Shown here: positions 1 through 61,382 of the stretch, one piece after another
Position numbering within the stretch: the first letter of the stretch is position 1
Layout: every line of letters starts with the position of its first letter
Made by a program: the position numbers and the translations under genes
The notes under the pieces: model-generated
Database searches by the model: none
What the model was told of the DNA's origin: nothing
The model's input: only the letters and a program-made list of their open reading frames with translations
IMG/VR virus record: IMGVR_UViG_3300031673_000041
Coordinates: 1-61,382 of that record
Origin: a virus
Strand: one strand, 5' to 3'
DNA length: 61,382 nt

Positions 1-127
1 AAATCGGCTGTGTTGCTCAGTATGAACCAGATGGGATTACACCTTTAACTTGGTATGCTGCAAGTGGAAACAGTTTAGACGGTACGGTTTCGGGAGCGAT
101 TGTGACAAATCCATTATCAAGTCTTAT
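1..127. repeat. terminal overlap identical to 61256..61382 (closure of a circular or circularly permuted genome assembly)
   Basis: bases 1-127 (AAATCGGCTGTGTTGCTCAG...TTATCAAGTCTTAT) recur exactly as the last 127 bases of the window. Confidence 0.95.
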
Positions 128-716
128 GGTAGATGGAACAATTATCTTAAAAGAACAGGCAGAAGCAGATGCAGACAATACGGCTTACGGCCAACTCTGG
201 GTTGATACTGCCACGCCAAACGTATTATATTTTACGGATGATGCGGGAACGGATTGGCAAATTTCCGGACTGACACCTGCTAATACTTTTGTCTGGCACA
301 TTGGCCCAGCGGACTGGGGACATTATCAGGCAACAGAACCTTACCCAAATACGCCAGTTGGATATGTTTATCCTGAAACTACAAACGGATTTATGGTTGC
401 CGGTCTTGATATACCATATCAAATGTATGGCGGAACAGTTGTTCTCGATCAAATTACAATATATTATTCTACGAACGAGGCTGGCGATGATTTTGATTTT
501 GCACTTATCCGAACAGATCAAGATGGTTCAGTTACAATCGATGAAGATCAGGACGATATTGGAAATGGTGGAACTGGATATGCGAGCATAACTTGTTTAG
601 CGGGAGATATTACATTGGCCGACTTTGCTTACTGGGTGGAAATTGATGCAAATAATTGCGATGCCCCAAGCGATATAAATATTTCAGACATAAAATTTGA
701 TGGTCACATAGAATAG
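1..716 (+). CDS. tail fibre / receptor-binding protein, C-terminal part (continuation of 59638..61382 across the junction)
   Basis: Reading frame of 59638.. stays open to 61382. Position 1 = 61256, so codons continue in phase (codon starts at 3, 6...). This is the same frame as track ORF 102..716. Stop TAG at 714-716. Confidence 0.75.
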   Translation, partial: IGCVAQYEPDGITPLTWYAASGNSLDGTVSGAIVTNPLSSLMVDGTIILKEQAEADADNTAYGQLWVDTATPNVLYFTDDAGTDWQISGLTPANTFVWHIGPADWGHYQATEPYPNTPVGYVYPETTNGFMVAGLDIPYQMYGGTVVLDQITIYYSTNEAGDDFDFALIRTDQDGSVTIDEDQDDIGNGGTGYASITCLAGDITLADFAYWVEIDANNCDAPSDINISDIKFDGHIE

Positions 717-725
717 GAGTGATAA

Positions 726-1100
726 ATGAAGCCGATTCCCGCACCACTAAAATCAGACAATAATGGTGGATTTGTGATTCACTTTAAAAGACCAACTGCA
801 AGGGGATTTTTATTGTGCATAACACTGTTTTCAATTGTAATTGGTAGCATCATAGGGGTAGTGGTATATGGTCAAAAGATTGACAATGCAGTCCAGAAGG
901 TTCCAGCAATCGAAGTGCGGGTAGACACTTTAGAGCGAATTGTACAGGCCGAAGCAGATTTCAATAAGGTTATCTTTGAGGCTATTTTAACGGCTGTCGT
1001 ACAAGATACAAGCAATGTTAATGCTATTCTGAGAACGGCTAAAACAATGAAAGATGATCGAATTAAGCAAATTAAAAAACAACAAGCTGATAATAAATAA
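726..1100 (+). CDS. membrane-anchored protein next to the endolysin gene (spanin/holin-accessory candidate)
   Basis: SD GGAGTG upstream. Single TM segment GFLLCITLFSIVIGSIIGVVVY, then a coiled-coil-like tail. Stop overlaps the next start (TAATG). Confidence 0.6.
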   Translation: MKPIPAPLKSDNNGGFVIHFKRPTARGFLLCITLFSIVIGSIIGVVVYGQKIDNAVQKVPAIEVRVDTLERIVQAEADFNKVIFEAILTAVVQDTSNVNAILRTAKTMKDDRIKQIKKQQADNK

Positions 1101-1507
1101 TGCCGAGATTTTCAAAAAAATCAATCGCTATACTTGAAACTTGTCACGAGTTACTTCAGCGATTATTCATGTCGATTATTATTGATATTGATTGTACAGT
1201 CGTCTGGGGATATCGAAATGAGTATTGGCAAAATCTATTTTTTAGTGATGGGAGATCCACGAAAAAATATCCCAATGGGAAACATAATAAAATACCGTCT
1301 GAGGCAGTCGACGTCTACCCATATATTCCCGGACTTGGGATTTCATTTGACATTGGCCAGTGTTATTATTTTGCAGGTCAGGTTGTCGAGCGGGCAAGAC
1401 AGATGGAGATTCCAATTATAACTGGCTCTGATTGGGATAGTGACGGAGATATAAACGATCAAGTGTTAATTGATACTTGCCATTTTCAAATTAATTTCGT
1501 ATATTAA
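1100..1507 (+). CDS. endolysin, peptidase M15 (VanY / L-Ala-D-Glu peptidase-like)
   Basis: Motifs WGYRNE, GKHNKIPSEAVDVYP (H-x6-D zinc site) and DTCHFQI, as in M15 cell-wall peptidases. Flanked by membrane-protein genes. Confidence 0.8.
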   Translation: MPRFSKKSIAILETCHELLQRLFMSIIIDIDCTVVWGYRNEYWQNLFFSDGRSTKKYPNGKHNKIPSEAVDVYPYIPGLGISFDIGQCYYFAGQVVERARQMEIPIITGSDWDSDGDINDQVLIDTCHFQINFVY

Positions 1508-1530
1508 AGTATCAACAAAAAGGAGAAAAC

Positions 1531-1734
1531 ATGAGCATCAGACATGAAGAACAATCACTTAGAAAACATTTGGACATGACATTAGAAGGTATTGATGGTT
1601 TTAGGCAGGCCGTTTTCGAACGTATTAAAAGTGGGGATTGGGAAGAAGAACATATTGAAGAAATAAATAAATTAAGTTTAGAACTAATATTACATGAAGC
1701 TGAATTGTTTAGAATTAAACATTTAACATGGTAA
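1531..1734 (+). CDS. hypothetical protein (67 aa)
   Basis: SD AAAGGAG upstream; charged helical sequence; no motif recognised. Confidence 0.55.
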   Translation: MSIRHEEQSLRKHLDMTLEGIDGFRQAVFERIKSGDWEEEHIEEINKLSLELILHEAELFRIKHLTW

Positions 1735-1766
1735 AATTTTATCATAAAACATAGGAGACATTAGAA

Positions 1767-2156
1767 ATGTTTGAGTCTGTTAAGATGCGAGGCTTGCCGA
1801 GACTGTCCTATATGGTTGCCGGGAAGATTGTTCGGTTACCAGTGCAGCCGACCGGGAAAATAATTTATAAGGTTGGTTTCTTTAATAAGGCGAAAGTCTA
1901 TGCAAGCAGGGCGTGGAAATGGGTTGACGGGAAGAAGTTAATTTTCGGAGGAGCTGCGGTTATTATTGCAGAAACTTGTTTGACGGGTGGAGCGAGTTTA
2001 TTGGTTCAGGGAGTCGGGTATGCTCTCGCCACAACGGGTGCCGTGCATGGGGGCATTAAACTAACGAAGGGCGAGGGAAAAGTATCGTGGGAAATTATCG
2101 TTATGAAGATAATCGAATTCATTAAAGACATTATTAAATATCTCGGAAAGGAGTAA
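1767..2156 (+). CDS. membrane protein, holin candidate
   Basis: SD TAGGAGA upstream; hydrophobic stretch LIFGGAAVIIAETCLTGGASLLVQGVGYALATTGAV. Confidence 0.55.
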   Translation: MFESVKMRGLPRLSYMVAGKIVRLPVQPTGKIIYKVGFFNKAKVYASRAWKWVDGKKLIFGGAAVIIAETCLTGGASLLVQGVGYALATTGAVHGGIKLTKGEGKVSWEIIVMKIIEFIKDIIKYLGKE

Positions 2157-2159
2157 ATC

Positions 2160-2510
2160 ATGAAATTAATCGATCTTTTAAAAGGGAAGAAAACCTATTT
2201 GATCGCTTTGGTGTTTCTCGTTCTGGTAGCTATACCACTGGTTACCGGCAAAGTAATCCCCGAACAGGTATATGGCATACTGGCCGGACTCGGATTGGCA
2301 TTTTTCAGATTGGCTATTCAGAAAGTATCGGAGAATAAAGGATGGCGCACCTATGCTGCCGCTGTACTTACAATCGCAATATCGCTTGTCACGGCTCTCG
2401 GCGTTGTCGTACCGCCCTCTATTGTAGACATGGTCTACGGAATAGCGACCGTGCTTGGGATTGTCGGCGTCAGGAAAGCCGTTGCGGATCTTATGCCCGC
2501 TATGCACTAA
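2160..2510 (+). CDS. multi-pass membrane protein, holin candidate
   Basis: SD AAGGAG upstream. About four hydrophobic segments (YLIALVFLVLVAIPLV, VYGILAGLGLAFF, AAAVLTIAISLVTALGVVV, VYGIATVLGIVGV). Last gene before a terminator. Confidence 0.6.
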   Translation: MKLIDLLKGKKTYLIALVFLVLVAIPLVTGKVIPEQVYGILAGLGLAFFRLAIQKVSENKGWRTYAAAVLTIAISLVTALGVVVPPSIVDMVYGIATVLGIVGVRKAVADLMPAMH

Positions 2511-2540
2511 TATAATAACACTCCTCAACTCCCCCTATGT

Positions 2541-2580
2541 AAGCGGAGATCGGTTTCATGCGCCGGTTTCCGCTTTTCCT
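2541..2580 (+). terminator. rho-independent terminator candidate ending the late/lysis transcript
   Basis: AAGCGGA (2541-2547) pairs with TCCGCTT (2569-2575), with inner CGG/CCG pairs, followed by TTTTCCT. Confidence 0.5.
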
Positions 2581-2888
2581 ATTATAATAAAATAGGTTTT
2601 GATTCTACAGATCAATAAAAACAATAACTTATGGTAACTTTTTTAAATTAAAATAATAAAATATAGCTTAAAATTATTTGTACCATATAACTTATTAATA
2701 ATACTTAATTTAATAACTATAGCAATCTTTGATTTAAGCGATTATTTATTACATGGCTATATATTACTATGACTCATCGACATAATATCGCTTAGACGGG
2801 CTTACATAAAGAAAAATATAAGTGACTTTTTTAAAAAAACAAGAGGGTTAACAATATAAAACTATTTTAAAAATAAATAAAAAAAGAC

Positions 2889-2917
2889 TTGACTTTTAAA
2901 ATATAATTAATTATATT
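2889..2917 (+). promoter_or_regulatory. sigma70-type promoter, copy 1 of a 4-copy cassette
   Basis: TTGACT (2889-2894), 17-nt spacer, TATATT (2912-2917). A-tract AAAAATAAATAAAAAAA lies upstream and AATTAAT abuts the -10. Confidence 0.7.
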
Positions 2918-2963
2918 ATAAGTGCGATGAGAAACCAAGACAACATAAAAAGAGGGTGTAATC

Positions 2964-3224
2964 ATGAAAGCAATTAAAGATTTTTATCAAACAGTCGAGG
3001 GATTGGATGGAACTGATTATGCAATTTTTTACAAAAATGAAAATACGGAATATGTTGAGATTGGAGACAAACTTATTACCCCGCAGGGCGTAGAGGCTAT
3101 CGTAACAAAATTGTATTACAACAAAGACATTGGTGCGATTTTTGTTCAAGCTGATAACGACCAAAAGATTAACGCAAGCAAACTTAACAAAATGATTGCA
3201 GCCGGACAGATAACAATTAAATAG
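2964..3224 (+). CDS. hypothetical protein (86 aa)
   Basis: first ORF after promoter copy 1; SD AGAGGG upstream. Confidence 0.65.
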   Translation: MKAIKDFYQTVEGLDGTDYAIFYKNENTEYVEIGDKLITPQGVEAIVTKLYYNKDIGAIFVQADNDQKINASKLNKMIAAGQITIK

Positions 3225-3236
3225 AGGATTAAAACA

Positions 3237-3389
3237 ATGAACACATTAAAGACAAGAAACCAAGCCGTAAAAGACGTACAGAACAATAAGATTACGCCAA
3301 GCGAATACTGGACGATCCTGAAATCAACATGGACGCAAATGACTGATGAAGAAAAAAGGGATGAGTTTGCTAAAATTAGCTATAGATGA
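3237..3389 (+). CDS. hypothetical protein (50 aa)
   Basis: ATG 3237 preceded by TAGAGGA; below the track's size cutoff; fills the gap exactly. Confidence 0.5.
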   Translation: MNTLKTRNQAVKDVQNNKITPSEYWTILKSTWTQMTDEEKRDEFAKISYR

Positions 3390-3424
3390 TAAAACAAGAC
3401 AACATAAATAGAGGAGAAAAAGCC

Positions 3425-3610
3425 ATGAAAGATAACATGAATCCTGATTTTATTTTTCAGTCAACAGATACGAGTTTATTGTATAAGATAAGCAGGGGTG
3501 ATCTTGACCCCGTTAAATCTGCCAAGAAAGAACTGGCGAGCAGGGGACTTGGATTGAATTGTGAGTGGGTTGGATTTAATAATGCAAAAAAAGTTCATGG
3601 ATTAATTTAA
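3425..3610 (+). CDS. hypothetical protein (61 aa)
   Basis: internal ATG of track ORF 3386..3610, preceded by AGAGGAG and by the conserved leader motif. Confidence 0.55.
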   Translation: MKDNMNPDFIFQSTDTSLLYKISRGDLDPVKSAKKELASRGLGLNCEWVGFNNAKKVHGLI

Positions 3611-3637
3611 TAAGTATAGAATAGAGGAGGATTAATC

Positions 3638-3859
3638 GTGAAGACGTGGGAAGCTCAATTAGAATTAGGCGGATTAGACTTGACAAGAAAGGATAAAAAA
3701 AATCAAATGTGTCGTGTATGTGGTTTACATTTTCAAATGGGATCTGCATTAGGTAGACACATTGACAATAAACATTCAGACGAATGGATTGAGATAAGAC
3801 ATGCAAGCATTTGTAATCGTAAACCAGAAATAACATTATTGCCAGAAAGAATTGGATAG
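3638..3859 (+). CDS. C2H2-type zinc-finger protein
   Basis: GTG start after AGAGGAGG; CRVCGLHFQMGSALGRHIDNKH = C-x2-C-x12-H-x5-H. Confidence 0.55.
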   Translation: MKTWEAQLELGGLDLTRKDKKNQMCRVCGLHFQMGSALGRHIDNKHSDEWIEIRHASICNRKPEITLLPERIG

Positions 3860-3872
3860 AGGAGAATTAATC

Positions 3873-4004
3873 ATGAAAGATTGCAAAAACAGAGAACATA
3901 AAAAACCGTGTAGTAAAAATGACCAGTGTAAGTATTGTGGAAAATCGACCTGCTCGGCCAATTATGCTTATCATGTCTGTATAAGAAAAATGGACTTATT
4001 ATGA
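3873..4004 (+). CDS. small Cys-rich protein (43 aa)
   Basis: ATG after AGAGGAG; six Cys incl. CKYCGKSTC; stop overlaps the next start (ATGA). Confidence 0.5.
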   Translation: MKDCKNREHKKPCSKNDQCKYCGKSTCSANYAYHVCIRKMDLL

Positions 4005-4165
4005 AATTCTATTACATCACATACAGGATAGACGGAGTTGATCGAATAAGGTGGATTTCATCCGCAGACTTCCACGACTTTATAGTTCATGAAGGGGTTG
4101 AGCTTTTAGGAAAGTCCAGAGCGTTCACAAGAAAGCAAAAGAATCAACTTATTAAGGGAGGATGA
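4001..4165 (+). CDS. hypothetical protein (54 aa)
   Basis: ATGA overlap with the upstream CDS; internal start of track ORF 3935..4165. Confidence 0.5.
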   Translation: MKFYYITYRIDGVDRIRWISSADFHDFIVHEGVELLGKSRAFTRKQKNQLIKGG

Positions 4166-4166
4166 G

Positions 4167-4355
4167 ATGGAAAAGATTGAATTTTGGACAGAGTTAGAAT
4201 CGGGCGAAAAACAAGTTGTGCAAGACGGGTTTTTTATACGCAACGACTTGTTTAAGTTCTTTGAAAAGTTAGAAGAGTCTGGACGTAAACCAGTGGGGAT
4301 TAGGTTTGACGGTTCTTGGAATTTAGAAATTATTTGTACTGTTCCGGTAAAATAA
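4167..4355 (+). CDS. hypothetical protein (62 aa)
   Basis: SD GGGAGGATGAG immediately upstream. Confidence 0.6.
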   Translation: MEKIEFWTELESGEKQVVQDGFFIRNDLFKFFEKLEESGRKPVGIRFDGSWNLEIICTVPVK

Positions 4356-4357
4356 TT

Positions 4358-4522
4358 ATGATCCAAAGAAACGAAATAGACTGGAAAGTATTTCTAAGAA
4401 CTCCGAGAGGAACAACCATTCCAGTTATCCAGAAAGCACTCGACAGTGAGATTGCCCGAATCCTTGTAGACTTTCATTACAAAGAAGTCGGATGCAAATC
4501 ATTTTACGCAGAAGCAATTTAG
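4358..4522 (+). CDS. hypothetical protein (54 aa)
   Basis: ATG 3 nt after the upstream stop; internal start of track ORF 4316..4522. Confidence 0.5.
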   Translation: MIQRNEIDWKVFLRTPRGTTIPVIQKALDSEIARILVDFHYKEVGCKSFYAEAI

Positions 4523-4531
4523 GAGGATGAG

Positions 4532-4843
4532 ATGAACAAAGAAACATTATTAAAACTGGTCGAACTGCAGAAAGAAGTCAAGAAAATGCAGGATCAAAAG
4601 ATTATTATGCACATGAATATTGGCGACAGTACAGAGGGAGTTTTTCTTTTCGCAAAACACTTTATTGACATTGTTAAGCAATTGGATTTAGAGTTCAAAT
4701 ACGTTGCCATGAATGGAGGTTTCAAAGTATATGAATTCATTTATGACGGCAGCCGATTTTACGCGCTCTGCACTCAGTGTGAAGCAGACAATTTGGAAGC
4801 AAAACCTATTCGCAGAAATGCAAATACTATCCACACAAATTAA
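4532..4843 (+). CDS. hypothetical protein (103 aa)
   Basis: SD TAGGAGGATGAG upstream. Confidence 0.65.
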   Translation: MNKETLLKLVELQKEVKKMQDQKIIMHMNIGDSTEGVFLFAKHFIDIVKQLDLEFKYVAMNGGFKVYEFIYDGSRFYALCTQCEADNLEAKPIRRNANTIHTN

Positions 4844-4855
4844 GGGATCAAAACG

Positions 4856-5089
4856 ATGCTTAAAAAAATAACTATTGAAGAGCGGAAAATAATCGACAAA
4901 GCGGAAGCCGAAGATTTGGCGGAACGAATAGAAGAACTGCACGACCTTTCATTGCCTAAAAATCGGGAAACATATTGGAGCTACTGGGAGCCAGAAGATC
5001 AAACAACTGAAGACAGAGCCGATGCTGAATTGGACTTTCAGGATAGAATGTTCGAACAGGCAAAAGCAGAGAACAGGGGAGAAATTTAA
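4856..5089 (+). CDS. hypothetical acidic protein (77 aa)
   Basis: SD AAGGGA upstream; acidic helical sequence. Confidence 0.6.
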   Translation: MLKKITIEERKIIDKAEAEDLAERIEELHDLSLPKNRETYWSYWEPEDQTTEDRADAELDFQDRMFEQAKAENRGEI

Positions 5090-5107
5090 CAGTAGGAGGA
5101 TGAGAAG

Positions 5108-5290
5108 ATGAAACAGCGTTGCACTATCCGTGAGAAACTTGAAGAAACAAGGCATCTTTCAATTTACATTAATGGCTCAGAAGGTATAGAGATTTGTCAT
5201 TTTTGTGAGATGATGGTTGTTAATTTCCTGCAGAGATTAATGGATTTTGAGAGCAGGATTAAGATGAACTTTTATAAAAAAGTTAAGTGA
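5108..5290 (+). CDS. hypothetical protein (60 aa)
   Basis: SD TAGGAGGATGAGAAG upstream (same cassette as at 5293). Confidence 0.6.
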   Translation: MKQRCTIREKLEETRHLSIYINGSEGIEICHFCEMMVVNFLQRLMDFESRIKMNFYKKVK

Positions 5291-5308
5291 TCATAGGAGG
5301 ATGAGAAG

Positions 5309-5545
5309 ATGAAATTAAGCGAAATTAAAACAGGTGAAATTTTTACGATTGGTGAAACGCCAACATATCCAAAACTTAGAACAGATTATGGCTATATCGA
5401 CATGAGAGATGAAATTAAAAAGGAATGCAATTCATTGCCGTGGGAATTAAGGTTAATGACTCATGAGGAACTTGTGGAAAAAGCACCATACGAAATTACT
5501 TTAGAAGAAATCACATCTTGGATAAATGAACTTCTGGATATTTAA
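5309..5545 (+). CDS. hypothetical protein (78 aa)
   Basis: SD TAGGAGGATGAGAAG upstream. Confidence 0.65.
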   Translation: MKLSEIKTGEIFTIGETPTYPKLRTDYGYIDMRDEIKKECNSLPWELRLMTHEELVEKAPYEITLEEITSWINELLDI

Positions 5546-5686
5546 ATGAAACTCCACTTCCACAACCTCAAACCGCATGAACGATTTTTAGCATTAATGA
5601 CTTTTGCGATTATGTGTTTTATACTTTGGATTGTGAATATTTTGAAACTTATAGGTGAGACGTTATGCAAATCATTAAATACATAG
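5546..5686 (+). CDS. small membrane protein (46 aa)
   Basis: ATG directly after the upstream TAA; TM segment FLALMTFAIMCFILWIVNIL. Confidence 0.45.
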   Translation: MKLHFHNLKPHERFLALMTFAIMCFILWIVNILKLIGETLCKSLNT

Positions 5687-5844
5687 ACAAGGACGACAGA
5701 GAACACAGGGTGTATTTTGTGAGCAAATCTGGTAATACATTTTCCCTAAGTCATCACCCAGATGGTAAACCAATATTCACGGTACGCAAATCTAAAATCA
5801 AAAGTTTTGACATTAAGGAGAAACGAACCATGATGTTGGAATAG
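5665..5844 (+). CDS. hypothetical protein (59 aa)
   Basis: ATG after AGGTGAGA; overlaps the end of the previous small CDS. Confidence 0.5.
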   Translation: MQIIKYIDKDDREHRVYFVSKSGNTFSLSHHPDGKPIFTVRKSKIKSFDIKEKRTMMLE

Positions 5845-5866
5845 TTAAAAATAAATAAAATATATC

Positions 5867-5895
5867 TTGTTTTTTAAAGTAAAATTAATTATATT
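5867..5895 (+). promoter_or_regulatory. sigma70-type promoter, copy 2 of the cassette
   Basis: TTGTTT (5867-5872), 17 nt, TATATT (5890-5895); AAAAATAAATAAAA upstream; AATTAAT abuts the -10. Confidence 0.65.
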
Positions 5896-5942
5896 ATGGT
5901 AGGCATGAAACCTAAAAAACAAAATTCGAAAGGGGAAAAGCG

Positions 5943-6110
5943 ATGACTGAAGATTCATATGATGAGTTAGAGGGGTTAGGATTTATTACGTGCGGAGTAT
6001 GTGAAGATCGGTGTCCGCCAGGTCACATGAGCGATACCTGCACGGCAGACGGTGATCGAGTTTGCATGGCTTGTGAAGAGGATTTTCCAGTATTAAAATT
6101 AACAGCATGA
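5943..6110 (+). CDS. small Cys-rich zinc-binding protein (55 aa)
   Basis: SD AAAGGGGAAAAG upstream; CGVCEDRC ... CMAC. Confidence 0.5.
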   Translation: MTEDSYDELEGLGFITCGVCEDRCPPGHMSDTCTADGDRVCMACEEDFPVLKLTA

Positions 6111-6121
6111 AGGGAGGAGGA

Positions 6122-6907
6122 ATGAATCAATATATTATAAATGAAAAGATCGGACTGATTGAATTGTTTGATGAAAGATGGTATCAGGTTCCTGATCCCC
6201 AAAACGAGAATCAGTTTCTTGACATTCCCGGAGTTACTACATATCTTGAGGTATATCCAAAAGGTTATGCGTTCAAACAATGGTTAAAACAAGTAGGATT
6301 TAATGCAGAAAATATTACGAACCAAGCGGGTAATTTCGGAAGCAATTTCCACGACTACATAGAGAGATTCCTGAAAAAGGAAACTGTTTTGTATGATAAC
6401 TTTAAAGATGTTGAACTTTGGAAACGGTTTATGATATGGATAGATTTTTGGACTGATCTAAAAACAAAATATATTATAACCTACCAGCCGGGATGGATTG
6501 AAACTATTGTATATGATCTTGCCGACAAGAAAAGACCGCCTTATGCTGGACGCCGAGATTTACGTCTTGAACTTACCGATAAAAAAACAAAAGAAAAAAA
6601 GAATGTAATCATCGATTGGAAGTCAGGAAATTATATTGGTGACGCAGCAGAACTCCAAATCTCCGCCTATGCAAAAGCAGAGGGGAAAATGATTGGGAAG
6701 GATATTGACGAAGGATGGATTGCATGGTTTCCTGCAAAAAAACCAAACAAAACCGGATATAAAATTGTTGTTAGAACGAAGGAGGAAATGGATGCGGACT
6801 TTCAGGACTTTATACATACTCAAAAGATATGGCTAAGAGATCACGGCAATGAAAAACCCAAATATAAGACATTGCCATTACAACTTAACATTAAAGATTT
6901 AAAGTAG
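6122..6907 (+). CDS. PD-(D/E)XK exonuclease (RecB/Cas4/lambda-Exo-like fold)
   Basis: ATG after GGGAGGAGG. GRRDL ... VIIDWKSG (D..D-x-K) followed by ELQISAYA (QxxxY), typical of this nuclease superfamily. Confidence 0.7.
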   Translation: MNQYIINEKIGLIELFDERWYQVPDPQNENQFLDIPGVTTYLEVYPKGYAFKQWLKQVGFNAENITNQAGNFGSNFHDYIERFLKKETVLYDNFKDVELWKRFMIWIDFWTDLKTKYIITYQPGWIETIVYDLADKKRPPYAGRRDLRLELTDKKTKEKKNVIIDWKSGNYIGDAAELQISAYAKAEGKMIGKDIDEGWIAWFPAKKPNKTGYKIVVRTKEEMDADFQDFIHTQKIWLRDHGNEKPKYKTLPLQLNIKDLK

Positions 6908-6919
6908 GAGGAACAAATC

Positions 6920-7306
6920 ATGATAGACTACATTGTAACAAAACAAATCGGAGACAAGAAACATACGTTTGTGGTACGCGGGAACAACCTTTGGGAATTA
7001 ATGATGGAGGCAAAAAAACTATCTTTTAATTATATCCCGCACTGTGGGTTGTGTGAAAGTGAACGTCTTTATTGGTCTGCCTATGAAACCAAAATAGACA
7101 AGTTTAAATATGTCAAGTTGGTTTGCATGAACTGTAAAGCATCGTTGACATTTGGAAATAAAAAAGAAGATCCTGACACTTATTATCCGAGACGAAACGA
7201 AAAGAAAGAATATGATTGGAAGGCATACGAAGCACCGACCACAACAGAAAAACCACAAGCTGAGCAACAGCCAGAACCTAAAGATTATGATGACTTACCG
7301 TTTTAA
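6920..7306 (+). CDS. zinc-ribbon protein with SSB-like acidic C-terminal tip (candidate ssDNA-binding / recombination partner)
   Basis: SD TAGGAGGA upstream; CGLCES ... CMNCKAS; P/Q/E-rich linker, then a terminal DYDDLPF. Confidence 0.5.
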   Translation: MIDYIVTKQIGDKKHTFVVRGNNLWELMMEAKKLSFNYIPHCGLCESERLYWSAYETKIDKFKYVKLVCMNCKASLTFGNKKEDPDTYYPRRNEKKEYDWKAYEAPTTTEKPQAEQQPEPKDYDDLPF

Positions 7307-7309
7307 TCA

Positions 7310-7555
7310 ATGACTCTCGATGGATACAGAACGTTAAGCGACGAAGAATTAATATGGGACTATATTGATACAAAAAGGAACCAACTTAAAATCTATGAAT
7401 TGCCACTGTGGAACAATACATCAATACACCTGCGGACGATCCGAGAATTGGAAAACGCTTTGTACATTGTGAGACACATTAATGAAATCAAACCATATCA
7501 ATTCCCTGAAAAGAAGAACTTTTTTAAGGAGGACAAGTCATGGGTGAGCAATTAA
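7310..7555 (+). CDS. hypothetical protein (81 aa)
   Basis: ATG 3 nt after the upstream stop. Confidence 0.55.
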   Translation: MTLDGYRTLSDEELIWDYIDTKRNQLKIYELPLWNNTSIHLRTIRELENALYIVRHINEIKPYQFPEKKNFFKEDKSWVSN

Positions 7556-7800
7556 AAATCACAAAAGAAAAAACTGCTATGATACGGATAATCTCTAAAG
7601 AAAAATGGTATTACTGGAATATGTACGAGGTGGCTTACGAAGGTGAGTCTTATATGATTATAAAACATTTTAACAATGATCGAGTAATTGCAATCCCCAA
7701 AAATTCAAATGGATGGGTTGCTACAAGTCCAACAAATGGGATCGCTGTTTATGATATGCCAGTATGTGATGCCTTTACGAAATACATTGAGAAACATTAA
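7540..7800 (+). CDS. hypothetical protein (86 aa)
   Basis: SD AAGGAGGA upstream; 16-nt overlap with the previous CDS. Confidence 0.6.
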   Translation: MGEQLKITKEKTAMIRIISKEKWYYWNMYEVAYEGESYMIIKHFNNDRVIAIPKNSNGWVATSPTNGIAVYDMPVCDAFTKYIEKH

Positions 7801-7839
7801 AAAACGCTCATAACTGGTCATACGCGGAGGTTTAACCAA

Positions 7840-8472
7840 ATGACACCTGATACTATAGCTAAGAATACAAACGATACACCATGCAAAGATTATGACGCAA
7901 ATTTAGCATCTAACAGTGACGAACAGACCACTTTAGACTTTGTGCGGCGTACAATATGTGTTCAGTGTGAGAAACCTATTCCTGAAAGTCGCCAACGTCG
8001 GGGATATCCAACGTGCAGTAAGGAGTGTACTCAATTTCGATATGAGGCAGGACTGAAACCGCCAATGGAATATTTTGAGCGATGTATATGGTGTGGCGAT
8101 CCGATCAGCGAAAAGCGTCAACGGCTCCATGCGAAATTTTGCAAACGTCCGAAGGAGTGTGCCTATCAACATACAGCGCATAAGCGAGAAATCGAGAAGG
8201 TAAAAAGCAGAGCGGGAAAGCGGGCAGAGCTTGAAATTCAGGCAATGGAGTTTCTGGACGAGACACCAGAATTCATTGGGTTGTGTATACAACGTATTGA
8301 CAAGGCTCTCGGCAGAGGTATTCAATCGAAGTGGTTATCGATCAGATGGGTGTGTGAGGACATCAGAGTATTTGAAGGGATCAAGTTTCGCAATGAGTGG
8401 CTACCTTATATAGCTCGGTTTATCGTGGAGCGAAATCCCACGTATGAAAAGTTGTTCAAATTAAAGGAATAA
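7840..8472 (+). CDS. Cys-rich protein with two zinc-ribbon-like units (210 aa)
   Basis: SD GCGGAGG upstream; CVQCEKPI...CSKEC and CIWCGDPI...CKRPKEC. Confidence 0.6.
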   Translation: MTPDTIAKNTNDTPCKDYDANLASNSDEQTTLDFVRRTICVQCEKPIPESRQRRGYPTCSKECTQFRYEAGLKPPMEYFERCIWCGDPISEKRQRLHAKFCKRPKECAYQHTAHKREIEKVKSRAGKRAELEIQAMEFLDETPEFIGLCIQRIDKALGRGIQSKWLSIRWVCEDIRVFEGIKFRNEWLPYIARFIVERNPTYEKLFKLKE

Positions 8473-8485
8473 TGGGAGGGATGAA

Positions 8486-8713
8486 ATGATAGGGTATTTT
8501 ATAATGTTTTTTATAGTAGGGGGAATATTTGGAATGATCGGAATGGCACTATTGTTATATGGTAAGTCTCCCGATGGATCAAGGGAGCGAGAAATGATAT
8601 ACAGGGATTTGTTGGGGAAGGTGTTGAGGTGGTATGGTGATGTAGGAGTCTATGCATGCTTCCGTAAAACATTTCCTGAAGAAGAAATCGAAGAAGCATT
8701 AAAGGAACAGTAA
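8486..8713 (+). CDS. small membrane protein (75 aa)
   Basis: SD GGGAGGGA upstream; N-terminal TM IGYFIMFFIVGGIFGMIGMALLLY. Confidence 0.6.
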   Translation: MIGYFIMFFIVGGIFGMIGMALLLYGKSPDGSREREMIYRDLLGKVLRWYGDVGVYACFRKTFPEEEIEEALKEQ

Positions 8714-8724
8714 GGAGGGATGAC

Positions 8725-8916
8725 ATGATAAAGTGGATATGTCAACACATTATCAGACATTATTATTCTTATTGGCTTGATGAAGATGGCGAATATTTCA
8801 GAAGCTGTTCTATTTGTAAAAAAAGCCAAAAGTTAAAAGAAAACTTTTGTGATCCCGCTAAGCCAGCATTTGAATGGATAAATATAATCATGGAGGACAC
8901 ATCATGCCAAAAGTAA
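8725..8916 (+). CDS. hypothetical Cys-containing protein (63 aa)
   Basis: SD AAGGAGGGA upstream. Confidence 0.55.
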   Translation: MIKWICQHIIRHYYSYWLDEDGEYFRSCSICKKSQKLKENFCDPAKPAFEWINIIMEDTSCQK

Positions 8917-9152
8917 AGATTGAGACAAGGGGAAACATAACAAATATGAAAATGGGAAATGGTCGTGCTTATTTAGCACAACATATCGGTAGCGGGGGAA
9001 TGAGAATTATCATTAAATTTGAAGAAAAATGTTTATATGTATGTGATGATAATACATTCGGTCAGGACAGCAGCGACGAGTATGCTCGTTCTGCACATAC
9101 CATCCTCAAAGACATCACAGACGAATTAGAAATAACCTATGTGGAGAAATGA
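8904..9152 (+). CDS. hypothetical protein (82 aa)
   Basis: internal ATG of track ORF 8874..9152, preceded by TGGAGGA. Confidence 0.55.
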   Translation: MPKVKIETRGNITNMKMGNGRAYLAQHIGSGGMRIIIKFEEKCLYVCDDNTFGQDSSDEYARSAHTILKDITDELEITYVEK

Positions 9153-9155
9153 AAA

Positions 9156-9347
9156 ATGGAATTATATGAAAGAGTTTGGGAAGCATTTGACCATGTACCA
9201 AAGCATTACCTCACAGGACAGTGGCTACCAGTTACTAAAAAAAGATTACAAGACGCGATTGCGTATGCGTTAAGGCAAGGAGAAATAAATGCGACCCGTA
9301 CCGAAACCTGGAAAACATACAAAAAAGAAATACAAAGAGCCTCTTGA
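9156..9347 (+). CDS. hypothetical protein (63 aa)
   Basis: SD GTGGAGAA upstream. Confidence 0.5.
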   Translation: MELYERVWEAFDHVPKHYLTGQWLPVTKKRLQDAIAYALRQGEINATRTETWKTYKKEIQRAS

Positions 9348-9741
9348 TAGATTGCTCTTTGACAAGCAAACTCATAGGGGTATAAAAGATATTTCCAGAA
9401 CTGCCGACCTGGGGAGTGAAGATGAGCTGCAGGAAAATTGTGAGAACTGGTTGAAAGAACAAAAAATAAAATACATCCACGTAGGACAACAAACCTATAG
9501 AAATGCTAAGTCGAAATCAACATACAAGGGCATTCCCGATCTGTTAATATTTATAAAATTCAGAGATCACAACATGGCTCATTTGGTCGAATTAAAATCT
9601 CTTTTAGGGAAAGCCTCGACAGGACAATATACTTGGTCAAGTGGGTTGAATGTTTATCTATTGAGAGCATTCGAAGATTTTAAAAAATCGGTATTGAAGT
9701 TTTTAAAAATGGTTGAATATTTAGAGACCAACCTGAATTGA
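9289..9741 (+). CDS. VRR-NUC domain nuclease
   Basis: SD AAGGAG upstream; GIPDLLIF ... AHLVELKSLLGKASTGQ (PD...ExK plus a conserved Gln), as in VRR-NUC. Confidence 0.65.
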   Translation: MRPVPKPGKHTKKKYKEPLDRLLFDKQTHRGIKDISRTADLGSEDELQENCENWLKEQKIKYIHVGQQTYRNAKSKSTYKGIPDLLIFIKFRDHNMAHLVELKSLLGKASTGQYTWSSGLNVYLLRAFEDFKKSVLKFLKMVEYLETNLN

Positions 9742-9753
9742 TGGAGGGCAATT

Positions 9754-10563
9754 ATGAGTGATTTACTTTTTAAAAAATATCTTATATGTTCCGATTCTCA
9801 ATGTGGGCACATGGGGGGATTAACCCCTCCTGCGTGGAGGGTATCAGAAGAACGAAATGAAGAGTTGATTGCTAAGGGTCACGGTGATTGGCGAACAATT
9901 GAACAAGTTGCTTTTGATTTCTTTCAAGAAAATACTCAAGGTCAATATGATGGTCTTTGTTTATTGGGAGACTTGATTGATGGGAAAGGCTATTACAGTG
10001 GTGCAAGGGAATGTTTAACGGCGGATCGGGATGAACAAGTCGACATGGCCGAGGCTTGTTTTAAGCATATTAGAGCCAAAGAAATAGCCGGTTGTTATGG
10101 CACTTGCTATCATGTGGGTGCAAGTGAAAGGTGGGAGTCTCAAGTTTTAGGAAAACTCGGTGGCTCTATCAGAAATGTTATAGAGATCCACATTAAAGAC
10201 TTTGACATATTAATGCGTTTCCGTCATCACATTGGGAGAACGTCAACTCCTACGGGTGGCGATATAATGCTTAGAAAAATGATGCTTAACGAATTGATGT
10301 GGGAGCGGGATCACGATATCCGCCCTGCCGATGTTTATGGGTTTGCACATGCTCATTACTTTAGATGTTTAAAAGACGCTACTTGGACAGTATTTATAAA
10401 TCCGTCATTACAAACCTGGACAGAATTTGGATCAACAAGATGTTCTGGTGTGATACATTTTGGGGTTGTAGAGTTGACTATTTGGGAAGACGGGAAAATT
10501 GACATTAATCCAAAATTAATGAAATTAAATACAATCACAACTAACAAACCTTTGGAGTGGTAA
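9754..10563 (+). CDS. calcineurin-like metallophosphoesterase (divergent)
   Basis: SD TGGAGGG upstream; LICSDSQCGH (DxH), LLGDLIDG (GDxxDxG), GTCYH, FAHAHY. Confidence 0.55.
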   Translation: MSDLLFKKYLICSDSQCGHMGGLTPPAWRVSEERNEELIAKGHGDWRTIEQVAFDFFQENTQGQYDGLCLLGDLIDGKGYYSGARECLTADRDEQVDMAEACFKHIRAKEIAGCYGTCYHVGASERWESQVLGKLGGSIRNVIEIHIKDFDILMRFRHHIGRTSTPTGGDIMLRKMMLNELMWERDHDIRPADVYGFAHAHYFRCLKDATWTVFINPSLQTWTEFGSTRCSGVIHFGVVELTIWEDGKIDINPKLMKLNTITTNKPLEW

Positions 10564-10564
10564 A

Positions 10565-10792
10565 ATGAAAGAATTAGACATTCCGACATGGAAAACAGAA
10601 CTTGATGCTTTGCGTGGAAATTCCAGATTGATTAAACTGACAAAAGAACAACTTGAAATAGTTCACTATTCCCGCACAGGAAAAGAACCTTTGAGTTGGC
10701 ATAAAATTAAAGATTTTATTGATAAAAAATATGGCACAATATCATTAGAGGTGATCAAAAGGGAATACAATAAATACAAGGGGGAAATATAA
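10565..10792 (+). CDS. hypothetical protein (75 aa)
   Basis: ATG 1 nt after the upstream stop; SD GGAGTGG. Confidence 0.55.
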   Translation: MKELDIPTWKTELDALRGNSRLIKLTKEQLEIVHYSRTGKEPLSWHKIKDFIDKKYGTISLEVIKREYNKYKGEI

Positions 10793-11157
10793 TGGATCAT
10801 AAAGAAGTTAAATGGAAAGATTCTAAATTATGGTATTTTGCACATCCATATTCGGGAGAAAACGAACAGGGTAATTTTGACTTGAACAACGAGAGAGTGT
10901 CCGCCTTGTTGGATTTTGGTTATCGAATTTATGGCCCAATAACATATTGTCACGTATTGCACTTGGTAAAACATAGAGACTGGAAGTTCTGGATTGATTT
11001 TGACAGACCGTTTATGGAAAAATGTGATGGATTGATACTTGCGCCTGGATGGGAAAACTCAAAAGGTTGCAAGATAGAATATGAATACTTTCAAAAAGTA
11101 GGAAAGCCAATATTGTTTTACAGGGAACTGGTAAAATTGAAGGTTAAAAATAAATAA
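10792..11157 (+). CDS. nucleoside 2-deoxyribosyltransferase-like fold protein (DUF1937/DUF4406-like)
   Basis: TAATG overlap; WYFAHPYSG ... YGPITYCH ... CDGLILAPGWENSKGCKIEYEYF resembles that family. Confidence 0.4.
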   Translation: MDHKEVKWKDSKLWYFAHPYSGENEQGNFDLNNERVSALLDFGYRIYGPITYCHVLHLVKHRDWKFWIDFDRPFMEKCDGLILAPGWENSKGCKIEYEYFQKVGKPILFYRELVKLKVKNK

Positions 11158-11165
11158 AATATAAC

Positions 11166-11194
11166 TTGTATTTTAAATAAAAATTAATTATATT
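11166..11194 (+). promoter_or_regulatory. sigma70-type promoter, copy 3 of the cassette
   Basis: TTGTAT (11166-11171), 17 nt, TATATT (11189-11194); AAAAATAAATAAAA upstream. The downstream 38-nt leader is near-identical to that of copy 1. Confidence 0.7.
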
Positions 11195-11242
11195 ATAAGT
11201 GCGATGAGAAACCAAGACGACATAGAAAGAGGAGAAAGCACG

Positions 11243-11425
11243 ATGAAAAATACAAAAATTAAAAATGTTGGCAATGCCGAAAAACTGTATGATAAATTAC
11301 ATAATATGGTGTCAAAAGAATATGAAAGGAATGATCGTAACCCACACTGGATTCCCGATTTTTATGTGTTGAGTGCTGAAGAAAAAATGATTGAATGTTT
11401 GGATTATATTCTTGAATGGTCATAA
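11243..11425 (+). CDS. hypothetical protein (60 aa)
   Basis: internal ATG of track ORF 11204..11425, preceded by AGAGGAG. Confidence 0.55.
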   Translation: MKNTKIKNVGNAEKLYDKLHNMVSKEYERNDRNPHWIPDFYVLSAEEKMIECLDYILEWS

Positions 11426-11438
11426 GGGAGATCGTAAA

Positions 11439-11663
11439 ATGAATAATAAAATGATTATAGATTATAATTCAGTTGCCGCTTTTCTTGCAAACGAAAACGA
11501 TGAAATACAAGCTGAATTTTTTAAAACATTTATAATAGAATTACAAAAAGTTTGCAAAACTCACTATCATACTGAATTCCAATTAGCAGGTATTAATCAA
11601 AATTTATCAAAAGAAGAAAGAGAATTATTATCAATGATTGGTTTTGAGAAGGATTTATCATGA
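11439..11663 (+). CDS. hypothetical protein (74 aa)
   Basis: internal ATG of track ORF 11391..11663, preceded by AAGGGAG. Confidence 0.55.
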   Translation: MNNKMIIDYNSVAAFLANENDEIQAEFFKTFIIELQKVCKTHYHTEFQLAGINQNLSKEERELLSMIGFEKDLS

Positions 11664-11801
11664 ACATCTTTTAAGTAATAATTATAGAATCGAAAACTCA
11701 AAAATGCGAGGACAAATGGAGAATCTGATATACCTTTCTTTTCGAAACAAGTAAATGGTCATATGCCTTTCTTTTTTAAAATAAGGAAATAATAGACACC
11801 C

Positions 11802-12230
11802 ATGAGACTTGAAAAAAGATTTTTAGTTAAACAGAAAAATGGCATAATCATCCCGGATGAATGGAGATTATATCATAACAATATCAAGAAATTCAAGGAT
11901 CAGGACTTCTGGGTAGTATTCGAGAAAGTATTCAAGCAAAGATCGATACAGGAAAATCGTTATCTATTTGGTTGTGTTATTAAAATCCTTATCGAACAAA
12001 CTGAATCTTTTGGCGGATGGGAAAGCATAGAAGTTTATCGCTGGCTTGAATGGTTTTTTCTTAACAACTGGCCTGATGAAAAACCGAGACCGTGGATTAG
12101 TATTAAAAATTTATCAACGCTGGATTTTGAAGCGTTAATGGAACGGATCAGGGAATATGCACCGCAGGAATGGGACTGTATAATCCCCGAACCAAATCAA
12201 GTTAATTTAACGGGAGAAGTAATATTTTGA
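11802..12230 (+). CDS. NinB/Orf-like recombination mediator candidate
   Basis: KQRSIQENRYLFGCVIKIL resembles lambda NinB NRSLDQNRKLWACLGDV; C-terminal LSTLDFEALMERIREYA. No clear SD. Confidence 0.35.
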   Translation: MRLEKRFLVKQKNGIIIPDEWRLYHNNIKKFKDQDFWVVFEKVFKQRSIQENRYLFGCVIKILIEQTESFGGWESIEVYRWLEWFFLNNWPDEKPRPWISIKNLSTLDFEALMERIREYAPQEWDCIIPEPNQVNLTGEVIF

Positions 12231-12244
12231 ATAACTTAAAATGT

Positions 12245-12391
12245 ATGTTAAAAGAACCTTGCAAAAAACACAAATTAAATAAACTTGGATATGTAGCATG
12301 GTTTGACTGGGCAGACAAAATGATAGCAAAGGGAGAAAAGGAAATATATTGCGCTGAGTGTGGACGTTGGTTTTTTGAATGTGAATTTTAA
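12245..12391 (+). CDS. small zinc-binding protein (48 aa)
   Basis: MLKEPCKKH...GYVAWFDWADK...CAECGRWFFECEF; below the track cutoff; an upstream TTG start at 12227 is also possible. Confidence 0.45.
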   Translation: MLKEPCKKHKLNKLGYVAWFDWADKMIAKGEKEIYCAECGRWFFECEF

Positions 12392-12508
12392 TGGGAGAGA
12401 TAATATTTTGAAGTTGCCCGTTCTAAAATTAACACTTTCGTTAATTAACTATATGTCACGAAACTTAAATATAAACTTTTATAATTAACTATATTGGGAG
12501 GACGAAAG

Positions 12509-12688
12509 ATGGCAAATTATTGTAAGGATTGTGGGTGTAGAACAAATGGAGGAATCTGTTCTAATTGCCAAGAAGAATTATACATAATAGAATATCAGGG
12601 AGAGTTTGTTGAAACGATAAGTGATGAATTTGCACAAAAAGCAAACGAACAAAAAGAATATTTGAAGTACGGAAAATTGGAGGAATGA
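12509..12688 (+). CDS. small zinc-ribbon protein (59 aa)
   Basis: ATG after GGGAGGA; CKDCGC ... CSNC. Confidence 0.6.
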   Translation: MANYCKDCGCRTNGGICSNCQEELYIIEYQGEFVETISDEFAQKANEQKEYLKYGKLEE

Positions 12689-12691
12689 AAG

Positions 12692-12961
12692 ATGCCAATA
12701 GAAATAGAAAACGTAATAAAGGAATTGCAAGAATTTAATAAGGCCGACCAAAACTATATGGATATGATGGGCGATATTGAGGATAGATTTAATTTATTGT
12801 TGAAGGAATTAAATAAACTTTACGAAAAATACGATCAACTTGAAAACAAGTTATTGGAGGATTCAACAATTGGAATTAATACAACACAGGAAAGAAAACG
12901 ATGTGGTGAATTTGCTTTGGCGATATTAACACTCATTAAAAAATACGATGGGAGGACTTAA
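12692..12961 (+). CDS. hypothetical coiled-coil protein (89 aa)
   Basis: SD TGGAGGAA upstream. Confidence 0.6.
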   Translation: MPIEIENVIKELQEFNKADQNYMDMMGDIEDRFNLLLKELNKLYEKYDQLENKLLEDSTIGINTTQERKRCGEFALAILTLIKKYDGRT

Positions 12962-12962
12962 G

Positions 12963-13190
12963 ATGAAAGCAACATGGGATAATTATTTACCGATGTATAG
13001 AGAATGGCAAGAAGAACATTTTGCACCGTATAATGAACCAGATAAGCCTGAGCCTGAAGTGGAATGTGAATGTGGCTGGCAGGGTCAACAGGCCGACCTT
13101 CACAATCCAAACTCCTATGGCGATGATATTTATATCGAAGGTGAATGCTGCCCTAAATGTGGTTCTAAGAATGTAGGAGACATAAAGTGA
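12963..13190 (+). CDS. small zinc-ribbon protein (75 aa)
   Basis: ATG after GGGAGGA; CECGW ... CCPKCGS. Confidence 0.6.
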   Translation: MKATWDNYLPMYREWQEEHFAPYNEPDKPEPEVECECGWQGQQADLHNPNSYGDDIYIEGECCPKCGSKNVGDIK

Positions 13191-13339
13191 AATGTCCAAA
13201 ATGTGAAATACTTCTCGAATTGTATGATCAAGTTCCACAGACCAATAGAAATTATTGGCTTATGACAGAATTATTTGTAATGATTCATAATGGAAAAGAT
13301 GTATGTGATTATAGAGACATAACAAATGATGGGAGATAA
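13187..13339 (+). CDS. small zinc-ribbon-like protein (50 aa)
   Basis: GTGA overlap with the upstream stop; begins VKCPKCE; weak call. Confidence 0.35.
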   Translation: MKCPKCEILLELYDQVPQTNRNYWLMTELFVMIHNGKDVCDYRDITNDGR

Positions 13340-13351
13340 TGTTTTGAGAGA

Positions 13352-13502
13352 AGTTGCCTCTGTGGCGAAATCAAACGCACTGATTCCATCCAGATTTCGG
13401 CTACAGGCATACCATAAATCCATGAATTGGAGAGTATGTCACGAGTGAGATGGAAACTTTAAAACGAAATGCAGGTGTCGTCGAATCCTGTCAGGGGCAG
13501 TT
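13352..13502 (+). ncRNA. candidate structured RNA / 5' leader of the 13530-16226 operon
   Basis: An ORF-free stretch, visibly more G+C-rich than its flanks. AGTTGCCTCTG (13352-13362) pairs with CAGGGGCAGTT (13492-13502). An inner hairpin pairs GGCGAAATC with GATTTCGGC (13364-13372 / 13393-13401). ACAGG pairs with CCTGT (13403-13407 / 13487-13491). Confidence 0.35.
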
Positions 13503-13529
13503 CTCTAATTTAAAAAGGAGGAATAAAAC

Positions 13530-13769
13530 ATGACTAAAAATGACATGGGTCAAGAACATAGGATATGTAAGGAATGCTGGATCGAACACATAGAAAATTG
13601 TACTACTTGTTTTGGGTTCGGCTTAAAAAATCCAAAAGATAAATCTAAAAAACCTTATTCGCCGATAACGGCAGCAGCAGCAAAGGATAAACATGGAATA
13701 GAAGATTATGTAATTTGTCCTGAATGTCACGGGACACCGTTCGGGATAAAAAAAGGAGTCAACACATGA
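13530..13769 (+). CDS. zinc-ribbon protein (79 aa)
   Basis: SD AAAGGAGGA upstream; CKEC ... CTTC ... CPECHG. Confidence 0.65.
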   Translation: MTKNDMGQEHRICKECWIEHIENCTTCFGFGLKNPKDKSKKPYSPITAAAAKDKHGIEDYVICPECHGTPFGIKKGVNT

Positions 13770-13960
13770 TTAATCGAAAATTAATAACAAAGTTGAGAAA
13801 ACAAAACGGGTGGACTCTTGCGGAATTGTCGAAGCGGGCAAAGATAACGATTCCCGCATTGCACATGGTAGAAAAGGGGAAGGTCGGGAATCCCCGAATC
13901 AGTACGCTCACTGGCATAGCGAAAGCGTTGGGATGCGGAATTCAGGATCTTGTAAAGTAA
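13766..13960 (+). CDS. XRE-family helix-turn-helix regulator
   Basis: ATGA overlap, SD AAAGGAG; LRKQNGWTLAELSKRAKITIPALHMVEKGKVGNPRISTLTGIAKALGC is a classic HTH_3 pattern. Confidence 0.8.
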   Translation: MINRKLITKLRKQNGWTLAELSKRAKITIPALHMVEKGKVGNPRISTLTGIAKALGCGIQDLVK

Positions 13961-13971
13961 GAGGGGTGTAA

Positions 13972-15354
13972 ATGTTAAAATTATTTAGTGAGAACGTAGA
14001 ATTTATTTACGTTGAAAGTGTTATTGGTTCTGGTTATGAAGAACAAGTCGCAAAACTTGCAATTGAAGATGGGGTTGCATATAGGGCGGCACGTAAAAAT
14101 ATGCAGATACATTCTGCAATAATATTAAAAATAAATGATGAATTTAGTGGATTTTTTACGTTTCAAATTAACCACGAAGCAAAAGAATTCTGTTTACTAC
14201 AATCTGCTATGTCTTTAAATAAAAAAGACAAAGATATTTATAGAGATATGGTTGGTGAAATCATAGAACAGAATACTTTCGGTTATCCAATGATAATGAC
14301 TGTTAGCACAAAACATGATCTGGAATGTCCTGCCGTATTTGAATCAATCGGGTTTCAAACATATTTGAATTTAAGTGGATTTGCTTATATGGTTTATGGT
14401 ACATTAGATCAAGTTAGAATGAAAAGATTAGCACACGCAACTATGACAAACGCATGGACAACAACGAGGTCGGATTGGTTAAGAATGAAAAAAGAATGGA
14501 ACGAGAAAATTGAAGATGCTGGGGAAAAACATAATGTACCAAATCCCAAATATGCTTCTCGTGATGGTTGCTGGCAAGGCTCTAACGGATATTCAAACGT
14601 TGTGTTAGCATCACAAATCGTAGAAGATGGTAAGGTAATAAATAAAAAAGGTAAGTCATTTAATGGCAACGCCTCCGTTTTAGATCCTGTTGCATGTGAG
14701 GTCATATTGCGGTTTTTTATGCCAGAGACCGGTAAAAGCATTTATAATCCTTTTGGTGGTGGTGTTCAATTTGGTTTTATATCTGGTAGTTATGGTTATA
14801 AATATGTAGCAAGTGAAATAAGACAAAATCAATGTGATGCTAACAATAAAATATGTAGTGATTTTAAAGATGTGAAATGGATCAAAAGTGATAGCTCAAC
14901 CTATAAACCGGATGGAATGTTTGATTTAATTTTCACCTGTCCGCCATATTATAGGGTTGAAAAATATATAGATTATGATGGAAGTTCACCTGGTGGAGAG
15001 ATTAATACGCTTGGAACGTATGAAGAATTTAGGGATGCTTTGTTTTCTGGTTATAAAAAAGCTATAGATAGTTTAAATGATAATTGTTTTTTTGTTGCTA
15101 TGGTTGGCGATAGTAGGGGAAAGGACGGTGGCTATTATGGATGTGAAGCCGAGCATGAATTGTTTTTTAGGGAGCAAGGATTATATATTTATAATAAAAT
15201 AGTTTATTTAGAGTGTGAGTTTACAAGGTTAGCACACGCAAAAAGAACATTGGATTATAGGAAATTCCCTAAAAGAGAACAAAAGATACTTGTGTTTTAT
15301 AAAGGTGATATGAAAAAAATAAAAGAATTATATCCGCCAATTGGTAGATTGTAA
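13972..15354 (+). CDS. DNA N6-adenine/N4-cytosine methyltransferase with an extra N-terminal (GNAT-like?) domain
   Basis: SD AGAGGGG upstream. Motif I IYNPFGGGVQFG, motif IV DLIFTCPPYY, C-terminal KILVFYKGD, as in phage amino-methyltransferases. The N-terminal ~150 aa are unrelated and end in AVFESIGFQ. Confidence 0.8.
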   Translation: MLKLFSENVEFIYVESVIGSGYEEQVAKLAIEDGVAYRAARKNMQIHSAIILKINDEFSGFFTFQINHEAKEFCLLQSAMSLNKKDKDIYRDMVGEIIEQNTFGYPMIMTVSTKHDLECPAVFESIGFQTYLNLSGFAYMVYGTLDQVRMKRLAHATMTNAWTTTRSDWLRMKKEWNEKIEDAGEKHNVPNPKYASRDGCWQGSNGYSNVVLASQIVEDGKVINKKGKSFNGNASVLDPVACEVILRFFMPETGKSIYNPFGGGVQFGFISGSYGYKYVASEIRQNQCDANNKICSDFKDVKWIKSDSSTYKPDGMFDLIFTCPPYYRVEKYIDYDGSSPGGEINTLGTYEEFRDALFSGYKKAIDSLNDNCFFVAMVGDSRGKDGGYYGCEAEHELFFREQGLYIYNKIVYLECEFTRLAHAKRTLDYRKFPKREQKILVFYKGDMKKIKELYPPIGRL

Positions 15355-16226
15355 TGAAAGAATTTAAAAGTTTTTACAAATCTATAGAACATAGAAAATT
15401 CAATACTTGGTGTAAATATACTAAGAGATTAGACACCTATGGTTGTGGTTGCCAGCACAATTGTAAGTATTGCTATGCAAAAAGCTTATTGAGTTTTAGG
15501 GGTTTGTTTGGTGTTGAGTTGCCAAGGGTTGCAAACATTCATAAAATAAGAAATAAAATTAGAAAATTACCTAAATATGATTTTGTAAAATTGGGTGGTA
15601 TGACAGATTGTTTTCAGCCAATAGAATCACAAGAAAGTGTCACATATAATACAATTTTATTACTTAATCAATATAGAATTAGTTATTTGATTGTAACAAA
15701 AAACAATATGGTTTCAAGTGATTATTACATACAAATTTACGATAAAAACTTAGCACACTTTCAAATAACAATAACAACTACAGACGATAAGAAATGTTTT
15801 GAATATGAAAATGCACCTGGTACGAGTAAAAGAATAAAATCTATTGAAAAATTATATGGCTTAGGTTACGATGTAAGTGTCAGGTTGAGTCCATATCTTG
15901 AACAAAACATAGACTTTAAAACATTAAACAATATAAGGTGTAATAAAATACTTGTAGAGTTTTTGAAGGTTAACTCGTTTATAAGAAAATCTTTTAATAT
16001 AGACTATTCAGAATATACATTGGAATATGGTGGTTATTATCACTTGCCGTTAAAAAAGAAAATTGAACTTGTAAATAAAATAAATGGATTTGAACAATTA
16101 AGCGTTGGTGAATATGTTAAGGATCACCATTTATGGTTTAGAGATAATGTAAATTATAATAAAGGAGATTGTTGTAATCTTGACAGAATATATGAGGCAG
16201 ACAAACAGTTAGCGTTATTTAATTGA
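15354..16226 (+). CDS. radical SAM enzyme, spore-photoproduct-lyase-like (SplB / COG1533 type)
   Basis: TAATG overlap with the methyltransferase gene. YGCGCQHNCKYCYA (CxxxCxxC), GGMTDCFQPIE, YLIVTKNN and ITITTTD...GTSKRIKSIEKL..GYDVSVRLSPY match the family pattern. Confidence 0.7.
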   Translation: MKEFKSFYKSIEHRKFNTWCKYTKRLDTYGCGCQHNCKYCYAKSLLSFRGLFGVELPRVANIHKIRNKIRKLPKYDFVKLGGMTDCFQPIESQESVTYNTILLLNQYRISYLIVTKNNMVSSDYYIQIYDKNLAHFQITITTTDDKKCFEYENAPGTSKRIKSIEKLYGLGYDVSVRLSPYLEQNIDFKTLNNIRCNKILVEFLKVNSFIRKSFNIDYSEYTLEYGGYYHLPLKKKIELVNKINGFEQLSVGEYVKDHHLWFRDNVNYNKGDCCNLDRIYEADKQLALFN

Positions 16227-16241
16227 TTATAAAAATAACAC

Positions 16242-16270
16242 TTGCTTTTTACGATATTAATAATTATATT
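16242..16270 (+). promoter_or_regulatory. sigma70-type promoter, copy 4 of the cassette
   Basis: TTGCTT (16242-16247), 17 nt, TATATT (16265-16270); ATAAAAATAA upstream; AATAAT abuts the -10. Confidence 0.6.
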
Positions 16271-16336
16271 AAATAGAGGTCAAGGACAGAATTTTTATAA
16301 GGACACATTTTGAAATGGAAATTAGATTATTAATAA

Positions 16337-16385
16337 TGCCAAAGTTGATGTTTTTGACCAGAATGTGTCCGCTTTGGCATTTTTG
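16337..16385 (+). terminator. terminator/attenuator-like hairpin in the leader of the replication module
   Basis: TGCCAAAG (16337-16344) pairs with CTTTGGCA (16372-16379), followed by TTTTTGTT; the 27-nt loop is large. Confidence 0.4.
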
Positions 16386-16397
16386 TTGGGAAATTAA

Positions 16398-16631
16398 ATG
16401 AATCAAACTAAAAAGAAGAAATTATATAAAAAACGTAAATTGCATTACCAGCTTTTTGGCGAATCAATGGTTGATAGAGCTATGAAGTATTATGATTTGC
16501 ACAACGGACAATATGGATGCCATAGGTTTGTCGCATCAGAAATCAGGATAAGCAATGTAGAGGCTTGGGAATTAATCCGTATCGGTCTTTGGCGTAGAAA
16601 CAATGATTGGAAAAGAAAGGTCGAAAATTAA
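16398..16631 (+). CDS. hypothetical basic protein (77 aa)
   Basis: first ORF after promoter copy 4; Lys-rich N-terminus; stop overlaps the next start. Confidence 0.55.
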   Translation: MNQTKKKKLYKKRKLHYQLFGESMVDRAMKYYDLHNGQYGCHRFVASEIRISNVEAWELIRIGLWRRNNDWKRKVEN

Positions 16632-17332
16632 TGGCACGCCCACAAAAAGATGGACTTGATTATTTTTCTCTTGATGTGCACAATGATGATAAATTGGATT
16701 TAATAGAAGCAAAATATGGGATTGAAGGTTATGGTATTATTATACGATTATGGAAAAAGATTTACTCAACTGGTTACTGGTATGAATGGACTGAAAATAA
16801 AAAATTACTATTTAAAAAATCAATTAATGTTGATTTGGAATTATTGGACAGTATTATAGACGATGCAATACATTTTAATATATTCGATAAAAAAATGTTT
16901 GAAAATTATCAAATATTAACATCGAATGGAATACAGAAGCGATACCTGGAAGGAATTATTAGAAGAAAAAACAGACGATTTATTAAAGAATATTGTCTTT
17001 TTGATGTTTCCGCATACATAAACTCACAAGATGATAGCATAAACGTTGAAATAGTAAACATTGGTACACAAAGTAAAGTAAAGTATAGTAAAGTAAAAGA
17101 AAGTAAAGGAAAGGAAAGTATAGTAAAACATAAGTATGGCGAATTTAAAAATATTTTACTTACTGACCAAGAACTTGAAAAACTAAATACTGAATACACC
17201 GAAGAAACAACTCTCGAAGCCATTAAATATCTTTCTGAATCTATTGAGATGAAAGGTTACAAATATAAGTCTCATTACCTTGCTATGAAAAAATGGGTGT
17301 TTGATGCGATTAAGAAAAAGGAGCCGTTCTGA
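16631..17332 (+). CDS. replisome organizer, DUF4373 (Lin1244/Lin1753-like N-terminus) / DnaD-type
   Basis: MARPQKDGLDYFSLDVHNDDKLDLIEAKYGIEGYGIIIRLWKKIY matches the DUF4373 N-terminal pattern; TAATG overlap start. Confidence 0.75.
   Translation: MARPQKDGLDYFSLDVHNDDKLDLIEAKYGIEGYGIIIRLWKKIYSTGYWYEWTENKKLLFKKSINVDLELLDSIIDDAIHFNIFDKKMFENYQILTSNGIQKRYLEGIIRRKNRRFIKEYCLFDVSAYINSQDDSINVEIVNIGTQSKVKYSKVKESKGKESIVKHKYGEFKNILLTDQELEKLNTEYTEETTLEAIKYLSESIEMKGYKYKSHYLAMKKWVFDAIKKKEPF
17070..17128. repeat. C-free A/G/T repeat tract inside the replisome-organizer gene (iteron / origin candidate)
   Basis: No C on the + strand for 59 nt. AAGTATAGTAAA occurs twice (17081, 17116). Four to five AGTAAAG-type units are also present. 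Confidence 0.6.
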
Positions 17333-17820
17333 TGACAAAACAAGAATTCCATAATACATTTTCACCAATGGCTTTAATACACTGGAAAAGCATAGAAGCA
17401 ATAAAGAGCCTTGAGCCAGGCTATTACAAAGAACTCAAAGACTTTTCAGTAAATACTTTTTATCATATTATGCAGGAACTATCCCAAAATTACAACCCGA
17501 AAGCATTCCCAACACCAACAGAATTAAAAGCATCTTGTTCTGGGATGGATAGAGAACGCCCCCCAGATACACGGGAAACCTATTTTAATTCTAATGCCTA
17601 TAGGACAACGTGTGATTCATCACCTGCAAGAGAAGCCCACAAGAAATTTATAGAAGATTTAGGGGGAAGGTGTGCAAGGCTTGAAGAAACAGGAAAGCAC
17701 ATCTGTAAGGCAGACATGGGAAAACCAATGATGCAGGCGGGATATATGATTGGTCAAGTTTTAATTGCAAGGCCGTATCAGTTACAGAAAGAATATGAAG
17801 CCAAACACAATGAGGTATGA
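17332..17820 (+). CDS. hypothetical protein (162 aa), replication-module member
   Basis: ATGA overlap with the organizer gene; no motif recognised. Confidence 0.65.
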   Translation: MTKQEFHNTFSPMALIHWKSIEAIKSLEPGYYKELKDFSVNTFYHIMQELSQNYNPKAFPTPTELKASCSGMDRERPPDTRETYFNSNAYRTTCDSSPAREAHKKFIEDLGGRCARLEETGKHICKADMGKPMMQAGYMIGQVLIARPYQLQKEYEAKHNEV

Positions 17821-18075
17821 ATGAACTGCACTATGTGTAATGGAGTGGGGAAAGTTAATATTAAATTTTTTAATGAGAACTGGTATACGAACTTATATTG
17901 TGAATTAGATACTCATAAAAAATATATACCATGTGGTTTTTGCCATGGATCTGGGCGTATCACATTGTGGTACTGTGTAAGTTATTATTTGTATTATTCT
18001 AATTATTATAATGTTAAATTTTTCATATATGATTTATTGATAAACATTAAGGAGTTTTTTAATTGGAGGGTTTGA
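17821..18075 (+). CDS. DnaJ-type zinc-finger protein with aromatic hydrophobic tail
   Basis: CTMCNGVG and CGFCHGSG (CxxCxGxG twice), then TLWYCVSYYLYYSNYYNVKFFIY. Confidence 0.55.
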   Translation: MNCTMCNGVGKVNIKFFNENWYTNLYCELDTHKKYIPCGFCHGSGRITLWYCVSYYLYYSNYYNVKFFIYDLLINIKEFFNWRV

Positions 18076-18084
18076 GTAGAGACT

Positions 18085-18198
18085 ATGCAAAGTTTATTTA
18101 AAGAATATGAGGCGAAGCTGATTGTTGAAAAACATCGTGAAGGAGCGATTGGAGAAATTGATTTACAATTTAACCGAAGTTATGCGAAATTTGAATAA
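18085..18198 (+). CDS. hypothetical protein (37 aa)
   Basis: ATG after GGAGGG; short; weak call. Confidence 0.35.
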   Translation: MQSLFKEYEAKLIVEKHREGAIGEIDLQFNRSYAKFE

Positions 18199-18249
18199 AA
18201 CAAATTACTGGCAACAAATCAAAATAAATGCCAATAATTTGAATTGTGT

Positions 18250-18358
18250 TCTACCATAGCGTAAAAGCTCCCAGTGAATTAGAGTAGATCGTGGACTAAA
18301 CCGGAACGTACCACGGTGAAGGGCCAACATAGAGTCCGGGTGAAGGTTGGATGGTAGA
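18250..18358 (+). ncRNA. candidate structured RNA (three helices plus loop-loop complementarity)
   Basis: P1 pairs TCTACCAT (18250-57) with ATGGTAGA (18351-58). Hairpin A pairs CGTGG with CCACG (18290-94 / 18311-15). Hairpin B pairs CCAAC with GTTGG (18324-28 / 18346-50). Loop A CCGGA (18301-05) is complementary to loop B TCCGG (18335-39). There is no + strand ORF, and the region is more G+C-rich than its flanks. Confidence 0.4.
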
Positions 18359-18496
18359 TTGCATAACATAAAAAGATTGAGAGGATGAAATGGAACAAAC
18401 GGGTTGTGTGATTATCACATATGAAGTATGATCAATCAGATCGATCATGTAAATATGTCGATCATTTAAAGAATTTAAAGATGGGGAGATTAGGTT

Positions 18497-18658
18497 ATGA
18501 TTAATGTAATATCTTTTTGTTTGATAGTAACACAAGTAGCTATAATTTTGTTGGGTATCTGCGTTATAAAAGTTCATAAAGATTTAAAAATATTAAAAGA
18601 TGATTATAATTCCCGTATTATATGTCGATCATTAAAAGGAAAAGAGAAAGGAAAATGA
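18497..18658 (+). CDS. small membrane protein (53 aa)
   Basis: ATG after GGGGAGA; TM MINVISFCLIVTQVAIILLGICVI; below the track cutoff. Confidence 0.5.
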   Translation: MINVISFCLIVTQVAIILLGICVIKVHKDLKILKDDYNSRIICRSLKGKEKGK

Positions 18659-18661
18659 ATC

Positions 18662-18922
18662 ATGAAAACAATACTTGACAAACTGGAATTGGCTGATGGT
18701 CATTTGTTCAGAGTAAATATCGGTGGACAGACTATGGTTGACAACGCAAGGGCGGAACTTGCGGAAGCAATGGAACTACTGATCAAGGGGTATGATGTTC
18801 ATGATGACATTGACCTACTCAAAAAGGAGTACGGGCAAATCAAAAATGTCCCATTCAAAAAAGAAAATACGGCTCGATTGCAGAAATGGGTATACAGTCT
18901 ATTCGGGATTCCGTACCCATGA
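18662..18922 (+). CDS. hypothetical protein (86 aa)
   Basis: ATG 3 nt after the upstream stop. Confidence 0.6.
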   Translation: MKTILDKLELADGHLFRVNIGGQTMVDNARAELAEAMELLIKGYDVHDDIDLLKKEYGQIKNVPFKKENTARLQKWVYSLFGIPYP

Positions 18923-18975
18923 ATACGCCGGCTAAGAAAGGATTTACATAGAAATTGAAAGGAGAGTGTCGGGAG

Positions 18976-19140
18976 ATGGAGAAAGAATTAAAAGAAGCAC
19001 AGCAAATTTTACATGACACATTTGGTGACGATTGGAATGATTTAATGAAGACTATGTACGAACCAAGGGTGCTTGTTGCTATGGTAAAATTTGCACAGTC
19101 AAATGACCGCACGGTGATAAAAGGAGAGCAAGAGAAATGA
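18976..19140 (+). CDS. hypothetical protein (54 aa)
   Basis: internal ATG after AAAGGAGAG; same start cassette as 19294. Confidence 0.55.
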   Translation: MEKELKEAQQILHDTFGDDWNDLMKTMYEPRVLVAMVKFAQSNDRTVIKGEQEK

Positions 19141-19247
19141 GTAATCAAATTTCAGAATTTGTAAATGAGTTTTTTGAAGAATTTATAGAATTTTTAATTG
19201 AGCGGGGATGTGAAAACGAAACAGCAGAGGAAGAAGCAGAAAGATAA
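19137..19247 (+). CDS. hypothetical acidic protein (36 aa)
   Basis: ATGA overlap; short; weak call. Confidence 0.35.
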   Translation: MSNQISEFVNEFFEEFIEFLIERGCENETAEEEAER

Positions 19248-19293
19248 TTACACGAAATTGATCCAGATATTTGATTGAAAGGAGAGTGTCGGG

Positions 19294-19539
19294 ATGGAGA
19301 AAGAATACAGATTTTTGATTATATGGAAAGATTTAGAGGGTAATTGCAAACAAGGAACTGTGCATACTAATTATATGGGGGATTTTTTGGGAAGTGGATT
19401 GTACGCTAACAAAGAAAAAATGCGATTATTCAAATTGTCCATTAATACTCAAACCAGAGAAAAAAAGCAAGGCAAGTGTAGCACCGAGGCTTTAAAAAAG
19501 AAAGGCAGGAGAGAGAATGAAGAAAGAAATGTGTACTAA
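19294..19539 (+). CDS. hypothetical protein (81 aa)
   Basis: SD AAAGGAGAG upstream; start cassette duplicated from 18955-18988. Confidence 0.6.
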   Translation: MEKEYRFLIIWKDLEGNCKQGTVHTNYMGDFLGSGLYANKEKMRLFKLSINTQTREKKQGKCSTEALKKKGRRENEERNVY

Positions 19540-19747
19540 TGACTATGTGCCATATACTGGTTTTTATGATTTGCGCTATTATGAAATTCCTAAAAGAATG
19601 TTCAAGAAATTATGGAAAATACAAGAGATGCTTTATCATATGAACCAGAAAAGGGATTATTATAAAAAATGGCATCCGGCGCAATGGCAAAAGGCACAAT
19701 TACTAAGTGCTGTTTATCAACAAATATTATTTGGATACGCCGGCTAA
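19517..19747 (+). CDS. hypothetical protein (76 aa)
   Basis: SD GGCAGGAGAG upstream. Confidence 0.55.
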   Translation: MKKEMCTNDYVPYTGFYDLRYYEIPKRMFKKLWKIQEMLYHMNQKRDYYKKWHPAQWQKAQLLSAVYQQILFGYAG

Positions 19748-19773
19748 GAATATTTACAATGAAGGGAATAATA

Positions 19774-19944
19774 ATGATAACAGTAAATGACATTAAAGAA
19801 AAAAGAAAGGCAGGAGAGAAGAAAAAACCAAGGAGGTTGAAACAAAAAATCAATAACGTATTTGACGTATTTTTTGAGGGTGTAAGGGTGGGTAAAGAAA
19901 TTGAAAAAAGAAATGAATCACACAGAAAGAAGGAATTAAGATAA
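19774..19944 (+). CDS. hypothetical basic protein (56 aa)
   Basis: internal ATG of track ORF 19669..19944, preceded by GAAGGGA. Confidence 0.5.
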   Translation: MITVNDIKEKRKAGEKKKPRRLKQKINNVFDVFFEGVRVGKEIEKRNESHRKKELR

Positions 19945-20429
19945 TGTGTACTAATATGTTCTGTGCTAACCACAAGTCAAACAATCCTGGATGGGCAAGG
20001 AGGGTTTATGGCAACTGCATAAAGCCGTGGCGCAGAAAATTAGACGGCTGTGAATTAGAAGAGAAATGGGATGCCAGTGCAGGATCTGAAATTGGGTTTG
20101 TAAAAAGTGCAGAGATACTGCCTCTTGATGGGAAATACTACGGAACAAGAGTGGTGGTGAATTTTAAAGATGATGATTCATCTGAAATTAAATTATGGTA
20201 TAATGGAACATTCCATCCAAGCACCAGAGAAATTGAAAGTTATGGGTATACAAAAGAACAATATGATGAAGGCGAAATTGTAGAAGATGGGTGGGGTGGA
20301 CAGTCATCAGTAAAAGATATTATTGAGATATGTGATTCGCATTTTGAAAGTGAGGAAACATTAACGCTGGCTCAATTTATTGTTGGTGCAATAAATGCCA
20401 TTTGTAATTTAAAGGAGGTCAAGCAATGA
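19944..20429 (+). CDS. hypothetical protein (161 aa)
   Basis: TAATG overlap; no motif recognised. Confidence 0.65.
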   Translation: MCTNMFCANHKSNNPGWARRVYGNCIKPWRRKLDGCELEEKWDASAGSEIGFVKSAEILPLDGKYYGTRVVVNFKDDDSSEIKLWYNGTFHPSTREIESYGYTKEQYDEGEIVEDGWGGQSSVKDIIEICDSHFESEETLTLAQFIVGAINAICNLKEVKQ

Positions 20430-20698
20430 AAGGTGAAATAAAAAAACAAATGAAAATACAGATATCAGAAATACCAGAATTATTCAGCCAGTCTAAAGGA
20501 TTAATAACGGGCGGCACGTTGAGCTTAAATGAGCTATCTGATCAAACAGCTATGTTATATCTTTTTATGTTTGAGCAAAATCAAATGCGCAGTTTTCGTT
20601 TATGCTCGGATTCAATGCAAGTTTTATATGATATGGTTGGCGAATATTTAGAACATATAAAGCAAGGGCAGGAGGTCAATAATGAAAAACATATCTGA
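20426..20698 (+). CDS. hypothetical protein (90 aa)
   Basis: ATGA overlap; SD AAGGAGG. Confidence 0.6.
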   Translation: MKGEIKKQMKIQISEIPELFSQSKGLITGGTLSLNELSDQTAMLYLFMFEQNQMRSFRLCSDSMQVLYDMVGEYLEHIKQGQEVNNEKHI

Positions 20699-20861
20699 AA
20701 TAAAAGAAGAAATACTAAAGAAACTGATAGACAGAGCAATGAATGTTGCATATTTTGAAGGACTAAACGATTCAGACAGTGTTTCTTTTGATAAAATTGT
20801 TAATGAGCATAAAAATATTATAATAAATGCGATAAAGGAGGTCAACAATGAAAAAGATTGA
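20682..20861 (+). CDS. hypothetical protein (59 aa)
   Basis: SD GCAGGAGG upstream; below the track cutoff. Confidence 0.5.
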   Translation: MKNISEIKEEILKKLIDRAMNVAYFEGLNDSDSVSFDKIVNEHKNIIINAIKEVNNEKD

Positions 20862-21675
20862 CATACTATTAATCATCTTAATCGCATTTGTGATGATGAT
20901 TGTGTTCTTTGGATTGGCAAGAGGGCAGGGTACGTTCGAATTTGTCAAAGGTCAGAACTACTCTGTAAAGTGGGAGAATATCGATCAAGAGAACAATTTA
21001 TACAATTTAGACCGTGAATTTATTGTTCATTCCTGGAATTATAGTTCAGGCTGGGTCACAAATCGAACCGTAGAATTGTTCATGGTTTTTCCTGCGACTG
21101 TGAATAGCCTTTATTTTGTTACGTCAATATATCCTGATCGGGGAGCCGTAGAATCTGATCCAGCAGATACGGTTTATGTTAATGTGATAGACGGAGATAT
21201 TCCTCCACCTGACGAACCGCCTCCAACTGGTGGCACTCCGATGCCTGATATGGCGAGAGCATGGACAATCCACAATAACGGTCAAGGATGGATTTCGCAG
21301 ACCGAACAACTTAATAACAAAATCTGCCTGACTGGTGATAATGAAATAAGGAAAACATACGAACTTAACGGGGGATCGTACCTTACTCAGATTTCATTTA
21401 TGGGAATTCTCATAAGAACTTTTGGAGCCGAGACAGATACGATCACAAGTATAGACCCAATGGATGTGGAACGTAATCAAAAAACATACAATTTAGATGA
21501 AGGAACTTATGACTTAGTCTATAGAAATCTTGGAGATACTACTTCTCTGGAATATGGCATCCATGCTTACAATAATAATAATTTATTCGACTGGGCGACC
21601 GCTTCTGTAGAGGAATTAAAAACACCGAGAAAAGCTTTGTCACCGAGGTCAACATGGGCAGAGGAAGGAGAATAA
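20848..21675 (+). CDS. secreted or membrane-anchored protein with a Pro-rich linker (275 aa)
   Basis: SD AAGGAGG upstream; N-terminal MKKIDILLIILIAFVMMIVFFGLARGQG; PPPDEPPPTGGTP linker. Confidence 0.7.
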   Translation: MKKIDILLIILIAFVMMIVFFGLARGQGTFEFVKGQNYSVKWENIDQENNLYNLDREFIVHSWNYSSGWVTNRTVELFMVFPATVNSLYFVTSIYPDRGAVESDPADTVYVNVIDGDIPPPDEPPPTGGTPMPDMARAWTIHNNGQGWISQTEQLNNKICLTGDNEIRKTYELNGGSYLTQISFMGILIRTFGAETDTITSIDPMDVERNQKTYNLDEGTYDLVYRNLGDTTSLEYGIHAYNNNNLFDWATASVEELKTPRKALSPRSTWAEEGE

Positions 21676-21679
21676 AGAA

Positions 21680-22237
21680 ATGACAAAAAGACAGGCTGTC
21701 CAAGAAACAAAAAAACATATTAAAATGGTACGGGATACAATTCATAGTTTAATTGTTCGTCTTTTAACTCAAAGCATGGAGCATGATCAAAGCAAATTAA
21801 AGAGTCCAGAGTTTGAAATTTTCCTCAAATACACTCCTAAATTGAGAAATACAACTTATGGATCAGATGAATATAAAATATTTTTGCAAGAAATGAAGCC
21901 AGCACTTGATCATCATTATGAAGTTAATAGGCACCACCCAGAGCATTTTAATAAATATGTTTGTAATGGTTGTTTTAAAGAGTTTCAACTTATGCCAAAT
22001 TATTGTGATGTTTGTGGGTATTCGCAATTTCAGAAAGAATCTGATATGAGCCAAATGAATATGCTTGATTTGATTGAAATGTTCGCAGATTGGTATTCGG
22101 CAACAAAACGTCATGCGGATGGCGATATACGAGAAAGTATTAAGATTAATACTAAACGATTTAGTATCTCAGAGCAACTTGTTTCTATTATGCAGAATAC
22201 AGCCGATTTGTTGGATGATATTAAATTAAATGAATAA
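21680..22237 (+). CDS. HD-like/DUF5662-like protein with an inserted zinc ribbon
   Basis: SD GAAGGAG upstream; MEHDQSKL ... LDHHYEVNRHHPEHF; inserted CNGC...CDVCG. Confidence 0.35.
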   Translation: MTKRQAVQETKKHIKMVRDTIHSLIVRLLTQSMEHDQSKLKSPEFEIFLKYTPKLRNTTYGSDEYKIFLQEMKPALDHHYEVNRHHPEHFNKYVCNGCFKEFQLMPNYCDVCGYSQFQKESDMSQMNMLDLIEMFADWYSATKRHADGDIRESIKINTKRFSISEQLVSIMQNTADLLDDIKLNE

Positions 22238-22334
22238 GTCGAGAAAAAGATGGATTGAGGAAATATAAAATATTTTTGCCCATATTGAAATGTTGGCAAG
22301 AGTGAATAAGATTCATTAAAAGAAAGGGGAGAGA

Positions 22335-22538
22335 ATGAAGATAGAAATAGACAAAGAAGCTTTAAGGTTTGAATTTAAAGATGGTGGGTTGAATTTATTC
22401 TGGAAGGATTTATTTTTAGGAATAGATCATGGCATGGAATTTCAAAAGGAAGTGATGAACGCATTATTTAAAGCATACAATGAATGTGTTCGAGATGATA
22501 TTCAGCCTAATCTTGAGGAAAATGAGGCAGGAGAATGA
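22335..22538 (+). CDS. hypothetical protein (67 aa)
   Basis: SD AAAGGGGAGAG upstream. Confidence 0.6.
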   Translation: MKIEIDKEALRFEFKDGGLNLFWKDLFLGIDHGMEFQKEVMNALFKAYNECVRDDIQPNLEENEAGE

Positions 22539-22780
22539 AAGATCCAGTGGGAATGCGAGAGAATGAATCATTCGAAGGGCGGCGCAAAAAATATAACAGA
22601 ATAAGAAAAGATCAAAGAGAAATGAGGCAAGCGTTTTTTGTTAAGTGGATCAAAGAAGGCAAAAGCAAGAGCCATGTGTATTCACTATTTATGAAAACTG
22701 GAATGACCGGGAAGAATCAAACACAAATTAGAAGTCAGTACAATTATTATAAAGACATGATTGACAGGGGATTGTTATAA
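22535..22780 (+). CDS. hypothetical basic protein (81 aa)
   Basis: ATGA overlap. Confidence 0.55.
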   Translation: MKDPVGMRENESFEGRRKKYNRIRKDQREMRQAFFVKWIKEGKSKSHVYSLFMKTGMTGKNQTQIRSQYNYYKDMIDRGLL

Positions 22781-22795
22781 TAATAGGAGCCAAAT

Positions 22796-23227
22796 ATGAA
22801 AAATTTAATTTTGATTTGTTTATTATTATTCGTATCTTATAGTTATGCAGGAATAAATAAAAACAAGGTGGCCATGATGCTCACGAGTTTTTCAGGATCT
22901 TATCTCGAATCTACAAAAGAGACAAACCAAAGAACGGACAAAGGGTATCATGAATATGCTTATGGCTCGAAGGTTTTACTTTTCGGGACAGGAGTATTGC
23001 TGGGTGTTGAGCATTCCAAGGATCACAGTCCTTTAATAACATTTAAAAACGCAGTGGCACTGACCCTGATGAATTGGGTTGTCTGGGAAATGAGGTATGA
23101 ATATCTAAAACCAGAAGCAGACACTTACAACGGATGGCCTTTTGACGGTAACTGGATCGACCCACAAATGACTTGGGTATGGGATATTGGAAGATTTTTA
23201 ATGGGATTTATTTTGTATTTAATGTGA
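22796..23227 (+). CDS. membrane protein with N-terminal signal sequence (143 aa)
   Basis: SD TAGGAGC upstream; MKNLILICLLLFVSYSYAG, then further hydrophobic segments. Confidence 0.65.
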   Translation: MKNLILICLLLFVSYSYAGINKNKVAMMLTSFSGSYLESTKETNQRTDKGYHEYAYGSKVLLFGTGVLLGVEHSKDHSPLITFKNAVALTLMNWVVWEMRYEYLKPEADTYNGWPFDGNWIDPQMTWVWDIGRFLMGFILYLM

Positions 23228-23234
23228 GGGAAAA

Positions 23235-23417
23235 GTGAAAATCAGAAAATGGCAAATAGTAAGAGTTGATAAAAATAATAATATTACTAAACGGTTAAAA
23301 TGTAAATGTTGCCGAAAATCTCAAGCAGAATTTATTATGGGACAACTGAAGAGGTTGCGGAATGGATTTGATCTTAGGGTTGTTCCCGTTATGACTGAAT
23401 GGATTGAGTGGGATTGA
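23235..23417 (+). CDS. hypothetical protein (60 aa)
   Basis: GTG start after GAGGGAAAA. Confidence 0.5.
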   Translation: MKIRKWQIVRVDKNNNITKRLKCKCCRKSQAEFIMGQLKRLRNGFDLRVVPVMTEWIEWD

Positions 23418-23638
23418 TGAGAGGAATAATACATATAAAAAGCGGGTCATACTTATTTAGAGATGATCATGGATATTCCCCGATTATTTTTGCTTGGGAT
23501 ATTCATGCGCCGATCGAGAATGATCGAGTTGTATGTAGTAAATGGGGGAAACTTCCCAAAAGATATATTGCAGAGTTTTTTAATATAGACAATCCACCGC
23601 AGACCGTTAGCTATCAACCATTATTGGGAGATATGTAA
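23417..23638 (+). CDS. hypothetical protein (73 aa)
   Basis: ATG overlapping the upstream TGA; a GTG at 23408 is an alternative start. Confidence 0.5.
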   Translation: MRGIIHIKSGSYLFRDDHGYSPIIFAWDIHAPIENDRVVCSKWGKLPKRYIAEFFNIDNPPQTVSYQPLLGDM

Positions 23639-23640
23639 TA

Positions 23641-24423
23641 GTGAAAGAACAGATAAAATTAAATAATTTATCTATTGAGGAAACCAATAATATTATACCG
23701 CCCCATATGATCATGCTCAATTATCGTGGATCAATAGCACATGGGACATATGTTCCCCAAGAGGACAAGGATTCTATCGATGATAAGGATATATTGGGAA
23801 TATGTTTTGCAGAACCCAATGTATATCTTGGGTTGCATAACTTTGAACAAAAAGAAAAGAAATATAAGGAATGGGATTCTGTTGTGTATGAGATTCGCAA
23901 AGCATTTCGATTGCTGTTAAAACAAAATCCAAATATTCTTAGTTTACTTTGGGTTGATGATATTCATAGAATTTATACATCAGAAGTAGGAAAACTACTT
24001 TTAGAAAACAGAGATATGTTTTCTTCCAAACAAGCATATCATTCATTCGTGGGCTACGCATATAGTCAGTTACATCGGATGGAGCATTGTAATTTTAATG
24101 GATACATGGGAGCTAAGAGAAAAGCATTGGTTGAACGATTCGGATTTGACGTAAAAAACGCTTGTCATCTTATTAGACTTCTTCGAATGGGGATTGAATT
24201 TTTAACAGAGGGGAGATTGATTATAGCGAGACCAGATGCAGAGGAACTAAAAGAAATTAAAAAAGGGAAATGGACATTACAACAAGTTAAAAAGGAATCT
24301 GATCATTTGTTTGATTTGGCAAAAGAAGCATATGTAAGATCAGACCTTCCACCCAGACCAGATTATTATAAAGCAGAAGAAATATTAATTAGTATCATAA
24401 GGAATTATTTGTATTTAATGTGA
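23641..24423 (+). CDS. Pol-beta-superfamily nucleotidyltransferase, RlaP (RNA-repair-associated) type
   Basis: YRGSIAHGTYVPQEDKDSIDDKDILGI (GS...D.D) and VVYEIRKAFRLLLKQNPNILSLLW match the RlaP/Nuc-transf pattern. Confidence 0.65.
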   Translation: MKEQIKLNNLSIEETNNIIPPHMIMLNYRGSIAHGTYVPQEDKDSIDDKDILGICFAEPNVYLGLHNFEQKEKKYKEWDSVVYEIRKAFRLLLKQNPNILSLLWVDDIHRIYTSEVGKLLLENRDMFSSKQAYHSFVGYAYSQLHRMEHCNFNGYMGAKRKALVERFGFDVKNACHLIRLLRMGIEFLTEGRLIIARPDAEELKEIKKGKWTLQQVKKESDHLFDLAKEAYVRSDLPPRPDYYKAEEILISIIRNYLYLM

Positions 24424-24425
24424 GA

Positions 24426-24532
24426 AGGATGATAGCTTATTGGAAGAGCATGTGCACAAATCCCGGGTGGAAACAATTAGAAACAAGTTCCTGGTGGAAA
24501 CGCAGGTAATGGTTCGAATCCATTTCATCCCA
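24426..24532 (+). ncRNA. tRNA-like element (canonical D-arm, T-arm and acceptor pairing, aberrant 57-nt centre)
   Basis: Acceptor: AGGATGA (24426-32) pairs with TCATCC (24525-30). D-arm: GCTT-ATTGGAA-GAGC. T-arm: AATGG-TTCGAAT-CCATT (24507-24523, by block count). No 5-bp/7-nt anticodon arm could be drawn. The centre holds a direct repeat, TCCCGGGTGGAAAC / TTCCTGGTGGAAAC. Confidence 0.3.
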
Positions 24533-24564
24533 CTCACAATATTTAATGTAAGGGGAAAGTAATC

Positions 24565-24780
24565 ATGGGAGTATTAAATTGTGATAGAGGTAATTGTGGC
24601 AGTCTTTTGGTCGAGAGATATTCAGACAATTATGGATGTATATGCAAAGAATGTTTTGAGGAGTTAATAAATTCTAACCTTACAAATATTGGAATTTTCA
24701 TGAATAGCCCAAGGGGATCATTTAGCGATTATAAAATATCAACTCGCACAAGATTGGAGAGAATATTCAAGAAGTTATAA
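24565..24780 (+). CDS. small zinc-binding protein (71 aa)
   Basis: SD AAGGGGAAAG upstream; CDRGNC ... CICKEC. Confidence 0.6.
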   Translation: MGVLNCDRGNCGSLLVERYSDNYGCICKECFEELINSNLTNIGIFMNSPRGSFSDYKISTRTRLERIFKKL

Positions 24781-24804
24781 ATTATACAGGAGGGAAATTA
24801 TAAC

Positions 24805-24978
24805 ATGGAATGCAAACATAATTATTTTCCACTAAATCCCGGACAAACATATGATAAAATAGCGAAAGATGAGGATGGCAATAGAACTTGTCTGCACTAT
24901 GAATGCAACTCATATGCCATGCTTTTCTGTACGAAGTGTGGAACAACAAAAGAAGTGATTGCAAAGGAATTGGAATAA
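24805..24978 (+). CDS. small zinc-ribbon protein (57 aa)
   Basis: SD CAGGAGGGA upstream; C..H...C ... CTKCG; below the track cutoff. Confidence 0.5.
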   Translation: MECKHNYFPLNPGQTYDKIAKDEDGNRTCLHYECNSYAMLFCTKCGTTKEVIAKELE

Positions 24979-24998
24979 TAGAGGAAATAGCAAAGGGA

Positions 24999-25133
24999 AT
25001 GTACGAATATTGCAAATTAATAAAAAAGATATGTCCACTATGTAGTGATGATGGAAAACATTGTGGACAACAGACAGGGGAAAATGAAATATTTAAAATG
25101 AAGAAATGTCCGAGGGAGAAACAAAGAAAATGA
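24999..25133 (+). CDS. small Cys-rich protein (44 aa)
   Basis: internal ATG of track ORF 24903..25133 after AAAGGGA; CPLC ... C. Confidence 0.4.
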   Translation: MYEYCKLIKKICPLCSDDGKHCGQQTGENEIFKMKKCPREKQRK

Positions 25134-25561
25134 AATACTGTGAAGAGATTGTGGTACAATTAGAGGAAGCAATCAAGTCTGGACTTTCAGATAAAAAGTC
25201 TTGTGATTTAGTGGGTATTAATAAAGTAACGTTCTATCGATGGCAAAACAAATACTTACAAGATGATAAAACACCGAATCCTGTTTATAAAAGCAACTTA
25301 AGCAACCGGTTAAAAAAAGCACGAGCGGAAAAGTGCAAACTCTATGCTGAGATGATTAAAACTGCAGGCATAGGGGAATTTGAAGCGACTTGTCCGCATT
25401 GTAATGAAAAGCATATAATTAAACTTCCACAGAAACAATGGCAAGCGATAGCATGGTTAGCAGAGCGGACAGAGTTCGATGAATTTGGAGCAAGACAGAA
25501 GATCGATAGCAATATTGCAGTCAAGGGGCCAATTGAGGTTATCGTAAAAGATGACAGATAA
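25130..25561 (+). CDS. terS: terminase small subunit candidate (HTH)
   Basis: ATGA overlap. N-terminal HTH-like AIKSGLSDKKSCDLVGINKVTFYRWQNKY. Sits immediately upstream of terL and overlaps it. Confidence 0.6.
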   Translation: MKYCEEIVVQLEEAIKSGLSDKKSCDLVGINKVTFYRWQNKYLQDDKTPNPVYKSNLSNRLKKARAEKCKLYAEMIKTAGIGEFEATCPHCNEKHIIKLPQKQWQAIAWLAERTEFDEFGARQKIDSNIAVKGPIEVIVKDDR

Positions 25562-26834
25562 TTTTGGCAATATAGCTCATTTCCGAAAGCCGCATGATAA
25601 GCAGGTAGAATTTATTGACAGTAAGGCGAAGAGGAAAATAATACGAGCAGGTAGAAGATCGGGGAAAACTGTTGGTGTTGCAGATTTAGCGGGTCGCCGG
25701 TTTATATATGATAAACAGCGCATATTATATGCTGCACCTACAGACGATCAGGTCAGTCGTTTTTGGCATGAAATAGTGAGTACATTTTGGGAGTTAATTG
25801 AATCGAATATATTATATAAAAATGAGACTAAGCATATCCTTGAAGTGCAAGGGACGGAACAGCGCATACGTGCAAAGACCGCCTGGAATGCTGATACATT
25901 GAGGGGGGATTATGCCGATCTTCTTATTCTTGATGAATGGCAATTAATGAATGAGGACGCATGGGGACTTGTCGGTGCACCAATGTTATTGGATAATGAT
26001 GGTGATGCAATATTTATTTATACGCCTCCGTCGATCAGAACAAGAAGTGTTACAAAGGCATACGATCCACAACATGCCGCTAAATTATTTAAAAAAGCGA
26101 AAGCAGATACTACAGGACGATGGGAAGCTTTTAGTTTTACCAGTCATGAGAATCCACATATCAGCGAAAATGCTTTGCAGGAAATAACACAAGATATGAC
26201 TTCTTTGGCGTATCAACAGGAAATAATGGCGGAGGATATTGAGGAAGTACCAGGGGCATTGTGGACAGTTGAAATGATTACAAAGGCATATATAGAAACA
26301 GCCCCAAAACTTAGGAAGGTAGTTGTTGGTGTTGATCCACAAGGGCGAAATATTAAATCAGCAGAGACGGGAATAGTTGTAATGGGACTTGGGGAAGATG
26401 ATTTGCATGGTTATGTATTGGCGGATAAATCGATCAATGCACGACCCGAAGGATGGGGAAGGCAGGTTGTAGAGGCATATCATGAATGGGAGGCAAATTA
26501 TGTCGTGGCAGAATCAAATTACGGTGGAGAGATGGTTGAAAGTGTTATCAAGGCAGTAGACAAAGACGTGCCCGTTAAATTGGTTCACGCGAGCAGGGGG
26601 AAGATTGTTCGGGCAGATCCGATTTCGGCAAAATACGAAAAAGGACTTATTCATCATGTTGGAAGTTTCCCCAAATTAGAAAATGAAATGTTAACATATA
26701 TAGGTGACCCAAGATGGAGCCCAAACCGATTAGATGCTTTAGTATGGGCAGGGACTTATTTAATGTTAAAGTATAGAGGACATTCGGACGGATTTATTTT
26801 AGTTGAAAGAGAAACAGAGGCGTTACCATTTTAA
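25551..26834 (+). CDS. terL: terminase large subunit
   Basis: Walker A AGRRSGKT, Walker B DLLILDEWQ, C-terminal RNaseH-like nuclease region (VVGVDPQG ... YVVAESNYGG ... D). Confidence 0.9.
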   Translation: MTDNFGNIAHFRKPHDKQVEFIDSKAKRKIIRAGRRSGKTVGVADLAGRRFIYDKQRILYAAPTDDQVSRFWHEIVSTFWELIESNILYKNETKHILEVQGTEQRIRAKTAWNADTLRGDYADLLILDEWQLMNEDAWGLVGAPMLLDNDGDAIFIYTPPSIRTRSVTKAYDPQHAAKLFKKAKADTTGRWEAFSFTSHENPHISENALQEITQDMTSLAYQQEIMAEDIEEVPGALWTVEMITKAYIETAPKLRKVVVGVDPQGRNIKSAETGIVVMGLGEDDLHGYVLADKSINARPEGWGRQVVEAYHEWEANYVVAESNYGGEMVESVIKAVDKDVPVKLVHASRGKIVRADPISAKYEKGLIHHVGSFPKLENEMLTYIGDPRWSPNRLDALVWAGTYLMLKYRGHSDGFILVERETEALPF

Positions 26835-26845
26835 GGAGGGAGAGC

Positions 26846-27070
26846 ATGAATAATGACATTAAAAAAAAATTAGATGAACTTGAAGTAAGAATTGGTCGAA
26901 TCGAGTTATTAGTAGATGATGGATATACACATCGATGTCCTATTTGTGGAAGGGGATTGTTAAGATTAGGACACAACCAGAAAGATAGATGTGATGAATG
27001 TTATTCGGAAGTCAGGCAGCAGGGAAATGGATTTTTTATTGAAACAATAGCTTCGGATTATGAAATATAA
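26846..27070 (+). CDS. small zinc-ribbon protein (74 aa)
   Basis: SD AAGGAGGGAG upstream; CPICG ... CDEC. Confidence 0.6.
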   Translation: MNNDIKKKLDELEVRIGRIELLVDDGYTHRCPICGRGLLRLGHNQKDRCDECYSEVRQQGNGFFIETIASDYEI

Positions 27071-27582
27071 TGAACTGGCAATATGTAGAAATGACAGAGA
27101 AAGCTGATCCATTTTATAAATGGTACCCAGTAAGTGAAGGCGATCAATACATCCAGAGAAAGTATATCGCAGAGCCAGTCACTTATGTGGCAGCACTGCA
27201 TTTTGAGACAGCAAATTTCAGGTGGATTCAGGAGCATACGGTTGTTAATTTATCAAAGAAGCTCAATAAAAACCTTGATGAATTTCTGTATATTCCTGAT
27301 GTTCGATTTTGGCGCAGGCAGATAGGGGAAAATAATTTCGGAATCGCAGAGGTATTGGAAGGATTTATTGAATGGACACAGAACTTCTACTATGAACGAA
27401 ACGAAAGTCTATCTAATGACCAGATAACAATAGTCGGAGCAAGCGGTAACCGTAACACACTTAACACAAAAGATCCGCTCCAACTATTTACATCTCACGA
27501 AGCAATGTGGCAGGCATACTATATGCAGAGAATTCATAATAGGATTTGGAACGGAGAAGATTATATTGAAAGGGGAAAATAA
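27070..27582 (+). CDS. hypothetical protein (170 aa), paralog-like with 27582..28025
   Basis: TAATG overlap; Trp-rich; C-terminal LFTSHEAMWQAYYMQRIHNRIWNGE resembles the next gene's C-terminus. Confidence 0.65.
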   Translation: MNWQYVEMTEKADPFYKWYPVSEGDQYIQRKYIAEPVTYVAALHFETANFRWIQEHTVVNLSKKLNKNLDEFLYIPDVRFWRRQIGENNFGIAEVLEGFIEWTQNFYYERNESLSNDQITIVGASGNRNTLNTKDPLQLFTSHEAMWQAYYMQRIHNRIWNGEDYIERGK

Positions 27583-28025
27583 TGGACACTACAGAAACTT
27601 ACATCAAGATGAACCGAGAGGCTAAAGAGATACAGAAATTATGGAAGCCACAAGAAGGGGATAAGTTTCAAGGGATTCGAGGATATTATTCGGGAAAGTT
27701 CGAAAATAGAATTGAGACTTTTTCTGACTGTAGCGATCCATATTATGGTAGCATACCAGATGGGTGGGAATCAATACATGATGGTGAACCCGGATGGAGT
27801 TATAAAACGCAATCTATTTGGCTTCCCCGTCAAGATCAATTACAGGAGATGCTTGGGGAACATGGATTACAAACAATATGCGCAGAAATATACCAATTTT
27901 CAACATCTGAATATGGATCACGATTTGCTATGTATGGTTCTATGGAACAACTCTGGCTGGCATTTGTGATGAAGGAAAAATTCGGGAAACGATGGACAGG
28001 AAAAACATGGGAGAAAATAAAATGA
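27582..28025 (+). CDS. hypothetical protein (147 aa)
   Basis: TAATG overlap; IWLPRQDQLQEML ... MEQLWLAFVMKEKFGKRWTGKTW. Confidence 0.65.
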   Translation: MDTTETYIKMNREAKEIQKLWKPQEGDKFQGIRGYYSGKFENRIETFSDCSDPYYGSIPDGWESIHDGEPGWSYKTQSIWLPRQDQLQEMLGEHGLQTICAEIYQFSTSEYGSRFAMYGSMEQLWLAFVMKEKFGKRWTGKTWEKIK

Positions 28026-28070
28026 AAAAGATTGATGTATTAATGATCGTGTCTATTTTTATAGGATAAA

Positions 28071-28436
28071 ATGAACCAGAGAATTGAAATCATGGACGGG
28101 TTTACGTTGGTTATTCAGAAGCGAGGGTATTCTTATGTGGTATCTGGCAAACGCCGGATCGGGCGGAATGTCCCATTTGGGAAACTCCCCTTGCACATTA
28201 TTGATTTAATTAATGTTAGTTTTTTGCCGTTATATATCAGGGTGTACAAATACATGATCGGAAAGGGAACCTGGGTTACACGAAAAGAGTTAATGGAAAA
28301 GTTCAATATGAGTTACGGTTCTACAGATGGGCCGATAATAAGCTTGTCTAAATATGATCTCATTAAAAAATCAAAGTCGAGGTATTCTAAGACGGTATAC
28401 TACAAGGCAAAGATAATGGAGGTAAAAAATGCCTGA
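28071..28436 (+). CDS. hypothetical protein, possible winged-helix (121 aa)
   Basis: weak SD AGGA; WVTRKELMEKFNMSYGSTDGPIISLSKYDLIKK. Confidence 0.5.
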   Translation: MNQRIEIMDGFTLVIQKRGYSYVVSGKRRIGRNVPFGKLPLHIIDLINVSFLPLYIRVYKYMIGKGTWVTRKELMEKFNMSYGSTDGPIISLSKYDLIKKSKSRYSKTVYYKAKIMEVKNA

Positions 28437-28725
28437 AAAAATAACAGCTAATGCGCACCCCGGATTAATGACAGCAAGGGATGCCAGGGCACTATCTTAT
28501 GCACGACATAACAAGGGGGTAGAATATATACTGGCGCAAATCCGAACCGCTGCGGTCATGGCTGATTCTGAAAATCCGGAGATGATGCTGAAGGTTCCAT
28601 TTTCTGTCGACAGAACAGACACGATTGGCAAGAACGAATTTTTAAGGTGTATACCAACGCTCATAATATTAGGGTATGAGGTTAAGTTGGATAAGGACAA
28701 AAAGCGCTGGACGATAAGGTGGTGA
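28429..28725 (+). CDS. hypothetical protein (98 aa)
   Basis: SD TGGAGGT upstream. Confidence 0.6.
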   Translation: MPEKITANAHPGLMTARDARALSYARHNKGVEYILAQIRTAAVMADSENPEMMLKVPFSVDRTDTIGKNEFLRCIPTLIILGYEVKLDKDKKRWTIRW

Positions 28726-28751
28726 ACGATTAGAAAGAAAGGGTTTTGATA

Positions 28752-29081
28752 ATGACAAAAGAAGAATGCATACAACAAATCGAAGTTATTTGCAGTGAAT
28801 ATAAATATGGTCAGTTGTCAAGTAGCGAGGTTCATCAAGCTATATCATATTATATTAATAATATTAGCATGGAGCAATCAGATGGATTTAACCAATGGTA
28901 TGGTAAAGATAAATTCCCGGAAAACTGCAAAGAGGTATTGGCGTGTATGGATGAAGATCAAATCTATATAATAGCCAAATACGAAGAAGGCCAATGGTTT
29001 GAGTCAAGCGAGGGGGTTTCATTAAAAAGACGTGTTACTCATTGGATGCCATTACCAGCCTTGACAAAAAAAACTTCTTGA
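28752..29081 (+). CDS. DUF551-like protein
   Basis: C-terminal ...QWFESSEG...VTHWMPLPALTKK resembles the DUF551 signature (W...THWMPLP). Confidence 0.55.
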   Translation: MTKEECIQQIEVICSEYKYGQLSSSEVHQAISYYINNISMEQSDGFNQWYGKDKFPENCKEVLACMDEDQIYIIAKYEEGQWFESSEGVSLKRRVTHWMPLPALTKKTS

Positions 29082-29106
29082 CATTGTGAAAAAAAGTTCG
29101 TATAAT
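29078..29106 (+). promoter_or_regulatory. perfect-consensus sigma70 promoter upstream of the portal region
   Basis: TTGACA (29078-29083), 17-nt spacer, TATAAT (29101-29106). Confidence 0.7.
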
Positions 29107-29151
29107 AAACTATCTAAAAACCGAAAGGTTCTTAAATATGAATCATAAAAT

Positions 29152-29343
29152 ATGATATCAAAATGCTCTAAAAAACTCCCAAAACGTATTCCTCTTAATC
29201 GGGCACGAAAATTAGTGGCTGATTATTTATGCCCTCATCCTTTGAATGACCTGACCGATGACTTATATGAGACAATGACCTCCGAAAGTAATATTGACCA
29301 GCGACTCGCCTTTGGGTTTGCTATGATCGATCAGGAGAGTTAA
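29152..29343 (+). CDS. hypothetical protein (63 aa)
   Basis: first ORF after the consensus promoter; weak SD. Confidence 0.5.
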   Translation: MISKCSKKLPKRIPLNRARKLVADYLCPHPLNDLTDDLYETMTSESNIDQRLAFGFAMIDQES

Positions 29344-29346
29344 CCG

Positions 29347-30753
29347 ATGAAGCGCAAGACAAATCTTTTTAAAAGACTTTTTGGAAAACAATCAGCACAG
29401 CCAAAGACGGAAAACTCCTTGGCGCAGATTCGAGATTCATTCGCACATCCGTTCAGCGATATACTCGGCGGCTATATTGCATTAAATCATAATCTAAGAA
29501 TGTTCAAAATGATCCGGGAAGCCATCCCATTTATAAATATAGGAATTCTGAAGCGCACTAAATTAATCGGTGACTATCAGTTTGAAACGTATGGCAATAA
29601 TGCTCTGAAGGAGAAGTTGGACGACTTCAAGGATAAGATTAGAATCATTAACCAATTAACATCCGGGCTAAATACGTTCATAGCAGAGAACGCAGATTCC
29701 ACATTTGCGACCGGCTATTGTGCCAGTGAAATAGTTCCCACGAGAACGCTATCGGATGTGTACGGATTGAAGGTAGCGAATTCCGAAGATATTACATTTA
29801 TGAAAAACAAAGAGACAAAACAGCTTGAGCTTGCAATGAGATCCGATATACACTGGCAGCCAATTCCATTTGAAAATCAGGACTTGATTAATTATTTAGC
29901 ATTCGACCAAAGAGAGGGACACCCGCAAGGATATTCATTACTGTATGCGCTTCCATTTATTGCGCAGGTTATTATAACGATGGAGCAGTCATGGAAAAAT
30001 GCAACATGGAGAATCGGAGATCCCACCTATATTGGGATGGTTACTGCGGGAGATGAGGGTGATGATGAAGAGGCTACAAGCCTTAAAAATAGCTTAGCTG
30101 CTCAAATGAAGGTAGCAATGAAGGCAAGAAATCTTGGAAAAACATACGATATATTTGGTTCTATCAGTAAGGGCGGAAAGGTTGAGATTGAGACTCTTGG
30201 AGCAGATGGGGATGTATTGACAAACGAGATTCCAGTAAGGACATTGTTTGAACAGGTAATCGCAGAAATAGATATTCCGCCTCACATGCTTGGTGTATCA
30301 TGGTCGGCACGTCAAACAATGGCAAGAGAACAAAGTGATATGCTAATTTCAAATATTAAATCAGAGCGGAAGAAAATAAAAAACAATTTAGTTGGCAGGG
30401 TGATTGATACCTTTCTAATCTTAACAGGTGATGCTGGAAAAAAGTGGGACATTATTTGGGATGACGTTAATCTGATGGATGAAGAAAATCAAGCAAAGGC
30501 CGGTCTGTGGGACGCTACGAGAGTATTGAAAGTCATTGAAGCCACTGTTCAGTTATTGGAAATGGGTTTTACTGATCCACCTGGGGCGGAAGTATATTTG
30601 CAGGAAGAAGGAGTTCTCAAGGGGAAAGCTCCGAAGGGCTGGTACAAGTCATTTCAGGGACGCAGGATGGTGGAGCAAATGGCGTTATCATTTTATAATG
30701 AGCGGAAAAATGGGAAAGCGAAAAAGATCGTATTCCCAGTGAGTGTATCATAA
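29347..30753 (+). CDS. portal protein
   Basis: 468 aa, SD CAGGAGAG upstream. Its position is downstream of terL and upstream of the Mu-F-like head morphogenesis gene. The call rests on size and position. Confidence 0.7.
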   Translation: MKRKTNLFKRLFGKQSAQPKTENSLAQIRDSFAHPFSDILGGYIALNHNLRMFKMIREAIPFINIGILKRTKLIGDYQFETYGNNALKEKLDDFKDKIRIINQLTSGLNTFIAENADSTFATGYCASEIVPTRTLSDVYGLKVANSEDITFMKNKETKQLELAMRSDIHWQPIPFENQDLINYLAFDQREGHPQGYSLLYALPFIAQVIITMEQSWKNATWRIGDPTYIGMVTAGDEGDDEEATSLKNSLAAQMKVAMKARNLGKTYDIFGSISKGGKVEIETLGADGDVLTNEIPVRTLFEQVIAEIDIPPHMLGVSWSARQTMAREQSDMLISNIKSERKKIKNNLVGRVIDTFLILTGDAGKKWDIIWDDVNLMDEENQAKAGLWDATRVLKVIEATVQLLEMGFTDPPGAEVYLQEEGVLKGKAPKGWYKSFQGRRMVEQMALSFYNERKNGKAKKIVFPVSVS

Positions 30754-30778
30754 AAGAGAAATGAGACAGGAGTCAATC

Positions 30779-31099
30779 ATGGAAAAGCCAGAAGTTAGAA
30801 AAATGACCGATGATGAAGTTGCGCAGGAATTAATCGAGATGGCTAATAATCAGGTAATCTTACCTCGTGTTCAAGAGTTATTTTTGCGAGCAGCAAGTAT
30901 CATCAGAAAACGTGGGGAAGGCGAAGAGAAGTTAGCAAAAAGAGGTATGTTAAAGGGGGCATTAGAAGCCGAGATATATATAGCTATTGAAAAGTTTGAA
31001 CTGGAAACAAATGTATGTGTAGACGAAATTTTTATATCTCATCTTGAAGGATATGTGGAGACTCCATTGGAAGTTGTGAAGATTAAGTATAGCGAATAA
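30779..31099 (+). CDS. hypothetical protein (106 aa)
   Basis: internal ATG of track ORF 30743..31099, preceded by ACAGGAG. Confidence 0.6.
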   Translation: MEKPEVRKMTDDEVAQELIEMANNQVILPRVQELFLRAASIIRKRGEGEEKLAKRGMLKGALEAEIYIAIEKFELETNVCVDEIFISHLEGYVETPLEVVKIKYSE

Positions 31100-31111
31100 T
31101 AGGGATCAATC

Positions 31112-31312
31112 ATGGATATAGAAGAAGTAAAGAAATTAAAGAAAAAACTTGAAGAAGTGATGGCGGGAGCGTGTGATGATTTTGAAGAGCAAACGGAGAC
31201 GACAATTTGTGGAATTTCTCTGAGGGATAGAGGGGCAATAATGGCAAGTGATTCATCGGGGAATATTACCTTGACATCGATTTATGTTAAAATTGATGTG
31301 GGGATATTATGA
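31112..31312 (+). CDS. hypothetical protein (66 aa)
   Basis: SD TAGGGA upstream. Confidence 0.55.
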   Translation: MDIEEVKKLKKKLEEVMAGACDDFEEQTETTICGISLRDRGAIMASDSSGNITLTSIYVKIDVGIL

Positions 31313-31506
31313 ATAGTCGTTGTTCTAAATGTGGTACTGGCAAAAACAAAGATGGGACGTTTACCTTGCCTAAAGACTGGCCAATTAATGATAAGTGTAA
31401 GGAATGTGAAAAGAGATCACGTATTAGAATGTTCAAGTTGGGTCAGTCGTGGAGAAAAGAACAAGACAATAGAATACTTAAAACATTAGTAAGTGGAACA
31501 ATATGA
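31309..31506 (+). CDS. small zinc-ribbon protein (65 aa)
   Basis: ATGA overlap; CSKCG ... CKEC. Confidence 0.55.
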   Translation: MNSRCSKCGTGKNKDGTFTLPKDWPINDKCKECEKRSRIRMFKLGQSWRKEQDNRILKTLVSGTI

Positions 31507-31724
31507 CTGCAACTCCACCAAATACAAAACCAGTAAAAGAGCCAGACAAGTTCAATGTCGCTTTTAACTGTATTCATAATGAAGTCTTGGAACATACTGT
31601 AATCGACAAGATCGAGGAACTTGGATTTGACAAAACCGACAGAGAGTACAGGCTGAGAGATGGAGTTACGGTTATTTATTTTGAGAAACCGAAAGATAGA
31701 AAAAATCGCAGGGGAGAAAAATGA
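31503..31724 (+). CDS. hypothetical protein (73 aa)
   Basis: ATGA overlap. Confidence 0.55.
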   Translation: MTATPPNTKPVKEPDKFNVAFNCIHNEVLEHTVIDKIEELGFDKTDREYRLRDGVTVIYFEKPKDRKNRRGEK

Positions 31725-31906
31725 TTAAGCATATTTGCGATCAATGCAAACGAGAATGTCTTCCAAGCATAACAATGTCAATCAGTGGAGAGGATACTGT
31801 GGCAATAATAAATACATTATTCCCATGTCCAGAAGAACTAAAGGAATTTTGCTCGACAAATTGCTTTTGGGAATATATGAGAAAATATGACCCGGATAAT
31901 AAATAA
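31721..31906 (+). CDS. small zinc-binding protein (61 aa)
   Basis: ATGA overlap; CDQC ... FCSTNCFWEY. Confidence 0.55.
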   Translation: MIKHICDQCKRECLPSITMSISGEDTVAIINTLFPCPEELKEFCSTNCFWEYMRKYDPDNK

Positions 31907-32937
31907 TGTATGTAGGCACTGACGAAATATACGATGATGTGTTAAAGCACAATTCGCTGGTTAATGGATTAGTCATTCCAGACGACATGGCTTTTTGCGG
32001 TTACAAGACAACCACGCCGAGTTTCCACGAATTAGAACTTGCGAATCGCAAGCATCGATGGCCGGAGATGCAAAGTCTTCATATTGATTTTTTCAATAGT
32101 TTATTCCGTGAAGTAACCGAGGTTGAGGATGATATTTTAGCAGTATTGAATTTGCCAAAATTAAATGAAGTACGTGAATCGATCATGTATGAAGATGAAC
32201 AAGATATTGAAAGTGCGTTAAAGTTTAAGTATACTGGCCGAATGGAAAGGGAGCTAACAAAAGAATTTAATGAATGGATTGAGGAATTAATTGGAACAGA
32301 TTTAGCCAAAAAGGAAGTAACTCTACAGGAGGCGACCTATCCGTATTGGATGGTAAGCGCCGGATCTGTTGGATTGAAAAGAACACAGCAAAAGATCAGG
32401 CGATTAATCGGCGATAGAGTTTTTCCTGTTGTGAACAATGATTATCTCAGAGCGGTCATAACAAGAGGCGGGAGTAGAATTAAAACACGATTGGCTCTTG
32501 AATATCTTCCTATAGTCAGGAAGCATTTAAAAGTCATGGCTAAAGAAGGTCGCAATCCCATGCAAGTTGCCCGCTGGATTCATAAGAATGTTGGAGAGGG
32601 TCAGGCATGGTATTGGAATCGAATAGCGAGAAGTGAATCTGGGCTGGCGGTAAATGGAGCATATAACGCAAGTGCCGAGAGAAACAATATCCCTTATGAA
32701 CAATGGAGCGCAGCATCAGACGCTTGTCCGATATGCGCATATCTGGACGGGAGGATCTGGGAAAGAGGTAATGGGCCGGAGCCAGTATCATCCTCCCACC
32801 CTTTTTGCCGTTGCGACCGAAGTCCGATATTTGTTCCTGAAAAGTTAGTCGAACAACCGTGGAGACGTACAACACCATACGATAGAATGTACACTCCGCA
32901 GGAACTTGAATATTTTAGGGTCAATATAAATTCATAA
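31906..32937 (+). CDS. head morphogenesis protein, Mu F / SPP1 gp7-like
   Basis: TAATG overlap; WSAASDACPICAYLDGRIWERGNGPEPVSSSHPFCRCD is the Phage_Mu_F signature. Confidence 0.85.
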   Translation: MYVGTDEIYDDVLKHNSLVNGLVIPDDMAFCGYKTTTPSFHELELANRKHRWPEMQSLHIDFFNSLFREVTEVEDDILAVLNLPKLNEVRESIMYEDEQDIESALKFKYTGRMERELTKEFNEWIEELIGTDLAKKEVTLQEATYPYWMVSAGSVGLKRTQQKIRRLIGDRVFPVVNNDYLRAVITRGGSRIKTRLALEYLPIVRKHLKVMAKEGRNPMQVARWIHKNVGEGQAWYWNRIARSESGLAVNGAYNASAERNNIPYEQWSAASDACPICAYLDGRIWERGNGPEPVSSSHPFCRCDRSPIFVPEKLVEQPWRRTTPYDRMYTPQELEYFRVNINS

Positions 32938-32955
32938 AAGAGACAGGAGACAGAG

Positions 32956-33312
32956 ATGGAAACATTAAAAATTTTAGGATGGTTTCTTGTTTATAAATTG
33001 CAAGAAATAGGAAAAGGTATCGGGATGGTGATACTTGGGATTGTAGGGATGTGTTTGCTTATTGCTGGTATTGGTGGAATACTTACTGGACTTGGGTGGG
33101 TTATATATCAAATTCATCCATTCGAGAATTTAACGGAGGCTACTACATTGGAATGCATAAGTAGTTACGCAGAGGCTGGATTTATAATGGTATGGATTAT
33201 TATTGGAGCATCAGCTTTGTGTTATTATTCTGTAAAATGTATAAAATTAATTCCCTCTTGGCTAAAAAAGAATTGGCGAGAAGCTGTATATAAAGTAAAA
33301 TATGATTCATAA
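32956..33312 (+). CDS. multi-pass membrane protein (118 aa)
   Basis: SD ACAGGAGA upstream; three hydrophobic segments (e.g. GMVILGIVGMCLLIAGIGGILTGLGWVIY). Confidence 0.65.
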   Translation: METLKILGWFLVYKLQEIGKGIGMVILGIVGMCLLIAGIGGILTGLGWVIYQIHPFENLTEATTLECISSYAEAGFIMVWIIIGASALCYYSVKCIKLIPSWLKKNWREAVYKVKYDS

Positions 33313-33332
33313 AAGAGACAGGAGAAATAATC

Positions 33333-33623
33333 ATGGGAAATAACGGAAAAGAGCCACTGAAAAAAGAAATACTGATAACCTCTGCGATGCTTCCAAAGAT
33401 TCCCGAAGAGATCGACACAAACGAAAAGAATCAGGAATGGGTGCAAAGTGGAGAAGCCGAGACATGGTTGAATGAGGATATGAATCGATTGATCGCTTGG
33501 AATTTGCACGCAGTATTCCAGCGGTTGCAAATAGTGACAGGAGAAATCCGATTGAACCTTCCGCCTCCGAGTAATCTTGTTGTTCCGGGAAGGGGAATGC
33601 AGATACATCGCAGGAAGAATTGA
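33333..33623 (+). CDS. hypothetical protein (96 aa)
   Basis: SD ACAGGAGA upstream (same cassette as 32937). Confidence 0.6.
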   Translation: MGNNGKEPLKKEILITSAMLPKIPEEIDTNEKNQEWVQSGEAETWLNEDMNRLIAWNLHAVFQRLQIVTGEIRLNLPPPSNLVVPGRGMQIHRRKN

Positions 33624-33624
33624 A

Positions 33625-34086
33625 ATGAATAGACGAGACTTTTTAAAGATAGTAGGTGCGACAGGTTGTATCGTTATTGCACCGTCTATAGCAATTTCTA
33701 AAAGGGCTGGTGAATATGATAAGATTGAAATTCTTTCGAGTATCCCAATAGATCATGTTGATATAAGTGCGCCGTGTCAGATTCGCTGTCTAAATGGTTG
33801 GTTGTGGAATATAACATATAATTATCCTAATGGCAGTGATTATGCAACAGCAACTCGTTGGAATCCATTTTGGTTGACGGGGGATTATATTGAAGAACAA
33901 ACCGGAATAAAATGTCTTTACGGGATTGGGATTAGACTTGAAAAAGAAAATCATTTAATTATTGTAAGTGGCGAAGATACTGGTAATGCTTATATTGTAG
34001 GCCATTATTCAAAATTATTAAAAATAAAACAGTTTCCAGATAAAATATTAAAAGAATTGGAAGGAGCCAAAAATGGGATTGTGTAA
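33625..34086 (+). CDS. protein with twin-arginine (Tat) signal peptide (153 aa)
   Basis: ATG after AGGAAG; MNRRDFLKIVGATGCIVIAPSIAIS = RRxFLK plus an h-region. Confidence 0.65.
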   Translation: MNRRDFLKIVGATGCIVIAPSIAISKRAGEYDKIEILSSIPIDHVDISAPCQIRCLNGWLWNITYNYPNGSDYATATRWNPFWLTGDYIEEQTGIKCLYGIGIRLEKENHLIIVSGEDTGNAYIVGHYSKLLKIKQFPDKILKELEGAKNGIV

Positions 34087-34303
34087 ATGTGGTAATACGT
34101 TTTGTTATGCAAAGGCAGACTTAAAAGCGGGGAAGATCAAATATCCGGATAGGTGTCATTTTTGCCAAAAGAGACAACGAAAGCTAAAGGTCGGAGAAGT
34201 TGACAAGATTGGATCTATCGCAGAGCCGGAGGAAAAAGAATTTCAAGGTGATGAGATCGAAGGAAAAAAGGAAGCGAAACACAAAAAAAGGTCAATGTTT
34301 TAA
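34073..34303 (+). CDS. small zinc-ribbon protein with a Lys/Glu-rich tail (76 aa)
   Basis: SD GAAGGAG upstream; CKCG..C ... CHFC. Confidence 0.55.
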   Translation: MGLCKCGNTFCYAKADLKAGKIKYPDRCHFCQKRQRKLKVGEVDKIGSIAEPEEKEFQGDEIEGKKEAKHKKRSMF

Positions 34304-34515
34304 TGAGACCGCTTTACTGTTTAGGGAAAAGAAAAAAGCTGTACAAGGGATTATCTGTGTGCGGTGCGAAACTGTTGATGTATTCTAATGGGACTACGGG
34401 CAGAATCGAAATCAAGTGTCCGAAATGTGGATGTATTTACAAGGCATTTTTCACAACAGCGTCAAAGGTTGACGAAATTAAAACTGATTACAAAATAATA
34501 TTTACAGGAGAATAA
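34303..34515 (+). CDS. Mu Com-like zinc-finger protein candidate
   Basis: TAATG overlap. CGAKLLMYSNGTTGRIEIKCPKCGCIY resembles Mu Com CNKLLFKADSFDHIEIRCPRCKRHI. The first CxxC knuckle is not conserved. Confidence 0.4.
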   Translation: MRPLYCLGKRKKLYKGLSVCGAKLLMYSNGTTGRIEIKCPKCGCIYKAFFTTASKVDEIKTDYKIIFTGE

Positions 34516-34554
34516 TCACAAAATAAAACATAACATTTTTGAGCTTGCACGACA

Positions 34555-34591
34555 GGCCAGTTACTATTAAAAAAGTAATTGGCCTTTTTTT
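34555..34591 (+). terminator. strong rho-independent terminator (or regulatory hairpin) before 34606
   Basis: GGCCAGTTACT (34555-65) pairs with AGTAATTGGCC (34574-84): 11 bp with one G-T, 8-nt loop, then TTTTTTT. Confidence 0.8.
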
Positions 34592-34605
34592 ATTTGGAGG
34601 TAAAT

Positions 34606-35535
34606 ATGAAGAAATTATCGTGGTATTTAAAACAGATTATTCCATTAACCTATTGGTCTGCATATGGGGTCGACAATAAAAGACAGGTTAGCATTTGGAA
34701 GATGTGGTTTGGGAGATGTTATAATGTTAGAATTTTATTGTTTTTGATTTTAATGATTCTAACAGTTACGGCTAAAGGTTTGGGACAGTCGGCACAAACG
34801 ACTTTAAATGAAATGTGGACAAATGATCCGTTTAATATTGGAATGGAAAGCGTGAGCGGTAAAACACCAGTTCGATTATCCGGCCACAATCACGCACTTG
34901 CGGCAACCGCCGAAGTGGTCGGTCACATATCAACTGTTCAGGGATATGTAAAACGGGGAACTATTCTTGCGATCAAGGCGGCGAGTGCAAGTGACGACAC
35001 ATCCGGAACAGGTATTCGATCTGTTAAGATTACTGGTTTGGATAGCTTATTTGCAGAACAAAATGAAACGATTATTTTGCAAGGTAGTGATTCTGTATTA
35101 ACTACAAATAAATATGTTCGGGTATTTTCAGTGGTAGCAATGACTGCTGGATCAGGCGGAGTGGCAGCAGGGGCAATAACAATAACAAGTTCCCATGCCG
35201 GAGCAGATACAAGTTTATTGTTAATAGTTACTGGAGAAAGTTCAGCACAATCAGCGATTTATACCGTGCCGGCAGGCAAGACATTGTACGTGGTTGAATT
35301 TCATGCGTCGTCAGCGACAGGAATATTACAGACCATAACTATTTTAAGTCGGGACAGAATCACAGATGAATCATATAGACCGTTTGTTGAAAAATTAGCA
35401 GGGCAAATTTGGCTATCAGCATTTCATTTACCATGTCCACTGCCGTTGGTTTTTGAAGCATATACCGATGTCGAGATTAGGGGAATTGGGAATACTGGGA
35501 ATATTGTTGCAGGACTATCTGGATGGATTGAATGA
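34606..35535 (+). CDS. N-terminally membrane-anchored beta-rich protein (309 aa)
   Basis: ATG after TTGGAGG. The track start at 34579 lies inside the terminator stem and is rejected. TM ILLFLILMILTVTA; the rest is Ser/Thr/Gly/Ala/Val-rich. Confidence 0.7.
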   Translation: MKKLSWYLKQIIPLTYWSAYGVDNKRQVSIWKMWFGRCYNVRILLFLILMILTVTAKGLGQSAQTTLNEMWTNDPFNIGMESVSGKTPVRLSGHNHALAATAEVVGHISTVQGYVKRGTILAIKAASASDDTSGTGIRSVKITGLDSLFAEQNETIILQGSDSVLTTNKYVRVFSVVAMTAGSGGVAAGAITITSSHAGADTSLLLIVTGESSAQSAIYTVPAGKTLYVVEFHASSATGILQTITILSRDRITDESYRPFVEKLAGQIWLSAFHLPCPLPLVFEAYTDVEIRGIGNTGNIVAGLSGWIE

Positions 35536-37271
35536 AATTTGTAAAAGAAACAAGAAGAGGATTTTATTTCTCTCTTGAAAATAATGACAGGTATCTTAAT
35601 CAAGACGGGATCAAGGTAATTGATAATCAGATAATGTTTCCCAGATATTATCCTGATCCACAAGGATTCGCAGCATATGAGAAAATAAACAAAGATCATA
35701 AAGGGATGAAGACATTTGCCACAGCAGATGAGTGTGAAAAATATTATAACCACTCTGAAAGTGAGGGAGTAAAAATGGAATTTGTGTCAGGTAAAAAACA
35801 GTATAAGAGACTATATGAAGTCCAGACAAAAGCAGTTGAAGAAATATCCGATGATGATTGGCAACTTATTGAAAAACGAATGAGACGGAAAGGTCATTTT
35901 GAAAAATCGGATATCCGAGTATTTGAAGATCGACTGGCAAATAACTGGCGTGATAGGGATGGTGAACGTTTTTCTTATGGTATTTTAAAGGCATTTGATA
36001 TGACGATACCGGGAAAGTCACGACTGATCGGCCATAGTCGCTCCGGCCCAGGGAAGGGTCGGTATTTTAAAAGTAAATTGGGATTTGTGTCAATAGAAGA
36101 AGCAATTGAGATCATGATGGAGAATGCTGAACGGTCTGGATTAAAGTCATTACTTAAACAGGTTGAAGATCGGGATGGAAAGTTAGTAGTATTAGAGCCG
36201 AGCTTTTACGTTCTTATCAGTGACGACACAAAAATTATGATTGACGAAATGGATGCGGGTATTGGTGGCGACAGTTCTATTGGATTTAGAGCCGACAAAT
36301 TGGAACCAGTTAAAAACGATCAGGGAGCCGTTCTTTATTACGAATATATAGACGAGGGTCATTCTGAAGCAGTCGAGGGTAGCGATGTCTGGTTAGGGGC
36401 GCAACGTGGAATGGGTGTGAGAAAAAGCGCAGATGAAGAAGAAGAATATGATGAAATATTAACCATTAAGGACGCCATAGGTGAAAAACCTTTCGAAAAT
36501 GAACATAGTTGTCGAATAAAAGAACCAGGACAATACGAAAAATTCGCAAGAAAGAACTGCGAACAGAAACATGAAGGGAAATGTATAGATGTTATATACG
36601 GAATAAGAAATGGGAAATCAGAGATACAAGCATTAAGATATAAAAAAGATGTCTGGAATGCTAAAGATGCGAGTACCCACTGCAAGAGCCGTGGAGGAAC
36701 ATTTGAGGCCGCAAAAGAAGCAGACCAAAGCCTTGTTGTAGAAAAAGAGAAAGACAATAAACAAGTAAACGGAGGACAAACGAAAATGAAATTTATCATT
36801 GAATCAATCGGGTTCGACCGTGAGGTTAAGGACTTGACCGAGGATTCCGTGCTTGCTATTCAAGATAGTATCGTGGAAAAAGTTGATGCAAAGATTGGTG
36901 AACTCGAAACTAGCATCGGAAGTAAAGACACTGAGATCGAGACACTGAACAAGACCATCACGGATAACGCTCCACGGCTGGAAGTAGCGAATGAGTACGA
37001 GGAATCATTAAAGAAGAAAATCATTGACTTGAGCGTGTTCCTTAAACAAACCGAAAACGATGATGTGAAAATGGCAGAGCAGAGAACCATTCTTGATGTT
37101 CTCACGGTTGTGCAATTAAAGGGACAGGTCGAGAAATTAGAGAAGCAGGTCAATGAGAAATATCCGAGTTATGGGATACTTCCATCGAATACTGAAAGTC
37201 TTGGTAGTAGTGATGAACCAAAACAGACAACCGTTTTGAACCAACACCGCTATCAGGCACCATCTCGGTAA
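35532..37271 (+). CDS. prohead serine protease (HK97 / S78-U35 type) fused to a coiled-coil scaffold-like C-terminus
   Basis: ATGA overlap. RDRDGERFSYGIL...GKSRLIGHS, GGDSSIGFR and HSEAVEGSDVWLGAQ follow the protease pattern (DRxGd ... GH ... SiGF ... EvS.V..pA). The C-terminal ~170 aa are heptad-like. Confidence 0.7.
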   Translation: MKFVKETRRGFYFSLENNDRYLNQDGIKVIDNQIMFPRYYPDPQGFAAYEKINKDHKGMKTFATADECEKYYNHSESEGVKMEFVSGKKQYKRLYEVQTKAVEEISDDDWQLIEKRMRRKGHFEKSDIRVFEDRLANNWRDRDGERFSYGILKAFDMTIPGKSRLIGHSRSGPGKGRYFKSKLGFVSIEEAIEIMMENAERSGLKSLLKQVEDRDGKLVVLEPSFYVLISDDTKIMIDEMDAGIGGDSSIGFRADKLEPVKNDQGAVLYYEYIDEGHSEAVEGSDVWLGAQRGMGVRKSADEEEEYDEILTIKDAIGEKPFENEHSCRIKEPGQYEKFARKNCEQKHEGKCIDVIYGIRNGKSEIQALRYKKDVWNAKDASTHCKSRGGTFEAAKEADQSLVVEKEKDNKQVNGGQTKMKFIIESIGFDREVKDLTEDSVLAIQDSIVEKVDAKIGELETSIGSKDTEIETLNKTITDNAPRLEVANEYEESLKKKIIDLSVFLKQTENDDVKMAEQRTILDVLTVVQLKGQVEKLEKQVNEKYPSYGILPSNTESLGSSDEPKQTTVLNQHRYQAPSR

Positions 37272-37317
37272 CATAAGAAAAATAGAAATCAATTATTTTT
37301 ATTAAAGGAGAATTAAG

Positions 37318-37779
37318 ATGACACGAGCAAGAGGATTAGGTGGGGGGCATGTTGGGGAATTTTTAAATATTTCCATGCGCCCTGATGCCACTTTTATCAC
37401 TGAAATTACCGCCCTAATTGCAGCCGGAACCGCAGTAGAGGGAAAACTTATTTCCGGAACAACCGCTGCCAATTATGAATGTACGAGCGTGGCAGCCGAC
37501 GGCGATCCTTGGGGTCAAATTATAACATACGAAAAGGATGCTGACTATACATATCTCCTGACGGTCGAGTTGTGGTTGTATGCTGATGTCGAGGGTAGTT
37601 TGCACTCGGCTCATTGCATTAGGAATCTTCCAGACAACGCCGGAACAATTGCATTGGGGCAGGAAATCCAGATCAACGGTTCTGATTATATGTATATCGA
37701 TGGCGTGAACACTGGCGGATCCGGTTATGTAATCGGCGTTGATGTTCCCACTACGAGTTGGTGCGACGTACTGTTTTAA
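37318..37779 (+). CDS. head-associated protein (decoration candidate, 153 aa)
   Basis: SD AAAGGAGA upstream; lies between the protease-scaffold and major capsid genes. Confidence 0.45.
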   Translation: MTRARGLGGGHVGEFLNISMRPDATFITEITALIAAGTAVEGKLISGTTAANYECTSVAADGDPWGQIITYEKDADYTYLLTVELWLYADVEGSLHSAHCIRNLPDNAGTIALGQEIQINGSDYMYIDGVNTGGSGYVIGVDVPTTSWCDVLF

Positions 37780-37837
37780 AAAATACGAAAAAAAGACAGA
37801 AGGCTATAATAGATTATAATTTTAGAGAGGTAACCAA

Positions 37838-38962
37838 ATGAGTTTAATTTTAAATGGAGATCTTACCAAGCTGAAAAACCTTGGAATGGGAATGTATAAG
37901 GATGCCGTAGATGCTGGCAAACCTTTCAAAGTGTGGCTTGAAGATTACGTTGCAACCAAAGAGGGTGGAGGGTTTGAAACACCATATCGTGGATTGTCAA
38001 ACATGGAAACCTTCATGGAAATCAGGCGTATGAAAGCAGCCGGTGAAACTGTCCCAATGACCGCCTATGAGTTGGCTCTGGCCGCTCACGATATTAAGGC
38101 ATTCGGGTCGATCACTGACCCAGTTTCAAAGTTTTTCACAAATGCCAGTACATCTACATTGTTTCCAGAATTCATCGGAACCAGAATTTATACTGGCGCA
38201 ATCGTATCTGCGATCTGGCCGTTTTTCATGCAGGAAACAGTTAACATTACCGGATTAACTTTCAAGAAAATCTATCTCAATGATACTGCTCCTCAGAGAC
38301 AGGGTGGGCGTGTTGGTCGAGGTGGGTTGTTCCCGAAAAAGACTTTCACTGTCGGAGACGAGAGTGTGAATCTTGAAAAGTACGGTGTGGAAATTGAATT
38401 TGATTATGAGATTCTTGCAGATCAACCTCTTAACCTTTACGGTAAAGAACTTGAAAAAATCGGGAAACAAATCGGCGTCGATGAAACTGATGATATGTTT
38501 TACATCCTGGTCAATGGTGATGGAAATTCGAATGGACTCGAATCAGCTCAAACAGTATCTGCAGTAACAAGTGGATCGGTCTCAAAGCTCGATATTATCG
38601 ATCTTGCAACTGCTTGCCCAATGCCGTATAATCTGAATGTGTTTGCTGGCCCGACTGCTTATATGCGCCTGTATTGGGATGCTCTTTCTGATATGACGAA
38701 CCCGAACTTGCAAAAAGCTGAAATCCCCATACCGCTTCCAATGGGTTATAGATGGGATTCTGGTCAAATGTTATCCGTCACTGATCGATTTTACGGAGTC
38801 GATAAATCGCAAGCTATCTCTTATGTAACTAATGACGCAATGCTATTAACCGAGACAGACCGCATAATCAATAAGCAAGTTGTAACCACAGTCGTTAGCA
38901 AGAGAGGCATTTTTACAGTCAATACTCAAGATGCGATTGGGTGTCTTGATATTACCGCTTAA
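37838..38962 (+). CDS. major capsid protein
   Basis: 374 aa, SD AGAGAGG upstream, downstream of the protease/scaffold gene. The call rests on size and position. Confidence 0.7.
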   Translation: MSLILNGDLTKLKNLGMGMYKDAVDAGKPFKVWLEDYVATKEGGGFETPYRGLSNMETFMEIRRMKAAGETVPMTAYELALAAHDIKAFGSITDPVSKFFTNASTSTLFPEFIGTRIYTGAIVSAIWPFFMQETVNITGLTFKKIYLNDTAPQRQGGRVGRGGLFPKKTFTVGDESVNLEKYGVEIEFDYEILADQPLNLYGKELEKIGKQIGVDETDDMFYILVNGDGNSNGLESAQTVSAVTSGSVSKLDIIDLATACPMPYNLNVFAGPTAYMRLYWDALSDMTNPNLQKAEIPIPLPMGYRWDSGQMLSVTDRFYGVDKSQAISYVTNDAMLLTETDRIINKQVVTTVVSKRGIFTVNTQDAIGCLDITA

Positions 38963-39001
38963 TATGAAACAAAATAATCTTTAAGATCATAGGAGAGAAT
39001 C

Positions 39002-39295
39002 ATGAATAAATTACGAGTAAGAGTTACGGAGCCACTGATTAGGGTCGATCTTGACGATAATGTTCTCGATGTTTCTCATAAGATGTTTGAGAAAGACCCG
39101 AAAGCAGTCTATGAGGTTCCTGATACAATATTCTGGCGAAGGTTAGAAGAGCCGGGAAAGATCACTAACAAGAAACCGTTACTGGTCAGGGTTGGAAGGG
39201 TCGCCGCTTCTGATGAGGAAGATGAGATCGAAGATACCAAGCCTACTCCCAAACCTAAGACCGAGGGTGTTCGCCGAGAAAAGGGAGGTAAGTAA
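39002..39295 (+). CDS. hypothetical protein (97 aa) with an acidic then basic tail
   Basis: SD TAGGAGAG upstream; stop overlaps the start of the 992-aa gene (TAATG). Confidence 0.6.
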   Translation: MNKLRVRVTEPLIRVDLDDNVLDVSHKMFEKDPKAVYEVPDTIFWRRLEEPGKITNKKPLLVRVGRVAASDEEDEIEDTKPTPKPKTEGVRREKGGK

Positions 39296-42273
39296 TGCGT
39301 AAACTCTTTTCATTTATAATGGTCGTATTATTGCTGGTGATTGGTGTTTCCAGTACATACGGTCAGAATTTGCCTGCCACGATTACAAACAGGGCAACTC
39401 TCGCATTGTGGATTCGGACAGGCACATTTACATTCACAAATAAGACACTGACCAGCCCGACTATTAATGGCCTATCGCTTACTGGAACGATTTCAATTAC
39501 CGGAACAAGTTATCTGAATCTGGGTACGGCTCTGGTTCCACTGGTGTTAACGACTACGCCACTTTTTACGGTGTATTCGACATCGGCTTCGGTTGCTGGA
39601 ACAATCCGTTCAGCCATTATTAATCAGGTACACACCGGAGACGGATACGCGACTATAGAAGCGTTGAGAGTCAATGTCAGTTCTGCCGTCCAGACCGGAT
39701 CGTGGACTAATGCGATTGTCGCACGGATTGCGTACAGTGGAGCGACTGGCGATGCAGGCGGGGGTTTGGCAGCAGCACTTTGTGCTGAAGTTGTTCTTCC
39801 TGCGATTACCGGCCCAGCCGGTTCATACTTTGCCGTCGATCTTGAATTTGATGCACAGGCGAGTTATGTGGCAAATGCCGGAACCGGATACCCGACCGCT
39901 TATATTAGGTTTGGGTTATACGGCAATGGTTCTGCAATTGCATCCTTTGAGGATGACGCTTATTTCATGCAGATGTCAACCGACTTTTCAAGTGCTTCTG
40001 GAAATATGTGGTATAATAATACTTTGAGAGTACAACTTGAAACCACAGATTTTTTCATTGCACTTTCGGACGCAGAGGGTGAATATTCATCCGCTTATAT
40101 GATTGACATTTCTAATGCAACCAATGCCACAAATTTAACGACTGCTTCTATTGCAACCGAGGGTGGACTTGCCGTTACACTGGAAACTTTTCTTGGTGAT
40201 GATTTAGATATGTCCACTTCTGGAACTGGTGTTTACGACATCACATTAAAAGACAATGTGGCTGATGCTCTCAGTATTGTACGTGGTACAACGGATATGA
40301 TGGAATTCACTTCAACATCAGCTTCGCCGTTAATTACCATTACACCGGCGACCACAATTACTGGGCTGTTGACGGCAAACGGAAGCGTGGCAGTTGGGGA
40401 TGCTGATTATATCGGTATAACTTCAAATGAGGTTATCACTTTTGCGGTCGCAGGAACAATAACAGCTTCTGGTGCTGATTTTGTAATTGGTGAAACTGCC
40501 GCCGAAAACGTTCTCAGACAATTGAGGATAATCGGTGATGCTGATTCGGATGCTGGTGGAAATATCACATCGGAAACACTGACAATTGAATTGAATACCG
40601 ACGCAACGCCCACAAATTCAACTTGGGATTTCTCAAGTACACAGGGTGCAGGTTATGCGTTTGATAAGGCAGTGAGTGTAACTGGCCTGATCACTTCAAG
40701 TGCTGGGTTTGTTTTAGGTGATACTGATTATATTGGTATTACTTCGAACGAGACTATTTCTTTTTTAGCAGCTGGATCAATTACTGTTAATGGAGCAAAT
40801 TTTCTCGTTGGCCCGGTGACTGCATTAGATGAAGGCAGACCGACCTTTGCTATTGTTGGCGATGCAGACACTGATGGAACAGCAACAACTGAAGCATTAA
40901 CGTGGACGTTGGCCGGAAATACCGATCCTACTGCAGCGACTTGGGGACTTACGTCAACTCAAAGTGCCGGTTATACTATTGATAAGGCGGTAAGTGTAAC
41001 GGGTTTGGTTACGTCGTCGGCCGGTTTTGTTTTGGGCAACACTGATTACATCGGAATAACAGGCAATGAAATAATTACATTTACTACGGGTGGCACTATA
41101 GATTTTACTGGCGCACTTGTTACAATTGTCAGTCCCGATCTTGCAGCGGCCGCAAACAATGCTCTGATCATAACCGCAACGACTTCTATTACAACGGGTT
41201 CGAATTATGCGGTTGAAATTACCCACACCAATACCGCTGGTTCTGCTGCAAATTTTGCAGGTTTATTTGTCACGACTACAGCCGGAGCGGATTTCGCAGG
41301 TGCTATGGGTATTATGTCACGGGTTGATATGGGTGCATACGAGGGCATAGTTGGTGGAGCGAATGCTTTATATGCCGAGCTTTTATTGTCTAACAAAATA
41401 CAGACCGGCGGCGAGTATCATGTTCTTGTTTTGACACTTGCTGAAAGTGGAAGCACTTTTTCACCCAGTATTACCGTTACTCGTCCTACGACCTTCACGA
41501 AGTATGAAACTTGGGGTGATGGTGCTGAACACATAGACGATTATGCGTATCTGTTTTATCTGAACGGATTCACGGCAGAGGCAGGTCATTTAGTATCGCT
41601 CACAAAACAAACACTTCGAGTCAATATTGGTCAAGTAGCCCGTTATATGGTATTGAGTCAAATGCAGGACGGACTTGGTTTGGGTATCAGCGGAACACCG
41701 ATGGTATTGGCGGCAACTACAGATCAAGCAACTGAAATTTTTACAACCGGCTCGTCAACATCTGGTAATCATTTTCATAATTATATGAAGGCAACCAGTA
41801 CAGCACAAACTACAGGCGGTCATTTTGCTCTCTACGTAGAGAATGATGTGGCGTTTCAAGCAGCCGGACAAATGGGCGGTTATTTTAAAGTTGATATGAA
41901 TGCGATTCAGGCTCCCACGGGTGGCGCAAGTGTTGTCAATGCCGAACTGGTTATGCCGACCGGTGTACAGAACGGCGGACAGTATAACGCATTTGTAGCT
42001 GACATCGAATGCCCTGCAACCATGGATATGTTTTACAATGCTGCTATACCGTCTGGTTTTATGAAATTGGAAGTCTATGGGAATGGTACTGCTGTGACTG
42101 ACTTTAACTTAAGTGCTAATCTATTTAATTTGAGTGGTATTACTGCAGCGACAGATGCAATGCTTGAAGAAACTACAGTAGCGGATGCAAATGTTAGTAT
42201 AACTCATTCAATAAGAATTAATATTGGTGGAACACCGTATTACATAGCTTTAAATACAGCTAACACTTGGTAA
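39295..42273 (+). CDS. large Thr/Ser/Ala/Gly-rich repeat protein with a signal-peptide-like N-terminus (992 aa)
   Basis: MRKLFSFIMVVLLLVIGVSSTYGQ. About 2.4 tandem copies of a ~106-aa unit (G[DN].DYIGIT.NE.I.F). Three dispersed copies of a second unit (AE[VL][VL][LM]P...YGNG[ST]A). Confidence 0.8.
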   Translation: MRKLFSFIMVVLLLVIGVSSTYGQNLPATITNRATLALWIRTGTFTFTNKTLTSPTINGLSLTGTISITGTSYLNLGTALVPLVLTTTPLFTVYSTSASVAGTIRSAIINQVHTGDGYATIEALRVNVSSAVQTGSWTNAIVARIAYSGATGDAGGGLAAALCAEVVLPAITGPAGSYFAVDLEFDAQASYVANAGTGYPTAYIRFGLYGNGSAIASFEDDAYFMQMSTDFSSASGNMWYNNTLRVQLETTDFFIALSDAEGEYSSAYMIDISNATNATNLTTASIATEGGLAVTLETFLGDDLDMSTSGTGVYDITLKDNVADALSIVRGTTDMMEFTSTSASPLITITPATTITGLLTANGSVAVGDADYIGITSNEVITFAVAGTITASGADFVIGETAAENVLRQLRIIGDADSDAGGNITSETLTIELNTDATPTNSTWDFSSTQGAGYAFDKAVSVTGLITSSAGFVLGDTDYIGITSNETISFLAAGSITVNGANFLVGPVTALDEGRPTFAIVGDADTDGTATTEALTWTLAGNTDPTAATWGLTSTQSAGYTIDKAVSVTGLVTSSAGFVLGNTDYIGITGNEIITFTTGGTIDFTGALVTIVSPDLAAAANNALIITATTSITTGSNYAVEITHTNTAGSAANFAGLFVTTTAGADFAGAMGIMSRVDMGAYEGIVGGANALYAELLLSNKIQTGGEYHVLVLTLAESGSTFSPSITVTRPTTFTKYETWGDGAEHIDDYAYLFYLNGFTAEAGHLVSLTKQTLRVNIGQVARYMVLSQMQDGLGLGISGTPMVLAATTDQATEIFTTGSSTSGNHFHNYMKATSTAQTTGGHFALYVENDVAFQAAGQMGGYFKVDMNAIQAPTGGASVVNAELVMPTGVQNGGQYNAFVADIECPATMDMFYNAAIPSGFMKLEVYGNGTAVTDFNLSANLFNLSGITAATDAMLEETTVADANVSITHSIRINIGGTPYYIALNTANTW
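40399..41150 (+). repeat. in-frame tandem repeat, period 318-321 nt (2 full units + 1 partial)
   Basis: Unit starts align at 40399 (GAT GCT GAT TAT ATC GGT ATA ACT), 40720 (GAT ACT GAT TAT ATT GGT ATT ACT) and 41038 (AAC ACT GAT TAC ATC GGA ATA ACA). Confidence 0.85.
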
Positions 42274-42296
42274 TTGTAATATTTAACCGGCTTATC

Positions 42297-42331
42297 GGGG
42301 ACTGTGCCGACATAAACAGTCCCCACTTTTT
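42297..42331 (+). terminator. rho-independent terminator after the 992-aa gene
   Basis: GGGGACTG (42297-304) pairs with CAGTCCCC (42317-324), 12-nt loop, then ACTTTTT. Confidence 0.75.
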
Positions 42332-42351
42332 AAAAAGAGGAGATACGAGAA

Positions 42352-42735
42352 ATGATTAAAAAAATCATGTTAACAGTGGTGATGTGCTTTGTATTTGTCG
42401 GATCAATTCACGCAGAAGTAATCGAAGTAAACACGATGGAGCGAATGGTATTATTGTCCTTGTTGCCAGTGGAAGCAAGTTACGCTACTTGGAAAATTAT
42501 TCAAGAACTACGAATGGAGTTGTCTTTCACGGAAGAGGAACTTGTTTTAATTGATTTAAAACCCGATGTGAATGGTAATACAACGGCAAATTGGGAGGCA
42601 GTCGATCCGAAGTCAGTTGAATTCGGAGTTACCGCAGCAAGATTTATAGAGGATGCCCTTCTTGCTTTAGACGAACAAGAAAAACTATTACCAGAACACG
42701 TTAGTTTGTATGAGAAATTTATTGTGAAGGAATAA
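42352..42735 (+). CDS. secreted protein (127 aa)
   Basis: SD AGAGGAGA upstream; signal peptide MIKKIMLTVVMCFVFVGSIHAEV. Confidence 0.65.
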   Translation: MIKKIMLTVVMCFVFVGSIHAEVIEVNTMERMVLLSLLPVEASYATWKIIQELRMELSFTEEELVLIDLKPDVNGNTTANWEAVDPKSVEFGVTAARFIEDALLALDEQEKLLPEHVSLYEKFIVKE

Positions 42736-42745
42736 AAGAATTTTT

Positions 42746-42813
42746 GCGTGAGGCAGGATTATTATGGATTCAGATGGATGCCACGTAGGTTCTGCCTTAC
42801 GCACCCCAAGGGG
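42746..42813 (+). promoter_or_regulatory. long RNA hairpin plus SD-sequestering mini-hairpin upstream of 42822
   Basis: GCGTGAGGCAGGA (42746-58) pairs with TTCTGCCTTACGC (42790-802): 13 bp including G-T pairs. CCCC (42804-07) can pair with GGGG (42810-13) of the SD GGGGAGG. Confidence 0.45.
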
Positions 42814-42821
42814 AGGATACA

Positions 42822-43004
42822 GTGCCGTTGAATGATTTCAGATGTCTGCAATGTAGAACGATCTTTGAACGACTCACCTCAACATACAAGAGAAGAACAA
42901 AATGCCCGTACTGTGGCGCTATGGCTCTCAAAATGATTCCCAGAGGCGTAACTCCCGTATTTAAGGGATCGGGATTTTATACTACTGATTACAAAGGGAA
43001 ATGA
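42822..43004 (+). CDS. FmdB-family (CxxC_CxxC_SSSS) zinc-ribbon protein
   Basis: GTG start after GGGGAGGA; FRCLQCRTIFE ... KCPYCG ... FKGSGFYTTDYK is the family signature. Confidence 0.8.
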   Translation: MPLNDFRCLQCRTIFERLTSTYKRRTKCPYCGAMALKMIPRGVTPVFKGSGFYTTDYKGK

Positions 43005-43007
43005 GAC

Positions 43008-43763
43008 ATGATGCAGCTTATCCATTCAAGTGGTACAGAATTTTTCAGTAAAATATTTACTGTAATGTATAATCTGAAAAACGTAAATAAATACGGTTAT
43101 AATTCATATGAGCCATGCTTATTTTATGGAATGTATTTCAATGAAGATTCTATACGGTTAATGGAGCATAGGGGACAGGCGATTATATTATGGGCTGGAT
43201 CGGATATTAGAAGTAAGGGTCAACCATTTATTACAAAAAATACACCTACCAAAGTTTTGCATTTGGCAGCATCTCCATCGATTGAGCAGAGATTAAAAAG
43301 GGTAGGATTTTCATATCGCAGAATCCCGAACATTGCATTTACAAATTGGGATTACTGGAAACCCGAACCGCTTGGTGAAAAGATTTATTTCTATGCGCCG
43401 TCCGATTTTTATGGTCTTAACTGTCTTGACCAGATTAAAGAATTTGGTTATCCGGTTATCCATATTGATCGAGCGCAGAGACACGACATCTCAAAACTAC
43501 GCAACATTTATAAGGAATGTTTTATTGGGTTGAGATTAACACCGGAGGACGGAAACTCTGCAACGGTCTTAGAGATGGGATTAATGGGAAGGAAGACTAT
43601 CTGGAATGGCGACCAGTTGTCGGCTATACCGTGGAATGATTTTGATAAGCTCAATGAATTAATTTGCGTGGAAGCAAAAAAGATCGGAACAAGTCAAGAT
43701 GCTTTTGCAAAAAAAGTTTATGATTCAGTTACTAAGACAACCGAGGGGTGGTTTGATGTATAA
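43008..43763 (+). CDS. glycosyltransferase-like (GT-B C-terminal half-like) protein
   Basis: FIGLRLTPEDGNSATVLEMGLMGRKTIWNG resembles a GT-B nucleotide-sugar-binding segment; weak by-eye call. Confidence 0.35.
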   Translation: MMQLIHSSGTEFFSKIFTVMYNLKNVNKYGYNSYEPCLFYGMYFNEDSIRLMEHRGQAIILWAGSDIRSKGQPFITKNTPTKVLHLAASPSIEQRLKRVGFSYRRIPNIAFTNWDYWKPEPLGEKIYFYAPSDFYGLNCLDQIKEFGYPVIHIDRAQRHDISKLRNIYKECFIGLRLTPEDGNSATVLEMGLMGRKTIWNGDQLSAIPWNDFDKLNELICVEAKKIGTSQDAFAKKVYDSVTKTTEGWFDV

Positions 43764-43911
43764 ATTAATAATAGGTTTTTTGTTGTTTATTTTATTGTCT
43801 TGTACTTACAATCCAAACATTCAAGATAATTCTATATGCGAGCATAGACAGACAAAGGTATCATGGGATGGTATTGAACGATGTTTGCAATGCGGGGCAA
43901 TAATTGAATGA
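43756..43911 (+). CDS. small lipoprotein-like, Cys-containing peptide (51 aa)
   Basis: MYKLIIGFLLFILLSC (lipobox-like LLSC), then CEH...CLQCG. Its start overlaps the upstream stop and its stop overlaps the radical SAM start (ATGA). Confidence 0.45.
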   Translation: MYKLIIGFLLFILLSCTYNPNIQDNSICEHRQTKVSWDGIERCLQCGAIIE

Positions 43912-44687
43912 ACAGTCCGAACTTATTGAAGATTGAAACAACTGACAAATGTAATTCGGAATGTGTTTTCTGTCTACATCGAAAACATGCAGGGCACGAT
44001 ATGGACTTTGATCTATTTAAAAAGATAGTCGATATGTTTCCGGATGCGCAGACTGTTTCACCTCAATTTTTCGGAGAGCCTACAATGTATCTGCAATTAC
44101 CAGAAGCGATTCAATATGCAAAGGATGCAGGGAAAAGGGTAAACTTTTATACAAACGGATCTTTTATTTATGGCAATATGGTATCGGTGGCGAGCGCAAA
44201 ACCGGATCATATCATATTCTCGGTCGAGGCAGACAATAAAGAACTCTATGAAAAGATAAGGGTCGGACTTAATTGGAGCAGATTCTTGTTTAATCTTGAT
44301 GCAATGCAGGAATTCTGCACAGACACAACTATTACAATCAGGATGACAATCTGCAAAGAAAATCAGAATCGGATTGGAGAGATTAAAGCATTCTGGCAAG
44401 ACAAGGGATTTTATGTTGTGGCAGTTCCGGAGGCTCCCATAAAAAGATTTAAAACAGATAAATATAACAACTATAAATGTGATCGACCAATGAGACAGTT
44501 AATTGTAAAATGGAATGGCGACGTGGTTTTTTGCTGTGTTGATTTATGGGGAAAATATGTAATAGGTAATGTCAAGAATGAGGGGGAGTCAATTTGGATG
44601 AATAAAAGATTTAATGAATTAATAAAAACAATTAATACGGAAGACGCCCCAACTTTATGTTTAACATGTGGATTTCGGACAAGATAG
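43908..44687 (+). CDS. radical SAM enzyme with partial SPASM (twitch-like) domain
   Basis: CNSECVFC (CxxxCxxC). C-terminal CDRPMRQLIVKWNGDVVFC fits C-x9-15-G-x4-C, then CLTC. At 259 aa it is BtrN-like in size. Confidence 0.8.
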   Translation: MNSPNLLKIETTDKCNSECVFCLHRKHAGHDMDFDLFKKIVDMFPDAQTVSPQFFGEPTMYLQLPEAIQYAKDAGKRVNFYTNGSFIYGNMVSVASAKPDHIIFSVEADNKELYEKIRVGLNWSRFLFNLDAMQEFCTDTTITIRMTICKENQNRIGEIKAFWQDKGFYVVAVPEAPIKRFKTDKYNNYKCDRPMRQLIVKWNGDVVFCCVDLWGKYVIGNVKNEGESIWMNKRFNELIKTINTEDAPTLCLTCGFRTR

Positions 44688-44698
44688 AAGGAACGACA

Positions 44699-45247
44699 AT
44701 GGGACAAGAACAAAATAGTCAATTTTACAATAATATATACGATTCGGTTTTAAGTTATCAACATCACTATGCCGACAGTTTGTATTATAAACTGTGGCAA
44801 GAATTAAGTAAATGGATTGAACCAGACATGAAAATCATTGATCTTGGTTGTGGGTCGGGGCAATTAGCAAATCTTTTATACGATATTGGGATCAAAAATT
44901 ATATTGGGATAGATTTTAGTCAGACTGCAATTGATATGGCAAATAAAATTAATCAAATTAAAACATTCCAATTTATTTGTGCTGATTTTAGAACTTGTCC
45001 GATTCCCGAAGGTGACACTTATATGTTATCAGAAGTGCTTGAACACGTTCAAGATGATCTTGAATTATTAAAGAAAATTCCTGATAATAAACGGATTATT
45101 GCCAGTGTTCCAAATTTTGATTGTTCAGGACATGTTAGATATTTTTTAAATGAAAATAGTGTTAGTAAAAGATATAATAAAATTATCAATATTGAATACT
45201 TATATAATGTTAACAATAAATTTTTTGTTTTTATAGGAAAAAATTAA
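44699..45247 (+). CDS. class I SAM-dependent methyltransferase
   Basis: IIDLGCGSGQLAN (motif I), IGIDFS, YMLSEVLEHV. Confidence 0.8.
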   Translation: MGQEQNSQFYNNIYDSVLSYQHHYADSLYYKLWQELSKWIEPDMKIIDLGCGSGQLANLLYDIGIKNYIGIDFSQTAIDMANKINQIKTFQFICADFRTCPIPEGDTYMLSEVLEHVQDDLELLKKIPDNKRIIASVPNFDCSGHVRYFLNENSVSKRYNKIINIEYLYNVNNKFFVFIGKN

Positions 45248-45290
45248 TATAAAAGTTGCAGGTTTAAGACAGGACAGGAGAAACGAAAAA

Positions 45291-46352
45291 ATGAAAAAAC
45301 CAACTATCGCATACGTAACACAGCACAATTGTTTAAGAGTAACTAAGGAGTCGGTTTGTTTAATTGATCTCGGCTACAAGGTGCATTTATTGTCACAAGT
45401 AATGACCAATAATAGACATTATACCAGTCCTCACCAATGGATACAACTATCGGATTTTGAAGAGACTGTCAAGCTGATGGATAAAAGTATTGACATCTGG
45501 CACGTTCATAATCATCCGAACTGGTTTGCATCAAAGATTAGAGAACTACTTCCAAAGTCGAAAATTGTATTCGATTATCACGATTCAAATTATTGGTTTA
45601 TTGATCAGAGCCCTCTACATAATACGAGCGAATTAACGACATGGTATACAGAGGATATCGCAGTCAGATCCGCAGACGCTTTTATTGTCCCGTCTGAAAA
45701 GTGCAAAGAAGAACTCCGGACACGAACAAGGAAGCCGATTAGGGTGGTACCGCCCGCCGTTCCGATTGCGATGTATGCGAATACGGAATGGAATGTATGG
45801 GGCGGATTAGTATCAGCTGGCGGCCATGCAACTGCATCTCGAAAGGGAGTTTTTCAGCATAATTCATGGCGGGATTACGGAGAACTTTACAAAGCATTGC
45901 AAGGGAAGCGAAAAGTCTTTGCATACTCTCCGTCATTTAATTTGGTCGAGAATGACAAGGTCGCTCAATATTATATGAACATGGGTGTCTCACTGAATAG
46001 ATTTAATTATCCGGATTTGATTGACAGGATTGGAGAACATACATGGAATCTGGTTGGGAATTTAAAACATACGAAAGTTATGGATTATATGGCTCCAAAC
46101 AAATTCTATGATGCAATCGCCGCAGGAGTTCCAAGCCTTGTATTGAACGCAGAGAGTGTCGGTAATCTTGTGGAAAAATACGGGATCGGAATTTATATTA
46201 AAGGTGATGATACGGATTATATTATTGACCAGATTATGAAACGATGGGAAGAACACCACGAGAAAAGATATAATCTAATAATGAAACGCAGAAAATTCTC
46301 AATGGAAAATTATATTGGACAAATAACCAGGTTGTATGAAACAATATTATAG
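45291..46352 (+). CDS. glycosyltransferase, GT-B fold (GT1/GT4-like)
   Basis: SD ACAGGAGA upstream; two-lobed pattern; APNKFYDAIAAGVPSLVLNAESVGNLVEKYGIGIYI resembles the GT-B C-terminal donor site. Confidence 0.6.
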   Translation: MKKPTIAYVTQHNCLRVTKESVCLIDLGYKVHLLSQVMTNNRHYTSPHQWIQLSDFEETVKLMDKSIDIWHVHNHPNWFASKIRELLPKSKIVFDYHDSNYWFIDQSPLHNTSELTTWYTEDIAVRSADAFIVPSEKCKEELRTRTRKPIRVVPPAVPIAMYANTEWNVWGGLVSAGGHATASRKGVFQHNSWRDYGELYKALQGKRKVFAYSPSFNLVENDKVAQYYMNMGVSLNRFNYPDLIDRIGEHTWNLVGNLKHTKVMDYMAPNKFYDAIAAGVPSLVLNAESVGNLVEKYGIGIYIKGDDTDYIIDQIMKRWEEHHEKRYNLIMKRRKFSMENYIGQITRLYETIL

Positions 46353-46363
46353 GGGAGGATTAG

Positions 46364-46852
46364 GTGGCGGCAAACGTAACAGTAGCAGAAGTTAGATACA
46401 TAGGGAATTGGAATGCAGTAGATATTCCCGATGCAGATTTGGACGGCATTTTTATACCGGCTGGTGATGCCTGGATTTCATTAAAACTTGAAACGACATT
46501 AGCATTATATACAACGGCAAATACAAACAAGGGAGCGATTGCGAAGCAAGCCGAACTTTATTATGTCGGTTATCATATTGCATCCCGACCTACAAAAGAA
46601 GATTTCCAAGTTGGGCCAGTCAGGAGTGCTAGAGTAAAAGGCGATGAAGTTGTGGCAATGGCAAAAAACCTGAAAAGTCTATGTAAAGAGATGCTGGGAC
46701 TTCTTGGATTGTCCTGGAGCAGTCACGACTTCACGGCAGTTGGTGGAGACAGCTATCATCCACTCGGACAGGACGATACAAACATTAATATGTCAGTAGC
46801 TCAGGATGATTCTGATTATCCATTTAATTTAATGGGGAGAAAAATCGATTGA
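46364..46852 (+). CDS. head-tail connector/adaptor candidate (162 aa)
   Basis: GTG start after GGGGAGGA; first gene of the head-tail joining block. Confidence 0.45.
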   Translation: MAANVTVAEVRYIGNWNAVDIPDADLDGIFIPAGDAWISLKLETTLALYTTANTNKGAIAKQAELYYVGYHIASRPTKEDFQVGPVRSARVKGDEVVAMAKNLKSLCKEMLGLLGLSWSSHDFTAVGGDSYHPLGQDDTNINMSVAQDDSDYPFNLMGRKID

Positions 46853-47325
46853 GCAACCAGACGAGATTGTTGAGTTGGTTATTAAGTAATCCGTTGTCCG
46901 AGTCGGCAACTATGAGCGTTATTACCGGGACTGCTTGCCCGTGTATGGCTTTTGGTAGAGCTGGATCTTATTCGGAAGAATGGCACAGAAAAAACTTGTC
47001 CGATGAGGATTGTCTAAGCACCGGCATAATCGATCCCAGTAAAACAACGACATCCACAACATTCAAGGGCATATTCTGTCCTCCTGCATTAGTGGCTTCT
47101 TCTGTTCCGACAGGACAAGAAATATTAGCTGCGATTGGTGAGATTCGGGACGATGATTTATTATTATGGGGAGCGGTCAATACCAGCACAAATGCAATTG
47201 TAGACTTCACGGGTACAAATGAATACATTGAATATATCACAAGGGATTCTATTAAATATTCGATTAAAAACGCTTATGAGATCCCGCAAATTTGTTCAGC
47301 CGCACATCTTAGGAGGCAAGCATAA
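46849..47325 (+). CDS. head-tail joining protein candidate (158 aa)
   Basis: TTG start overlapping the upstream TGA, with GGGGAG 9 nt upstream. Confidence 0.45.
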   Translation: MSNQTRLLSWLLSNPLSESATMSVITGTACPCMAFGRAGSYSEEWHRKNLSDEDCLSTGIIDPSKTTTSTTFKGIFCPPALVASSVPTGQEILAAIGEIRDDDLLLWGAVNTSTNAIVDFTGTNEYIEYITRDSIKYSIKNAYEIPQICSAAHLRRQA

Positions 47326-47756
47326 TGAATCCTTCAATGTATGGCGGTCAGTCAGTGTCCTATGTCGATCCTACTGGAATGCACATGAAATTGAGAGCCG
47401 TTAAGTTGGTTATGGCAGAAACTATTCCGCCCTTGGTATTAAAGGAAGCGCAGGAAGTTTTTAGGGAAGCCAGAAAAAACCTGTCCGGCCCGAAATCCAA
47501 TACTGGGAAAATGCCAGTTCCGAGAGTAACCGGTACACTGGACAGGGCATTAACATTAACTCCGGTCAGTCCTTCTGTGGCCGCAATTTGGATGAATAGG
47601 GTGATCGCCTACTATGCACCCTATGTTCATGATGGAACAAGATATATGGATGGTCGACCTTATTTGGCCATGGCTATTCGCACACGCAGACCGATTGCGC
47701 AAGCGAATTTCCAAAGGGCATTATTGCAGGCAGTGAGAGGAGTTGGGAGAAGATGA
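47325..47756 (+). CDS. HK97 gp10-like head-tail/tail-completion protein
   Basis: TAATG overlap; VIAYYAPYVHDGTRYMDGRPYLAMAI matches the gp10 family pattern (YA.yVe.GT..m.arPfl). Confidence 0.7.
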   Translation: MNPSMYGGQSVSYVDPTGMHMKLRAVKLVMAETIPPLVLKEAQEVFREARKNLSGPKSNTGKMPVPRVTGTLDRALTLTPVSPSVAAIWMNRVIAYYAPYVHDGTRYMDGRPYLAMAIRTRRPIAQANFQRALLQAVRGVGRR

Positions 47757-47959
47757 GACGACTCGCAACATTGATTACTTTCGATGATGAGGAAAAAATA
47801 GAAACGCTGAAGTTTAATAATCAATTCAGCATAACAATAAAAGAGTTTGATGAAATTGGTAGGGACTTGATTCTTATATTTGGAGATAAGGTCACTGATC
47901 AGTTTATTGCAGACATTAAACAGATCCGAAAGGAACGAGATGGCGGTAAGAGCGACTGA
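47753..47959 (+). CDS. hypothetical protein (68 aa)
   Basis: ATGA overlap. Confidence 0.5.
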   Translation: MRRLATLITFDDEEKIETLKFNNQFSITIKEFDEIGRDLILIFGDKVTDQFIADIKQIRKERDGGKSD

Positions 47960-48428
47960 AATAATCGAGGATTGTCAGCGATGTATTGAGGCATTAATCG
48001 CTAAATTATGTTCAACGACAGTACCCTGGACAAGTTGGACATCAACACTTGGGCGACCAGAGACAGATCGATGGGAACTTGCATCATCGTTTATTTACAC
48101 AATGGAACCATATTTTGTAGAAATAACAGGACAACAACAAGGCGGAAGTAGTCTGGCTATTTATGAAGTGATTATCGGAACGTGGAACAACAGAAAGTCA
48201 GGAGGTGCGGAGGAAATAAATATAATGACGTCCCGCATCCAAAATCTGTTTCAAGTTCCGGCAACGTGGAGTACAGCATTTACGATCACAATTAATAGTG
48301 TGGTATTTACCGATACAACCTTGCGAGCGCAGGGGATCGGGATATTAGGTATCACTGGAGCCAGACAGATAGAAACAGAAGAAAAGAAAGAGTTTAGGAA
48401 CGAACAAACATTGCGATTTATCGCATAA
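47940..48428 (+). CDS. tail terminator candidate (162 aa)
   Basis: internal ATG of track ORF 47880..48428 after AAGGAA; immediately upstream of the major tail gene. Confidence 0.45.
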   Translation: MAVRATEIIEDCQRCIEALIAKLCSTTVPWTSWTSTLGRPETDRWELASSFIYTMEPYFVEITGQQQGGSSLAIYEVIIGTWNNRKSGGAEEINIMTSRIQNLFQVPATWSTAFTITINSVVFTDTTLRAQGIGILGITGARQIETEEKKEFRNEQTLRFIA

Positions 48429-48446
48429 CAGAAGGAGATTAATCAC

Positions 48447-49244
48447 ATGGCAGTAACAGACCAATTAGCGAAACCACTTGAATCCACGCATCAAATGGGA
48501 AGGTTTACGCTAAATAGAATCGTGAGACAGGACGCTGCTGTAACTAAACCGATAGCATGGGCGAATGTTGAAGCGATTGTGGCAATCAGTATCGGGGAGC
48601 CTACTTTCCGATATACCTACGACCAGCATCAGCAAGGAGCCGGTGACGAAGCGAACGAGATCAAGCGAGATCCGAGATGGAACGGCACGGTCACAGTTCT
48701 CGCAGGCCAGATCGGGGATTTTATCGCTGCAATCGAAGGCAAAACATGGGGAACGGCGCAGGCTGTAATGTCAGCACGAATGGACAGCGACAATCCTATG
48801 GTACACTGGGAAGCTATTTGTCGAGATGCTGATAATTCCACACATTTATTCAGTCTGGTTATTCAGGATATGATTATCGATAGTTTTGGCTTCGACAATC
48901 CAATGGACTACAGCGACCGGTCCATTCCGTTTCATACTTACCACGAGCCGTTTATTTTAGCTCAAGGTTATGAAATGGTATTCGATAAGTTCGCTGCAAC
49001 ACCCACGACATCGACTTATACATTGTCTTGTTCAACACCAGCTACCTTATTGACCGCAACTGAACATGATGACTGGGACTTCAACAATGCTGTGTTTATT
49101 AAAAATGAAGACCATTCAGCAGGTGATGTTACCGGGCGCAGAGTTCGAGCGGCTGTATCGATTACGGCGGCCTCTCTTATATTTACAGCAGGGCTTCCGG
49201 CAGCGACAGATGAGGTTAGCGTACTGTACGCAAAAGCAACTTAA
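48447..49244 (+). CDS. major tail (tube) protein candidate
   Basis: SD GAAGGAGA upstream; 265 aa; position between the head-tail genes and the chaperone/tape-measure genes. Confidence 0.6.
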   Translation: MAVTDQLAKPLESTHQMGRFTLNRIVRQDAAVTKPIAWANVEAIVAISIGEPTFRYTYDQHQQGAGDEANEIKRDPRWNGTVTVLAGQIGDFIAAIEGKTWGTAQAVMSARMDSDNPMVHWEAICRDADNSTHLFSLVIQDMIIDSFGFDNPMDYSDRSIPFHTYHEPFILAQGYEMVFDKFAATPTTSTYTLSCSTPATLLTATEHDDWDFNNAVFIKNEDHSAGDVTGRRVRAAVSITAASLIFTAGLPAATDEVSVLYAKAT

Positions 49245-49265
49245 TAACTGATTGGAGGTTATGAC

Positions 49266-49664
49266 ATGGGAAATGAAAAAGGAGAAACGCAAAAGCCGCG
49301 AAAGTTTACGACATTTCGTTTCCATATTATGGGAGCGATTGCAATGCTCACGGCGGATAATCCGGGAGGATCGTATTATCCGGATAGCATATACGTTGAA
49401 AAGGATTTTCGAAGAGCAGGCGCTCTGGTAGCCATAGCAGTTTATGATGATCCGGAGCGTCTACCTTCGAGCGAGGCGTTACAACCATATACCCGAAGAG
49501 ACTTTCAAGAGAATTTCGTCAAGCTGAAAAGAATGTGCAGGGATGCGATTGACGATATGGTGAAAAAGTCTAAGGAGGAAGAAGAAGTCAAAAAGATGCA
49601 AATAGTAGAGGATAAAATTAACGGTAAAAAGGAGACAAGCGAAAATGACACAGAGACCAATTGA
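49266..49664 (+). CDS. tail assembly chaperone candidate (132 aa)
   Basis: SD TTGGAGG upstream; position before the tape measure gene; acidic C-terminus. Confidence 0.45.
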   Translation: MGNEKGETQKPRKFTTFRFHIMGAIAMLTADNPGGSYYPDSIYVEKDFRRAGALVAIAVYDDPERLPSSEALQPYTRRDFQENFVKLKRMCRDAIDDMVKKSKEEEEVKKMQIVEDKINGKKETSENDTETN

Positions 49665-50196
49665 TTTATTTGTGGCTGCTCACCAAAAAAGAGTAATTGA
49701 TGAACGATTAGAATTGCCTGTCGGGGACGGTGTTACGGTCAGCGCATTGTTGGAAGCCCCCGACATTTACGATATTCAAGGCGTTCAGGATATTTTGTAT
49801 CGGAAGGTTTTTGCAAAGTATCGAAAAGAAGGCTTGCATTTAGAAAAGATCGATGAGGCTGAATGGGAAAGAGATTTAAAACTATACGATCCGGATGTTC
49901 GCAAGTTACAAGAAAAGCCTGCAAATTATGCACAACAGGGAGCGGAAAAGACAGCAAGGGTTCAGACCATTCAAGAGCTTATCCCAAAATATCTCAAAGA
50001 TCCCGCTACTAAGGAATTATTATTTCCTACAGAAGCGGAACAAGTGGCATTTAAAAAGATTATTCGATCTGATCCAGGACTGTCGAGTATGTTAGCGAAA
50101 GCGTACATTAATATTGCTAAGAAGCTCAAAGAGGTTAGCAAGCAAGCAAAAAACTTGTCAGCACCCACGCCGGATGGAAAGTCAGAGAAAAAGTAG
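49645..50196 (+). CDS. tail assembly protein candidate (183 aa)
   Basis: own SD AAAAGGAGA plus ATG; overlaps the previous CDS by 20 nt in the +1 frame. Confidence 0.45.
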   Translation: MTQRPIDLFVAAHQKRVIDERLELPVGDGVTVSALLEAPDIYDIQGVQDILYRKVFAKYRKEGLHLEKIDEAEWERDLKLYDPDVRKLQEKPANYAQQGAEKTARVQTIQELIPKYLKDPATKELLFPTEAEQVAFKKIIRSDPGLSSMLAKAYINIAKKLKEVSKQAKNLSAPTPDGKSEKK

Positions 50197-50270
50197 CTCG
50201 GCGATATGGGTGCCTTCCATTTTCGAAGGAGTTTACGGAAGCGTGGAGCAATATATATCAAAGGGAAATA

Positions 50271-50552
50271 ATGATGCACAGCCTTGCGATAGATGACGAT
50301 TATCAAGTAATGATTGACCAATTATTTAAAATCATGGATGGAATAGGAACAGATATTCATAACCAGTTACAGTTATTAATTAATCAAAGACTCAAAAGTC
50401 CGAGAAGGGGGCTCATGTCGTTATTTAAAAAGAATCCAAAACCACAGGATAATTTAAAGCAAGGATCGTTTATGTCAGGTTTTGGTTCTGGTCAAGTAAT
50501 ACACACAAGAGATAGAGAGGGAAATCCAATGACAGTACAAATGGCGGATTGA
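50271..50552 (+). CDS. hypothetical protein (93 aa)
   Basis: SD AAAGGGAAA upstream; just upstream of the tape measure gene. Confidence 0.5.
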   Translation: MMHSLAIDDDYQVMIDQLFKIMDGIGTDIHNQLQLLINQRLKSPRRGLMSLFKKNPKPQDNLKQGSFMSGFGSGQVIHTRDREGNPMTVQMAD

Positions 50553-50556
50553 TAAT

Positions 50557-53500
50557 ATGGGTATGTTTACTGGACTCACTGGTGGTGGCGTAGGGGATAT
50601 TGTAGGGTTTGTAAAATTTTCCGGAATAGACCAAGCGAATGCGGATCTCGACAGGCTGAACGCAAAAGTTAGTAATGCCAGTCAAGTAATGAACAAGACT
50701 CTTAATATTACCATGCTCGCTGGGGCAGCAGCGATGGGAGCGGCCGCCATTGCATCTATTAAGTTTGAATCAGCATTTGCCGGAGTTACTAAGACAGTCG
50801 AAGGACTCCGTGACCCGATGGGTAAACTCACCGCAGAGGGTGAGGCAATGGCTAAATCCATTCGGGGCATTTCTCTTGAGACACCCATCGCAGTTGGTGA
50901 ATTAGCACGAATCGGAGAACTTGGTGGACAGTTAGGAATAGCAAGGGGCGACTTAACTTCATTCATTGACACTATTTCAAAAATAGCCGTAACAACAGAC
51001 TTAACTATTGAGTCAGCTTCGACAGACATGGCTCGGTTTGTCAATATCACAAAACAGGTTGCCCCAGAAGGCATGACGGCAGCGATGCAGATTGAACGAC
51101 TTGGTTCTACCGTTGTTGATTTGGGAAATAATTTAGCCACGACAGAATCAGAAATTCTATCAATGGGTATGAGGTTAGCGGGTGCAGGAAATCAGATCGG
51201 ATTATCGCAAGCTGAAATACTTGGATTATCAGGGGCATTATCTTCTGTTGGTTTAGAAGCACAAATGGGCGGTACTGCTATTTCTAAGGCAATGATTGAA
51301 ATGGCTAATAGTGTCGCTGTAGGTGGCCCAAAACTCGAAGCATTTGCAGATGCAGCCAGAATGTCATCGGATGAATTTGCTAATTTATTTAAAGAAGATG
51401 CAGCCGCAGCAATCACGGCATTTATTACCGGGCTTGGAGATGTTAGCGAAACAGGTGGAAATACTTTTGCTGTTCTTGAAGATTTGGGATTTTCAGAAAT
51501 CAGGCTTCGGGATGCTTTATTGCGAGCCAGTTCCGCAAGCGATTTATTCTCAAAGTCTATACAGATGGGATCGGATGCCTATGTAGAGAATAACGCTTTA
51601 AATAAGGAAGCAGCGCAACGATTTGGAACAACTGAATCACAATTAAAGATATTAAAAAATATTATTGTTGATACGTTTATTTCTATTGGCAATGACTTTG
51701 TTCCCGTATTGAATGATATGTTGACCGCATTTAATCAGCATCCGGAAGCGATTCAATCTGTTATAAAGGTATTGGGAAAAGCTACTATTGCAATAGGGGG
51801 GCTCGCAGTTGCAACAAAAGCCTATTTATTAGTGGCTAAATTAGCAGGTATAAATACAGCGGGATTTGCAGCGGCATTCGGCCCTATCGGTCTGGTGATT
51901 GCCGGAGTCACAGTCGCTATGGCTGCTCTCAAAGAGATTAATGATAAATATTATGCTAAGCAGATTGAAACAATACAAGCAACCAGTGATGAAATAGAGG
52001 AAATGGATGCACTTGCAAAAATCATCGGTGAATCGGAAAAGGTCACAGTAGACGTATGGAGAGCGCAAGAAGATTTTGAGGAAGCATTGCGCAAGGTCGG
52101 TATTGAAGCGAATGTAACAAGGGAGAATGTTCGTGAATTGAATGAGCAATACCGGAAGATGCGAGAGGAATCTATCAATGCACAGATTGCTGATTTAAAA
52201 ATAAAACTCGACTCATTAAATCAGAATCTTGGGGTTGCTGCTGGATATTTAGGGAACGTTTATAATAGTACCGATGAATGGGAGCGGAAATTAGCGGCAC
52301 TGGAAGCAGAGTTACTCGAACTCAATCCACCACTTGAAGAAACGGTTACAAATACCGATGAACTCGCAGGGGCAATGGAAGACGAAGCATTAGCAGTGAA
52401 AGCATTAAATGATCCCTTTGCAGAGATGCTAAAAACAATGGAGGATGGTGTCGAACCGATACAGTCATTGAGAGACCAGTTCCATATAATTAAAGAGGAA
52501 ACGGCGTTATGGTCTGATCAAATCAAGGGAGTTCCGGGCAAGATTGTTGACGTAGGTACAGCTGCTGATGGAGCAAACAAACCGCTTGAATATGAGGTTG
52601 GGTTGTGGGGGCAATTAGTCCATGAGATAAAAACAGGAGAGGGAACATTAGTAAAGGATGCTGCATTAGTTTTTAACATAGCTGGTAAATTAGGGATATT
52701 TAACGAAGAAACAAAAACAGCGATTGATAAAACTGTCAGTTTGGTTGCCAGTTTTAATACCCTTAGCACTACAGGGCAGATATTGAGCGGTATTTCGCTT
52801 GGGATAGACTTACTGTCGTATGGTTATGATTTATTGTTTGGAAGTGCTGAAAGAATACCAATGACCTTAGAAGATGTTACGGCTCATTTTGATACAATGG
52901 GTATATCCATTGATAATATTCAGGCTAATCTTGAAGCATTAAATGCAGAATTTAATTTACCAGTTTTGGAAAAGTACGGACAGGATTTAGCATACGCAGT
53001 TGATCAAGTTGTATTGCAGGAAAGTTTAACCGGATCATGGGCTATGCGGGTTGAAGAATTGACGATAGCTATTGGCAAGTTGAGTGGGGCATTTAATTTT
53101 ATGACTCTATTCGACGAAGCAGTTCAGGGATATAGTGCTTTTAATGATGAGATTGAACGGATGTTTGTTTTATTTGGTGGTGGCTTAGCTCCCGGAACTG
53201 ATCCTGCTGGATTTGCAGAACTGTTAACAGGTAGTATTATTTCACTTGGGGTTGAGATGTCAAGGGTGCCAGTAGATTCAGAGGCATGGAGGTTGTTAAA
53301 TGCTGAATGGATGGAAAGTCGGCAATCATTGACTGATTTGGCAACTATGTATCCTGAAGTATTGCAATATCTTCAAGATCATGCCGTATATGGTCAAGAC
53401 TTAACTTGGATGTTAATAGAGGAAACGGTGGCAACCGATGCTTTAAGTGTTTCGACAAAAAGGGTTATAAAATCTACTGGGGAGAGTGCGGCTGCGGTTG

Positions 53501-54837
53501 ATGGTATGGGTGAGTCTGCCGGTAAGGCTTTTACTAAATTAAATATGTATGATGATAAAATTTTTGATATAGCGCAGAGAGCTATACCGCCCGGACTTTT
53601 AGACGAATCATTAGCAGAAATTGATGTTGCACTTGTAAAAATGGATGAATATCAAACTATTATAAATAATCTTGAAGATAGAAAAATTGAAATAAAAATA
53701 AAAATGGCTGCCGATATTGCCATACAAGAAGGTCGCATAGCTAATTTTGATGATATAATCAAAACATTAACGAGGGGGCTTGGTGCAGGTGGTCATTTAG
53801 TTGAATATACTATTCCCATTGAAACAAAGATCGGGACTGAAACCGTAATTGAACAAATAAAGCAATTACGTTATGAAGCTGAAAGTGGCATAGATTTTTA
53901 TAAAATCGCTCAAAGTCTTGCAGAGTTAACTGGCGGATCGTTAGCATTGACAATCCAATGGGAAGACATGCTCGCTGTAATGTTTCAGGATTATACTTTA
54001 TTTGAACAGGACATGAAAACAGCAACGGAAACCATTGACCAGTTACTCTACTTCGACATTGATTTAGATACTACTTTTGCGGATGAACAAATTAACGCAA
54101 TGATATTCCAGTGGCAAAGCTATATTGATGGATTGAGTCCGGGAAGTCAAGCTCAAATAGATGCACAGGCAGGACTTAATTCTTTGATTACAAAGTTTAC
54201 TGAGATGGGTGGAATTGTTGATGAGGATATGGCGATTGAATTTAATATCGAACAGGCTGAACTTGCAGCAGCAGAAGCGGAAGGATTAATTGTTGGGATA
54301 AGAACAACCGCAGAAGGTGAAATTGCACAAATCGATCTTGATATAAGTGCGGCACAGAAAGCATTTAATGATTTGGCATTAGTCATACAAGGCATTGTCG
54401 ATATGTTATTGGAAACTTATGGTATAACGATAGATGTCCCAGACATTCCGCCAATTTATATCGATGTCAGACCAAGATATTCTTCAGAATGGAATCCGGG
54501 CGATGATCCGGGCATTCCAAGTGCCCCCGCTATGGCAGAGGGTGGGAGTCTTGCAAGTACCGGATTGATTCTTGCCCATGCAGGGGAAACCGTTATTCGT
54601 CCTGCGGGAACACAGAAATTCGGAACAGCAAATATGGAGGCATTCAACAGGACACTCGACCCATCAGTTCTGGGTGGTCAGCAGGGACGCCAATATCGGG
54701 AACAGGATTCCGGCAAAATATCAGTTGAAATTAGAGAGGCAAATCGACATACCTATGCAAGAGTTTATAAAGAAAAAATCAATCAATCTAAAGAATATGT
54801 GGAGCGACAGAACTCTGCTTCCGGGAGTCCGTTCTAA
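50557..54837 (+). CDS. tail tape measure protein
   Basis: 1426 aa. N-terminal TMP core pattern (SAFAGVTKTVEG ... LGGQLGI ... GMRLAGAG), hydrophobic central segments, long helical regions. Confidence 0.9.
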   Translation: MGMFTGLTGGGVGDIVGFVKFSGIDQANADLDRLNAKVSNASQVMNKTLNITMLAGAAAMGAAAIASIKFESAFAGVTKTVEGLRDPMGKLTAEGEAMAKSIRGISLETPIAVGELARIGELGGQLGIARGDLTSFIDTISKIAVTTDLTIESASTDMARFVNITKQVAPEGMTAAMQIERLGSTVVDLGNNLATTESEILSMGMRLAGAGNQIGLSQAEILGLSGALSSVGLEAQMGGTAISKAMIEMANSVAVGGPKLEAFADAARMSSDEFANLFKEDAAAAITAFITGLGDVSETGGNTFAVLEDLGFSEIRLRDALLRASSASDLFSKSIQMGSDAYVENNALNKEAAQRFGTTESQLKILKNIIVDTFISIGNDFVPVLNDMLTAFNQHPEAIQSVIKVLGKATIAIGGLAVATKAYLLVAKLAGINTAGFAAAFGPIGLVIAGVTVAMAALKEINDKYYAKQIETIQATSDEIEEMDALAKIIGESEKVTVDVWRAQEDFEEALRKVGIEANVTRENVRELNEQYRKMREESINAQIADLKIKLDSLNQNLGVAAGYLGNVYNSTDEWERKLAALEAELLELNPPLEETVTNTDELAGAMEDEALAVKALNDPFAEMLKTMEDGVEPIQSLRDQFHIIKEETALWSDQIKGVPGKIVDVGTAADGANKPLEYEVGLWGQLVHEIKTGEGTLVKDAALVFNIAGKLGIFNEETKTAIDKTVSLVASFNTLSTTGQILSGISLGIDLLSYGYDLLFGSAERIPMTLEDVTAHFDTMGISIDNIQANLEALNAEFNLPVLEKYGQDLAYAVDQVVLQESLTGSWAMRVEELTIAIGKLSGAFNFMTLFDEAVQGYSAFNDEIERMFVLFGGGLAPGTDPAGFAELLTGSIISLGVEMSRVPVDSEAWRLLNAEWMESRQSLTDLATMYPEVLQYLQDHAVYGQDLTWMLIEETVATDALSVSTKRVIKSTGESAAAVDGMGESAGKAFTKLNMYDDKIFDIAQRAIPPGLLDESLAEIDVALVKMDEYQTIINNLEDRKIEIKIKMAADIAIQEGRIANFDDIIKTLTRGLGAGGHLVEYTIPIETKIGTETVIEQIKQLRYEAESGIDFYKIAQSLAELTGGSLALTIQWEDMLAVMFQDYTLFEQDMKTATETIDQLLYFDIDLDTTFADEQINAMIFQWQSYIDGLSPGSQAQIDAQAGLNSLITKFTEMGGIVDEDMAIEFNIEQAELAAAEAEGLIVGIRTTAEGEIAQIDLDISAAQKAFNDLALVIQGIVDMLLETYGITIDVPDIPPIYIDVRPRYSSEWNPGDDPGIPSAPAMAEGGSLASTGLILAHAGETVIRPAGTQKFGTANMEAFNRTLDPSVLGGQQGRQYREQDSGKISVEIREANRHTYARVYKEKINQSKEYVERQNSASGSPF

Positions 54838-55226
54838 TGGCTGAGACTGCGGTTAGATTTGTATTGTCATCTGGTAATGTGGATTTTGATATAAATGAAA
54901 TCTTATACGAGCCAATCGCAAGTAATCAGAGAATAGATATTCAGGAGCGACAGGTCGGCGTTCCGTATGTTAAATTAAAAGGTGATGTTTGGAAAGAATT
55001 GGAGATCACTTTTATTAATCGCAGAAAAATAACACAGACGAAAATCGATCAATTAATTAATGAAGATGACGAAATGGTTTGTTACTATGCTTACTTAAAA
55101 GATACAACTTCCAAATCATTGAATGTTATTTTCTATCCCAAAACGATAACGCATTCATATATATATTCAGTCGGCGAATTAACGGTCAGGGAAGTAAAGT
55201 TAGTATTTTTACAATCATCGAAATAA
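54837..55226 (+). CDS. distal tail protein candidate (129 aa)
   Basis: TAATG overlap with the tape measure gene; call rests on position. Confidence 0.4.
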   Translation: MAETAVRFVLSSGNVDFDINEILYEPIASNQRIDIQERQVGVPYVKLKGDVWKELEITFINRRKITQTKIDQLINEDDEMVCYYAYLKDTTSKSLNVIFYPKTITHSYIYSVGELTVREVKLVFLQSSK

Positions 55227-55238
55227 TGCGGAGAATAA

Positions 55239-58200
55239 ATGCCTCACTATAACACATTGCCACAGGATATCCAGGACGGTATCGATAGCAACCCTACGGC
55301 AGAAGTGCGGATCGAAGTAATTTATGATCCAGACGGTCAGAACGTTCCGCTTGCGTGGAAACATGACATTGTAGACATTTCGCCCATTGTCAATATCAGA
55401 GACATGGATATTGAATGGACTGGGCGACCGACAGCGTACGATATGGTTTTGACGTTCCATGATCCTGATGACTATTTTAATCCAACGAATTCAGAAAGTC
55501 CTTTTTATAATTGTGTCGGAGAATTGCAGAATAATTATTCAACAGGTGCTACGACCATTCGGCTTCTTGATAAATCGGGAGTTAGTTTTTCGGCAGGAAA
55601 AACCGTACAGATTAATGATGGGACAAACTCGCAGGACTTAATTGTAAAATCGTTTACGGCTGCAGCCGGATCAACTTATTATCATTCAATGGAATTCACT
55701 TCCGCACTATCAAGTCCGTATAAAGCCGGAACGAGAATATTCGCAAAGCCAAATGAAAAGACAGAGGTATTGGTCAGACTTCACTTGGTAGGGACAACCG
55801 ATAAAATAACGTGCTACCGTGGGCGTCTCTTAAAAGATCCGGAATGTATTAATGGTAAGGGGATCTTAACGCTGGTTGACTTGAAAAAATATAATCTTGA
55901 TGAAGCAGTAATTGGAGCCGATACAAGTTCGGCAAATAAACTTAAAAGAATGAATACATCTGGGACTCTGGCCGATTCGGTAGTTGTCAGTTCTGGAGCG
56001 GGTGTTACTTTAGATCGATCAAAAGTAGTTGTTTTAGATAACGCGAAACTTGATTCGTGGACGGCGACATTTAGCTCAGCAACAGATTTTACTTTGAAGG
56101 GATCAGAAATTTCGGAAGGTGTTAGTAGTCAGATCGACTTAGAAACAGTTGGTGCTTTAATTGGCACTTCATATCCTTTCTATATTGGTTATGTATATGA
56201 TGTGGCAATTTATAAAAATTATCTTTTATTTGCTAATGGCGGCGATAACGAAAATGCTGTTGTTGTGATTGTAGATATAAGCAATAAACAAAATCCTACA
56301 CATTATGGCAGCTTTGGTGGTTATGGCGCACCGAATTATATGAATGGCGTTGTCAAATTACTTGTAGTTGATAATTATTTATATATGATTTCACAAGTGG
56401 ATGAAATGTTTGTAATTTATGATATGTCAGATATTAATAATCCTTTCATTGTTAGTTCTTTGACTAATATTATTAATAGTACGGATAGTTCTAGTGGTAT
56501 GACTATAGACGGAAATTATGCTTATGTAGTATCGTATACAAATGATGCCTTATATGTTGTTGATATTACAGACAAAACAAATCCCACATTAATCGGAACA
56601 TTTTCAGGTGCGGGTGCGCCAAATTATATGGAACATCCCGGACGTGGAATCGACAAACAAGACGATTATATTTATTTAGGAACCAATGATTCCGACGGTG
56701 CGCTGGTTGTAATTAATGTATCTGATCCTACAACGCCAACATTAGCAGATGTTATTGTACACGGATCACCACCGGGCGATCAATTAAAAAGTGTGCACGA
56801 TATTGTAGTTAATGGGAATTATGCTTATACGATTACAAACAACTATGCCCAAGCCATGTTGACTGTTTGGAATATTTCTGATCCAACAAACGTAACTTAT
56901 GTTACTGATATTAGTGGAGACGGAGCACCGGAATATTTAAATTCATCGTGGACTATGAATTATCGCGATAATCGTATATATATAGTATCGGCCGCCGATA
57001 ATGCGTTAACGATTTTTGATGTATCTGACCCACTCAATATAAGTCACGTTGATGCGATTACTGGGATTGGTTCTCCAATATACTTAGAAACACCTACAAC
57101 GTTTATATTGTCTGGGGATTATGCGTACATTGGAACGAACGGTAGTTCTGCCAGATCAGTTACCGTTGTCCGAATATCAACATCCGATACCAACACGGTC
57201 GGGAAAGAAAGTATTCGAATTCCCGCTGATGCATGGGGCGGAACGCCTGCGGATGGAGAAATAGTAACTTTCGCAACAGCAATTAATTTTGACAGTGTGA
57301 ATGTCGCTCAAGCATTATATAGTTTATATGTTACTTATGGCGGAATTGATAATAATCTTTTGGGTTGTTCGAGTTATTTCGGGGATAAGCAGGTCGGGAC
57401 TTTGCAATTTCCTGCGGCTAAAAATGCCACGTCAATCAAAGTCAAGGTTACCGTTCCAACAATTTTAAAAGCGGCTGAAACCTTAACAATCACAGAGGGA
57501 TCGACAACTGAAGACGTGACAATATCAGTTGGCACAGGAACGCAAAATCAATATCCCGAATATATCTCTTTGACTATTTCCGCTCTGGCTCATTCTTATA
57601 CAACGGCGGCAACAGTCACTTGGAAACAACGAGCAACTCTTGATATAGACTTTAATTGGGACGCTGAATATAATTATTTTGATCAGCAAGATTATAATAT
57701 AAGTCTGTCGCTTGATCGATCAATGAATTACTTACAGGCGATTGAAGAGGTTTCACGCCATGGCGATTGTTTTACTTTTACGGATAACTGGGGCGTTGAA
57801 AAGATACATACTTTCAGACCGCATTATTTTGCGTCAGTTCCCACATATTCCAAGTCAACGAATCTCGCACAACCCGACCCTGAACTGGAAAGCTTCCCAC
57901 TGGTTAATCAGATTACAATAAACTATGGGTATAATCACTTGGCTGGTGAATATCTCTATCAATATATATTTCCTGAATCATTAGAAGAAAATCATAGTTA
58001 CAGCAAGAACGGATTTATCCGAAACAAAACGATTAATCTCACGGGTGCATGGACTCAGGAATATGTCGAAAAACTTGCACGAAGAAAGTACGCAATCTGG
58101 TCTAATGGATTGCAGGGCGTTTTCTTCAACACAACCATGCAGGGGCTTTTACTAAATATTGGTGATCGAATTGCTATCGATAGTGATGAGCCAACATTAG

Positions 58201-58349
58201 ATACGGAACTTGAAATTATCGGAATAACAGGAATGAGATATACCGGGGCATTACAGTTTGAGTTTTTAGGATATGATGCGGAGTTTTTATGGAACAATTA
58301 TTTTTTAATCAACTCGTCAGGCATAGCGACCGGTCGAGTGCTTTGGTGA
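55239..58349 (+). CDS. tail tip/hub protein carrying a 7-blade LVIVD-repeat beta-propeller insert
   Basis: 1036 aa, following the TMP and distal tail genes. Seven ~48-aa units carry VVIVDISNKQNP, FVIYDMSDINNP, LYVVDITDKTNP, LVVINVSDPTTP, LTVWNISDPTNV, LTIFDVSDPLNI and VTVVRISTSD. Confidence 0.7.
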   Translation: MPHYNTLPQDIQDGIDSNPTAEVRIEVIYDPDGQNVPLAWKHDIVDISPIVNIRDMDIEWTGRPTAYDMVLTFHDPDDYFNPTNSESPFYNCVGELQNNYSTGATTIRLLDKSGVSFSAGKTVQINDGTNSQDLIVKSFTAAAGSTYYHSMEFTSALSSPYKAGTRIFAKPNEKTEVLVRLHLVGTTDKITCYRGRLLKDPECINGKGILTLVDLKKYNLDEAVIGADTSSANKLKRMNTSGTLADSVVVSSGAGVTLDRSKVVVLDNAKLDSWTATFSSATDFTLKGSEISEGVSSQIDLETVGALIGTSYPFYIGYVYDVAIYKNYLLFANGGDNENAVVVIVDISNKQNPTHYGSFGGYGAPNYMNGVVKLLVVDNYLYMISQVDEMFVIYDMSDINNPFIVSSLTNIINSTDSSSGMTIDGNYAYVVSYTNDALYVVDITDKTNPTLIGTFSGAGAPNYMEHPGRGIDKQDDYIYLGTNDSDGALVVINVSDPTTPTLADVIVHGSPPGDQLKSVHDIVVNGNYAYTITNNYAQAMLTVWNISDPTNVTYVTDISGDGAPEYLNSSWTMNYRDNRIYIVSAADNALTIFDVSDPLNISHVDAITGIGSPIYLETPTTFILSGDYAYIGTNGSSARSVTVVRISTSDTNTVGKESIRIPADAWGGTPADGEIVTFATAINFDSVNVAQALYSLYVTYGGIDNNLLGCSSYFGDKQVGTLQFPAAKNATSIKVKVTVPTILKAAETLTITEGSTTEDVTISVGTGTQNQYPEYISLTISALAHSYTTAATVTWKQRATLDIDFNWDAEYNYFDQQDYNISLSLDRSMNYLQAIEEVSRHGDCFTFTDNWGVEKIHTFRPHYFASVPTYSKSTNLAQPDPELESFPLVNQITINYGYNHLAGEYLYQYIFPESLEENHSYSKNGFIRNKTINLTGAWTQEYVEKLARRKYAIWSNGLQGVFFNTTMQGLLLNIGDRIAIDSDEPTLDTELEIIGITGMRYTGALQFEFLGYDAEFLWNNYFLINSSGIATGRVLW

Positions 58350-58356
58350 GGTAAAT

Positions 58357-58950
58357 ATGGCTTATGCAACAGGGAACGCACTTCCACTTTCGGAAGTCAA
58401 TTCAAAACCAAGAGCAAATATGTTACAAGAGGATGCAGTCCCTTACTTGATCCCACTATCCGCCTTTCGATGGGCAGATGGATCTATTCCCAACATAACG
58501 GGGGCTGCGGGAAATCCCGCTCTTGTCATGGGAGGGTACGGATCAGGGACAGGAATTCTTCAGGGAGAAGATGCGCAGGCGGGACTCAAAACAGAAACCG
58601 TTTATTTTGATTTTGCTATTCCTGAATGTTATGTAGCTTCAGAAACGGTGATCATCGATGTGACCGCAAGATTCAATGACGCTGGTACAAATACCGAAGC
58701 TACAAAAACAATCGATATGCAAGCATACGAAATCGCAGAAGCAGGAACTGCGGGATCAGATATTTGTGCAACTGCGATTCAAACCTTGACCGCAGCAATG
58801 GCAAGTTATTCCTTTACGATTACAGATTCGGGTTTATCGGCAGGTGATCTATTGAGAGTATTTGTACAGTGCAAATTACAAGGCGATTCAAACGGAGCCT
58901 TAAAAGTTGAAATAGGTGGAGCGACTGTTAATCTGGACATTAAAGCGTGA
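58357..58950 (+). CDS. tail/baseplate-associated protein (197 aa)
   Basis: SD GGTGAGG upstream; call rests on position. Confidence 0.5.
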   Translation: MAYATGNALPLSEVNSKPRANMLQEDAVPYLIPLSAFRWADGSIPNITGAAGNPALVMGGYGSGTGILQGEDAQAGLKTETVYFDFAIPECYVASETVIIDVTARFNDAGTNTEATKTIDMQAYEIAEAGTAGSDICATAIQTLTAAMASYSFTITDSGLSAGDLLRVFVQCKLQGDSNGALKVEIGGATVNLDIKA

Positions 58951-59372
58951 CCACTTTATTAACATTTTACTATGGTTCGACGTCCATTACTTTTGATGAT
59001 CAGGAGTTGCATCGTGTCGAGATTAATCATTATCAAAAAATCAACTTGACCAGACTTCAAAATGGTCAACCGATATTAACTAAATTATCAGGAGAGCGAA
59101 GGGAAGCCGTGATCGATTTGAAGCCAGCATATATTTCCACAGCGGAGGACGTAGAGACTTTAATCGCATTAACAAATGTAATGGGAATGAGACTGGATAA
59201 TCTCGCAGGAACACAGCAAGAACTTTTCGCGGTCGTAATCGATCCGAATGCTGAAACATTTTACATCGGTGGAAGTTGGGATGGGGGAACGATCATGCGG
59301 ATCAGAGCAATTGAATCAACATCGGTTGTTATTCCAATAGACATATATAATGATATTATAGGAGTAGCGTAA
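58947..59372 (+). CDS. tail-associated protein (141 aa)
   Basis: GTGA overlap. Confidence 0.5.
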   Translation: MTTLLTFYYGSTSITFDDQELHRVEINHYQKINLTRLQNGQPILTKLSGERREAVIDLKPAYISTAEDVETLIALTNVMGMRLDNLAGTQQELFAVVIDPNAETFYIGGSWDGGTIMRIRAIESTSVVIPIDIYNDIIGVA

Positions 59373-59641
59373 TGGCAATTACAGCAGCAAAATGTTCAGT
59401 CCCTATATTAAACGTTACCCTTGGAGCGTGGGCCACAACGGCCTATACTATAGAGCTTCAGCCAACGGGTAGCGCATATCCGACCGGGAAAATTAATTGT
59501 ACCCGTGTTGGATCTACATTTGTATATACACCAGACTCGATCCCTGATGCTTATACTCATTACTGGGTATATATCGATGGTGAAGATTCTGGTAAACAAT
59601 TAGCTTGGGCGAGTGAGCCACAATTTGGAGGTGTTCCATGA
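59372..59641 (+). CDS. tail-associated protein (89 aa)
   Basis: TAATG overlap. Confidence 0.5.
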   Translation: MAITAAKCSVPILNVTLGAWATTAYTIELQPTGSAYPTGKINCTRVGSTFVYTPDSIPDAYTHYWVYIDGEDSGKQLAWASEPQFGGVP

Positions 59642-61382
59642 GAAAGTATTCAATCTTTTTATCAATATTATTATTTGCATCGATTTCATTCGGTCAAACC
59701 AATTGGCGAATGAACACAATGAGTGGTGCTTGGTTAGATATAACAAATGAGGAACACCGCCCGAACGATGCTTTTTCTCTTGTTGATTCGTCGGCAATTA
59801 AATTTCGATTGGCAGATGATGGGACGTGGTCGATCATTGTCTTAGATGAAGTGGGTAATATTCATGCGATCTTAGATTCTGTGGGATATTTAGGACTCAA
59901 TGGAATAACCGCTCCAACCGATCCATTACATATAAAAGCAGATGCCGGACATGACAATATTCATCTTGAAGAAAATTCGGGAACTGAGGATTGGCAAATT
60001 GGAGTTGATGCAGATGGAAGCATGACTTTTCAAGACGAAGGCACAACGAGAGTATTTTTTGAAGATGGAGGAGGTGTTGGGGTCAATATGACAGCCGCCC
60101 CAGACAAAGCCATTGAGATCAATTCTGCTACAGGTGCAAATCTAAGACTAACCTTTAATGATGCGAATGGAAGTGCCACATATTACACAGACTTGGAAAC
60201 AACAAGTACGGGCGGATTATCCATTGATGCAGTTGACGAAACAATAGACTTTAATGGTAATTATGCAGTAGACTTACAAAACATCCCCGATCTTGCAGCA
60301 GGAGCAGGAAAGACAGGGTATTGGCTCACAACGGATGATTATATAGAAGTAACAGATGATGCTGATATTGATTTTGGAACAGCCGATTTTTCTATTTTCA
60401 TCGGTGGATTGAGATTAAATAGTGTTACTGGAACGCAATACCTTATTAATAAAGAAGCTGGTGGAGTTGGCTACGGATTATACATAACAACAGATGATTT
60501 ATATATCCGCTTCGATGATAGCAATGTAGATGTTTCGGCAGTAATAGCTTCTAACGTTTTCGCAGTTGACACAGAATATGATATTACAGTTACTTTTGAT
60601 CGGGATGGAAATGCAACTGCTTATATTAATGGTGATTCAAAGGGAACAGTTGCCGTATCAACAGCAAGTCTTACTTTAAGCAATGCAGGAAATTTAAGAA
60701 TTGGCTGCACAACTGCTGGTGCAAGTTTTTTAAGTGGATCATTACAAGTTGTTTTGGTTTGGAGTAATGTATTAACATATGCAGAAGTGAAGTCATTAAA
60801 TGCTCCAATACCTTACAAATATCTGGGTGCGAGTCAGACAGCAAAATATACAAGTGATTTTAGCGCAGACGCAAATGGATGGACGGCGAGTGGGGGGACT
60901 GTTGCTGGAAATATTGAGCCGATTGGTGGAGAAAGTGATAATTTAAGATTTACAACAGATGCGGCAAATAGTACCCATTATATAAATCATTCAGCATTAT
61001 TAACAGTAGGAAAACAGTATAGAGTTACATTTTATTATTATATTCCTTCTGGACAAAGTAATATTGATGGGATCAAAGTAACAACATTTGCAGGAACGTC
61101 AATTTTAACAGAAACCGATGCGTGGACAATTAATTCGCTTGAGGGACTTGGATATTATACAAATATAAATATTAGTGCTTATGATGGAGCTGTTTCTACT
61201 TTCCAAGATGCTGGTGGAGATGATGTATTTTATATTCGTGGAATGACAGTTACCCAAATCGGCTGTGTTGCTCAGTATGAACCAGATGGGATTACACCTT
61301 TAACTTGGTATGCTGCAAGTGGAAACAGTTTAGACGGTACGGTTTCGGGAGCGATTGTGACAAATCCATTATCAAGTCTTAT
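59638..61382 (+). CDS. tail fibre / receptor-binding protein with LamG (concanavalin-like) and CBM-like domains; N-terminal part, continues at 128..716
   Basis: ATGA overlap start. N-terminal MRKYSIFLSILLFASISFGQ. LamG-like segment ADFSIFIGGLRLNS...NLRIGC...LQVVLVWSNVLTYAEVKSL (about 60335-60800). No in-frame stop before the window end; translated by eye. Confidence 0.75.
   Translation, partial: MRKYSIFLSILLFASISFGQTNWRMNTMSGAWLDITNEEHRPNDAFSLVDSSAIKFRLADDGTWSIIVLDEVGNIHAILDSVGYLGLNGITAPTDPLHIKADAGHDNIHLEENSGTEDWQIGVDADGSMTFQDEGTTRVFFEDGGGVGVNMTAAPDKAIEINSATGANLRLTFNDANGSATYYTDLETTSTGGLSIDAVDETIDFNGNYAVDLQNIPDLAAGAGKTGYWLTTDDYIEVTDDADIDFGTADFSIFIGGLRLNSVTGTQYLINKEAGGVGYGLYITTDDLYIRFDDSNVDVSAVIASNVFAVDTEYDITVTFDRDGNATAYINGDSKGTVAVSTASLTLSNAGNLRIGCTTAGASFLSGSLQVVLVWSNVLTYAEVKSLNAPIPYKYLGASQTAKYTSDFSADANGWTASGGTVAGNIEPIGGESDNLRFTTDAANSTHYINHSALLTVGKQYRVTFYYYIPSGQSNIDGIKVTTFAGTSILTETDAWTINSLEGLGYYTNINISAYDGAVSTFQDAGGDDVFYIRGMTVTQIGCVAQYEPDGITPLTWYAASGNSLDGTVSGAIVTNPLSSL
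61256..61382. repeat. terminal overlap identical to 1..127
   Basis: exact 127-bp match to the window start. Confidence 0.95.

What the first reader, a model, noticed from the sequence alone, without database searches (positions are those of the whole stretch)
13766..16226. HTH regulator, GNAT-like/methyltransferase fusion and SPL-like radical SAM enzyme: candidate DNA modification or repair system
Three tightly linked genes make up the operon.
- The first is a 64-aa XRE HTH, resembling an R-M controller protein in size and position.
- The second is a 460-aa protein. Its C-terminal half has clear amino-MTase motifs (FGGG motif I, TCPPYY motif IV, KILVFYKGD). Its first ~150 aa are an unrelated domain that looks like a degenerate GNAT fold (…AVFESIGFQ).
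- The third overlaps the second by TAATG. It is a 290-aa radical SAM protein of the SplB/COG1533 type (CGCQHNCKYCYA, GGMTDCFQPIE, LIVTKN).
No restriction endonuclease is present, so this is not a standard R-M unit. SplB repairs thymine dimers by radical chemistry, and phage Mu Mom is a GNAT-fold enzyme that acylates adenine. An MTase, an acyltransferase-like domain and a radical SAM enzyme under one HTH could make or repair a non-canonical DNA base. I know of no described system with this composition.
Basis: partly seen in the sequence, partly recalled or inferred. Interest (0 to 1): 0.75.

Follow-up and report, generated by a model that had tools for sequence, protein, structure and literature searches.

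The report
Phage GNAT-methyltransferase plus radical SAM module
A tailed phage carries a two-gene unit, an acetyltransferase-fold/methyltransferase fusion protein and a spore-photoproduct-lyase-like radical SAM enzyme, that are always found together (sometimes fused) in related phages and probably build an undescribed chemical modification on phage DNA.

Summary
The three ORFs and every quoted motif are real. The 64-aa protein is an XRE HTH. The 460-aa protein has an N-terminal GNAT fold (AF2 pLDDT 84; all top Foldseek hits are GNAT acetyltransferases) and a C-terminal amino-methyltransferase domain of the phage "ParB-MTase" (S/T)CPPY family. The 290-aa protein is a CX3CX2C radical SAM enzyme whose closest solved structure is spore photoproduct lyase.

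Main result: in 65 of 66 non-redundant related loci, the GNAT-MTase lies next to a radical-SAM-type partner. The remaining locus is cut at a contig edge. The partner is either the window's type (RS, 16 loci) or a divergent, unannotated Cys-rich homologue (EXT, 49 loci). In 13 loci EXT is fused to the MTase N-terminus, giving ~740-aa proteins. No third gene is conserved.

The HTH occurs only in this phage and is not part of the system. There is no restriction enzyme.

Best reading: an obligate two-component module that modifies a nucleic-acid base, most likely DNA after replication. The chemistry is unknown. The RS family also sits in phage DNA-modification islands (ParB, C5-MTases, TAGT glycosyltransferases, DpdA, Mom). 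I found no published description. It is a new variant of phage DNA hypermodification systems and a good experimental target.

The parts
13766..13960 (+). 64-aa XRE-family HTH protein. A local neighbour, not a conserved component of the module.
   Evidence: PF01381 HTH_3 E 1.3e-11. RBS AAAGGAG lies upstream of ATG 13766. No homologue in 143+21 related loci. It is the only XRE HTH among 32 upstream neighbours.
13972..14421 (+). GNAT-fold N-terminal domain (aa 1-150) of the 460-aa fusion protein. Invariant residues cluster in alpha1-alpha2 (AYRAARKNMQIHSA, aa 36-49) and beta4 (EFCLLQS, aa 72-78). There is no canonical Q/RxxGxG/A CoA loop.
   Evidence: AF2 model pLDDT 84.4, pTM 0.80, with topology b1-a1-a2-b2-b3-b4-a3-b5-a4-b6-b7. 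The Foldseek PDB top 50 are all GNAT acetyltransferases (Gcn5, EctA, NatD...), E ~1e-5, TM ~0.6. No Pfam/PHROG hit. The family is narrow: 77 clusters at 50% identity in 1.8e9 proteins. Invariant columns.
14422..14658 (+). Linker / helical region (aa ~151-229). From about aa 164 onward it is shared with phage ParB-MTase fusion proteins.
   Evidence: tblastn matches to ParB-MTase proteins start at query aa 164-234. Alignment. pLDDT is low after aa 150 in the isolated N-domain model.
14659..15354 (+). SAM-dependent amino-methyltransferase domain (aa ~230-460). Motif I is NPFGGGVQFG (FGGG at nt 14752-14763). Motif IV is FTCPPYY (nt 14935-14952). The C-terminal motif is KILVFYKGD (nt 15283-15309).
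   Evidence: phrog_498 'DNA methyltransferase' E 1.2e-36; phrog_12517 E 5.7e-39. PF01555 N6_N4_Mtase E 3.9e-4, below the gathering score. 26-37% identity to MTase domains of ParB-MTase proteins of Listeria, Enterococcus, Clostridium and Mycobacterium phages. The (S/T)CPPY and FxGG motifs are shared with those relatives.
15354..16226 (+). 290-aa SPL-like radical SAM enzyme ('RS' type). The CX3CX2C motif is at aa 33-40 (within nt 15444-15479). Further invariant Cys: C20, C86 (GGMTDCFQPIE), C273/C274 (DCCNL).
   Evidence: PF04055 E 3.7e-6. PA0069-family rSAM E 4e-19 and rSAM mobile pair B E 3e-13, both far below cutoffs. AF2 pLDDT 86.9. The six best Foldseek PDB hits are spore photoproduct lyase (4fhf, 4fhc...), E 6e-8 to 6e-7, TM 0.57-0.63; next is LipA at 8e-5. 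Cys conservation. The start overlaps the MTase stop (TAATG).

Best explanation
The 460-aa GNAT-fold/amino-methyltransferase fusion protein and the 290-aa SPL-like radical SAM enzyme form an obligate two-component module of environmental tailed phages. It chemically modifies a nucleic-acid base, most likely phage DNA after replication, to escape host restriction.

Proposed division of labour (inferred):
- The MTase domain binds DNA, flips the target base and uses SAM to write a methyl group on an exocyclic amine.
- The radical SAM partner uses a [4Fe-4S] cluster and a second SAM to make a 5'-deoxyadenosyl radical. This radical abstracts a hydrogen from the (methylated) base.
- The GNAT-fold domain binds or transfers a further group, giving a hypermodified base.

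Shown here: the folds, the motifs, the obligate pairing and the fusions. Inferred: DNA as the target, the order of steps and the product.

The upstream XRE HTH is a neighbour specific to this phage, not a system component.
For: Pairing:
- 66 non-redundant loci carry the GNAT-MTase. 16 have the RS-type rSAM directly downstream, 31 have EXT directly downstream, 13 have EXT fused to the N-terminus as one ~740-aa ORF, and 5 have EXT directly upstream. One is uninformative because the gene is cut at the contig edge (L101 corrected).
- 20 of the 120 best database homologues are >650 aa; the four retrieved are N-terminal EXT fusions.
- EXT is a remote homologue of RS. hhalign gives 95% probability globally (E 6e-9) and 93% locally (E 4e-7), with matching beta-strand motifs.
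- So two different rSAM-type families, in three gene arrangements, keep the same partner.
- Flanking genes are otherwise variable. No third gene is conserved, and 46 distinct upstream neighbours were seen.
- RS proteins partnered with the GNAT-MTase form one clade.

Folds:
- GNAT.
- SPL-like rSAM.
- MTase domain related to phage ParB-DNA-MTase fusions.

DNA context:
- The module sits in replication modules, next to replisome organiser, SSB, primase-helicase or PolA genes.
- The wider RS family lies in phage DNA-modification islands. ParB or an MTase is within 3 genes in 48/66 loci. DpdA, TAGT, PAPS reductase, Mom, QueC and FolE also occur.

Precedent:
- Phage M6 gp53, an SPL-like rSAM, acts on DNA in thymidine hypermodification (PMC8989533).
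- ParB homologues activate phage DNA-modifying enzymes (PMC13229309).
Against: - There is no biochemical or sequencing evidence for any modification.
- The GNAT domain lacks the canonical acyl-CoA pyrophosphate loop and matches no acetyltransferase HMM. It may not be an acyltransferase at all.
- Motif IV is CPPY rather than D/N/SPPY, and the Pfam N6_N4_Mtase score is below threshold.
- The MTase relatives are called DNA methyltransferases by annotation only.
- EXT lacks the third Cys of CX3CX2C, so its radical SAM activity is unproven.
- The domain set (rSAM + GNAT + MTase) also fits an RNA-modifying, Elp3-like system.
- Related loci were collected by similarity to the window proteins, and many contigs are short.
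Confidence: 0.55

Rival explanations
1. RNA-modifying, Elp3-like system. The rSAM and GNAT domains act as in Elongator Elp3: a radical addition of an acetyl-CoA-derived carbon to a base. The MTase acts as in Trm9. The target is host or phage tRNA/rRNA rather than DNA.
For: The domain composition, rSAM + GNAT + MTase, matches Elp3 plus Trm9 (established knowledge). In the fused forms the order rSAM-like then GNAT matches Elp3. PPY-motif MTases also include RNA and protein amide methylases; the best PDB sequence hit is 3evz, a generic 'methyltransferase'.
Against: The MTase domain's detectable relatives are phage proteins fused to ParB domains and annotated as DNA MTases. The rSAM's nearest structure is the DNA enzyme SPL, and Elp3 is absent from the top 50. 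The module sits in replication modules and DNA-modification islands. The window has no tRNA genes.
Confidence: 0.15
2. These are two independent functions that merely sit together: an orphan anti-restriction DNA methyltransferase and a separate SPL-type DNA repair lyase for UV or spore-type photoproducts.
For: SPL is the closest solved structure. JGI annotates homologues as 'DNA repair photolyase'. Phage orphan MTases are common.
Against: 65/66 loci are paired, in three different arrangements including in-frame fusions. Two different rSAM-type families substitute for one another while every other neighbour varies. There is no match to the SplB NCBIfam model, and identity to SPL is 14-15%. ParB-MTase relatives of the MTase domain have no such neighbour.
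Confidence: 0.07
3. The rSAM-type protein acts on the GNAT-MTase protein itself, as an activase or maturase making a post-translational radical modification. Alternatively, the pair modifies a small molecule or free nucleotide rather than a polymer.
For: Many rSAM enzymes are encoded next to the protein they activate. The tight coupling and the fusions are compatible with this. The N-domain family is narrow and its conserved basic alpha1-alpha2 surface could bind a nucleotide.
Against: The fold is SPL-like, not activase-like: no glycyl-radical activase or SPASM maturase appears among the best hits. An intramolecular fusion of an activase with its substrate is unusual. The MTase domain belongs to a DNA-MTase-like family.
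Confidence: 0.08
4. It is a controller-regulated restriction-modification or defence-type unit, with the HTH acting as a C-protein.
For: A small XRE HTH lies directly upstream of an MTase. PADLOC HTH and MTase models give weak hits.
Against: There is no nuclease gene. The HTH is absent from all related loci. The element is a phage genome with terminase, capsid and tail genes. PADLOC has no hit for the rSAM.
Confidence: 0.02

Closest known systems
Spore photoproduct lyase (SplB; PDB 4FHC/4FHF, Geobacillus)
   Same: Radical SAM partial TIM-barrel with a CX3CX2C motif. It is the best structural match of the window protein (E 6e-8, TM ~0.6). Its substrate is DNA, and its chemistry centres on a thymine methyl radical (established knowledge).
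   Different: Identity is only 14-15%. There is no hit to the SplB family model. The window protein is obligately paired or fused with a GNAT-MTase. It has extra invariant Cys (C20, C86, C273/274). It is phage-encoded and lies in a replication module.
Pseudomonas phage M6 gp53, the SPL-like rSAM isomerase of the thymidine hypermodification pathway (Lee et al. 2021, PMC8989533)
   Same: A phage SPL-like radical SAM enzyme that acts on DNA after replication as part of a hypermodification pathway.
   Different: M6 gp53 works with a 5-hmdU kinase, an amino-acid:DNA transferase and a PLP decarboxylase. None of these is linked here. Here the only conserved partner is a GNAT-MTase. Direct sequence comparison with gp53 was not done.
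Phage ParB-methyltransferase fusion proteins (phrog_498; e.g. Listeria phage B054 gp77, Enterococcus phage phiFL3A gp36)
   Same: The MTase domain is homologous at 26-37% identity, sharing FxGG, (S/T)CPPY and LVFYKGD motifs and the helical segment before the domain.
   Different: The ParB domain is replaced by a GNAT fold. The ParB-MTase loci retrieved (L129-L142) have no RS or EXT neighbour.
Elongator Elp3 (rSAM + GNAT/KAT) with Trm9 methyltransferase
   Same: The same three activities are combined. In the fused forms the rSAM-like domain precedes the GNAT domain, as in Elp3 (Elp3 architecture from established knowledge).
   Different: Elp3 modifies tRNA U34. Its rSAM domain is not SPL-like and is not among the top 50 structure hits. 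The GNAT domain here lacks motif A. The MTase here is a PPY-motif amino-MTase, not a Trm9-type carboxyl MTase.
TET/JBP-type 5-methylpyrimidine dioxygenase modules of phages (C5-MTase + 5mYOX + ParB + glycosyltransferase; PMC8256090, PMC13229309)
   Same: The RS family shares the same kinds of neighbours: C5-MTases, ParB homologues and TET-associated glycosyltransferases. ParB is an activator in those systems.
   Different: There is no dioxygenase domain; the chemistry would be oxygen-independent. The link is contextual only, and the 'island' effect cannot be excluded.
Phage Mu Mom (GNAT-fold adenine N6-carbamoylmethylation)
   Same: A GNAT fold used in phage DNA base modification (established knowledge). 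A Mom-family protein occurs in one RS locus.
   Different: The window's N-domain does not hit the Pfam Mom family. Mom is not among the top 50 viral structure matches, which are generic GNATs.

Membership tests
Radical SAM superfamily | CX3CX2C motif binding the [4Fe-4S] cluster | tested here: met
   C33-x3-C37-x2-C40 is present. C37 and C40 are invariant and C33 is in 57 of 58 family members; all three are invariant in 37/37.
Radical SAM superfamily | Match to the PF04055 model above the gathering score | tested here: inconclusive
   E 3.7e-6, 27.7 bits against a cutoff of 29.5. Precomputed Pfam lists PF04055 for all close homologues.
Radical SAM superfamily | Partial TIM-barrel fold of rSAM enzymes | tested here: met
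   AF2 pLDDT 86.9. All 50 listed PDB matches (41 of them at E<=1e-3) are rSAM enzymes.
Spore photoproduct lyase (SplB) family | Sequence membership (NCBIfam/TIGRFAM SplB model) | tested here: not met
   No SplB model among the NCBIfam hits at E<=0.1. The best hits are PA0069-family (68.7 bits vs cutoff 360) and rSAM mobile pair B (49.8 vs 410).
Spore photoproduct lyase (SplB) family | Closest structural neighbour is SPL | tested here: met
   The top six Foldseek hits are SPL entries, E 6e-8 to 6e-7, TM 0.57-0.63.
Spore photoproduct lyase (SplB) family | Catalytic H-donor Cys (C140/141) and the Tyr relay | not tested
   An invariant C86 lies ~46 residues after the cluster motif, a spacing similar to SPL's (from memory). 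No residue-level structural alignment was available.
GNAT superfamily | b1-a1-a2-b2-b3-b4-a3-b5-a4-b6(-b7) fold | tested here: met
   The DSSP element order of the AF2 model fits. The top 50 PDB matches are all GNATs, and the viral library gives the same.
GNAT superfamily | Motif A Q/RxxGxG/A acyl-CoA pyrophosphate-binding loop between b4 and a3 | tested here: not met
   The b4-a3 loop is SLNKKD, with no Gly. It is variable in the family consensus (AMxLxxKDKxIY).
GNAT superfamily | Match to an acetyltransferase HMM (Pfam/PHROG) | tested here: not met
   No Pfam hit on aa 1-200 at E<=0.1. No PHROG hit.
N6/N4 amino-DNA-methyltransferases | Motif I FxGxG (SAM binding) | tested here: met
   NPFGGGVQFG at aa 259-268. 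FGGG/FAGG is conserved in the family members and ParB-MTase relatives aligned.
N6/N4 amino-DNA-methyltransferases | Motif IV (D/N/S)PP(Y/F) | tested here: inconclusive
   The motif is T-C-P-P-Y-Y. The PPY is conserved, but the first residue is Cys in the whole (S/T)CPPY family.
N6/N4 amino-DNA-methyltransferases | Match to PF01555 above the gathering score | tested here: not met
   20.9 bits against a cutoff of 26.7. However, phrog_498 'DNA methyltransferase' gives E 1e-36.
R-M controller (C) protein unit | Small HTH conserved upstream of the R-M genes, together with a cognate endonuclease | tested here: not met
   No endonuclease gene. The HTH is absent from all related loci.
Elp3-type rSAM-GNAT enzymes | rSAM and GNAT/KAT domains in one polypeptide, in that order | tested here: inconclusive
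   This is true for the EXT-fused relatives but not for the window, which has separate genes with the rSAM downstream. EXT lacks the canonical motif.
Elp3-type rSAM-GNAT enzymes | Specific sequence or structure similarity to Elp3 | tested here: not met
   Elp3 is not among the top 50 PDB matches of either domain.

The most novel reading that the evidence does not exclude
The SPL-like radical SAM enzymes (RS and EXT) would be oxygen-independent counterparts of the TET/JBP 5-methylpyrimidine dioxygenases. They would activate, by hydrogen abstraction, a methyl group that the adjacent methyltransferase has just written on a DNA base. In this module that is N6-mA or N4-mC; in sister loci, 5mC written by C5-MTases. 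The activated carbon is then functionalised: acylated through the GNAT domain here, glycosylated by TAGT enzymes elsewhere, with ParB homologues as activators. This would define a new, anaerobic route to DNA hypermodification and a new DNA base. A variant of the same idea is an Elp3-like radical addition of an acyl-CoA-derived carbon to a DNA base, followed by methylation.
Probability: 0.15. Interest if true: 0.9.

Novelty: new variant of a known kind. Interest (0 to 1): 0.72.

Why it matters
Phage DNA hypermodifications shape phage-host conflict and have supplied tools for epigenetic sequencing and DNA labelling. Only one radical SAM enzyme, M6 gp53, has so far been shown to take part in installing a DNA modification.

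This module is a compact cassette of two genes, or a single fused gene. Three enzyme folds are locked together across at least 66 distinct environmental phage loci, and thousands of proteins belong to the wider rSAM family. It predicts a base chemistry not yet seen.

It also brings to light an unannotated Cys-rich family (EXT). EXT is a remote radical-SAM homologue with a non-canonical CX11CX3C motif.

Because the cassette is small and self-contained, it can be tested directly by heterologous expression and nucleoside mass spectrometry.

Tried and rejected
- DNA-level search of GenBank phages with 13500-16300 found no match. The EXT protein has no match in GenBank phages either. No cultured phage carries the module.
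- Sequence searches of PDB with the single proteins and with family profiles gave nothing useful. Structure prediction was needed.
- PADLOC gave no defence-system assignment.
- The promoter/terminator scan found counts at the level of shuffled sequence, so operon boundaries cannot be set.
- A search for a third conserved gene around the module found only variable replication genes.
- The idea that the HTH is a controller was rejected.
- The idea that the N-domain is a diverged ParB was rejected by the GNAT fold.
- A specific Mom relationship is not supported.
- TET/JBP genes were looked for next to RS in the TAGT-containing loci. None was found among the larger ORFs tested. The broad Pfam survey of RS neighbours lists only the top 25 families, so absence of TET across all loci is not established.
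- Literature searches for a described equivalent found none.
Full report
**Observation.** The window is a ~61-kb tailed-phage genome, with essentially all genes on the + strand. It carries a large terminase (25551-26834), a MuF-like protein, a capsid protein and a candidate tape-measure gene (1,426-aa ORF at 50557-54837, assigned by size and position only). In the early/replication region, the ORF listing gives three tightly packed ORFs: 13766-13960 (64 aa from the ATG with a good RBS), 13972-15354 (460 aa) and 15354-16226 (290 aa). The last two overlap as TAATG. Independent gene callers on four public assemblies of the same phage call the same three genes.

**What the three proteins are.**
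- The 64-aa protein is an XRE-family HTH (PF01381, E 1.3e-11).
- The C-terminal ~260 aa of the 460-aa protein match phrog_498 ('DNA methyltransferase', E 1e-36) and phrog_12517. They are 26-37% identical to the MTase domains of phage proteins annotated as ParB-domain/DNA methyltransferase fusions, from Listeria B054, Enterococcus phiFL3A, Clostridium phiCTP1 and mycobacteriophages.
- An alignment shows that motif I (F-x-G-G), an unusual motif IV (S/T)-C-P-P-Y and the C-terminal LVFYKGD are shared across this family. Pfam N6_N4_Mtase is hit only below threshold.
- The first ~150 aa hit no Pfam or PHROG model. A search of 1.8 billion representative proteins found only 77 clusters, all at least 41% identical. 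The domain is therefore confined to this protein family.
- An AlphaFold2 model of residues 1-170 (pLDDT 84, pTM 0.80) has the b1-a1-a2-b2-b3-b4-a3-b5-a4-b6-b7 order of the GNAT fold. All 50 best PDB matches are GNAT acetyltransferases (E ~1e-5, TM ~0.6). The viral structure library gives the same result, and Mom is not among those hits.
- The canonical acyl-CoA loop (Q/RxxGxG/A) is absent. The invariant residues lie instead in alpha1-alpha2 (AYRAARKNMQIHSA) and beta4 (EFCLLQS).
- The 290-aa protein has an invariant CX3CX2C motif and weak matches to PA0069-type and 'mobile pair B' radical SAM families, far below their cutoffs. Its AF2 model (pLDDT 87) is closest to spore photoproduct lyase (six SPL entries, E 6e-8 to 6e-7, TM ~0.6). 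Lipoyl synthase and others follow at around 1e-4. It does not match the SplB family model. It is SPL-like, not an SplB orthologue.

**Co-conservation, the key test.** I fetched 80 viral loci with relatives of the rSAM and 63 with relatives of the MTase, plus 21 loci from GTDB genomes found with the GNAT domain. At first sight most MTase loci lacked the rSAM. However, about one in six of the best MTase homologues is ~740 aa long. The extra ~280 N-terminal residues form a Cys-rich domain I call EXT.

- EXT homologues lie directly beside the MTase in essentially every locus that lacks the window-type rSAM.
- Counting non-redundant loci: 16 have RS directly downstream, 31 have EXT directly downstream, 13 have EXT fused in frame to the N-terminus, and 5 have EXT directly upstream. 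One is uninformative because the MTase is cut by the contig end (with L101 corrected).
- EXT has no Pfam domain and no annotation, and no match in GenBank phages.
- Profile-profile comparison shows that EXT is a remote homologue of the RS family. The probability is 95% globally and 93% locally (E 4e-7). The strand motifs correspond: RiGtxGDPS to RLGGMTDCFQP, IITKHW to IVTKS, INTSvS to QITiT.
- EXT has a three-residue deletion that removes the third Cys of CX3CX2C. An invariant upstream Cys gives CX11CX3C, and there is an invariant C-terminal CX2CX3C.
- No other gene is conserved around the pair. Neighbours are variable replication genes: primase-helicase, SSB, DnaB, PolA and replisome organisers.
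- RS proteins partnered with the GNAT-MTase form a single clade in a neighbour-joining tree.

Two distinct rSAM-type families keep the same partner in three arrangements, including fusion, while everything else changes. This is strong evidence for a joint function. It rules out the reading 'orphan MTase plus unrelated repair enzyme'.

**The HTH.** No related locus encodes a homologue. Of 32 small ORFs found directly upstream of the module in other loci, only the window's own is an XRE HTH. Promoter-like and terminator-like sites are at chance level. The HTH is a feature of this phage, not of the system, and the R-M controller analogy fails. There is also no nuclease.

**Wider context of the rSAM family.** The RS family has more than 5,000 members, annotated at best as 'DNA repair photolyase'.
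- In 66 non-redundant viral loci, a ParB-like protein or a DNA MTase lies within three genes in 48, and directly adjacent in 37.
- The neighbours include C5-MTases, ParB fused to beta-class N6/N4 MTases, DpdA-like transglycosylases with YhhQ, PAPS reductase, an ABC-ATPase/GNAT protein with a formyltransferase, and TET-associated glycosyltransferases.
- A broader Pfam survey adds Mom, QueC and GTP cyclohydrolase I.
- In L060 and L080 the order is RS-ParB-TAGT. The larger unassigned ORFs tested there (two per locus) gave no TET/JBP match, and no other unassigned ORF of 200 aa or more lies in the flanks held.
- ParB homologues have recently been shown to activate phage thymine dioxygenases (PMC13229309) and, as DpdB, to act with DpdA (PMC10516641).
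- The only published radical SAM enzyme in DNA modification, M6 gp53, is also SPL-like (PMC8989533).

This places RS-type enzymes among DNA-modifying functions. Clustering of unrelated modification genes in 'islands' is a caveat.

**Mechanism.**
- Shown: the three folds, intact SAM-binding and PPY motifs, an intact rSAM cluster motif, obligate pairing or fusion, and a location in replication modules.
- Inferred: the MTase domain recognises DNA, flips a base and methylates an exocyclic amine. The rSAM partner makes a 5'-deoxyadenosyl radical that abstracts a hydrogen from the base or its new methyl group; SPL chemistry runs through a thymine methyl radical. The GNAT-fold domain binds or transfers a further group.
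- The product cannot be predicted. Two concrete models remain open: (a) oxygen-independent activation of an enzyme-written methyl group, analogous to TET/JBP, followed by acylation; (b) Elp3-like radical addition of an acyl-CoA-derived carbon, followed by methylation.
- An RNA target (the Elp3/Trm9 analogy) is the main rival. I rate it lower because the detectable relatives of both the MTase domain and the rSAM, and the genomic context, are DNA-related, and the phage has no tRNA genes.

**Novelty.** Five full-text searches found no description of a GNAT-MTase/SPL-like rSAM module or of the EXT family. No cultured phage in GenBank carries it. It occurs in metagenomic phage contigs and in MAG bins from many phyla. 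I classify it as a new variant of a known kind: phage nucleic-acid hypermodification systems that use an SPL-like rSAM.

**Limits.**
- All functional statements are computational.
- Loci were collected by similarity to the window's proteins.
- ORFs in the related loci were called with a simple longest-ORF procedure.
- EXT was not folded.
- The residue-level correspondence of C86 to the SPL hydrogen-donor cysteine was not tested.

Noticed in passing
window 43008-46352: A second, unrelated enzyme island sits inside the structural module. It holds an unknown 251-aa protein, a radical SAM-SPASM protein (43908-44687; PF04055 2e-12, SPASM 1e-11), a class-I methyltransferase (44657-45247) and a GT4 glycosyltransferase (45291-46352). 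It may modify a virion protein, a peptide or a glycan.
   Followed up: partly
window 10792-11157 and 23641-24423: A nucleoside 2-deoxyribosyltransferase-like protein (phrog_355, 2e-16) and a nucleotidyltransferase (phrog_388, 1e-49) lie in the early region. They could bear on nucleotide or DNA chemistry.
   Followed up: no
related loci, e.g. L085 7385-8167; L088 5158-7380 (fused); proteins P0318-P0437: The EXT family has 414 database members at E<=1e-3, no Pfam domain and only 'hypothetical' names. It has invariant CX11CX3C and CX2CX3C motifs. It is a remote homologue of the SPL-like rSAM in which the third Cys of CX3CX2C is deleted.
   Followed up: partly
L060 3385-5537; L080 4021-7214: The genes are tightly packed in the order RS-type rSAM, ParB-like protein, TET-associated glycosyltransferase. 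No TET/JBP domain was found among the larger ORFs tested, and no other unassigned ORF of 200 aa or more lies within the flanks held. The rSAM may stand in for the dioxygenase.
   Followed up: partly
L041/L053/L030/L037/L050 (human-gut viral contigs), about 6058-9074 in L041: A recurrent cluster: RS-type rSAM, ParB-like protein, ABC-ATPase fused to a GNAT domain (phrog_11143), and a formyltransferase (PF00551). This is a second context in which this rSAM family meets a GNAT domain.
   Followed up: partly
L001 4315-4947 (MT835521.1, human faecal phage): A short 210-aa C5-cytosine-MTase-like protein (ELFAG, SPDC and ENP motifs) lies directly upstream of a 63%-identical RS homologue. C5-MTases are adjacent to RS in 4 of 66 loci and within three genes in 8.
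   Followed up: partly
RS-family loci (set A4): Single RS loci also carry a Mom-family protein (PF25680, 6e-47), QueC, GTP cyclohydrolase I and YhhQ, and even LlaJI/Bpu10I-type restriction endonuclease domains. The RS family lives in mixed DNA-modification islands.
   Followed up: no
L144 7398-7640 (Massilibacteroides MAG contig): Only a C-terminal fragment of RS (aa 209-289) follows an intact GNAT-MTase. This may be a decayed partner gene or an assembly problem.
   Followed up: no
window 12227-13769: A run of small Cys-rich (zinc-ribbon-like, CxxC...CxxC) ORFs precedes the HTH. Among them is the 79-aa ORF 13530-13769, whose stop overlaps the HTH start (ATGA). Their function is unknown.
   Followed up: no

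Follow-up and report, generated by a model that had tools for sequence, protein, structure and literature searches.

The window, by which we mean the whole stretch of DNA analysed (61,382 bp), is a complete IMG/VR phage genome with direct terminal repeats and a G+C content of 38%. Essentially all of its long open reading frames (ORFs), and every recognised gene, lie on the + strand. PHROG and Pfam matches point to a tailed phage with a Firmicute-type host; they include a DnaD-type replisome organiser, a T4-type large terminase (TerL), a Mu-F-like protein and a capsid protein. A promoter cassette occurs in four copies (at 2889, 5867, 11166 and 16242), which align nearly base for base and define the early transcription units; given the copy near 16242, the G+C-rich island studied here and the gap that holds it lie inside the transcription unit starting there. 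The genome is extremely mosaic, with an early region made up entirely of orphans. The features on which the analysis draws are the following.

2869-2925, 5847-5903, 11146-11202 and 16222-16278: four-copy promoter cassette, A-rich, TTG..T-17-TATATT (alignment)
13972-16226: protein with a DNA-methyltransferase-type match and a neighbour with a photolyase-like match (PHROG/Pfam)
16607-17332: DnaD-type replisome organiser, 241 aa (PHROG/Pfam)
17821-18075: 84-aa zinc-finger ORF, bracketed by two copies of AAAGAATATGARGCSAAR
18085-18198, + strand: 37-aa ORF, relic of the C-terminal tail of a DnaB-type replicative helicase (Pfam, tblastx, blastp)
18201-18241: inverted repeat of 13 bp with a 15-nt loop, directly after the stop codon of the relic
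18250-18358, + strand: G+C-rich core of 109 nt with P1, mini-hairpin, arm A, hairpin B, loop match and repeats
18258-18269, + strand: mini-hairpin of 3 bp, added in completing the fold
18288-18317, + strand: arm of hairpin A
18324-18350, + strand: hairpin B
18385-18431, + strand: very short ORFs (8 and 13 codons) preceded by a Shine-Dalgarno-like GAGAGGA site (read from the sequence)
18404-18471: cluster of palindrome, promoter-like, GATC and TCGATCAT motifs (sequence scans)
18497-18658, + strand: orphan 53-aa gene encoding an N-terminal hydrophobic helix and a charged tail (ORF list)
25551-26834: T4-type large terminase, TerL (PHROG/Pfam)

A helicase-gene relic beside the gap

The 37-aa ORF, whose stop lies one base before the gap at 18199-18496, aligned with positions 224-254 of the 255 in Pfam DnaB_C (E 6.5e-6; 26.2 bits vs a cut-off of 27) and, by tblastx and blastp, with the full-length 445-aa DnaB of a related locus (L058; 43% identity over 28 aa, E 9e-7). 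Searching all six frames of the whole genome for DnaB returned positions 18100-18195 only. Since both the DnaB N-terminal domain and the Walker A/B ATPase core were absent from this search, the 37-aa ORF is a relic and not a helicase, which makes it a small useful annotation by itself. Its GGAGGG lies 14 nt before the ATG, a poor Shine-Dalgarno spacing, and an AT-rich tract (21-22% G+C, ~17950-18080) precedes it. The phage appears to have lost a helicase gene or to have recombined across one, in which case it would probably rely on the helicase of its host, and the stretch ~17950-18496 looks like the worn, unstreamlined end of a replication module.

We also considered the 162-aa protein encoded upstream and the 37-aa tail as one split DnaB and rejected this, the 162-aa part having no significant DnaB similarity. 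The end of the 162-aa gene (17785-17812) and the start of the relic (18094-18118) share AAAGAATATGARGCSAAR (peptide KEYEAK) at 16 of 19 nt. Because the two copies bracket the 84-aa zinc-finger ORF, that ORF could be an insertion with a duplicated target; the match could also be due to chance.

The inverted repeat at 18201-18241 may act as a bidirectional or minus-strand terminator, a reading suggested by TTTTATTCAAATTT following the hairpin on the minus strand. Further downstream, a near-perfect palindrome (TGTGAT-T-ATCACA, 18404-18420) overlaps a weak promoter-like site on the + strand (TTGTGT-17-TATGAT), lies immediately upstream of the GATC/TCGATCAT cluster and may be an operator for the small genes that follow. 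The region 18404-18432 was rejected as a member of the early promoter cassette, since no alignment with its four copies could be made. On the minus strand, a promoter-like TTTACA-17-CATACT lies at 18453-18425; the gap further holds five GATC sites within ~170 nt and three TCGATCAT boxes. Reading the sequence and the ORF list, we found tiny ORFs (18385-18431) and then a small membrane-protein gene (18497-18658) after the island, in agreement with an earlier note on this DNA; the product of the latter, 53 aa long, is called on 6 contigs, stands alone in its cluster and has no Pfam match.

Sequence and fold of the G+C-rich island

The earlier note, made from the sequence alone, had proposed that 18250-18358 is a compact structured RNA with complementary hairpin loops in an ORF-free gap. 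The pairings on which it relied are all in the sequence: TCTACCAT (18250-18257) with ATGGTAGA (18351-18358) for the closing helix P1, CGTGG (18290-18294) with CCACG (18311-18315) for hairpin A and CCAAC (18324-18328) with GTTGG (18346-18350) for hairpin B, with the loops complementary over CCGGA (at 18301) and TCCGG (at 18335). The core was also correctly described as richer in G+C than its flanks (0.50, precisely 49.5%, vs 0.26 and 0.32 for the 100-nt stretches bordering it), and the gap as lacking a + strand ORF at the core, where all three + frames are closed; the long ORFs in 18199-18496 lie on the minus strand only. The local G+C content, 0.54 in 80 nt, is the highest among the ORF-free gaps, the others reaching 0.26-0.47 apart from one, at 0.50, that lies under a long ORF running off the window end and is probably coding. 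A repeated motif said to follow the 5' half of each hairpin, GGTGAAGG, does occur twice (at 18315 and 18339, the sole two copies in the whole genome), but the copies are not structurally equivalent, the first lying after the 3' half of hairpin A and the second inside the loop of hairpin B. TAGAGT is likewise duplicated (18280 and 18330). CCGG is common in the genome, with 125 sites, and the island as a whole has no second copy there.

Pairing in P1 can continue outwards to a total of 14 bp if a 2-nt bulge is allowed (18244-18257 with 18351-18366). Together with the mini-hairpin and a CCC/GGG helix, the drawn helices form a four-way junction with 0 unpaired junction bases, predicted at -25.2 kcal/mol vs -26.1 for the minimum free energy (MFE) structure, a gap of 0.9 kcal/mol. 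Ensemble probabilities were ~1.0 for P1, 0.57 for hairpin A and just 0.14 for hairpin B.

We then compared the fold with shuffled sequences. The MFE z-score was -0.28 for the 109-nt core, -0.34 when the segment was 131 nt long and -1.18 over the entire gap (298 nt), and the island on the minus strand scored -0.38; the core thus showed no excess folding stability over shuffles on either strand. The power of this test is low: the Rfam-supported tRNA-like RNA of the same phage scored +0.12, which means that an RNA may be present despite a poor z-score. A perfect closing helix of at least 8 bp, spanning 60-140 nt, was found in 21% of dinucleotide shuffles of the gap. The architecture was coded more fully as an 8-bp closing helix with two internal hairpins of at least 5 bp and a 5-nt loop-loop match; so defined, it has 2 instances in the real genome (the island and 34510-34642) and 2.5 +/- 2.7 per shuffled genome when 120-nt blocks are shuffled with their composition kept. 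When this gap alone was shuffled with its G+C island kept, the architecture appeared in 0.08% of shuffles, a figure to be read with criteria fitted post hoc to the observation. Over the ~2.5 kb of ORF-free sequence that a reader would inspect, ~0.1 instance is expected. The short motifs of the island showed no genome-wide enrichment. The observation is therefore partly confirmed, in that the island had been described accurately and an excess over chance is unsupported: of such tidy, hand-drawn folds in a G+C-rich gap, about two are expected by chance per genome of this size. The only other instance of the architecture, 34510-34642, runs from non-coding sequence into the start of ORF 34579-35535.

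Known RNA families and search for relatives

The island matched no known riboswitch, ribozyme or tRNA class; the earlier note, by eye, had likewise been unable to assign it. Rfam 15, whose families take in riboswitches, ribozymes, Weinberg motifs and phage RNAs such as pRNA and C4, was run over the whole genome at gathering thresholds and had the tRNA model at 24426-24532 as its sole match. A permissive scan of 18000-18700 (E<=10) gave four chance matches, all far below their gathering scores and none within 18254-18380; one low-scoring match on the upstream hairpin extends to 18253. ARAGORN made no call on the island, neither at default settings nor when relaxed (introns allowed, threshold lowered until 73 junk calls appeared), yet in the latter mode it called 24427-24531. 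The island also contains no T-loop (UUCRANY).

Resemblances to known systems were partial throughout. Like the purine riboswitch type, the island has a closing P1 and two hairpins with Watson-Crick complementary loops; unlike it, the island has 32 extra nt and the mini-hairpin between P1 and hairpin A, and its loops measure 16-17 nt vs 7 nt. Neither the purine family nor any other riboswitch matched the island in Rfam at E<=10, and no expression platform (terminator or helix sequestering a Shine-Dalgarno site) was found downstream of it. The pRNA of phi29-type phages is a phage RNA that likewise has two complementary loops and can pair between molecules, and both island loops carry the palindrome CCGG; the island differs in having no Rfam pRNA match and in lying within the early replication region, away from the genome ends, of a 61-kb phage with terminal repeats and a T4-type large terminase, which is not small and protein-primed. 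With the tRNA or tRNA-like cloverleaf it shares a four-way junction and an arm with a 5-bp stem adjoining the 3' strand of the closing helix. It departs from the cloverleaf in its loops of 17 nt and 6 nt, which have no T-loop or D-loop consensus, and in its junction without linker nucleotides, and it is 24426-24532, not the island, that relaxed ARAGORN and the Rfam tRNA model pick out. RNase III intercistronic processing sites in phage early mRNAs (T7, SP82) are single irregular, unbranched hairpins of ~50-60 nt. The island, too, lies between cistrons of a polycistronic early transcript and has a long, irregular 14-bp closing helix with a bulge, but its fold is branched.

Three further candidates were set aside: a likeness to the THF riboswitch, through AGAGUAG...GGUGAA, which we take to be a motif of that kind, found no Rfam support; attP or a retron non-coding RNA would meet a genome with no integrase or reverse transcriptase; and a Y-RNA one with no Ro/TROVE protein or RtcB. 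A literature search on the GGUGAAGG motif returned only unrelated papers, for example primer lists.

Relatives of the island were sought by sequence, by motif and by structure. With blastn, 50,697 phage records (INPHARED) and 72,556 plasmids (PLSDB) gave no match. Scanning IMG/VR, JGI metagenomes and GTDB genomes for the motifs, both exact and gapped, yielded either nothing or chance-like matches, mostly in G+C-rich genomes, and none of these extended past the motif by nhmmer or with a covariance model. Using the organiser protein and TerL as queries, we collected 23 and 80 related loci, respectively; these 103 loci share with the window just the one query gene, and the island was absent from all of them by nhmmer, blastn and a covariance model (R1) built from the four-way-junction fold. 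Over the 1.1 Mb of related loci and the window, R1 found the island itself alone, and in 156 bacterial genomes (5 reached through chance motif matches and 151 from the phylum of one of these) it found nothing. Both flanking proteins (162 aa and 86 aa) are found, identical in sequence, on six contigs, and among 5.8 billion clusters their only matches are to themselves. With no homologues of the island or its neighbours among billions of sequences, nothing indicates selection. As for the 80 phages of the TerL set (loci L025-L104), whose TerL is 54-63% identical, no other protein is common to them and positions 12000-27000 of the window, bar two single-locus matches.

The same collections bear on the minus-strand ORF 18296-18577, which is open for 93 codons and which the earlier note had considered spurious. 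This judgement stands: the ORF has no Pfam or PHROG match, and it was never called among 15 billion proteins, where the + strand neighbours of 37, 53, 84 and 86 aa were all called. Among 1.84 billion representatives it had one match, a 451-aa protein that is a six-fold tandem-repeat artefact and covers the low-complexity residues 8-47 of the ORF, outside the island. A conserved or translated form of this ORF, the outcome that the earlier note had set against its own RNA, was thus sought in protein collections and not found.

Possible origins and functions of the island

With a confidence that stops a little short of even, we favour the reading that the island is a passively transcribed non-coding spacer or a recombination scar in an eroded replication module. 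The organiser would have been kept and DnaB cut to its last ~32 codons (18100-18195); with a DnaD organiser present and only a DnaB tail, ~17950-18496 probably represents debris or the junction of a past deletion or recombination. We infer a scar origin, passive transcription in the early operon from the cassette near 16242, and the lack of a discrete structural function, the four-way junction being drawable, on this account, simply because any purine-rich sequence of such length with 50% G+C offers many pairings. A DnaB relic lies upstream and the genome has no full DnaB; the + frames at the core are closed; the MFE is no better than that of shuffles; the architecture has 2 real vs ~2.5 shuffled instances, with hairpin B at 0.14; there is no Rfam or ARAGORN match and no homologue; and the short motifs are not enriched. 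All of this speaks for a spacer, and a helicase-gene relic beside the gap offers an ordinary explanation for a non-coding stretch in a compact genome.

Against the spacer reading, phages keep their genomes compact and tend to shed idle DNA. The island has the top local G+C content among the ORF-free gaps, its architecture arises in just 0.08% of gap shuffles and its P1 forms at ~1.0 in the ensemble. The phage also has two other non-coding G+C-rich islands with some independent RNA support (24426-24532 and 13345-13510). Translations of the island in all six frames, with X written for each stop, had no match in Pfam or PHROG that would point to decayed coding sequence, and with no protein vestige in the island the debris reading is circumstantial. 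The surroundings resemble gene remnants at phage mosaic junctions in their truncated DnaB tail with no partner sequence, their poor translation signals and their orphan genes; the island itself differs from such remnants, as it has no residual protein similarity in any frame and a G+C content above that of the relic next to it.

A real structured RNA on the + strand, released from the early polycistronic transcript as a compact four-way junction (P1, mini-hairpin, long arm A and arm B), appears unlikely, though it is the strongest competitor of the spacer. Its CCGGA and UCCGG loops might pair within the molecule or, CCGG being palindromic, between molecules. It could serve as an intercistronic processing or stability element uncoupling the small genes downstream from those for replication, or be a small stable RNA cut from the operon. 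The G+C peak in an ORF-free gap, highest among the gaps, is what such an RNA would explain, together with a P1 extendable to 14 bp, a junction free of unpaired bases so close to the MFE, an architecture so rare in shuffles of the gap, and a position in the sense direction of an operon under the four-copy promoter cassette; the phage's bona fide tRNA-like element has an equally uninformative z-score (+0.12). What counts against it is that the island has no excess stability, no Rfam family, no paralogue or homologue that could be found, and no promoter or terminator of its own that could be found, that hairpin B is weakly populated in the ensemble, and that the architecture test is post hoc, with instances expected by chance genome-wide. 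The structured-RNA interpretation is thus neither refuted nor supported. We lean against it, since its support consists of a local G+C peak and helices picked post hoc, with stability, Rfam and ARAGORN silent.

Somewhat less probable still is the specific form of an orphan phage RNA class, a ~110-125-nt four-way junction cut from the early operon, with CCGG loops kissing intra- or intermolecularly and UAGAGU...GGUGAAGG units as a repeated tertiary or protein-binding motif. Were the RNA reading true, the island would be a new small structured RNA of an uncultured phage with an unusual loop-loop design, and a single-genome orphan without a functional handle.

Alternatively, the element might act as DNA, the whole gap being a replication origin or regulatory region just downstream of the replication genes, which we regard as improbable. 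The two GGTGAAGG and two TAGAGT copies, the three TCGATCAT boxes, the inverted repeats and the GATC cluster would then serve for protein binding and methylation, and unwinding would take place in the AT-rich tract at 17950-18080. Non-coding, repeat-rich origins located downstream of the replication genes occur in some dairy streptococcal and lactococcal phages, and the gap here comes right after the organiser, the 162-aa orphan ORF and the helicase relic, with an AT-rich flank (21-22% G+C), a number of short repeats, both direct and inverted, and five GATC sites inside ~170 nt, in a phage that encodes a protein with a DNA-methyltransferase-type match. However, the repeats are short and no more frequent than chance would give, the island has no motif in common with the repeat tract inside the organiser gene, and GC skew gave no origin signal; origins are usually A+T-rich, whereas the island is G+C-rich.

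We see only a slim chance for a small RNA (sRNA) from the opposite strand, ~220 nt long, starting near 18418 from TTTACA-17-CATACT and ending at the 18241-18201 hairpin and its U-run. The island's complement, with its two CCUUCACC motifs, would be part of such an RNA, which could regulate the early operon or the 53-aa membrane-protein gene by an antisense mechanism, much as type I antitoxins do. The promoter-like site at 18453-18425 agrees at 9 of 12 positions, but matches of this quality are common by chance (30 found vs 20 expected in 4 kb). The minus strand offers TTTTATTCAAATTT after the hairpin, whose loop of 15 nt is, however, unusually large and whose stem is AT-rich. A 236-nt minus-strand fold reached z -2.04, mostly owing to that hairpin, the island itself scoring -0.38 on this strand. 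The neighbour does encode a small hydrophobic protein with a charged tail; on the other side, all recognised genes lie on the + strand and no homologues were found.

That the minus-strand ORF is a real gene, with the island as its 3' end, is effectively refuted: its frame is open for 93 codons, and 14 comparable antisense ORFs of at least 100 aa occur elsewhere in this + strand genome; it overlaps the + strand 53-aa gene by ~80 nt, was not called, has no Pfam or PHROG match and finds its sole match in an artefact.

Two other islands of this phage are RNA-like. The tRNA-like element at 24426-24532 scored 38.3 bits with the Rfam tRNA model, carries a 48-nt insert in the anticodon region that holds GGTGGAAAC twice, and begins 3 nt past the stop codon of a gene (23641-24423) for an RlaP-family nucleotidyltransferase. 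When relaxed, ARAGORN reads 24427-24531 as tRNA-Ser(gga) with a 39-nt intron. The second, at 13345-13510, is a non-coding G+C-rich island upstream of a methyltransferase-like/radical-SAM-like gene pair. It has no Rfam match, and its predicted fold, with a long closing helix, reached z -2.66 (3 of 200 shuffles fold as well); it appears to be a better RNA candidate than 18250-18358.

Follow-up and report, generated by a model that had tools for sequence, protein, structure and literature searches.

We describe a large, modular, signal-peptide-bearing fibre protein encoded in the capsid gene run of an uncultured tailed phage, together with a small partner protein whose export signal is kept or lost jointly with that of the fibre. 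Our preferred but tentative reading is that the two are a head-associated trimeric fibre and a chaperone-like partner, both exported through Sec, which would meet the capsid only once the envelope has been breached. As part of this reading, and with the same reserve, the phage would be of siphovirus type and the fibre a component of its head module. The window analysed is the whole stretch of 61,382 nucleotides, and its relevant features are as follows.

37838..38962, + strand: major capsid protein (MCP) gene, HK97-fold, Phage_capsid_4 type (PF25209, 6.2e-8; phrog_3922, 8.8e-36)
39002..39295, + strand: 97-aa ORF between the MCP and fibre genes, its stop overlapping the fibre start (TAATG)
39295..42273, + strand: modular fibre gene, 992 aa (ORF list, composition, self-comparison, domain X HMM)
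42297..42331, + strand: intrinsic-terminator-like hairpin, 9-bp G+C-rich stem, 10-nt loop, then T5
42352..42735, + strand: partner gene, next after the fibre gene, 127 aa, with its own predicted signal peptide (MIKKIMLTVVMCFVFVGSIHA, cleaved before EV)
43908-44687, 44657-45247 and 45291-46352, + strand: radical SAM/SPASM, methyltransferase and GT4 glycosyltransferase island (Pfam matches; context only)

Genomic position of the fibre gene

The fibre ORF was found exactly as the original prediction had it, 992 aa long and rich in Thr, Ser, Ala and Gly (T 14.5%, A 12.7%, G 10.5%, S 7.7%; Ser+Thr 22%). It is not the second largest ORF, as had been stated, but the third, after ORFs of 1426 aa (50557-54837, the tape measure gene) and 1036 aa (55239-58349). 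The gene run is opened by the MCP gene and continues with the 97-aa ORF and the fibre gene. Translational coupling of the last two was confirmed, since the TAA of the 97-aa ORF (39293-39295) shares one base with the fibre ATG (39295-39297), and a GGGAGG motif precedes this ATG at 39283-39288. The 97-aa ORF had no Pfam or PHROG match and, in the locus comparison, was unlike the small ORFs in the equivalent slot of other loci. The terminator expected after the fibre gene is also present, as a hairpin (GGGGACTGT, 10-nt loop, ACAGTCCCC) followed by T5. The 56-nt stretch containing it (42285-42340) folds with a dG of -18.5 kcal/mol (z -3.3), which none of 200 shuffles equalled. A generic terminator scan missed this hairpin because its loop is longer than 8 nt, and Rfam and TRF searches over the fibre region found nothing. 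The connector genes come only after the fibre gene, with Neck1 at 47325-47756.

This arrangement recurs well beyond the window. In the window and at least 15 further loci, fibre homologues lie 0-2 genes downstream of MCP genes from at least six unrelated families, and upstream of adaptor and tail genes. The adjoining MCPs include PF25209/phrog_3922, PF05065, SU10-type, Mu gpT-type, phrog_133/4523/371, phrog_3437, phrog_9953 and phrog_1005. Such synteny strongly supports a head fibre or decoration protein, a reading that had originally been drawn from gene position. Three relatives in the same post-MCP slot (L004, L026, L028) are signal-less.

Modules and fold of the fibre

By self-comparison and profile searches, the fibre protein divides into the following modules.

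39295..39363, + strand: signal peptide, Sec-type, aa 1-23 (n/h/c-region anatomy; predicted SPase I site between TYG and Q, alternative between VSS and T)
39364..39522, + strand: mature N-terminal peptide, aa 24-76, beginning NLPATITNRATLALWIRTGTFTFTNKTLTSPT, a candidate docking segment
39523..40080, + strand: domain X copy 1, aa 77-262 (HMM E 1e-76)
40105..40380, + strand: "neck" module, aa 271-362, in 34 of 35 homologues and in multiple copies in some
40393..41022, + strand: stalk units R1 (aa 367-470) and R2 (aa 474-576), both full and in tandem (55% identity, E 2e-33)
41029..41112, + strand: third stalk unit, partial and degenerate, aa 579 to about 606 (self-comparison)
41119..41670, + strand: domain X copy 2, aa 609-792 (HMM E 1e-56)
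41686..42267, + strand: domain X copy 3, aa 798-991, the C-terminal tip (HMM E 9e-64)

Both repeat families of the original prediction were recovered. The tandem units, two full and one partial, measure ~105 aa, and their copies are too diverged for TRF to detect at the DNA level. Each full unit contains a DxDxD(G/A) motif (GDADSDAGG and GDADTDG), which is putatively Ca-binding. The three dispersed units proved to be copies of a ~185-aa domain, here called domain X, that are 22-30% identical (E 1e-7 to 6e-23), with copies 2 and 3 at the upper end (30%, E 6e-23). The most widespread module across the fibre set is the neck, with the pattern TDAS..T.GS..T.GG...LGDDxDMS.SGTGVYDITLKD..ADALSIVRGTTDMM.F...ITITPATTITG.

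Among relatives, the N-terminus is kept while distal modules are shuffled. The aa 24-76 peptide, for example, persists in P0004, P0008-P0010 and P0017 despite differences in the modules behind it. A comparison of repeat counts, as originally proposed, gave 0 to 9 stalk units, and the variable distal modules are carbohydrate-binding-domain-like at the C-termini of P0002 and P0006. The type of mature N-terminal sequence switches with the MCP lineage, and neck and stalk modules are common across lineages. This co-variation could stem from vertical co-inheritance instead of physical contact, and a search for a docking peptide shared by signal-bearing and signal-less fibres of phages with related MCPs found none.

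The fibre is long and probably trimeric. An AF2 model of domain X, as a monomer only, gave an extended chain (pLDDT 74) that would be sensible only as an intertwined trimer. In this it is like the streptococcal phage hyaluronate lyase HylP, a triple-stranded beta-helix (PDB 2yvv, 2c3f). HylP1/2 chains were also the best Foldseek matches, but these were non-significant (E 0.25-1, TM 0.41), and domain X has no sequence similarity to HylP. The full-length fibre, modelled from a 35-sequence alignment, reached a pLDDT of 49.8 and gave no usable Foldseek match.

An exhaustive representative search expanded the domain X family to 933 clusters. It replaced a profile search of a word-indexed database that had returned only 2 proteins, low-complexity words probably swamping the candidates. 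Domain X has no match in Pfam, PHROG, PDB or GenBank phages, and the fibre protein as a whole has none in Pfam (E<=0.1), PHROG or PDB sequences and no significant one by Foldseek. PDB sequence and profile searches were empty for fibre, domain X and partner alike, and tblastn against GenBank phages (50,697 records), queried with the fibre, the partner and three domain X proteins without a signal, gave no match. Scans of GTDB genomes revealed no prophage copy, and a scan of viral contigs was likewise empty. Apart from a single Microcystis phage, all matches to the portal and MCP were faecal contigs lacking annotation, so these searches indicated no host.

Export signals on the fibre and its partner

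The secretion-type N-terminus of the fibre is as predicted: MRKLFSFIMVVLLLVIGVSSTYG, followed by Q, has a charge of +2, a hydrophobic core of ~14-16 residues and small residues at -3 and -1. Region by region it reads MRK, FSFIMVVLLLVIGV and SSTYG ahead of the Q, with a core KD of 3.5-3.8, in agreement with Sec/SPase I processing at a heuristically placed site. With cleavage sites assigned in the same heuristic way, 30 of 35 close homologues have a hydrophobic N-terminus. The original prediction named loss of this segment in homologues as evidence against its reading; close relatives keep the segment, and only distant domain X proteins lack it. In the 31 homologues that have such a segment, the -1 residue is A in 20, G in 6 and S in 5, and the median core is 14 residues. 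Glutamine occupies +1 in 12 of the 31 scored, concentrated among the nearest relatives; [AGS]Q stands at the predicted site in the window protein and most of these (P0001-P0013, P0017, P0025). Several further exported-looking proteins are encoded in the window.

Glutamine directly after the SPase I site is the Q-rule of Bacteroidetes (PMC5837995), and the window protein shows this pattern at its predicted site. Similarly, Porphyromonas gingivalis phages encode secreted proteins in which predicted SPase I cleavage exposes a glutamine, implying that they are adapted to export in a Q-rule host. These proteins have no known function and are not described as capsid-linked fibres (PMC10367356), and no homology is implied. 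Shine-Dalgarno motifs were found for 53 of 87 window genes versus 3 of 51 in Flavobacterium phage 11b. Judged by these sequence signs, the Q-rule points to a Bacteroidota-like host, whereas Shine-Dalgarno use argues against classical Bacteroidota. A Q-rule lineage outside the classical Bacteroidota, such as Ignavibacteria, would be a candidate host reconciling both.

The partner belongs to a family of 484 relatives, with a signal peptide in 117 of the 120 top members, and this family follows fibres in nine independent loci. Partner homologues behind fibre genes carry a signal in L003, L019, L022/23, L024, L030 and L031 and lack one in L004 and L028. Counted as pairs, both proteins have signals in seven cases, neither has one in two, and mixed pairs number zero; in the distant signal-less domain X loci with a partner gene (n=2), the partner too is without a signal. 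In-frame stops upstream mean that the signal-less pairs hide no signals. The partner is a candidate fibre chaperone or adaptor, with no homology to the known fibre chaperones Tfa, gp38 and gp57 and no Pfam, PHROG or PDB match.

Tailed phages assemble in the cytoplasm, and the original prediction had remarked that a cleavable signal peptide is unexpected on a virion part made there. This paradox is real, and it is made sharper by the conserved hydrophobic N-terminus and the co-varying partner signal. One alternative is a head (or neck) fibre made in the cytoplasm in the usual way, whose N-terminus would serve not for export but as a capsid- or membrane-proximal anchor or assembly tag, perhaps removed by the prohead protease. 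The established site of assembly and the synteny with the MCP gene fit such a fibre, and so does a proposal (PMC10367356) that, where some phage MCPs have predicted signal peptides, the prohead protease likely removes them. However, A/G/S at -1, a short core and Q at +1 are features of the SPase I pathway and not of a structural anchor, and an unrelated partner bears the same type of signal, lost jointly from both proteins. The existence of signal-less homologues further means that the N-terminal segment is dispensable for the remainder of the fibre. Together with the sequon pattern described below, which would be hard to explain for a cytoplasmic protein, this makes a purely cytoplasmic fibre improbable.

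Proposed glycosylation of the fibre

The original prediction placed the fibre next to the glycosyltransferase island and called it the obvious glycosylation substrate. In fact, the GT4 gene (45291-46352) lies ~3 kb downstream with several ORFs intervening, and island and fibre occur together in just one capsid lineage, that of phrog_3922 (window, L001, L009). The case for a heavily O-glycosylated, Thr/Ser-rich virion protein modified by the GT4, methyltransferase and radical SAM enzymes draws on its 22% Ser+Thr and on L001, where GT4 and methyltransferase genes are directly downstream of the fibre, and L009, where a radical SAM gene follows it. There is also precedent, in that mycobacteriophages glycosylate virion proteins with enzymes of their own. 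Yet most family members have no glycosyltransferase nearby. GT4 enzymes, moreover, are cytoplasmic; the fibre bears an export signal and would apparently be exported unfolded.

Sequons speak against the idea as well. With D[ST][AILVMT], the Bacteroidota O-glycosylation sequon (PMC8550257), the window fibre contains 0 versus 5.9 expected. Family members with Q-type signals hold 40 versus 150.6 expected, a ~4-fold depletion in counts that take in related sequences and with the D-S/T dipeptide depleted by itself (0.42). The observed/expected ratio is graded by signal type, at 0.27 for proteins with Q-type signals, 0.58 for those with other signals and 0.89 for those with none. Control motifs in the Q-type group were at or over expectation, and the remaining window proteome was at expectation. 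N-x-S/T showed no excess in the window fibre (15 versus 11.7 +/- 2.9 expected). Because the island is lineage-restricted, GT4 and the fibre would act in different compartments and the sequon is absent, the substrate idea is unsupported, and we consider it very unlikely.

The sequon depletion applies equally well to fibre and partner proteins that are exported and never enter the virion. They would stay on the infected-cell envelope and mask a glycan receptor or remodel the envelope; masking would block superinfection and stop loss of progeny on debris. The post-capsid slot would then reflect high late expression, or be a relic of true head fibre ancestry. The Q-rule, A/G/S at -1 and the partner co-variation suit this alternative too, and a terminator directly after the gene suits highly expressed cargo of the capsid operon. 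The variable, carbohydrate-binding-like distal modules recall receptor-binding proteins, and the other exported-looking products of the window and the Q-rule proteins of Porphyromonas phages (PMC10367356) are in keeping with it. Against this, morons are not normally fixed beside the MCP gene over at least six capsid lineages, homologues in this slot that lack a signal could not reach the envelope, and the lineage-specific conserved mature N-terminal peptide is left unexplained. Overall, such a non-virion, envelope-binding role ranks as the leading alternative to our reading; we regard it as rather unlikely, less so than a cytoplasmic fibre.

Comparison with known fibres and proposed assembly

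Like phi29 gp8.5, T4 Hoc and phage L Dec, the fibre is encoded beside the MCP gene, is fibrous or modular and varies in its distal parts, and like other head fibres and decoration proteins it would be expected to be a non-essential, adhesion-type accessory. It offers no sequence or fold match to them. To our knowledge, the head fibres described so far assemble in the cytoplasm and lack signal peptides, whereas the present fibre and its partner both carry export signals. The large fibre gene with shuffled distal modules and a small conserved partner gene directly behind it is also reminiscent of lambda Stf/Tfa, T4 gp37/gp38 and Mu S/U, which differ in that the present pair is located in the head module, has Sec signals on both proteins and includes a partner unrelated to chaperone families.

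Other identities were rejected. A tail fibre or receptor-binding protein does not fit a gene outside the tail-tip module and far from the tape measure gene. A type IX secretion substrate would end in Por_Secre_tail; the fibre ends in domain X and has no Pfam match at E<=0.1. Adhesins of the serine-rich repeat glycoprotein type, which come with GtfA/B and accessory Sec, share a hydroxyl-rich exported-type fibre and a nearby GT4, but the units here are folded modules of ~105 and ~185 aa. Short Ser-rich dipeptide repeats and accessory Sec genes are absent, and the signal peptide is ordinary and short.

Returning to the preferred reading of a Sec-exported head fibre, the sequences show the anatomy and synteny of the fibre, the size of its family, the co-varying signals, the Q-rule pattern and the depletion of the sequon; export itself, the trimer state, the chaperone role, docking after lysis and adhesion are inferred. 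Read from the sequence, the fibre is co-transcribed with the MCP gene and coupled to the preceding ORF, the transcript stopping at the hairpin. Fibre and partner would both pass through Sec and be cleaved by SPase I. Once both are in the periplasm or wall space, the partner may aid folding or trimerization of the fibre, as do chaperones encoded behind tail-fibre genes. The fibre would dock on the capsid (or neck) only after holin and endolysin breach the envelope, and once virion-bound could serve as a reversible, glycan-binding adhesion fibre. Docking after lysis would seem inefficient, which counts against this reading, and literature searches gave no precedent for a signal-bearing head fibre or a Sec-exported virion component of a tailed phage.

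In its more general form, the proposal is that a widespread class of tailed phages makes a virion part outside the cytoplasm, with fibre and chaperone exported by Sec, matured by SPase I and joining DNA-filled capsids at lysis. We hold this to be possible but doubtful, and we extend the same caution to its further elements, maturation by glutaminyl cyclase in Q-rule hosts and avoidance of host O-glycosylation sites. If true, this extracytoplasmic assembly step would be new for Caudoviricetes. An MCP-linked fibre and partner with co-varying export signals in many lineages challenge the view that virion assembly is all cytoplasmic. The work also defines two large uncharacterized families, domain X (933 clusters) and the partner (484 proteins), neither of which occurs in Pfam, PHROGs, PDB or the 50,697 GenBank phage records, and sequon depletion graded by signal type provides a sequence-only handle on where a protein is destined and in which hosts it is produced. 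At a minimum, these proteins would represent a new, abundant class of exported late phage proteins.

Gene arrangement around the fibre

The 992-aa protein considered here (the fibre) is encoded in a siphovirus-type genome among the following features:

25551-26834, large terminase
29347-30753, portal
31906-32937, Mu-F-like minor head protein
37838-38962, + strand, major capsid protein (MCP; PF25209, phrog_3922), upstream of the fibre gene
39295-42273, + strand, fibre, 992 aa
42352-42735, partner, 127 aa, predicted signal peptide
between the fibre gene and Neck1, radical SAM / methyltransferase / GT4 island
47325-47756, Neck1
50557-54837, tape measure

A 97-aa ORF sits between the MCP and fibre genes, and its stop codon overlaps the fibre ATG (TAATG), bearing out the predicted translational coupling; GGGAGG lies 7-12 nt 5' of that ATG. 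The expected terminator was likewise found as a 9-bp G+C-rich hairpin with a T5 run at 42297-42331 (dG -18.5 kcal/mol, z -3.3 for the 56-nt stretch holding the hairpin). By contrast, the fibre ORF is not the second largest gene but the third, since both the tape measure gene (1426 aa) and another ORF (1036 aa) are longer, and the GT4 gene does not adjoin it but lies ~3 kb away. Every long ORF in the window lies on the + strand, GC skew is positive throughout with a monotonically rising cumulative skew, and G+C content is ~0.37 overall vs. 0.44-0.45 over the capsid/fibre region. The same ~61.4-kb genome is represented by 12 contigs, assembled from different samples, and is therefore likely to be complete and to belong to a recurrent phage.

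Modular architecture of the fibre

Together, Thr, Ala, Gly and Ser account for 45% of fibre residues, and Cys occurs twice. The protein had no match in Pfam, PHROG or PDB, nor by tblastn across 50,697 GenBank phage records. We did find 34 metagenomic homologues, in which the common part is the N-terminal ~360 aa or just a 92-aa neck module (aa 271-362; …LGDDxDMSxSGTGVYDITLKDxxADALSIVRGTTDMMxF…ITITPATTITG) that is present in 34 of the 35 proteins. Other modules are exchanged among homologues, and the copy number of the tandem ~105-aa stalk units ranges from 0 to 9 in relatives. Phage fibres usually have this build, a conserved proximal end with exchangeable distal parts.

Both repeat types of the original prediction were recovered. 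The two full tandem units, aa 367-470 and aa 474-576, share 55% identity (E 2e-33) and are followed by a degenerate third copy. The dispersed unit, domain X, is ~185 aa long and has three copies, spanning aa 77-262, 609-792 and 798-991 (E 1e-7 to 6e-23). The repeats are old, and TRF detected none of them in the DNA sequence. A DxDxD(G/A) motif, a putative calcium-binding site of a known pattern, is present in every stalk unit. AF2 modeled the full-length fibre poorly (pLDDT 50) and domain X, from a 48-sequence alignment, as an extended chain (pLDDT 74), whose top Foldseek matches were non-significant hits to HylP triple-stranded beta-helix fibre chains (E 0.25 or worse). An intertwined trimeric fibre is therefore at most plausible.

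Domain X is a large, undescribed family. An exhaustive profile search returned 933 clusters with E<=1e-3, of which 157 reach E<=1e-30, and Pfam or PHROG annotation was essentially absent among 100 of the best matches. Many members are 200-450 aa long with one or two domain copies. Just 36 of 137 begin with a hydrophobic segment, and the remainder start with other short conserved peptides, e.g., MSFRGNLLRAGIDSDG….

Predicted export signals of the fibre and its partner

The fibre N-terminus is indeed of the secretion type, with textbook n-, h- and c-regions (MRKLFSFIMVVLLLVIGVSSTYG↓Q, the arrow marking predicted cleavage). A signal is predicted in 30 of 35 close homologues, and three of the five exceptions resemble gene calls that were cut short. 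The residue at -1 is A, G or S in every case, and the median length of the hydrophobic core is 14 residues. In the nearest relatives glutamine follows the predicted cleavage site, the pattern of Bacteroidetes SPase I substrates known as the Q-rule (PMC5837995).

The partner gene is kept beside fibre genes in divergent phages at 34-43% identity, and 117 of the top 120 members of its 484-member family have a predicted signal peptide. Fibre and partner both bear signals in seven independent loci (window, L003, L019, L022/23, L024, L030 and L031) and both lack them in two (L004 and L028), where in-frame stops just upstream rule out hidden signals; none of these nine loci has a mixed pair. This joint gain or loss suggests, most simply, that the two proteins work together in one compartment. 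The fibre signal peptide is no accident, and we consider it improbable that the protein is a head fibre of the cytoplasm with a hydrophobic end that plays no part in export.

In four loci without the partner family, the fibre gene is nonetheless followed by a gene for another small protein, which bears a signal peptide or a transmembrane segment (L005 13018-13308, L020 6287-6526, L006 6928-7353 and L014 7360-7632). Those of L005 and L020 are 32% identical, and several analogous partner families may exist. Three related fibres (P0026, P0027 and P0031) have a highly charged N-terminal extension of 120-150 aa ahead of the hydrophobic segment, which is followed by an AXA site (…ILASVLVLAMCFIPASFA↓ADTTDEA); this would make the segment an internal signal-anchor (type II topology), unless the gene call has absorbed an upstream ORF.

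Several other window proteins look exported. Of 110 ORFs, 13 have a strongly hydrophobic segment before about residue 70, and the products of at least five of these look exported. Classical signal peptides occur in the early/middle region at 20848-21675 (275 aa, …FFGLARG↓QG) and 22796-23227 (143 aa, …VSYSYA↓GI). A 153-aa head-module ORF (33625-34086) has a twin-arginine-type start (MNRRDFLKIVGATGCIVIAPSIAIS; PF10518 TAT_signal, E 0.005, which falls short of the Pfam cut-off); if the product is indeed exported by Tat, its place between the portal and capsid genes would be unusual. Another head-module ORF (34606-35535, phrog_8198) encodes 309 aa and lies directly ahead of a 579-aa coiled-coil (scaffold-like) gene. 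Its product is strongly hydrophobic at ~aa 43-58 and then reads GLG↓QSAQ, which resembles a further signal for export or anchoring in which Q follows the site. Finally, a 70-aa ORF (43699-43911) has several Cys residues and a signal like that of lipoproteins (…LLFILLSC, lipobox-like); its end overlaps the start of a radical SAM/SPASM gene (43908-44687) by 4 nt. The two resemble a peptide-maturation pair, and an rSAM-matured periplasmic anti-phage effector has been described (PMC13128918).

Association with the head genes

Fibre homologues lie 0-2 genes downstream of the MCP gene in many MCP families.

MCP families linked to fibre homologues, with the metagenomic loci (L-numbers) in which they occur
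PF25209/phrog_3922: window, L001, L003, L009, L012, L013
PF05065: L004, L030
SU10-type: L005
Mu gpT-type: L006
phrog_133/4523/371: L014
phrog_3437: L016
phrog_9953: L019, L022, L024
phrog_1005: L020, L026
phrog_25898: L028

An exception to this placement is L017 (2677-9515), where the fibre gene, which bears a signal, comes after the portal gene and ahead of two others, one scaffold-like and one probably for the capsid. The mature fibre N-terminus varies with capsid lineage and the neck and stalk modules cross lineages, which we take as good, though indirect, evidence that the fibre is a head- or neck-attached component. As a rival reading, an exported envelope- or receptor-binding protein that never becomes part of the virion seems possible, if on the unlikely side.

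Glycosylation motifs

The general O-glycosylation motif of Bacteroidota is D-(S/T)-(A/I/L/V/M/T) (PMC8550257). This sequon is missing from the window fibre (0 vs. 5.9 expected), and the rest of the window proteome is at expectation (43 vs. 40.1).

Sequon counts in fibre and domain X proteins, taken over related sequences (observed; expected; ratio)
Signal peptide, Q-type (glutamine after the site): 40; 150.6; 0.27
Signal peptide, other: 95; 163.5; 0.58
No signal peptide: 238; 267; 0.89

The depletion holds past residue 370 (24 vs. 80.6 expected) and among representatives <50% identical to one another (17 vs. 51.4). The D-S/T dipeptide by itself is low too (0.42). In the Q-type group, control motifs reach or exceed expectation (1.23-1.26), although the control E[ST][AILVMT] drops to ~0.65 in the non-Q signal and signal-less groups. 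If real, the depletion indicates a fibre exposed in the periplasm of an O-glycosylating host and selected to stay unglycosylated, the opposite of the glycosylation substrate originally proposed. Modification by the phage's own glycosyltransferase island would be compatible with the other readings, but we regard this role as quite improbable. The phrog_3922 capsid lineage (window, L001 and L009) is the only one in which the GT4/methyltransferase/radical SAM island was seen together with the fibre; fibre loci of other capsid lineages did not show it.

Host range of the module

Searches turned up no isolate relative, and scans of GTDB genomes no prophage copy. The Q-rule pattern suggests a host in Bacteroidota or a related Q-rule lineage. 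However, Shine-Dalgarno motifs precede 53 of 87 window genes vs. 3 of 51 in Flavobacterium phage 11b; Ignavibacterium, with a Q-value of 77%, is one host type that could reconcile the Q-rule with Shine-Dalgarno use. In other fibre subgroups the sites are of the AXA type and lack Q, and Firmicutes-like lysis genes accompany at least one of these subgroups (L031), so the module extends beyond a single host phylum. In L031, genes for Peptidase_C70/C39_2, YvrJ and Hydrolase_2 (SleB-like) follow the fibre, partner and adaptor genes (9498-10692), a Firmicutes-style lysis region that hints that some phages with signal-bearing fibres infect monoderm hosts.

A model for fibre assembly

We tentatively favor a model in which an exported, SPase I-processed, partner-assisted fibre docks on filled capsids when the envelope opens. 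Fibre and partner would be made late, together with the capsid gene, exported by Sec and both processed by SPase I, after which the partner would help the fibre to fold or trimerise in the extracytoplasmic space. When holin and endolysin have opened the envelope, the lineage-specific N-terminus would dock onto filled capsids, and the virion-borne fibre would serve in adhesion.

Functionally, the phi29 gp8.5 and T4 Hoc head fibres are among the closest known systems, and fibre-plus-chaperone gene pairs are also close; none is homologous to the window proteins, and none is known to carry a signal peptide. Our literature search found no report of a Sec-signal-bearing, capsid-gene-linked fibre in tailed phages, the nearest being Q-rule secreted proteins, function not known, in Porphyromonas phages (PMC10367356). 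We see a real, though far from assured, prospect that the fibre marks a categorically new extracytoplasmic step in tailed-phage assembly.
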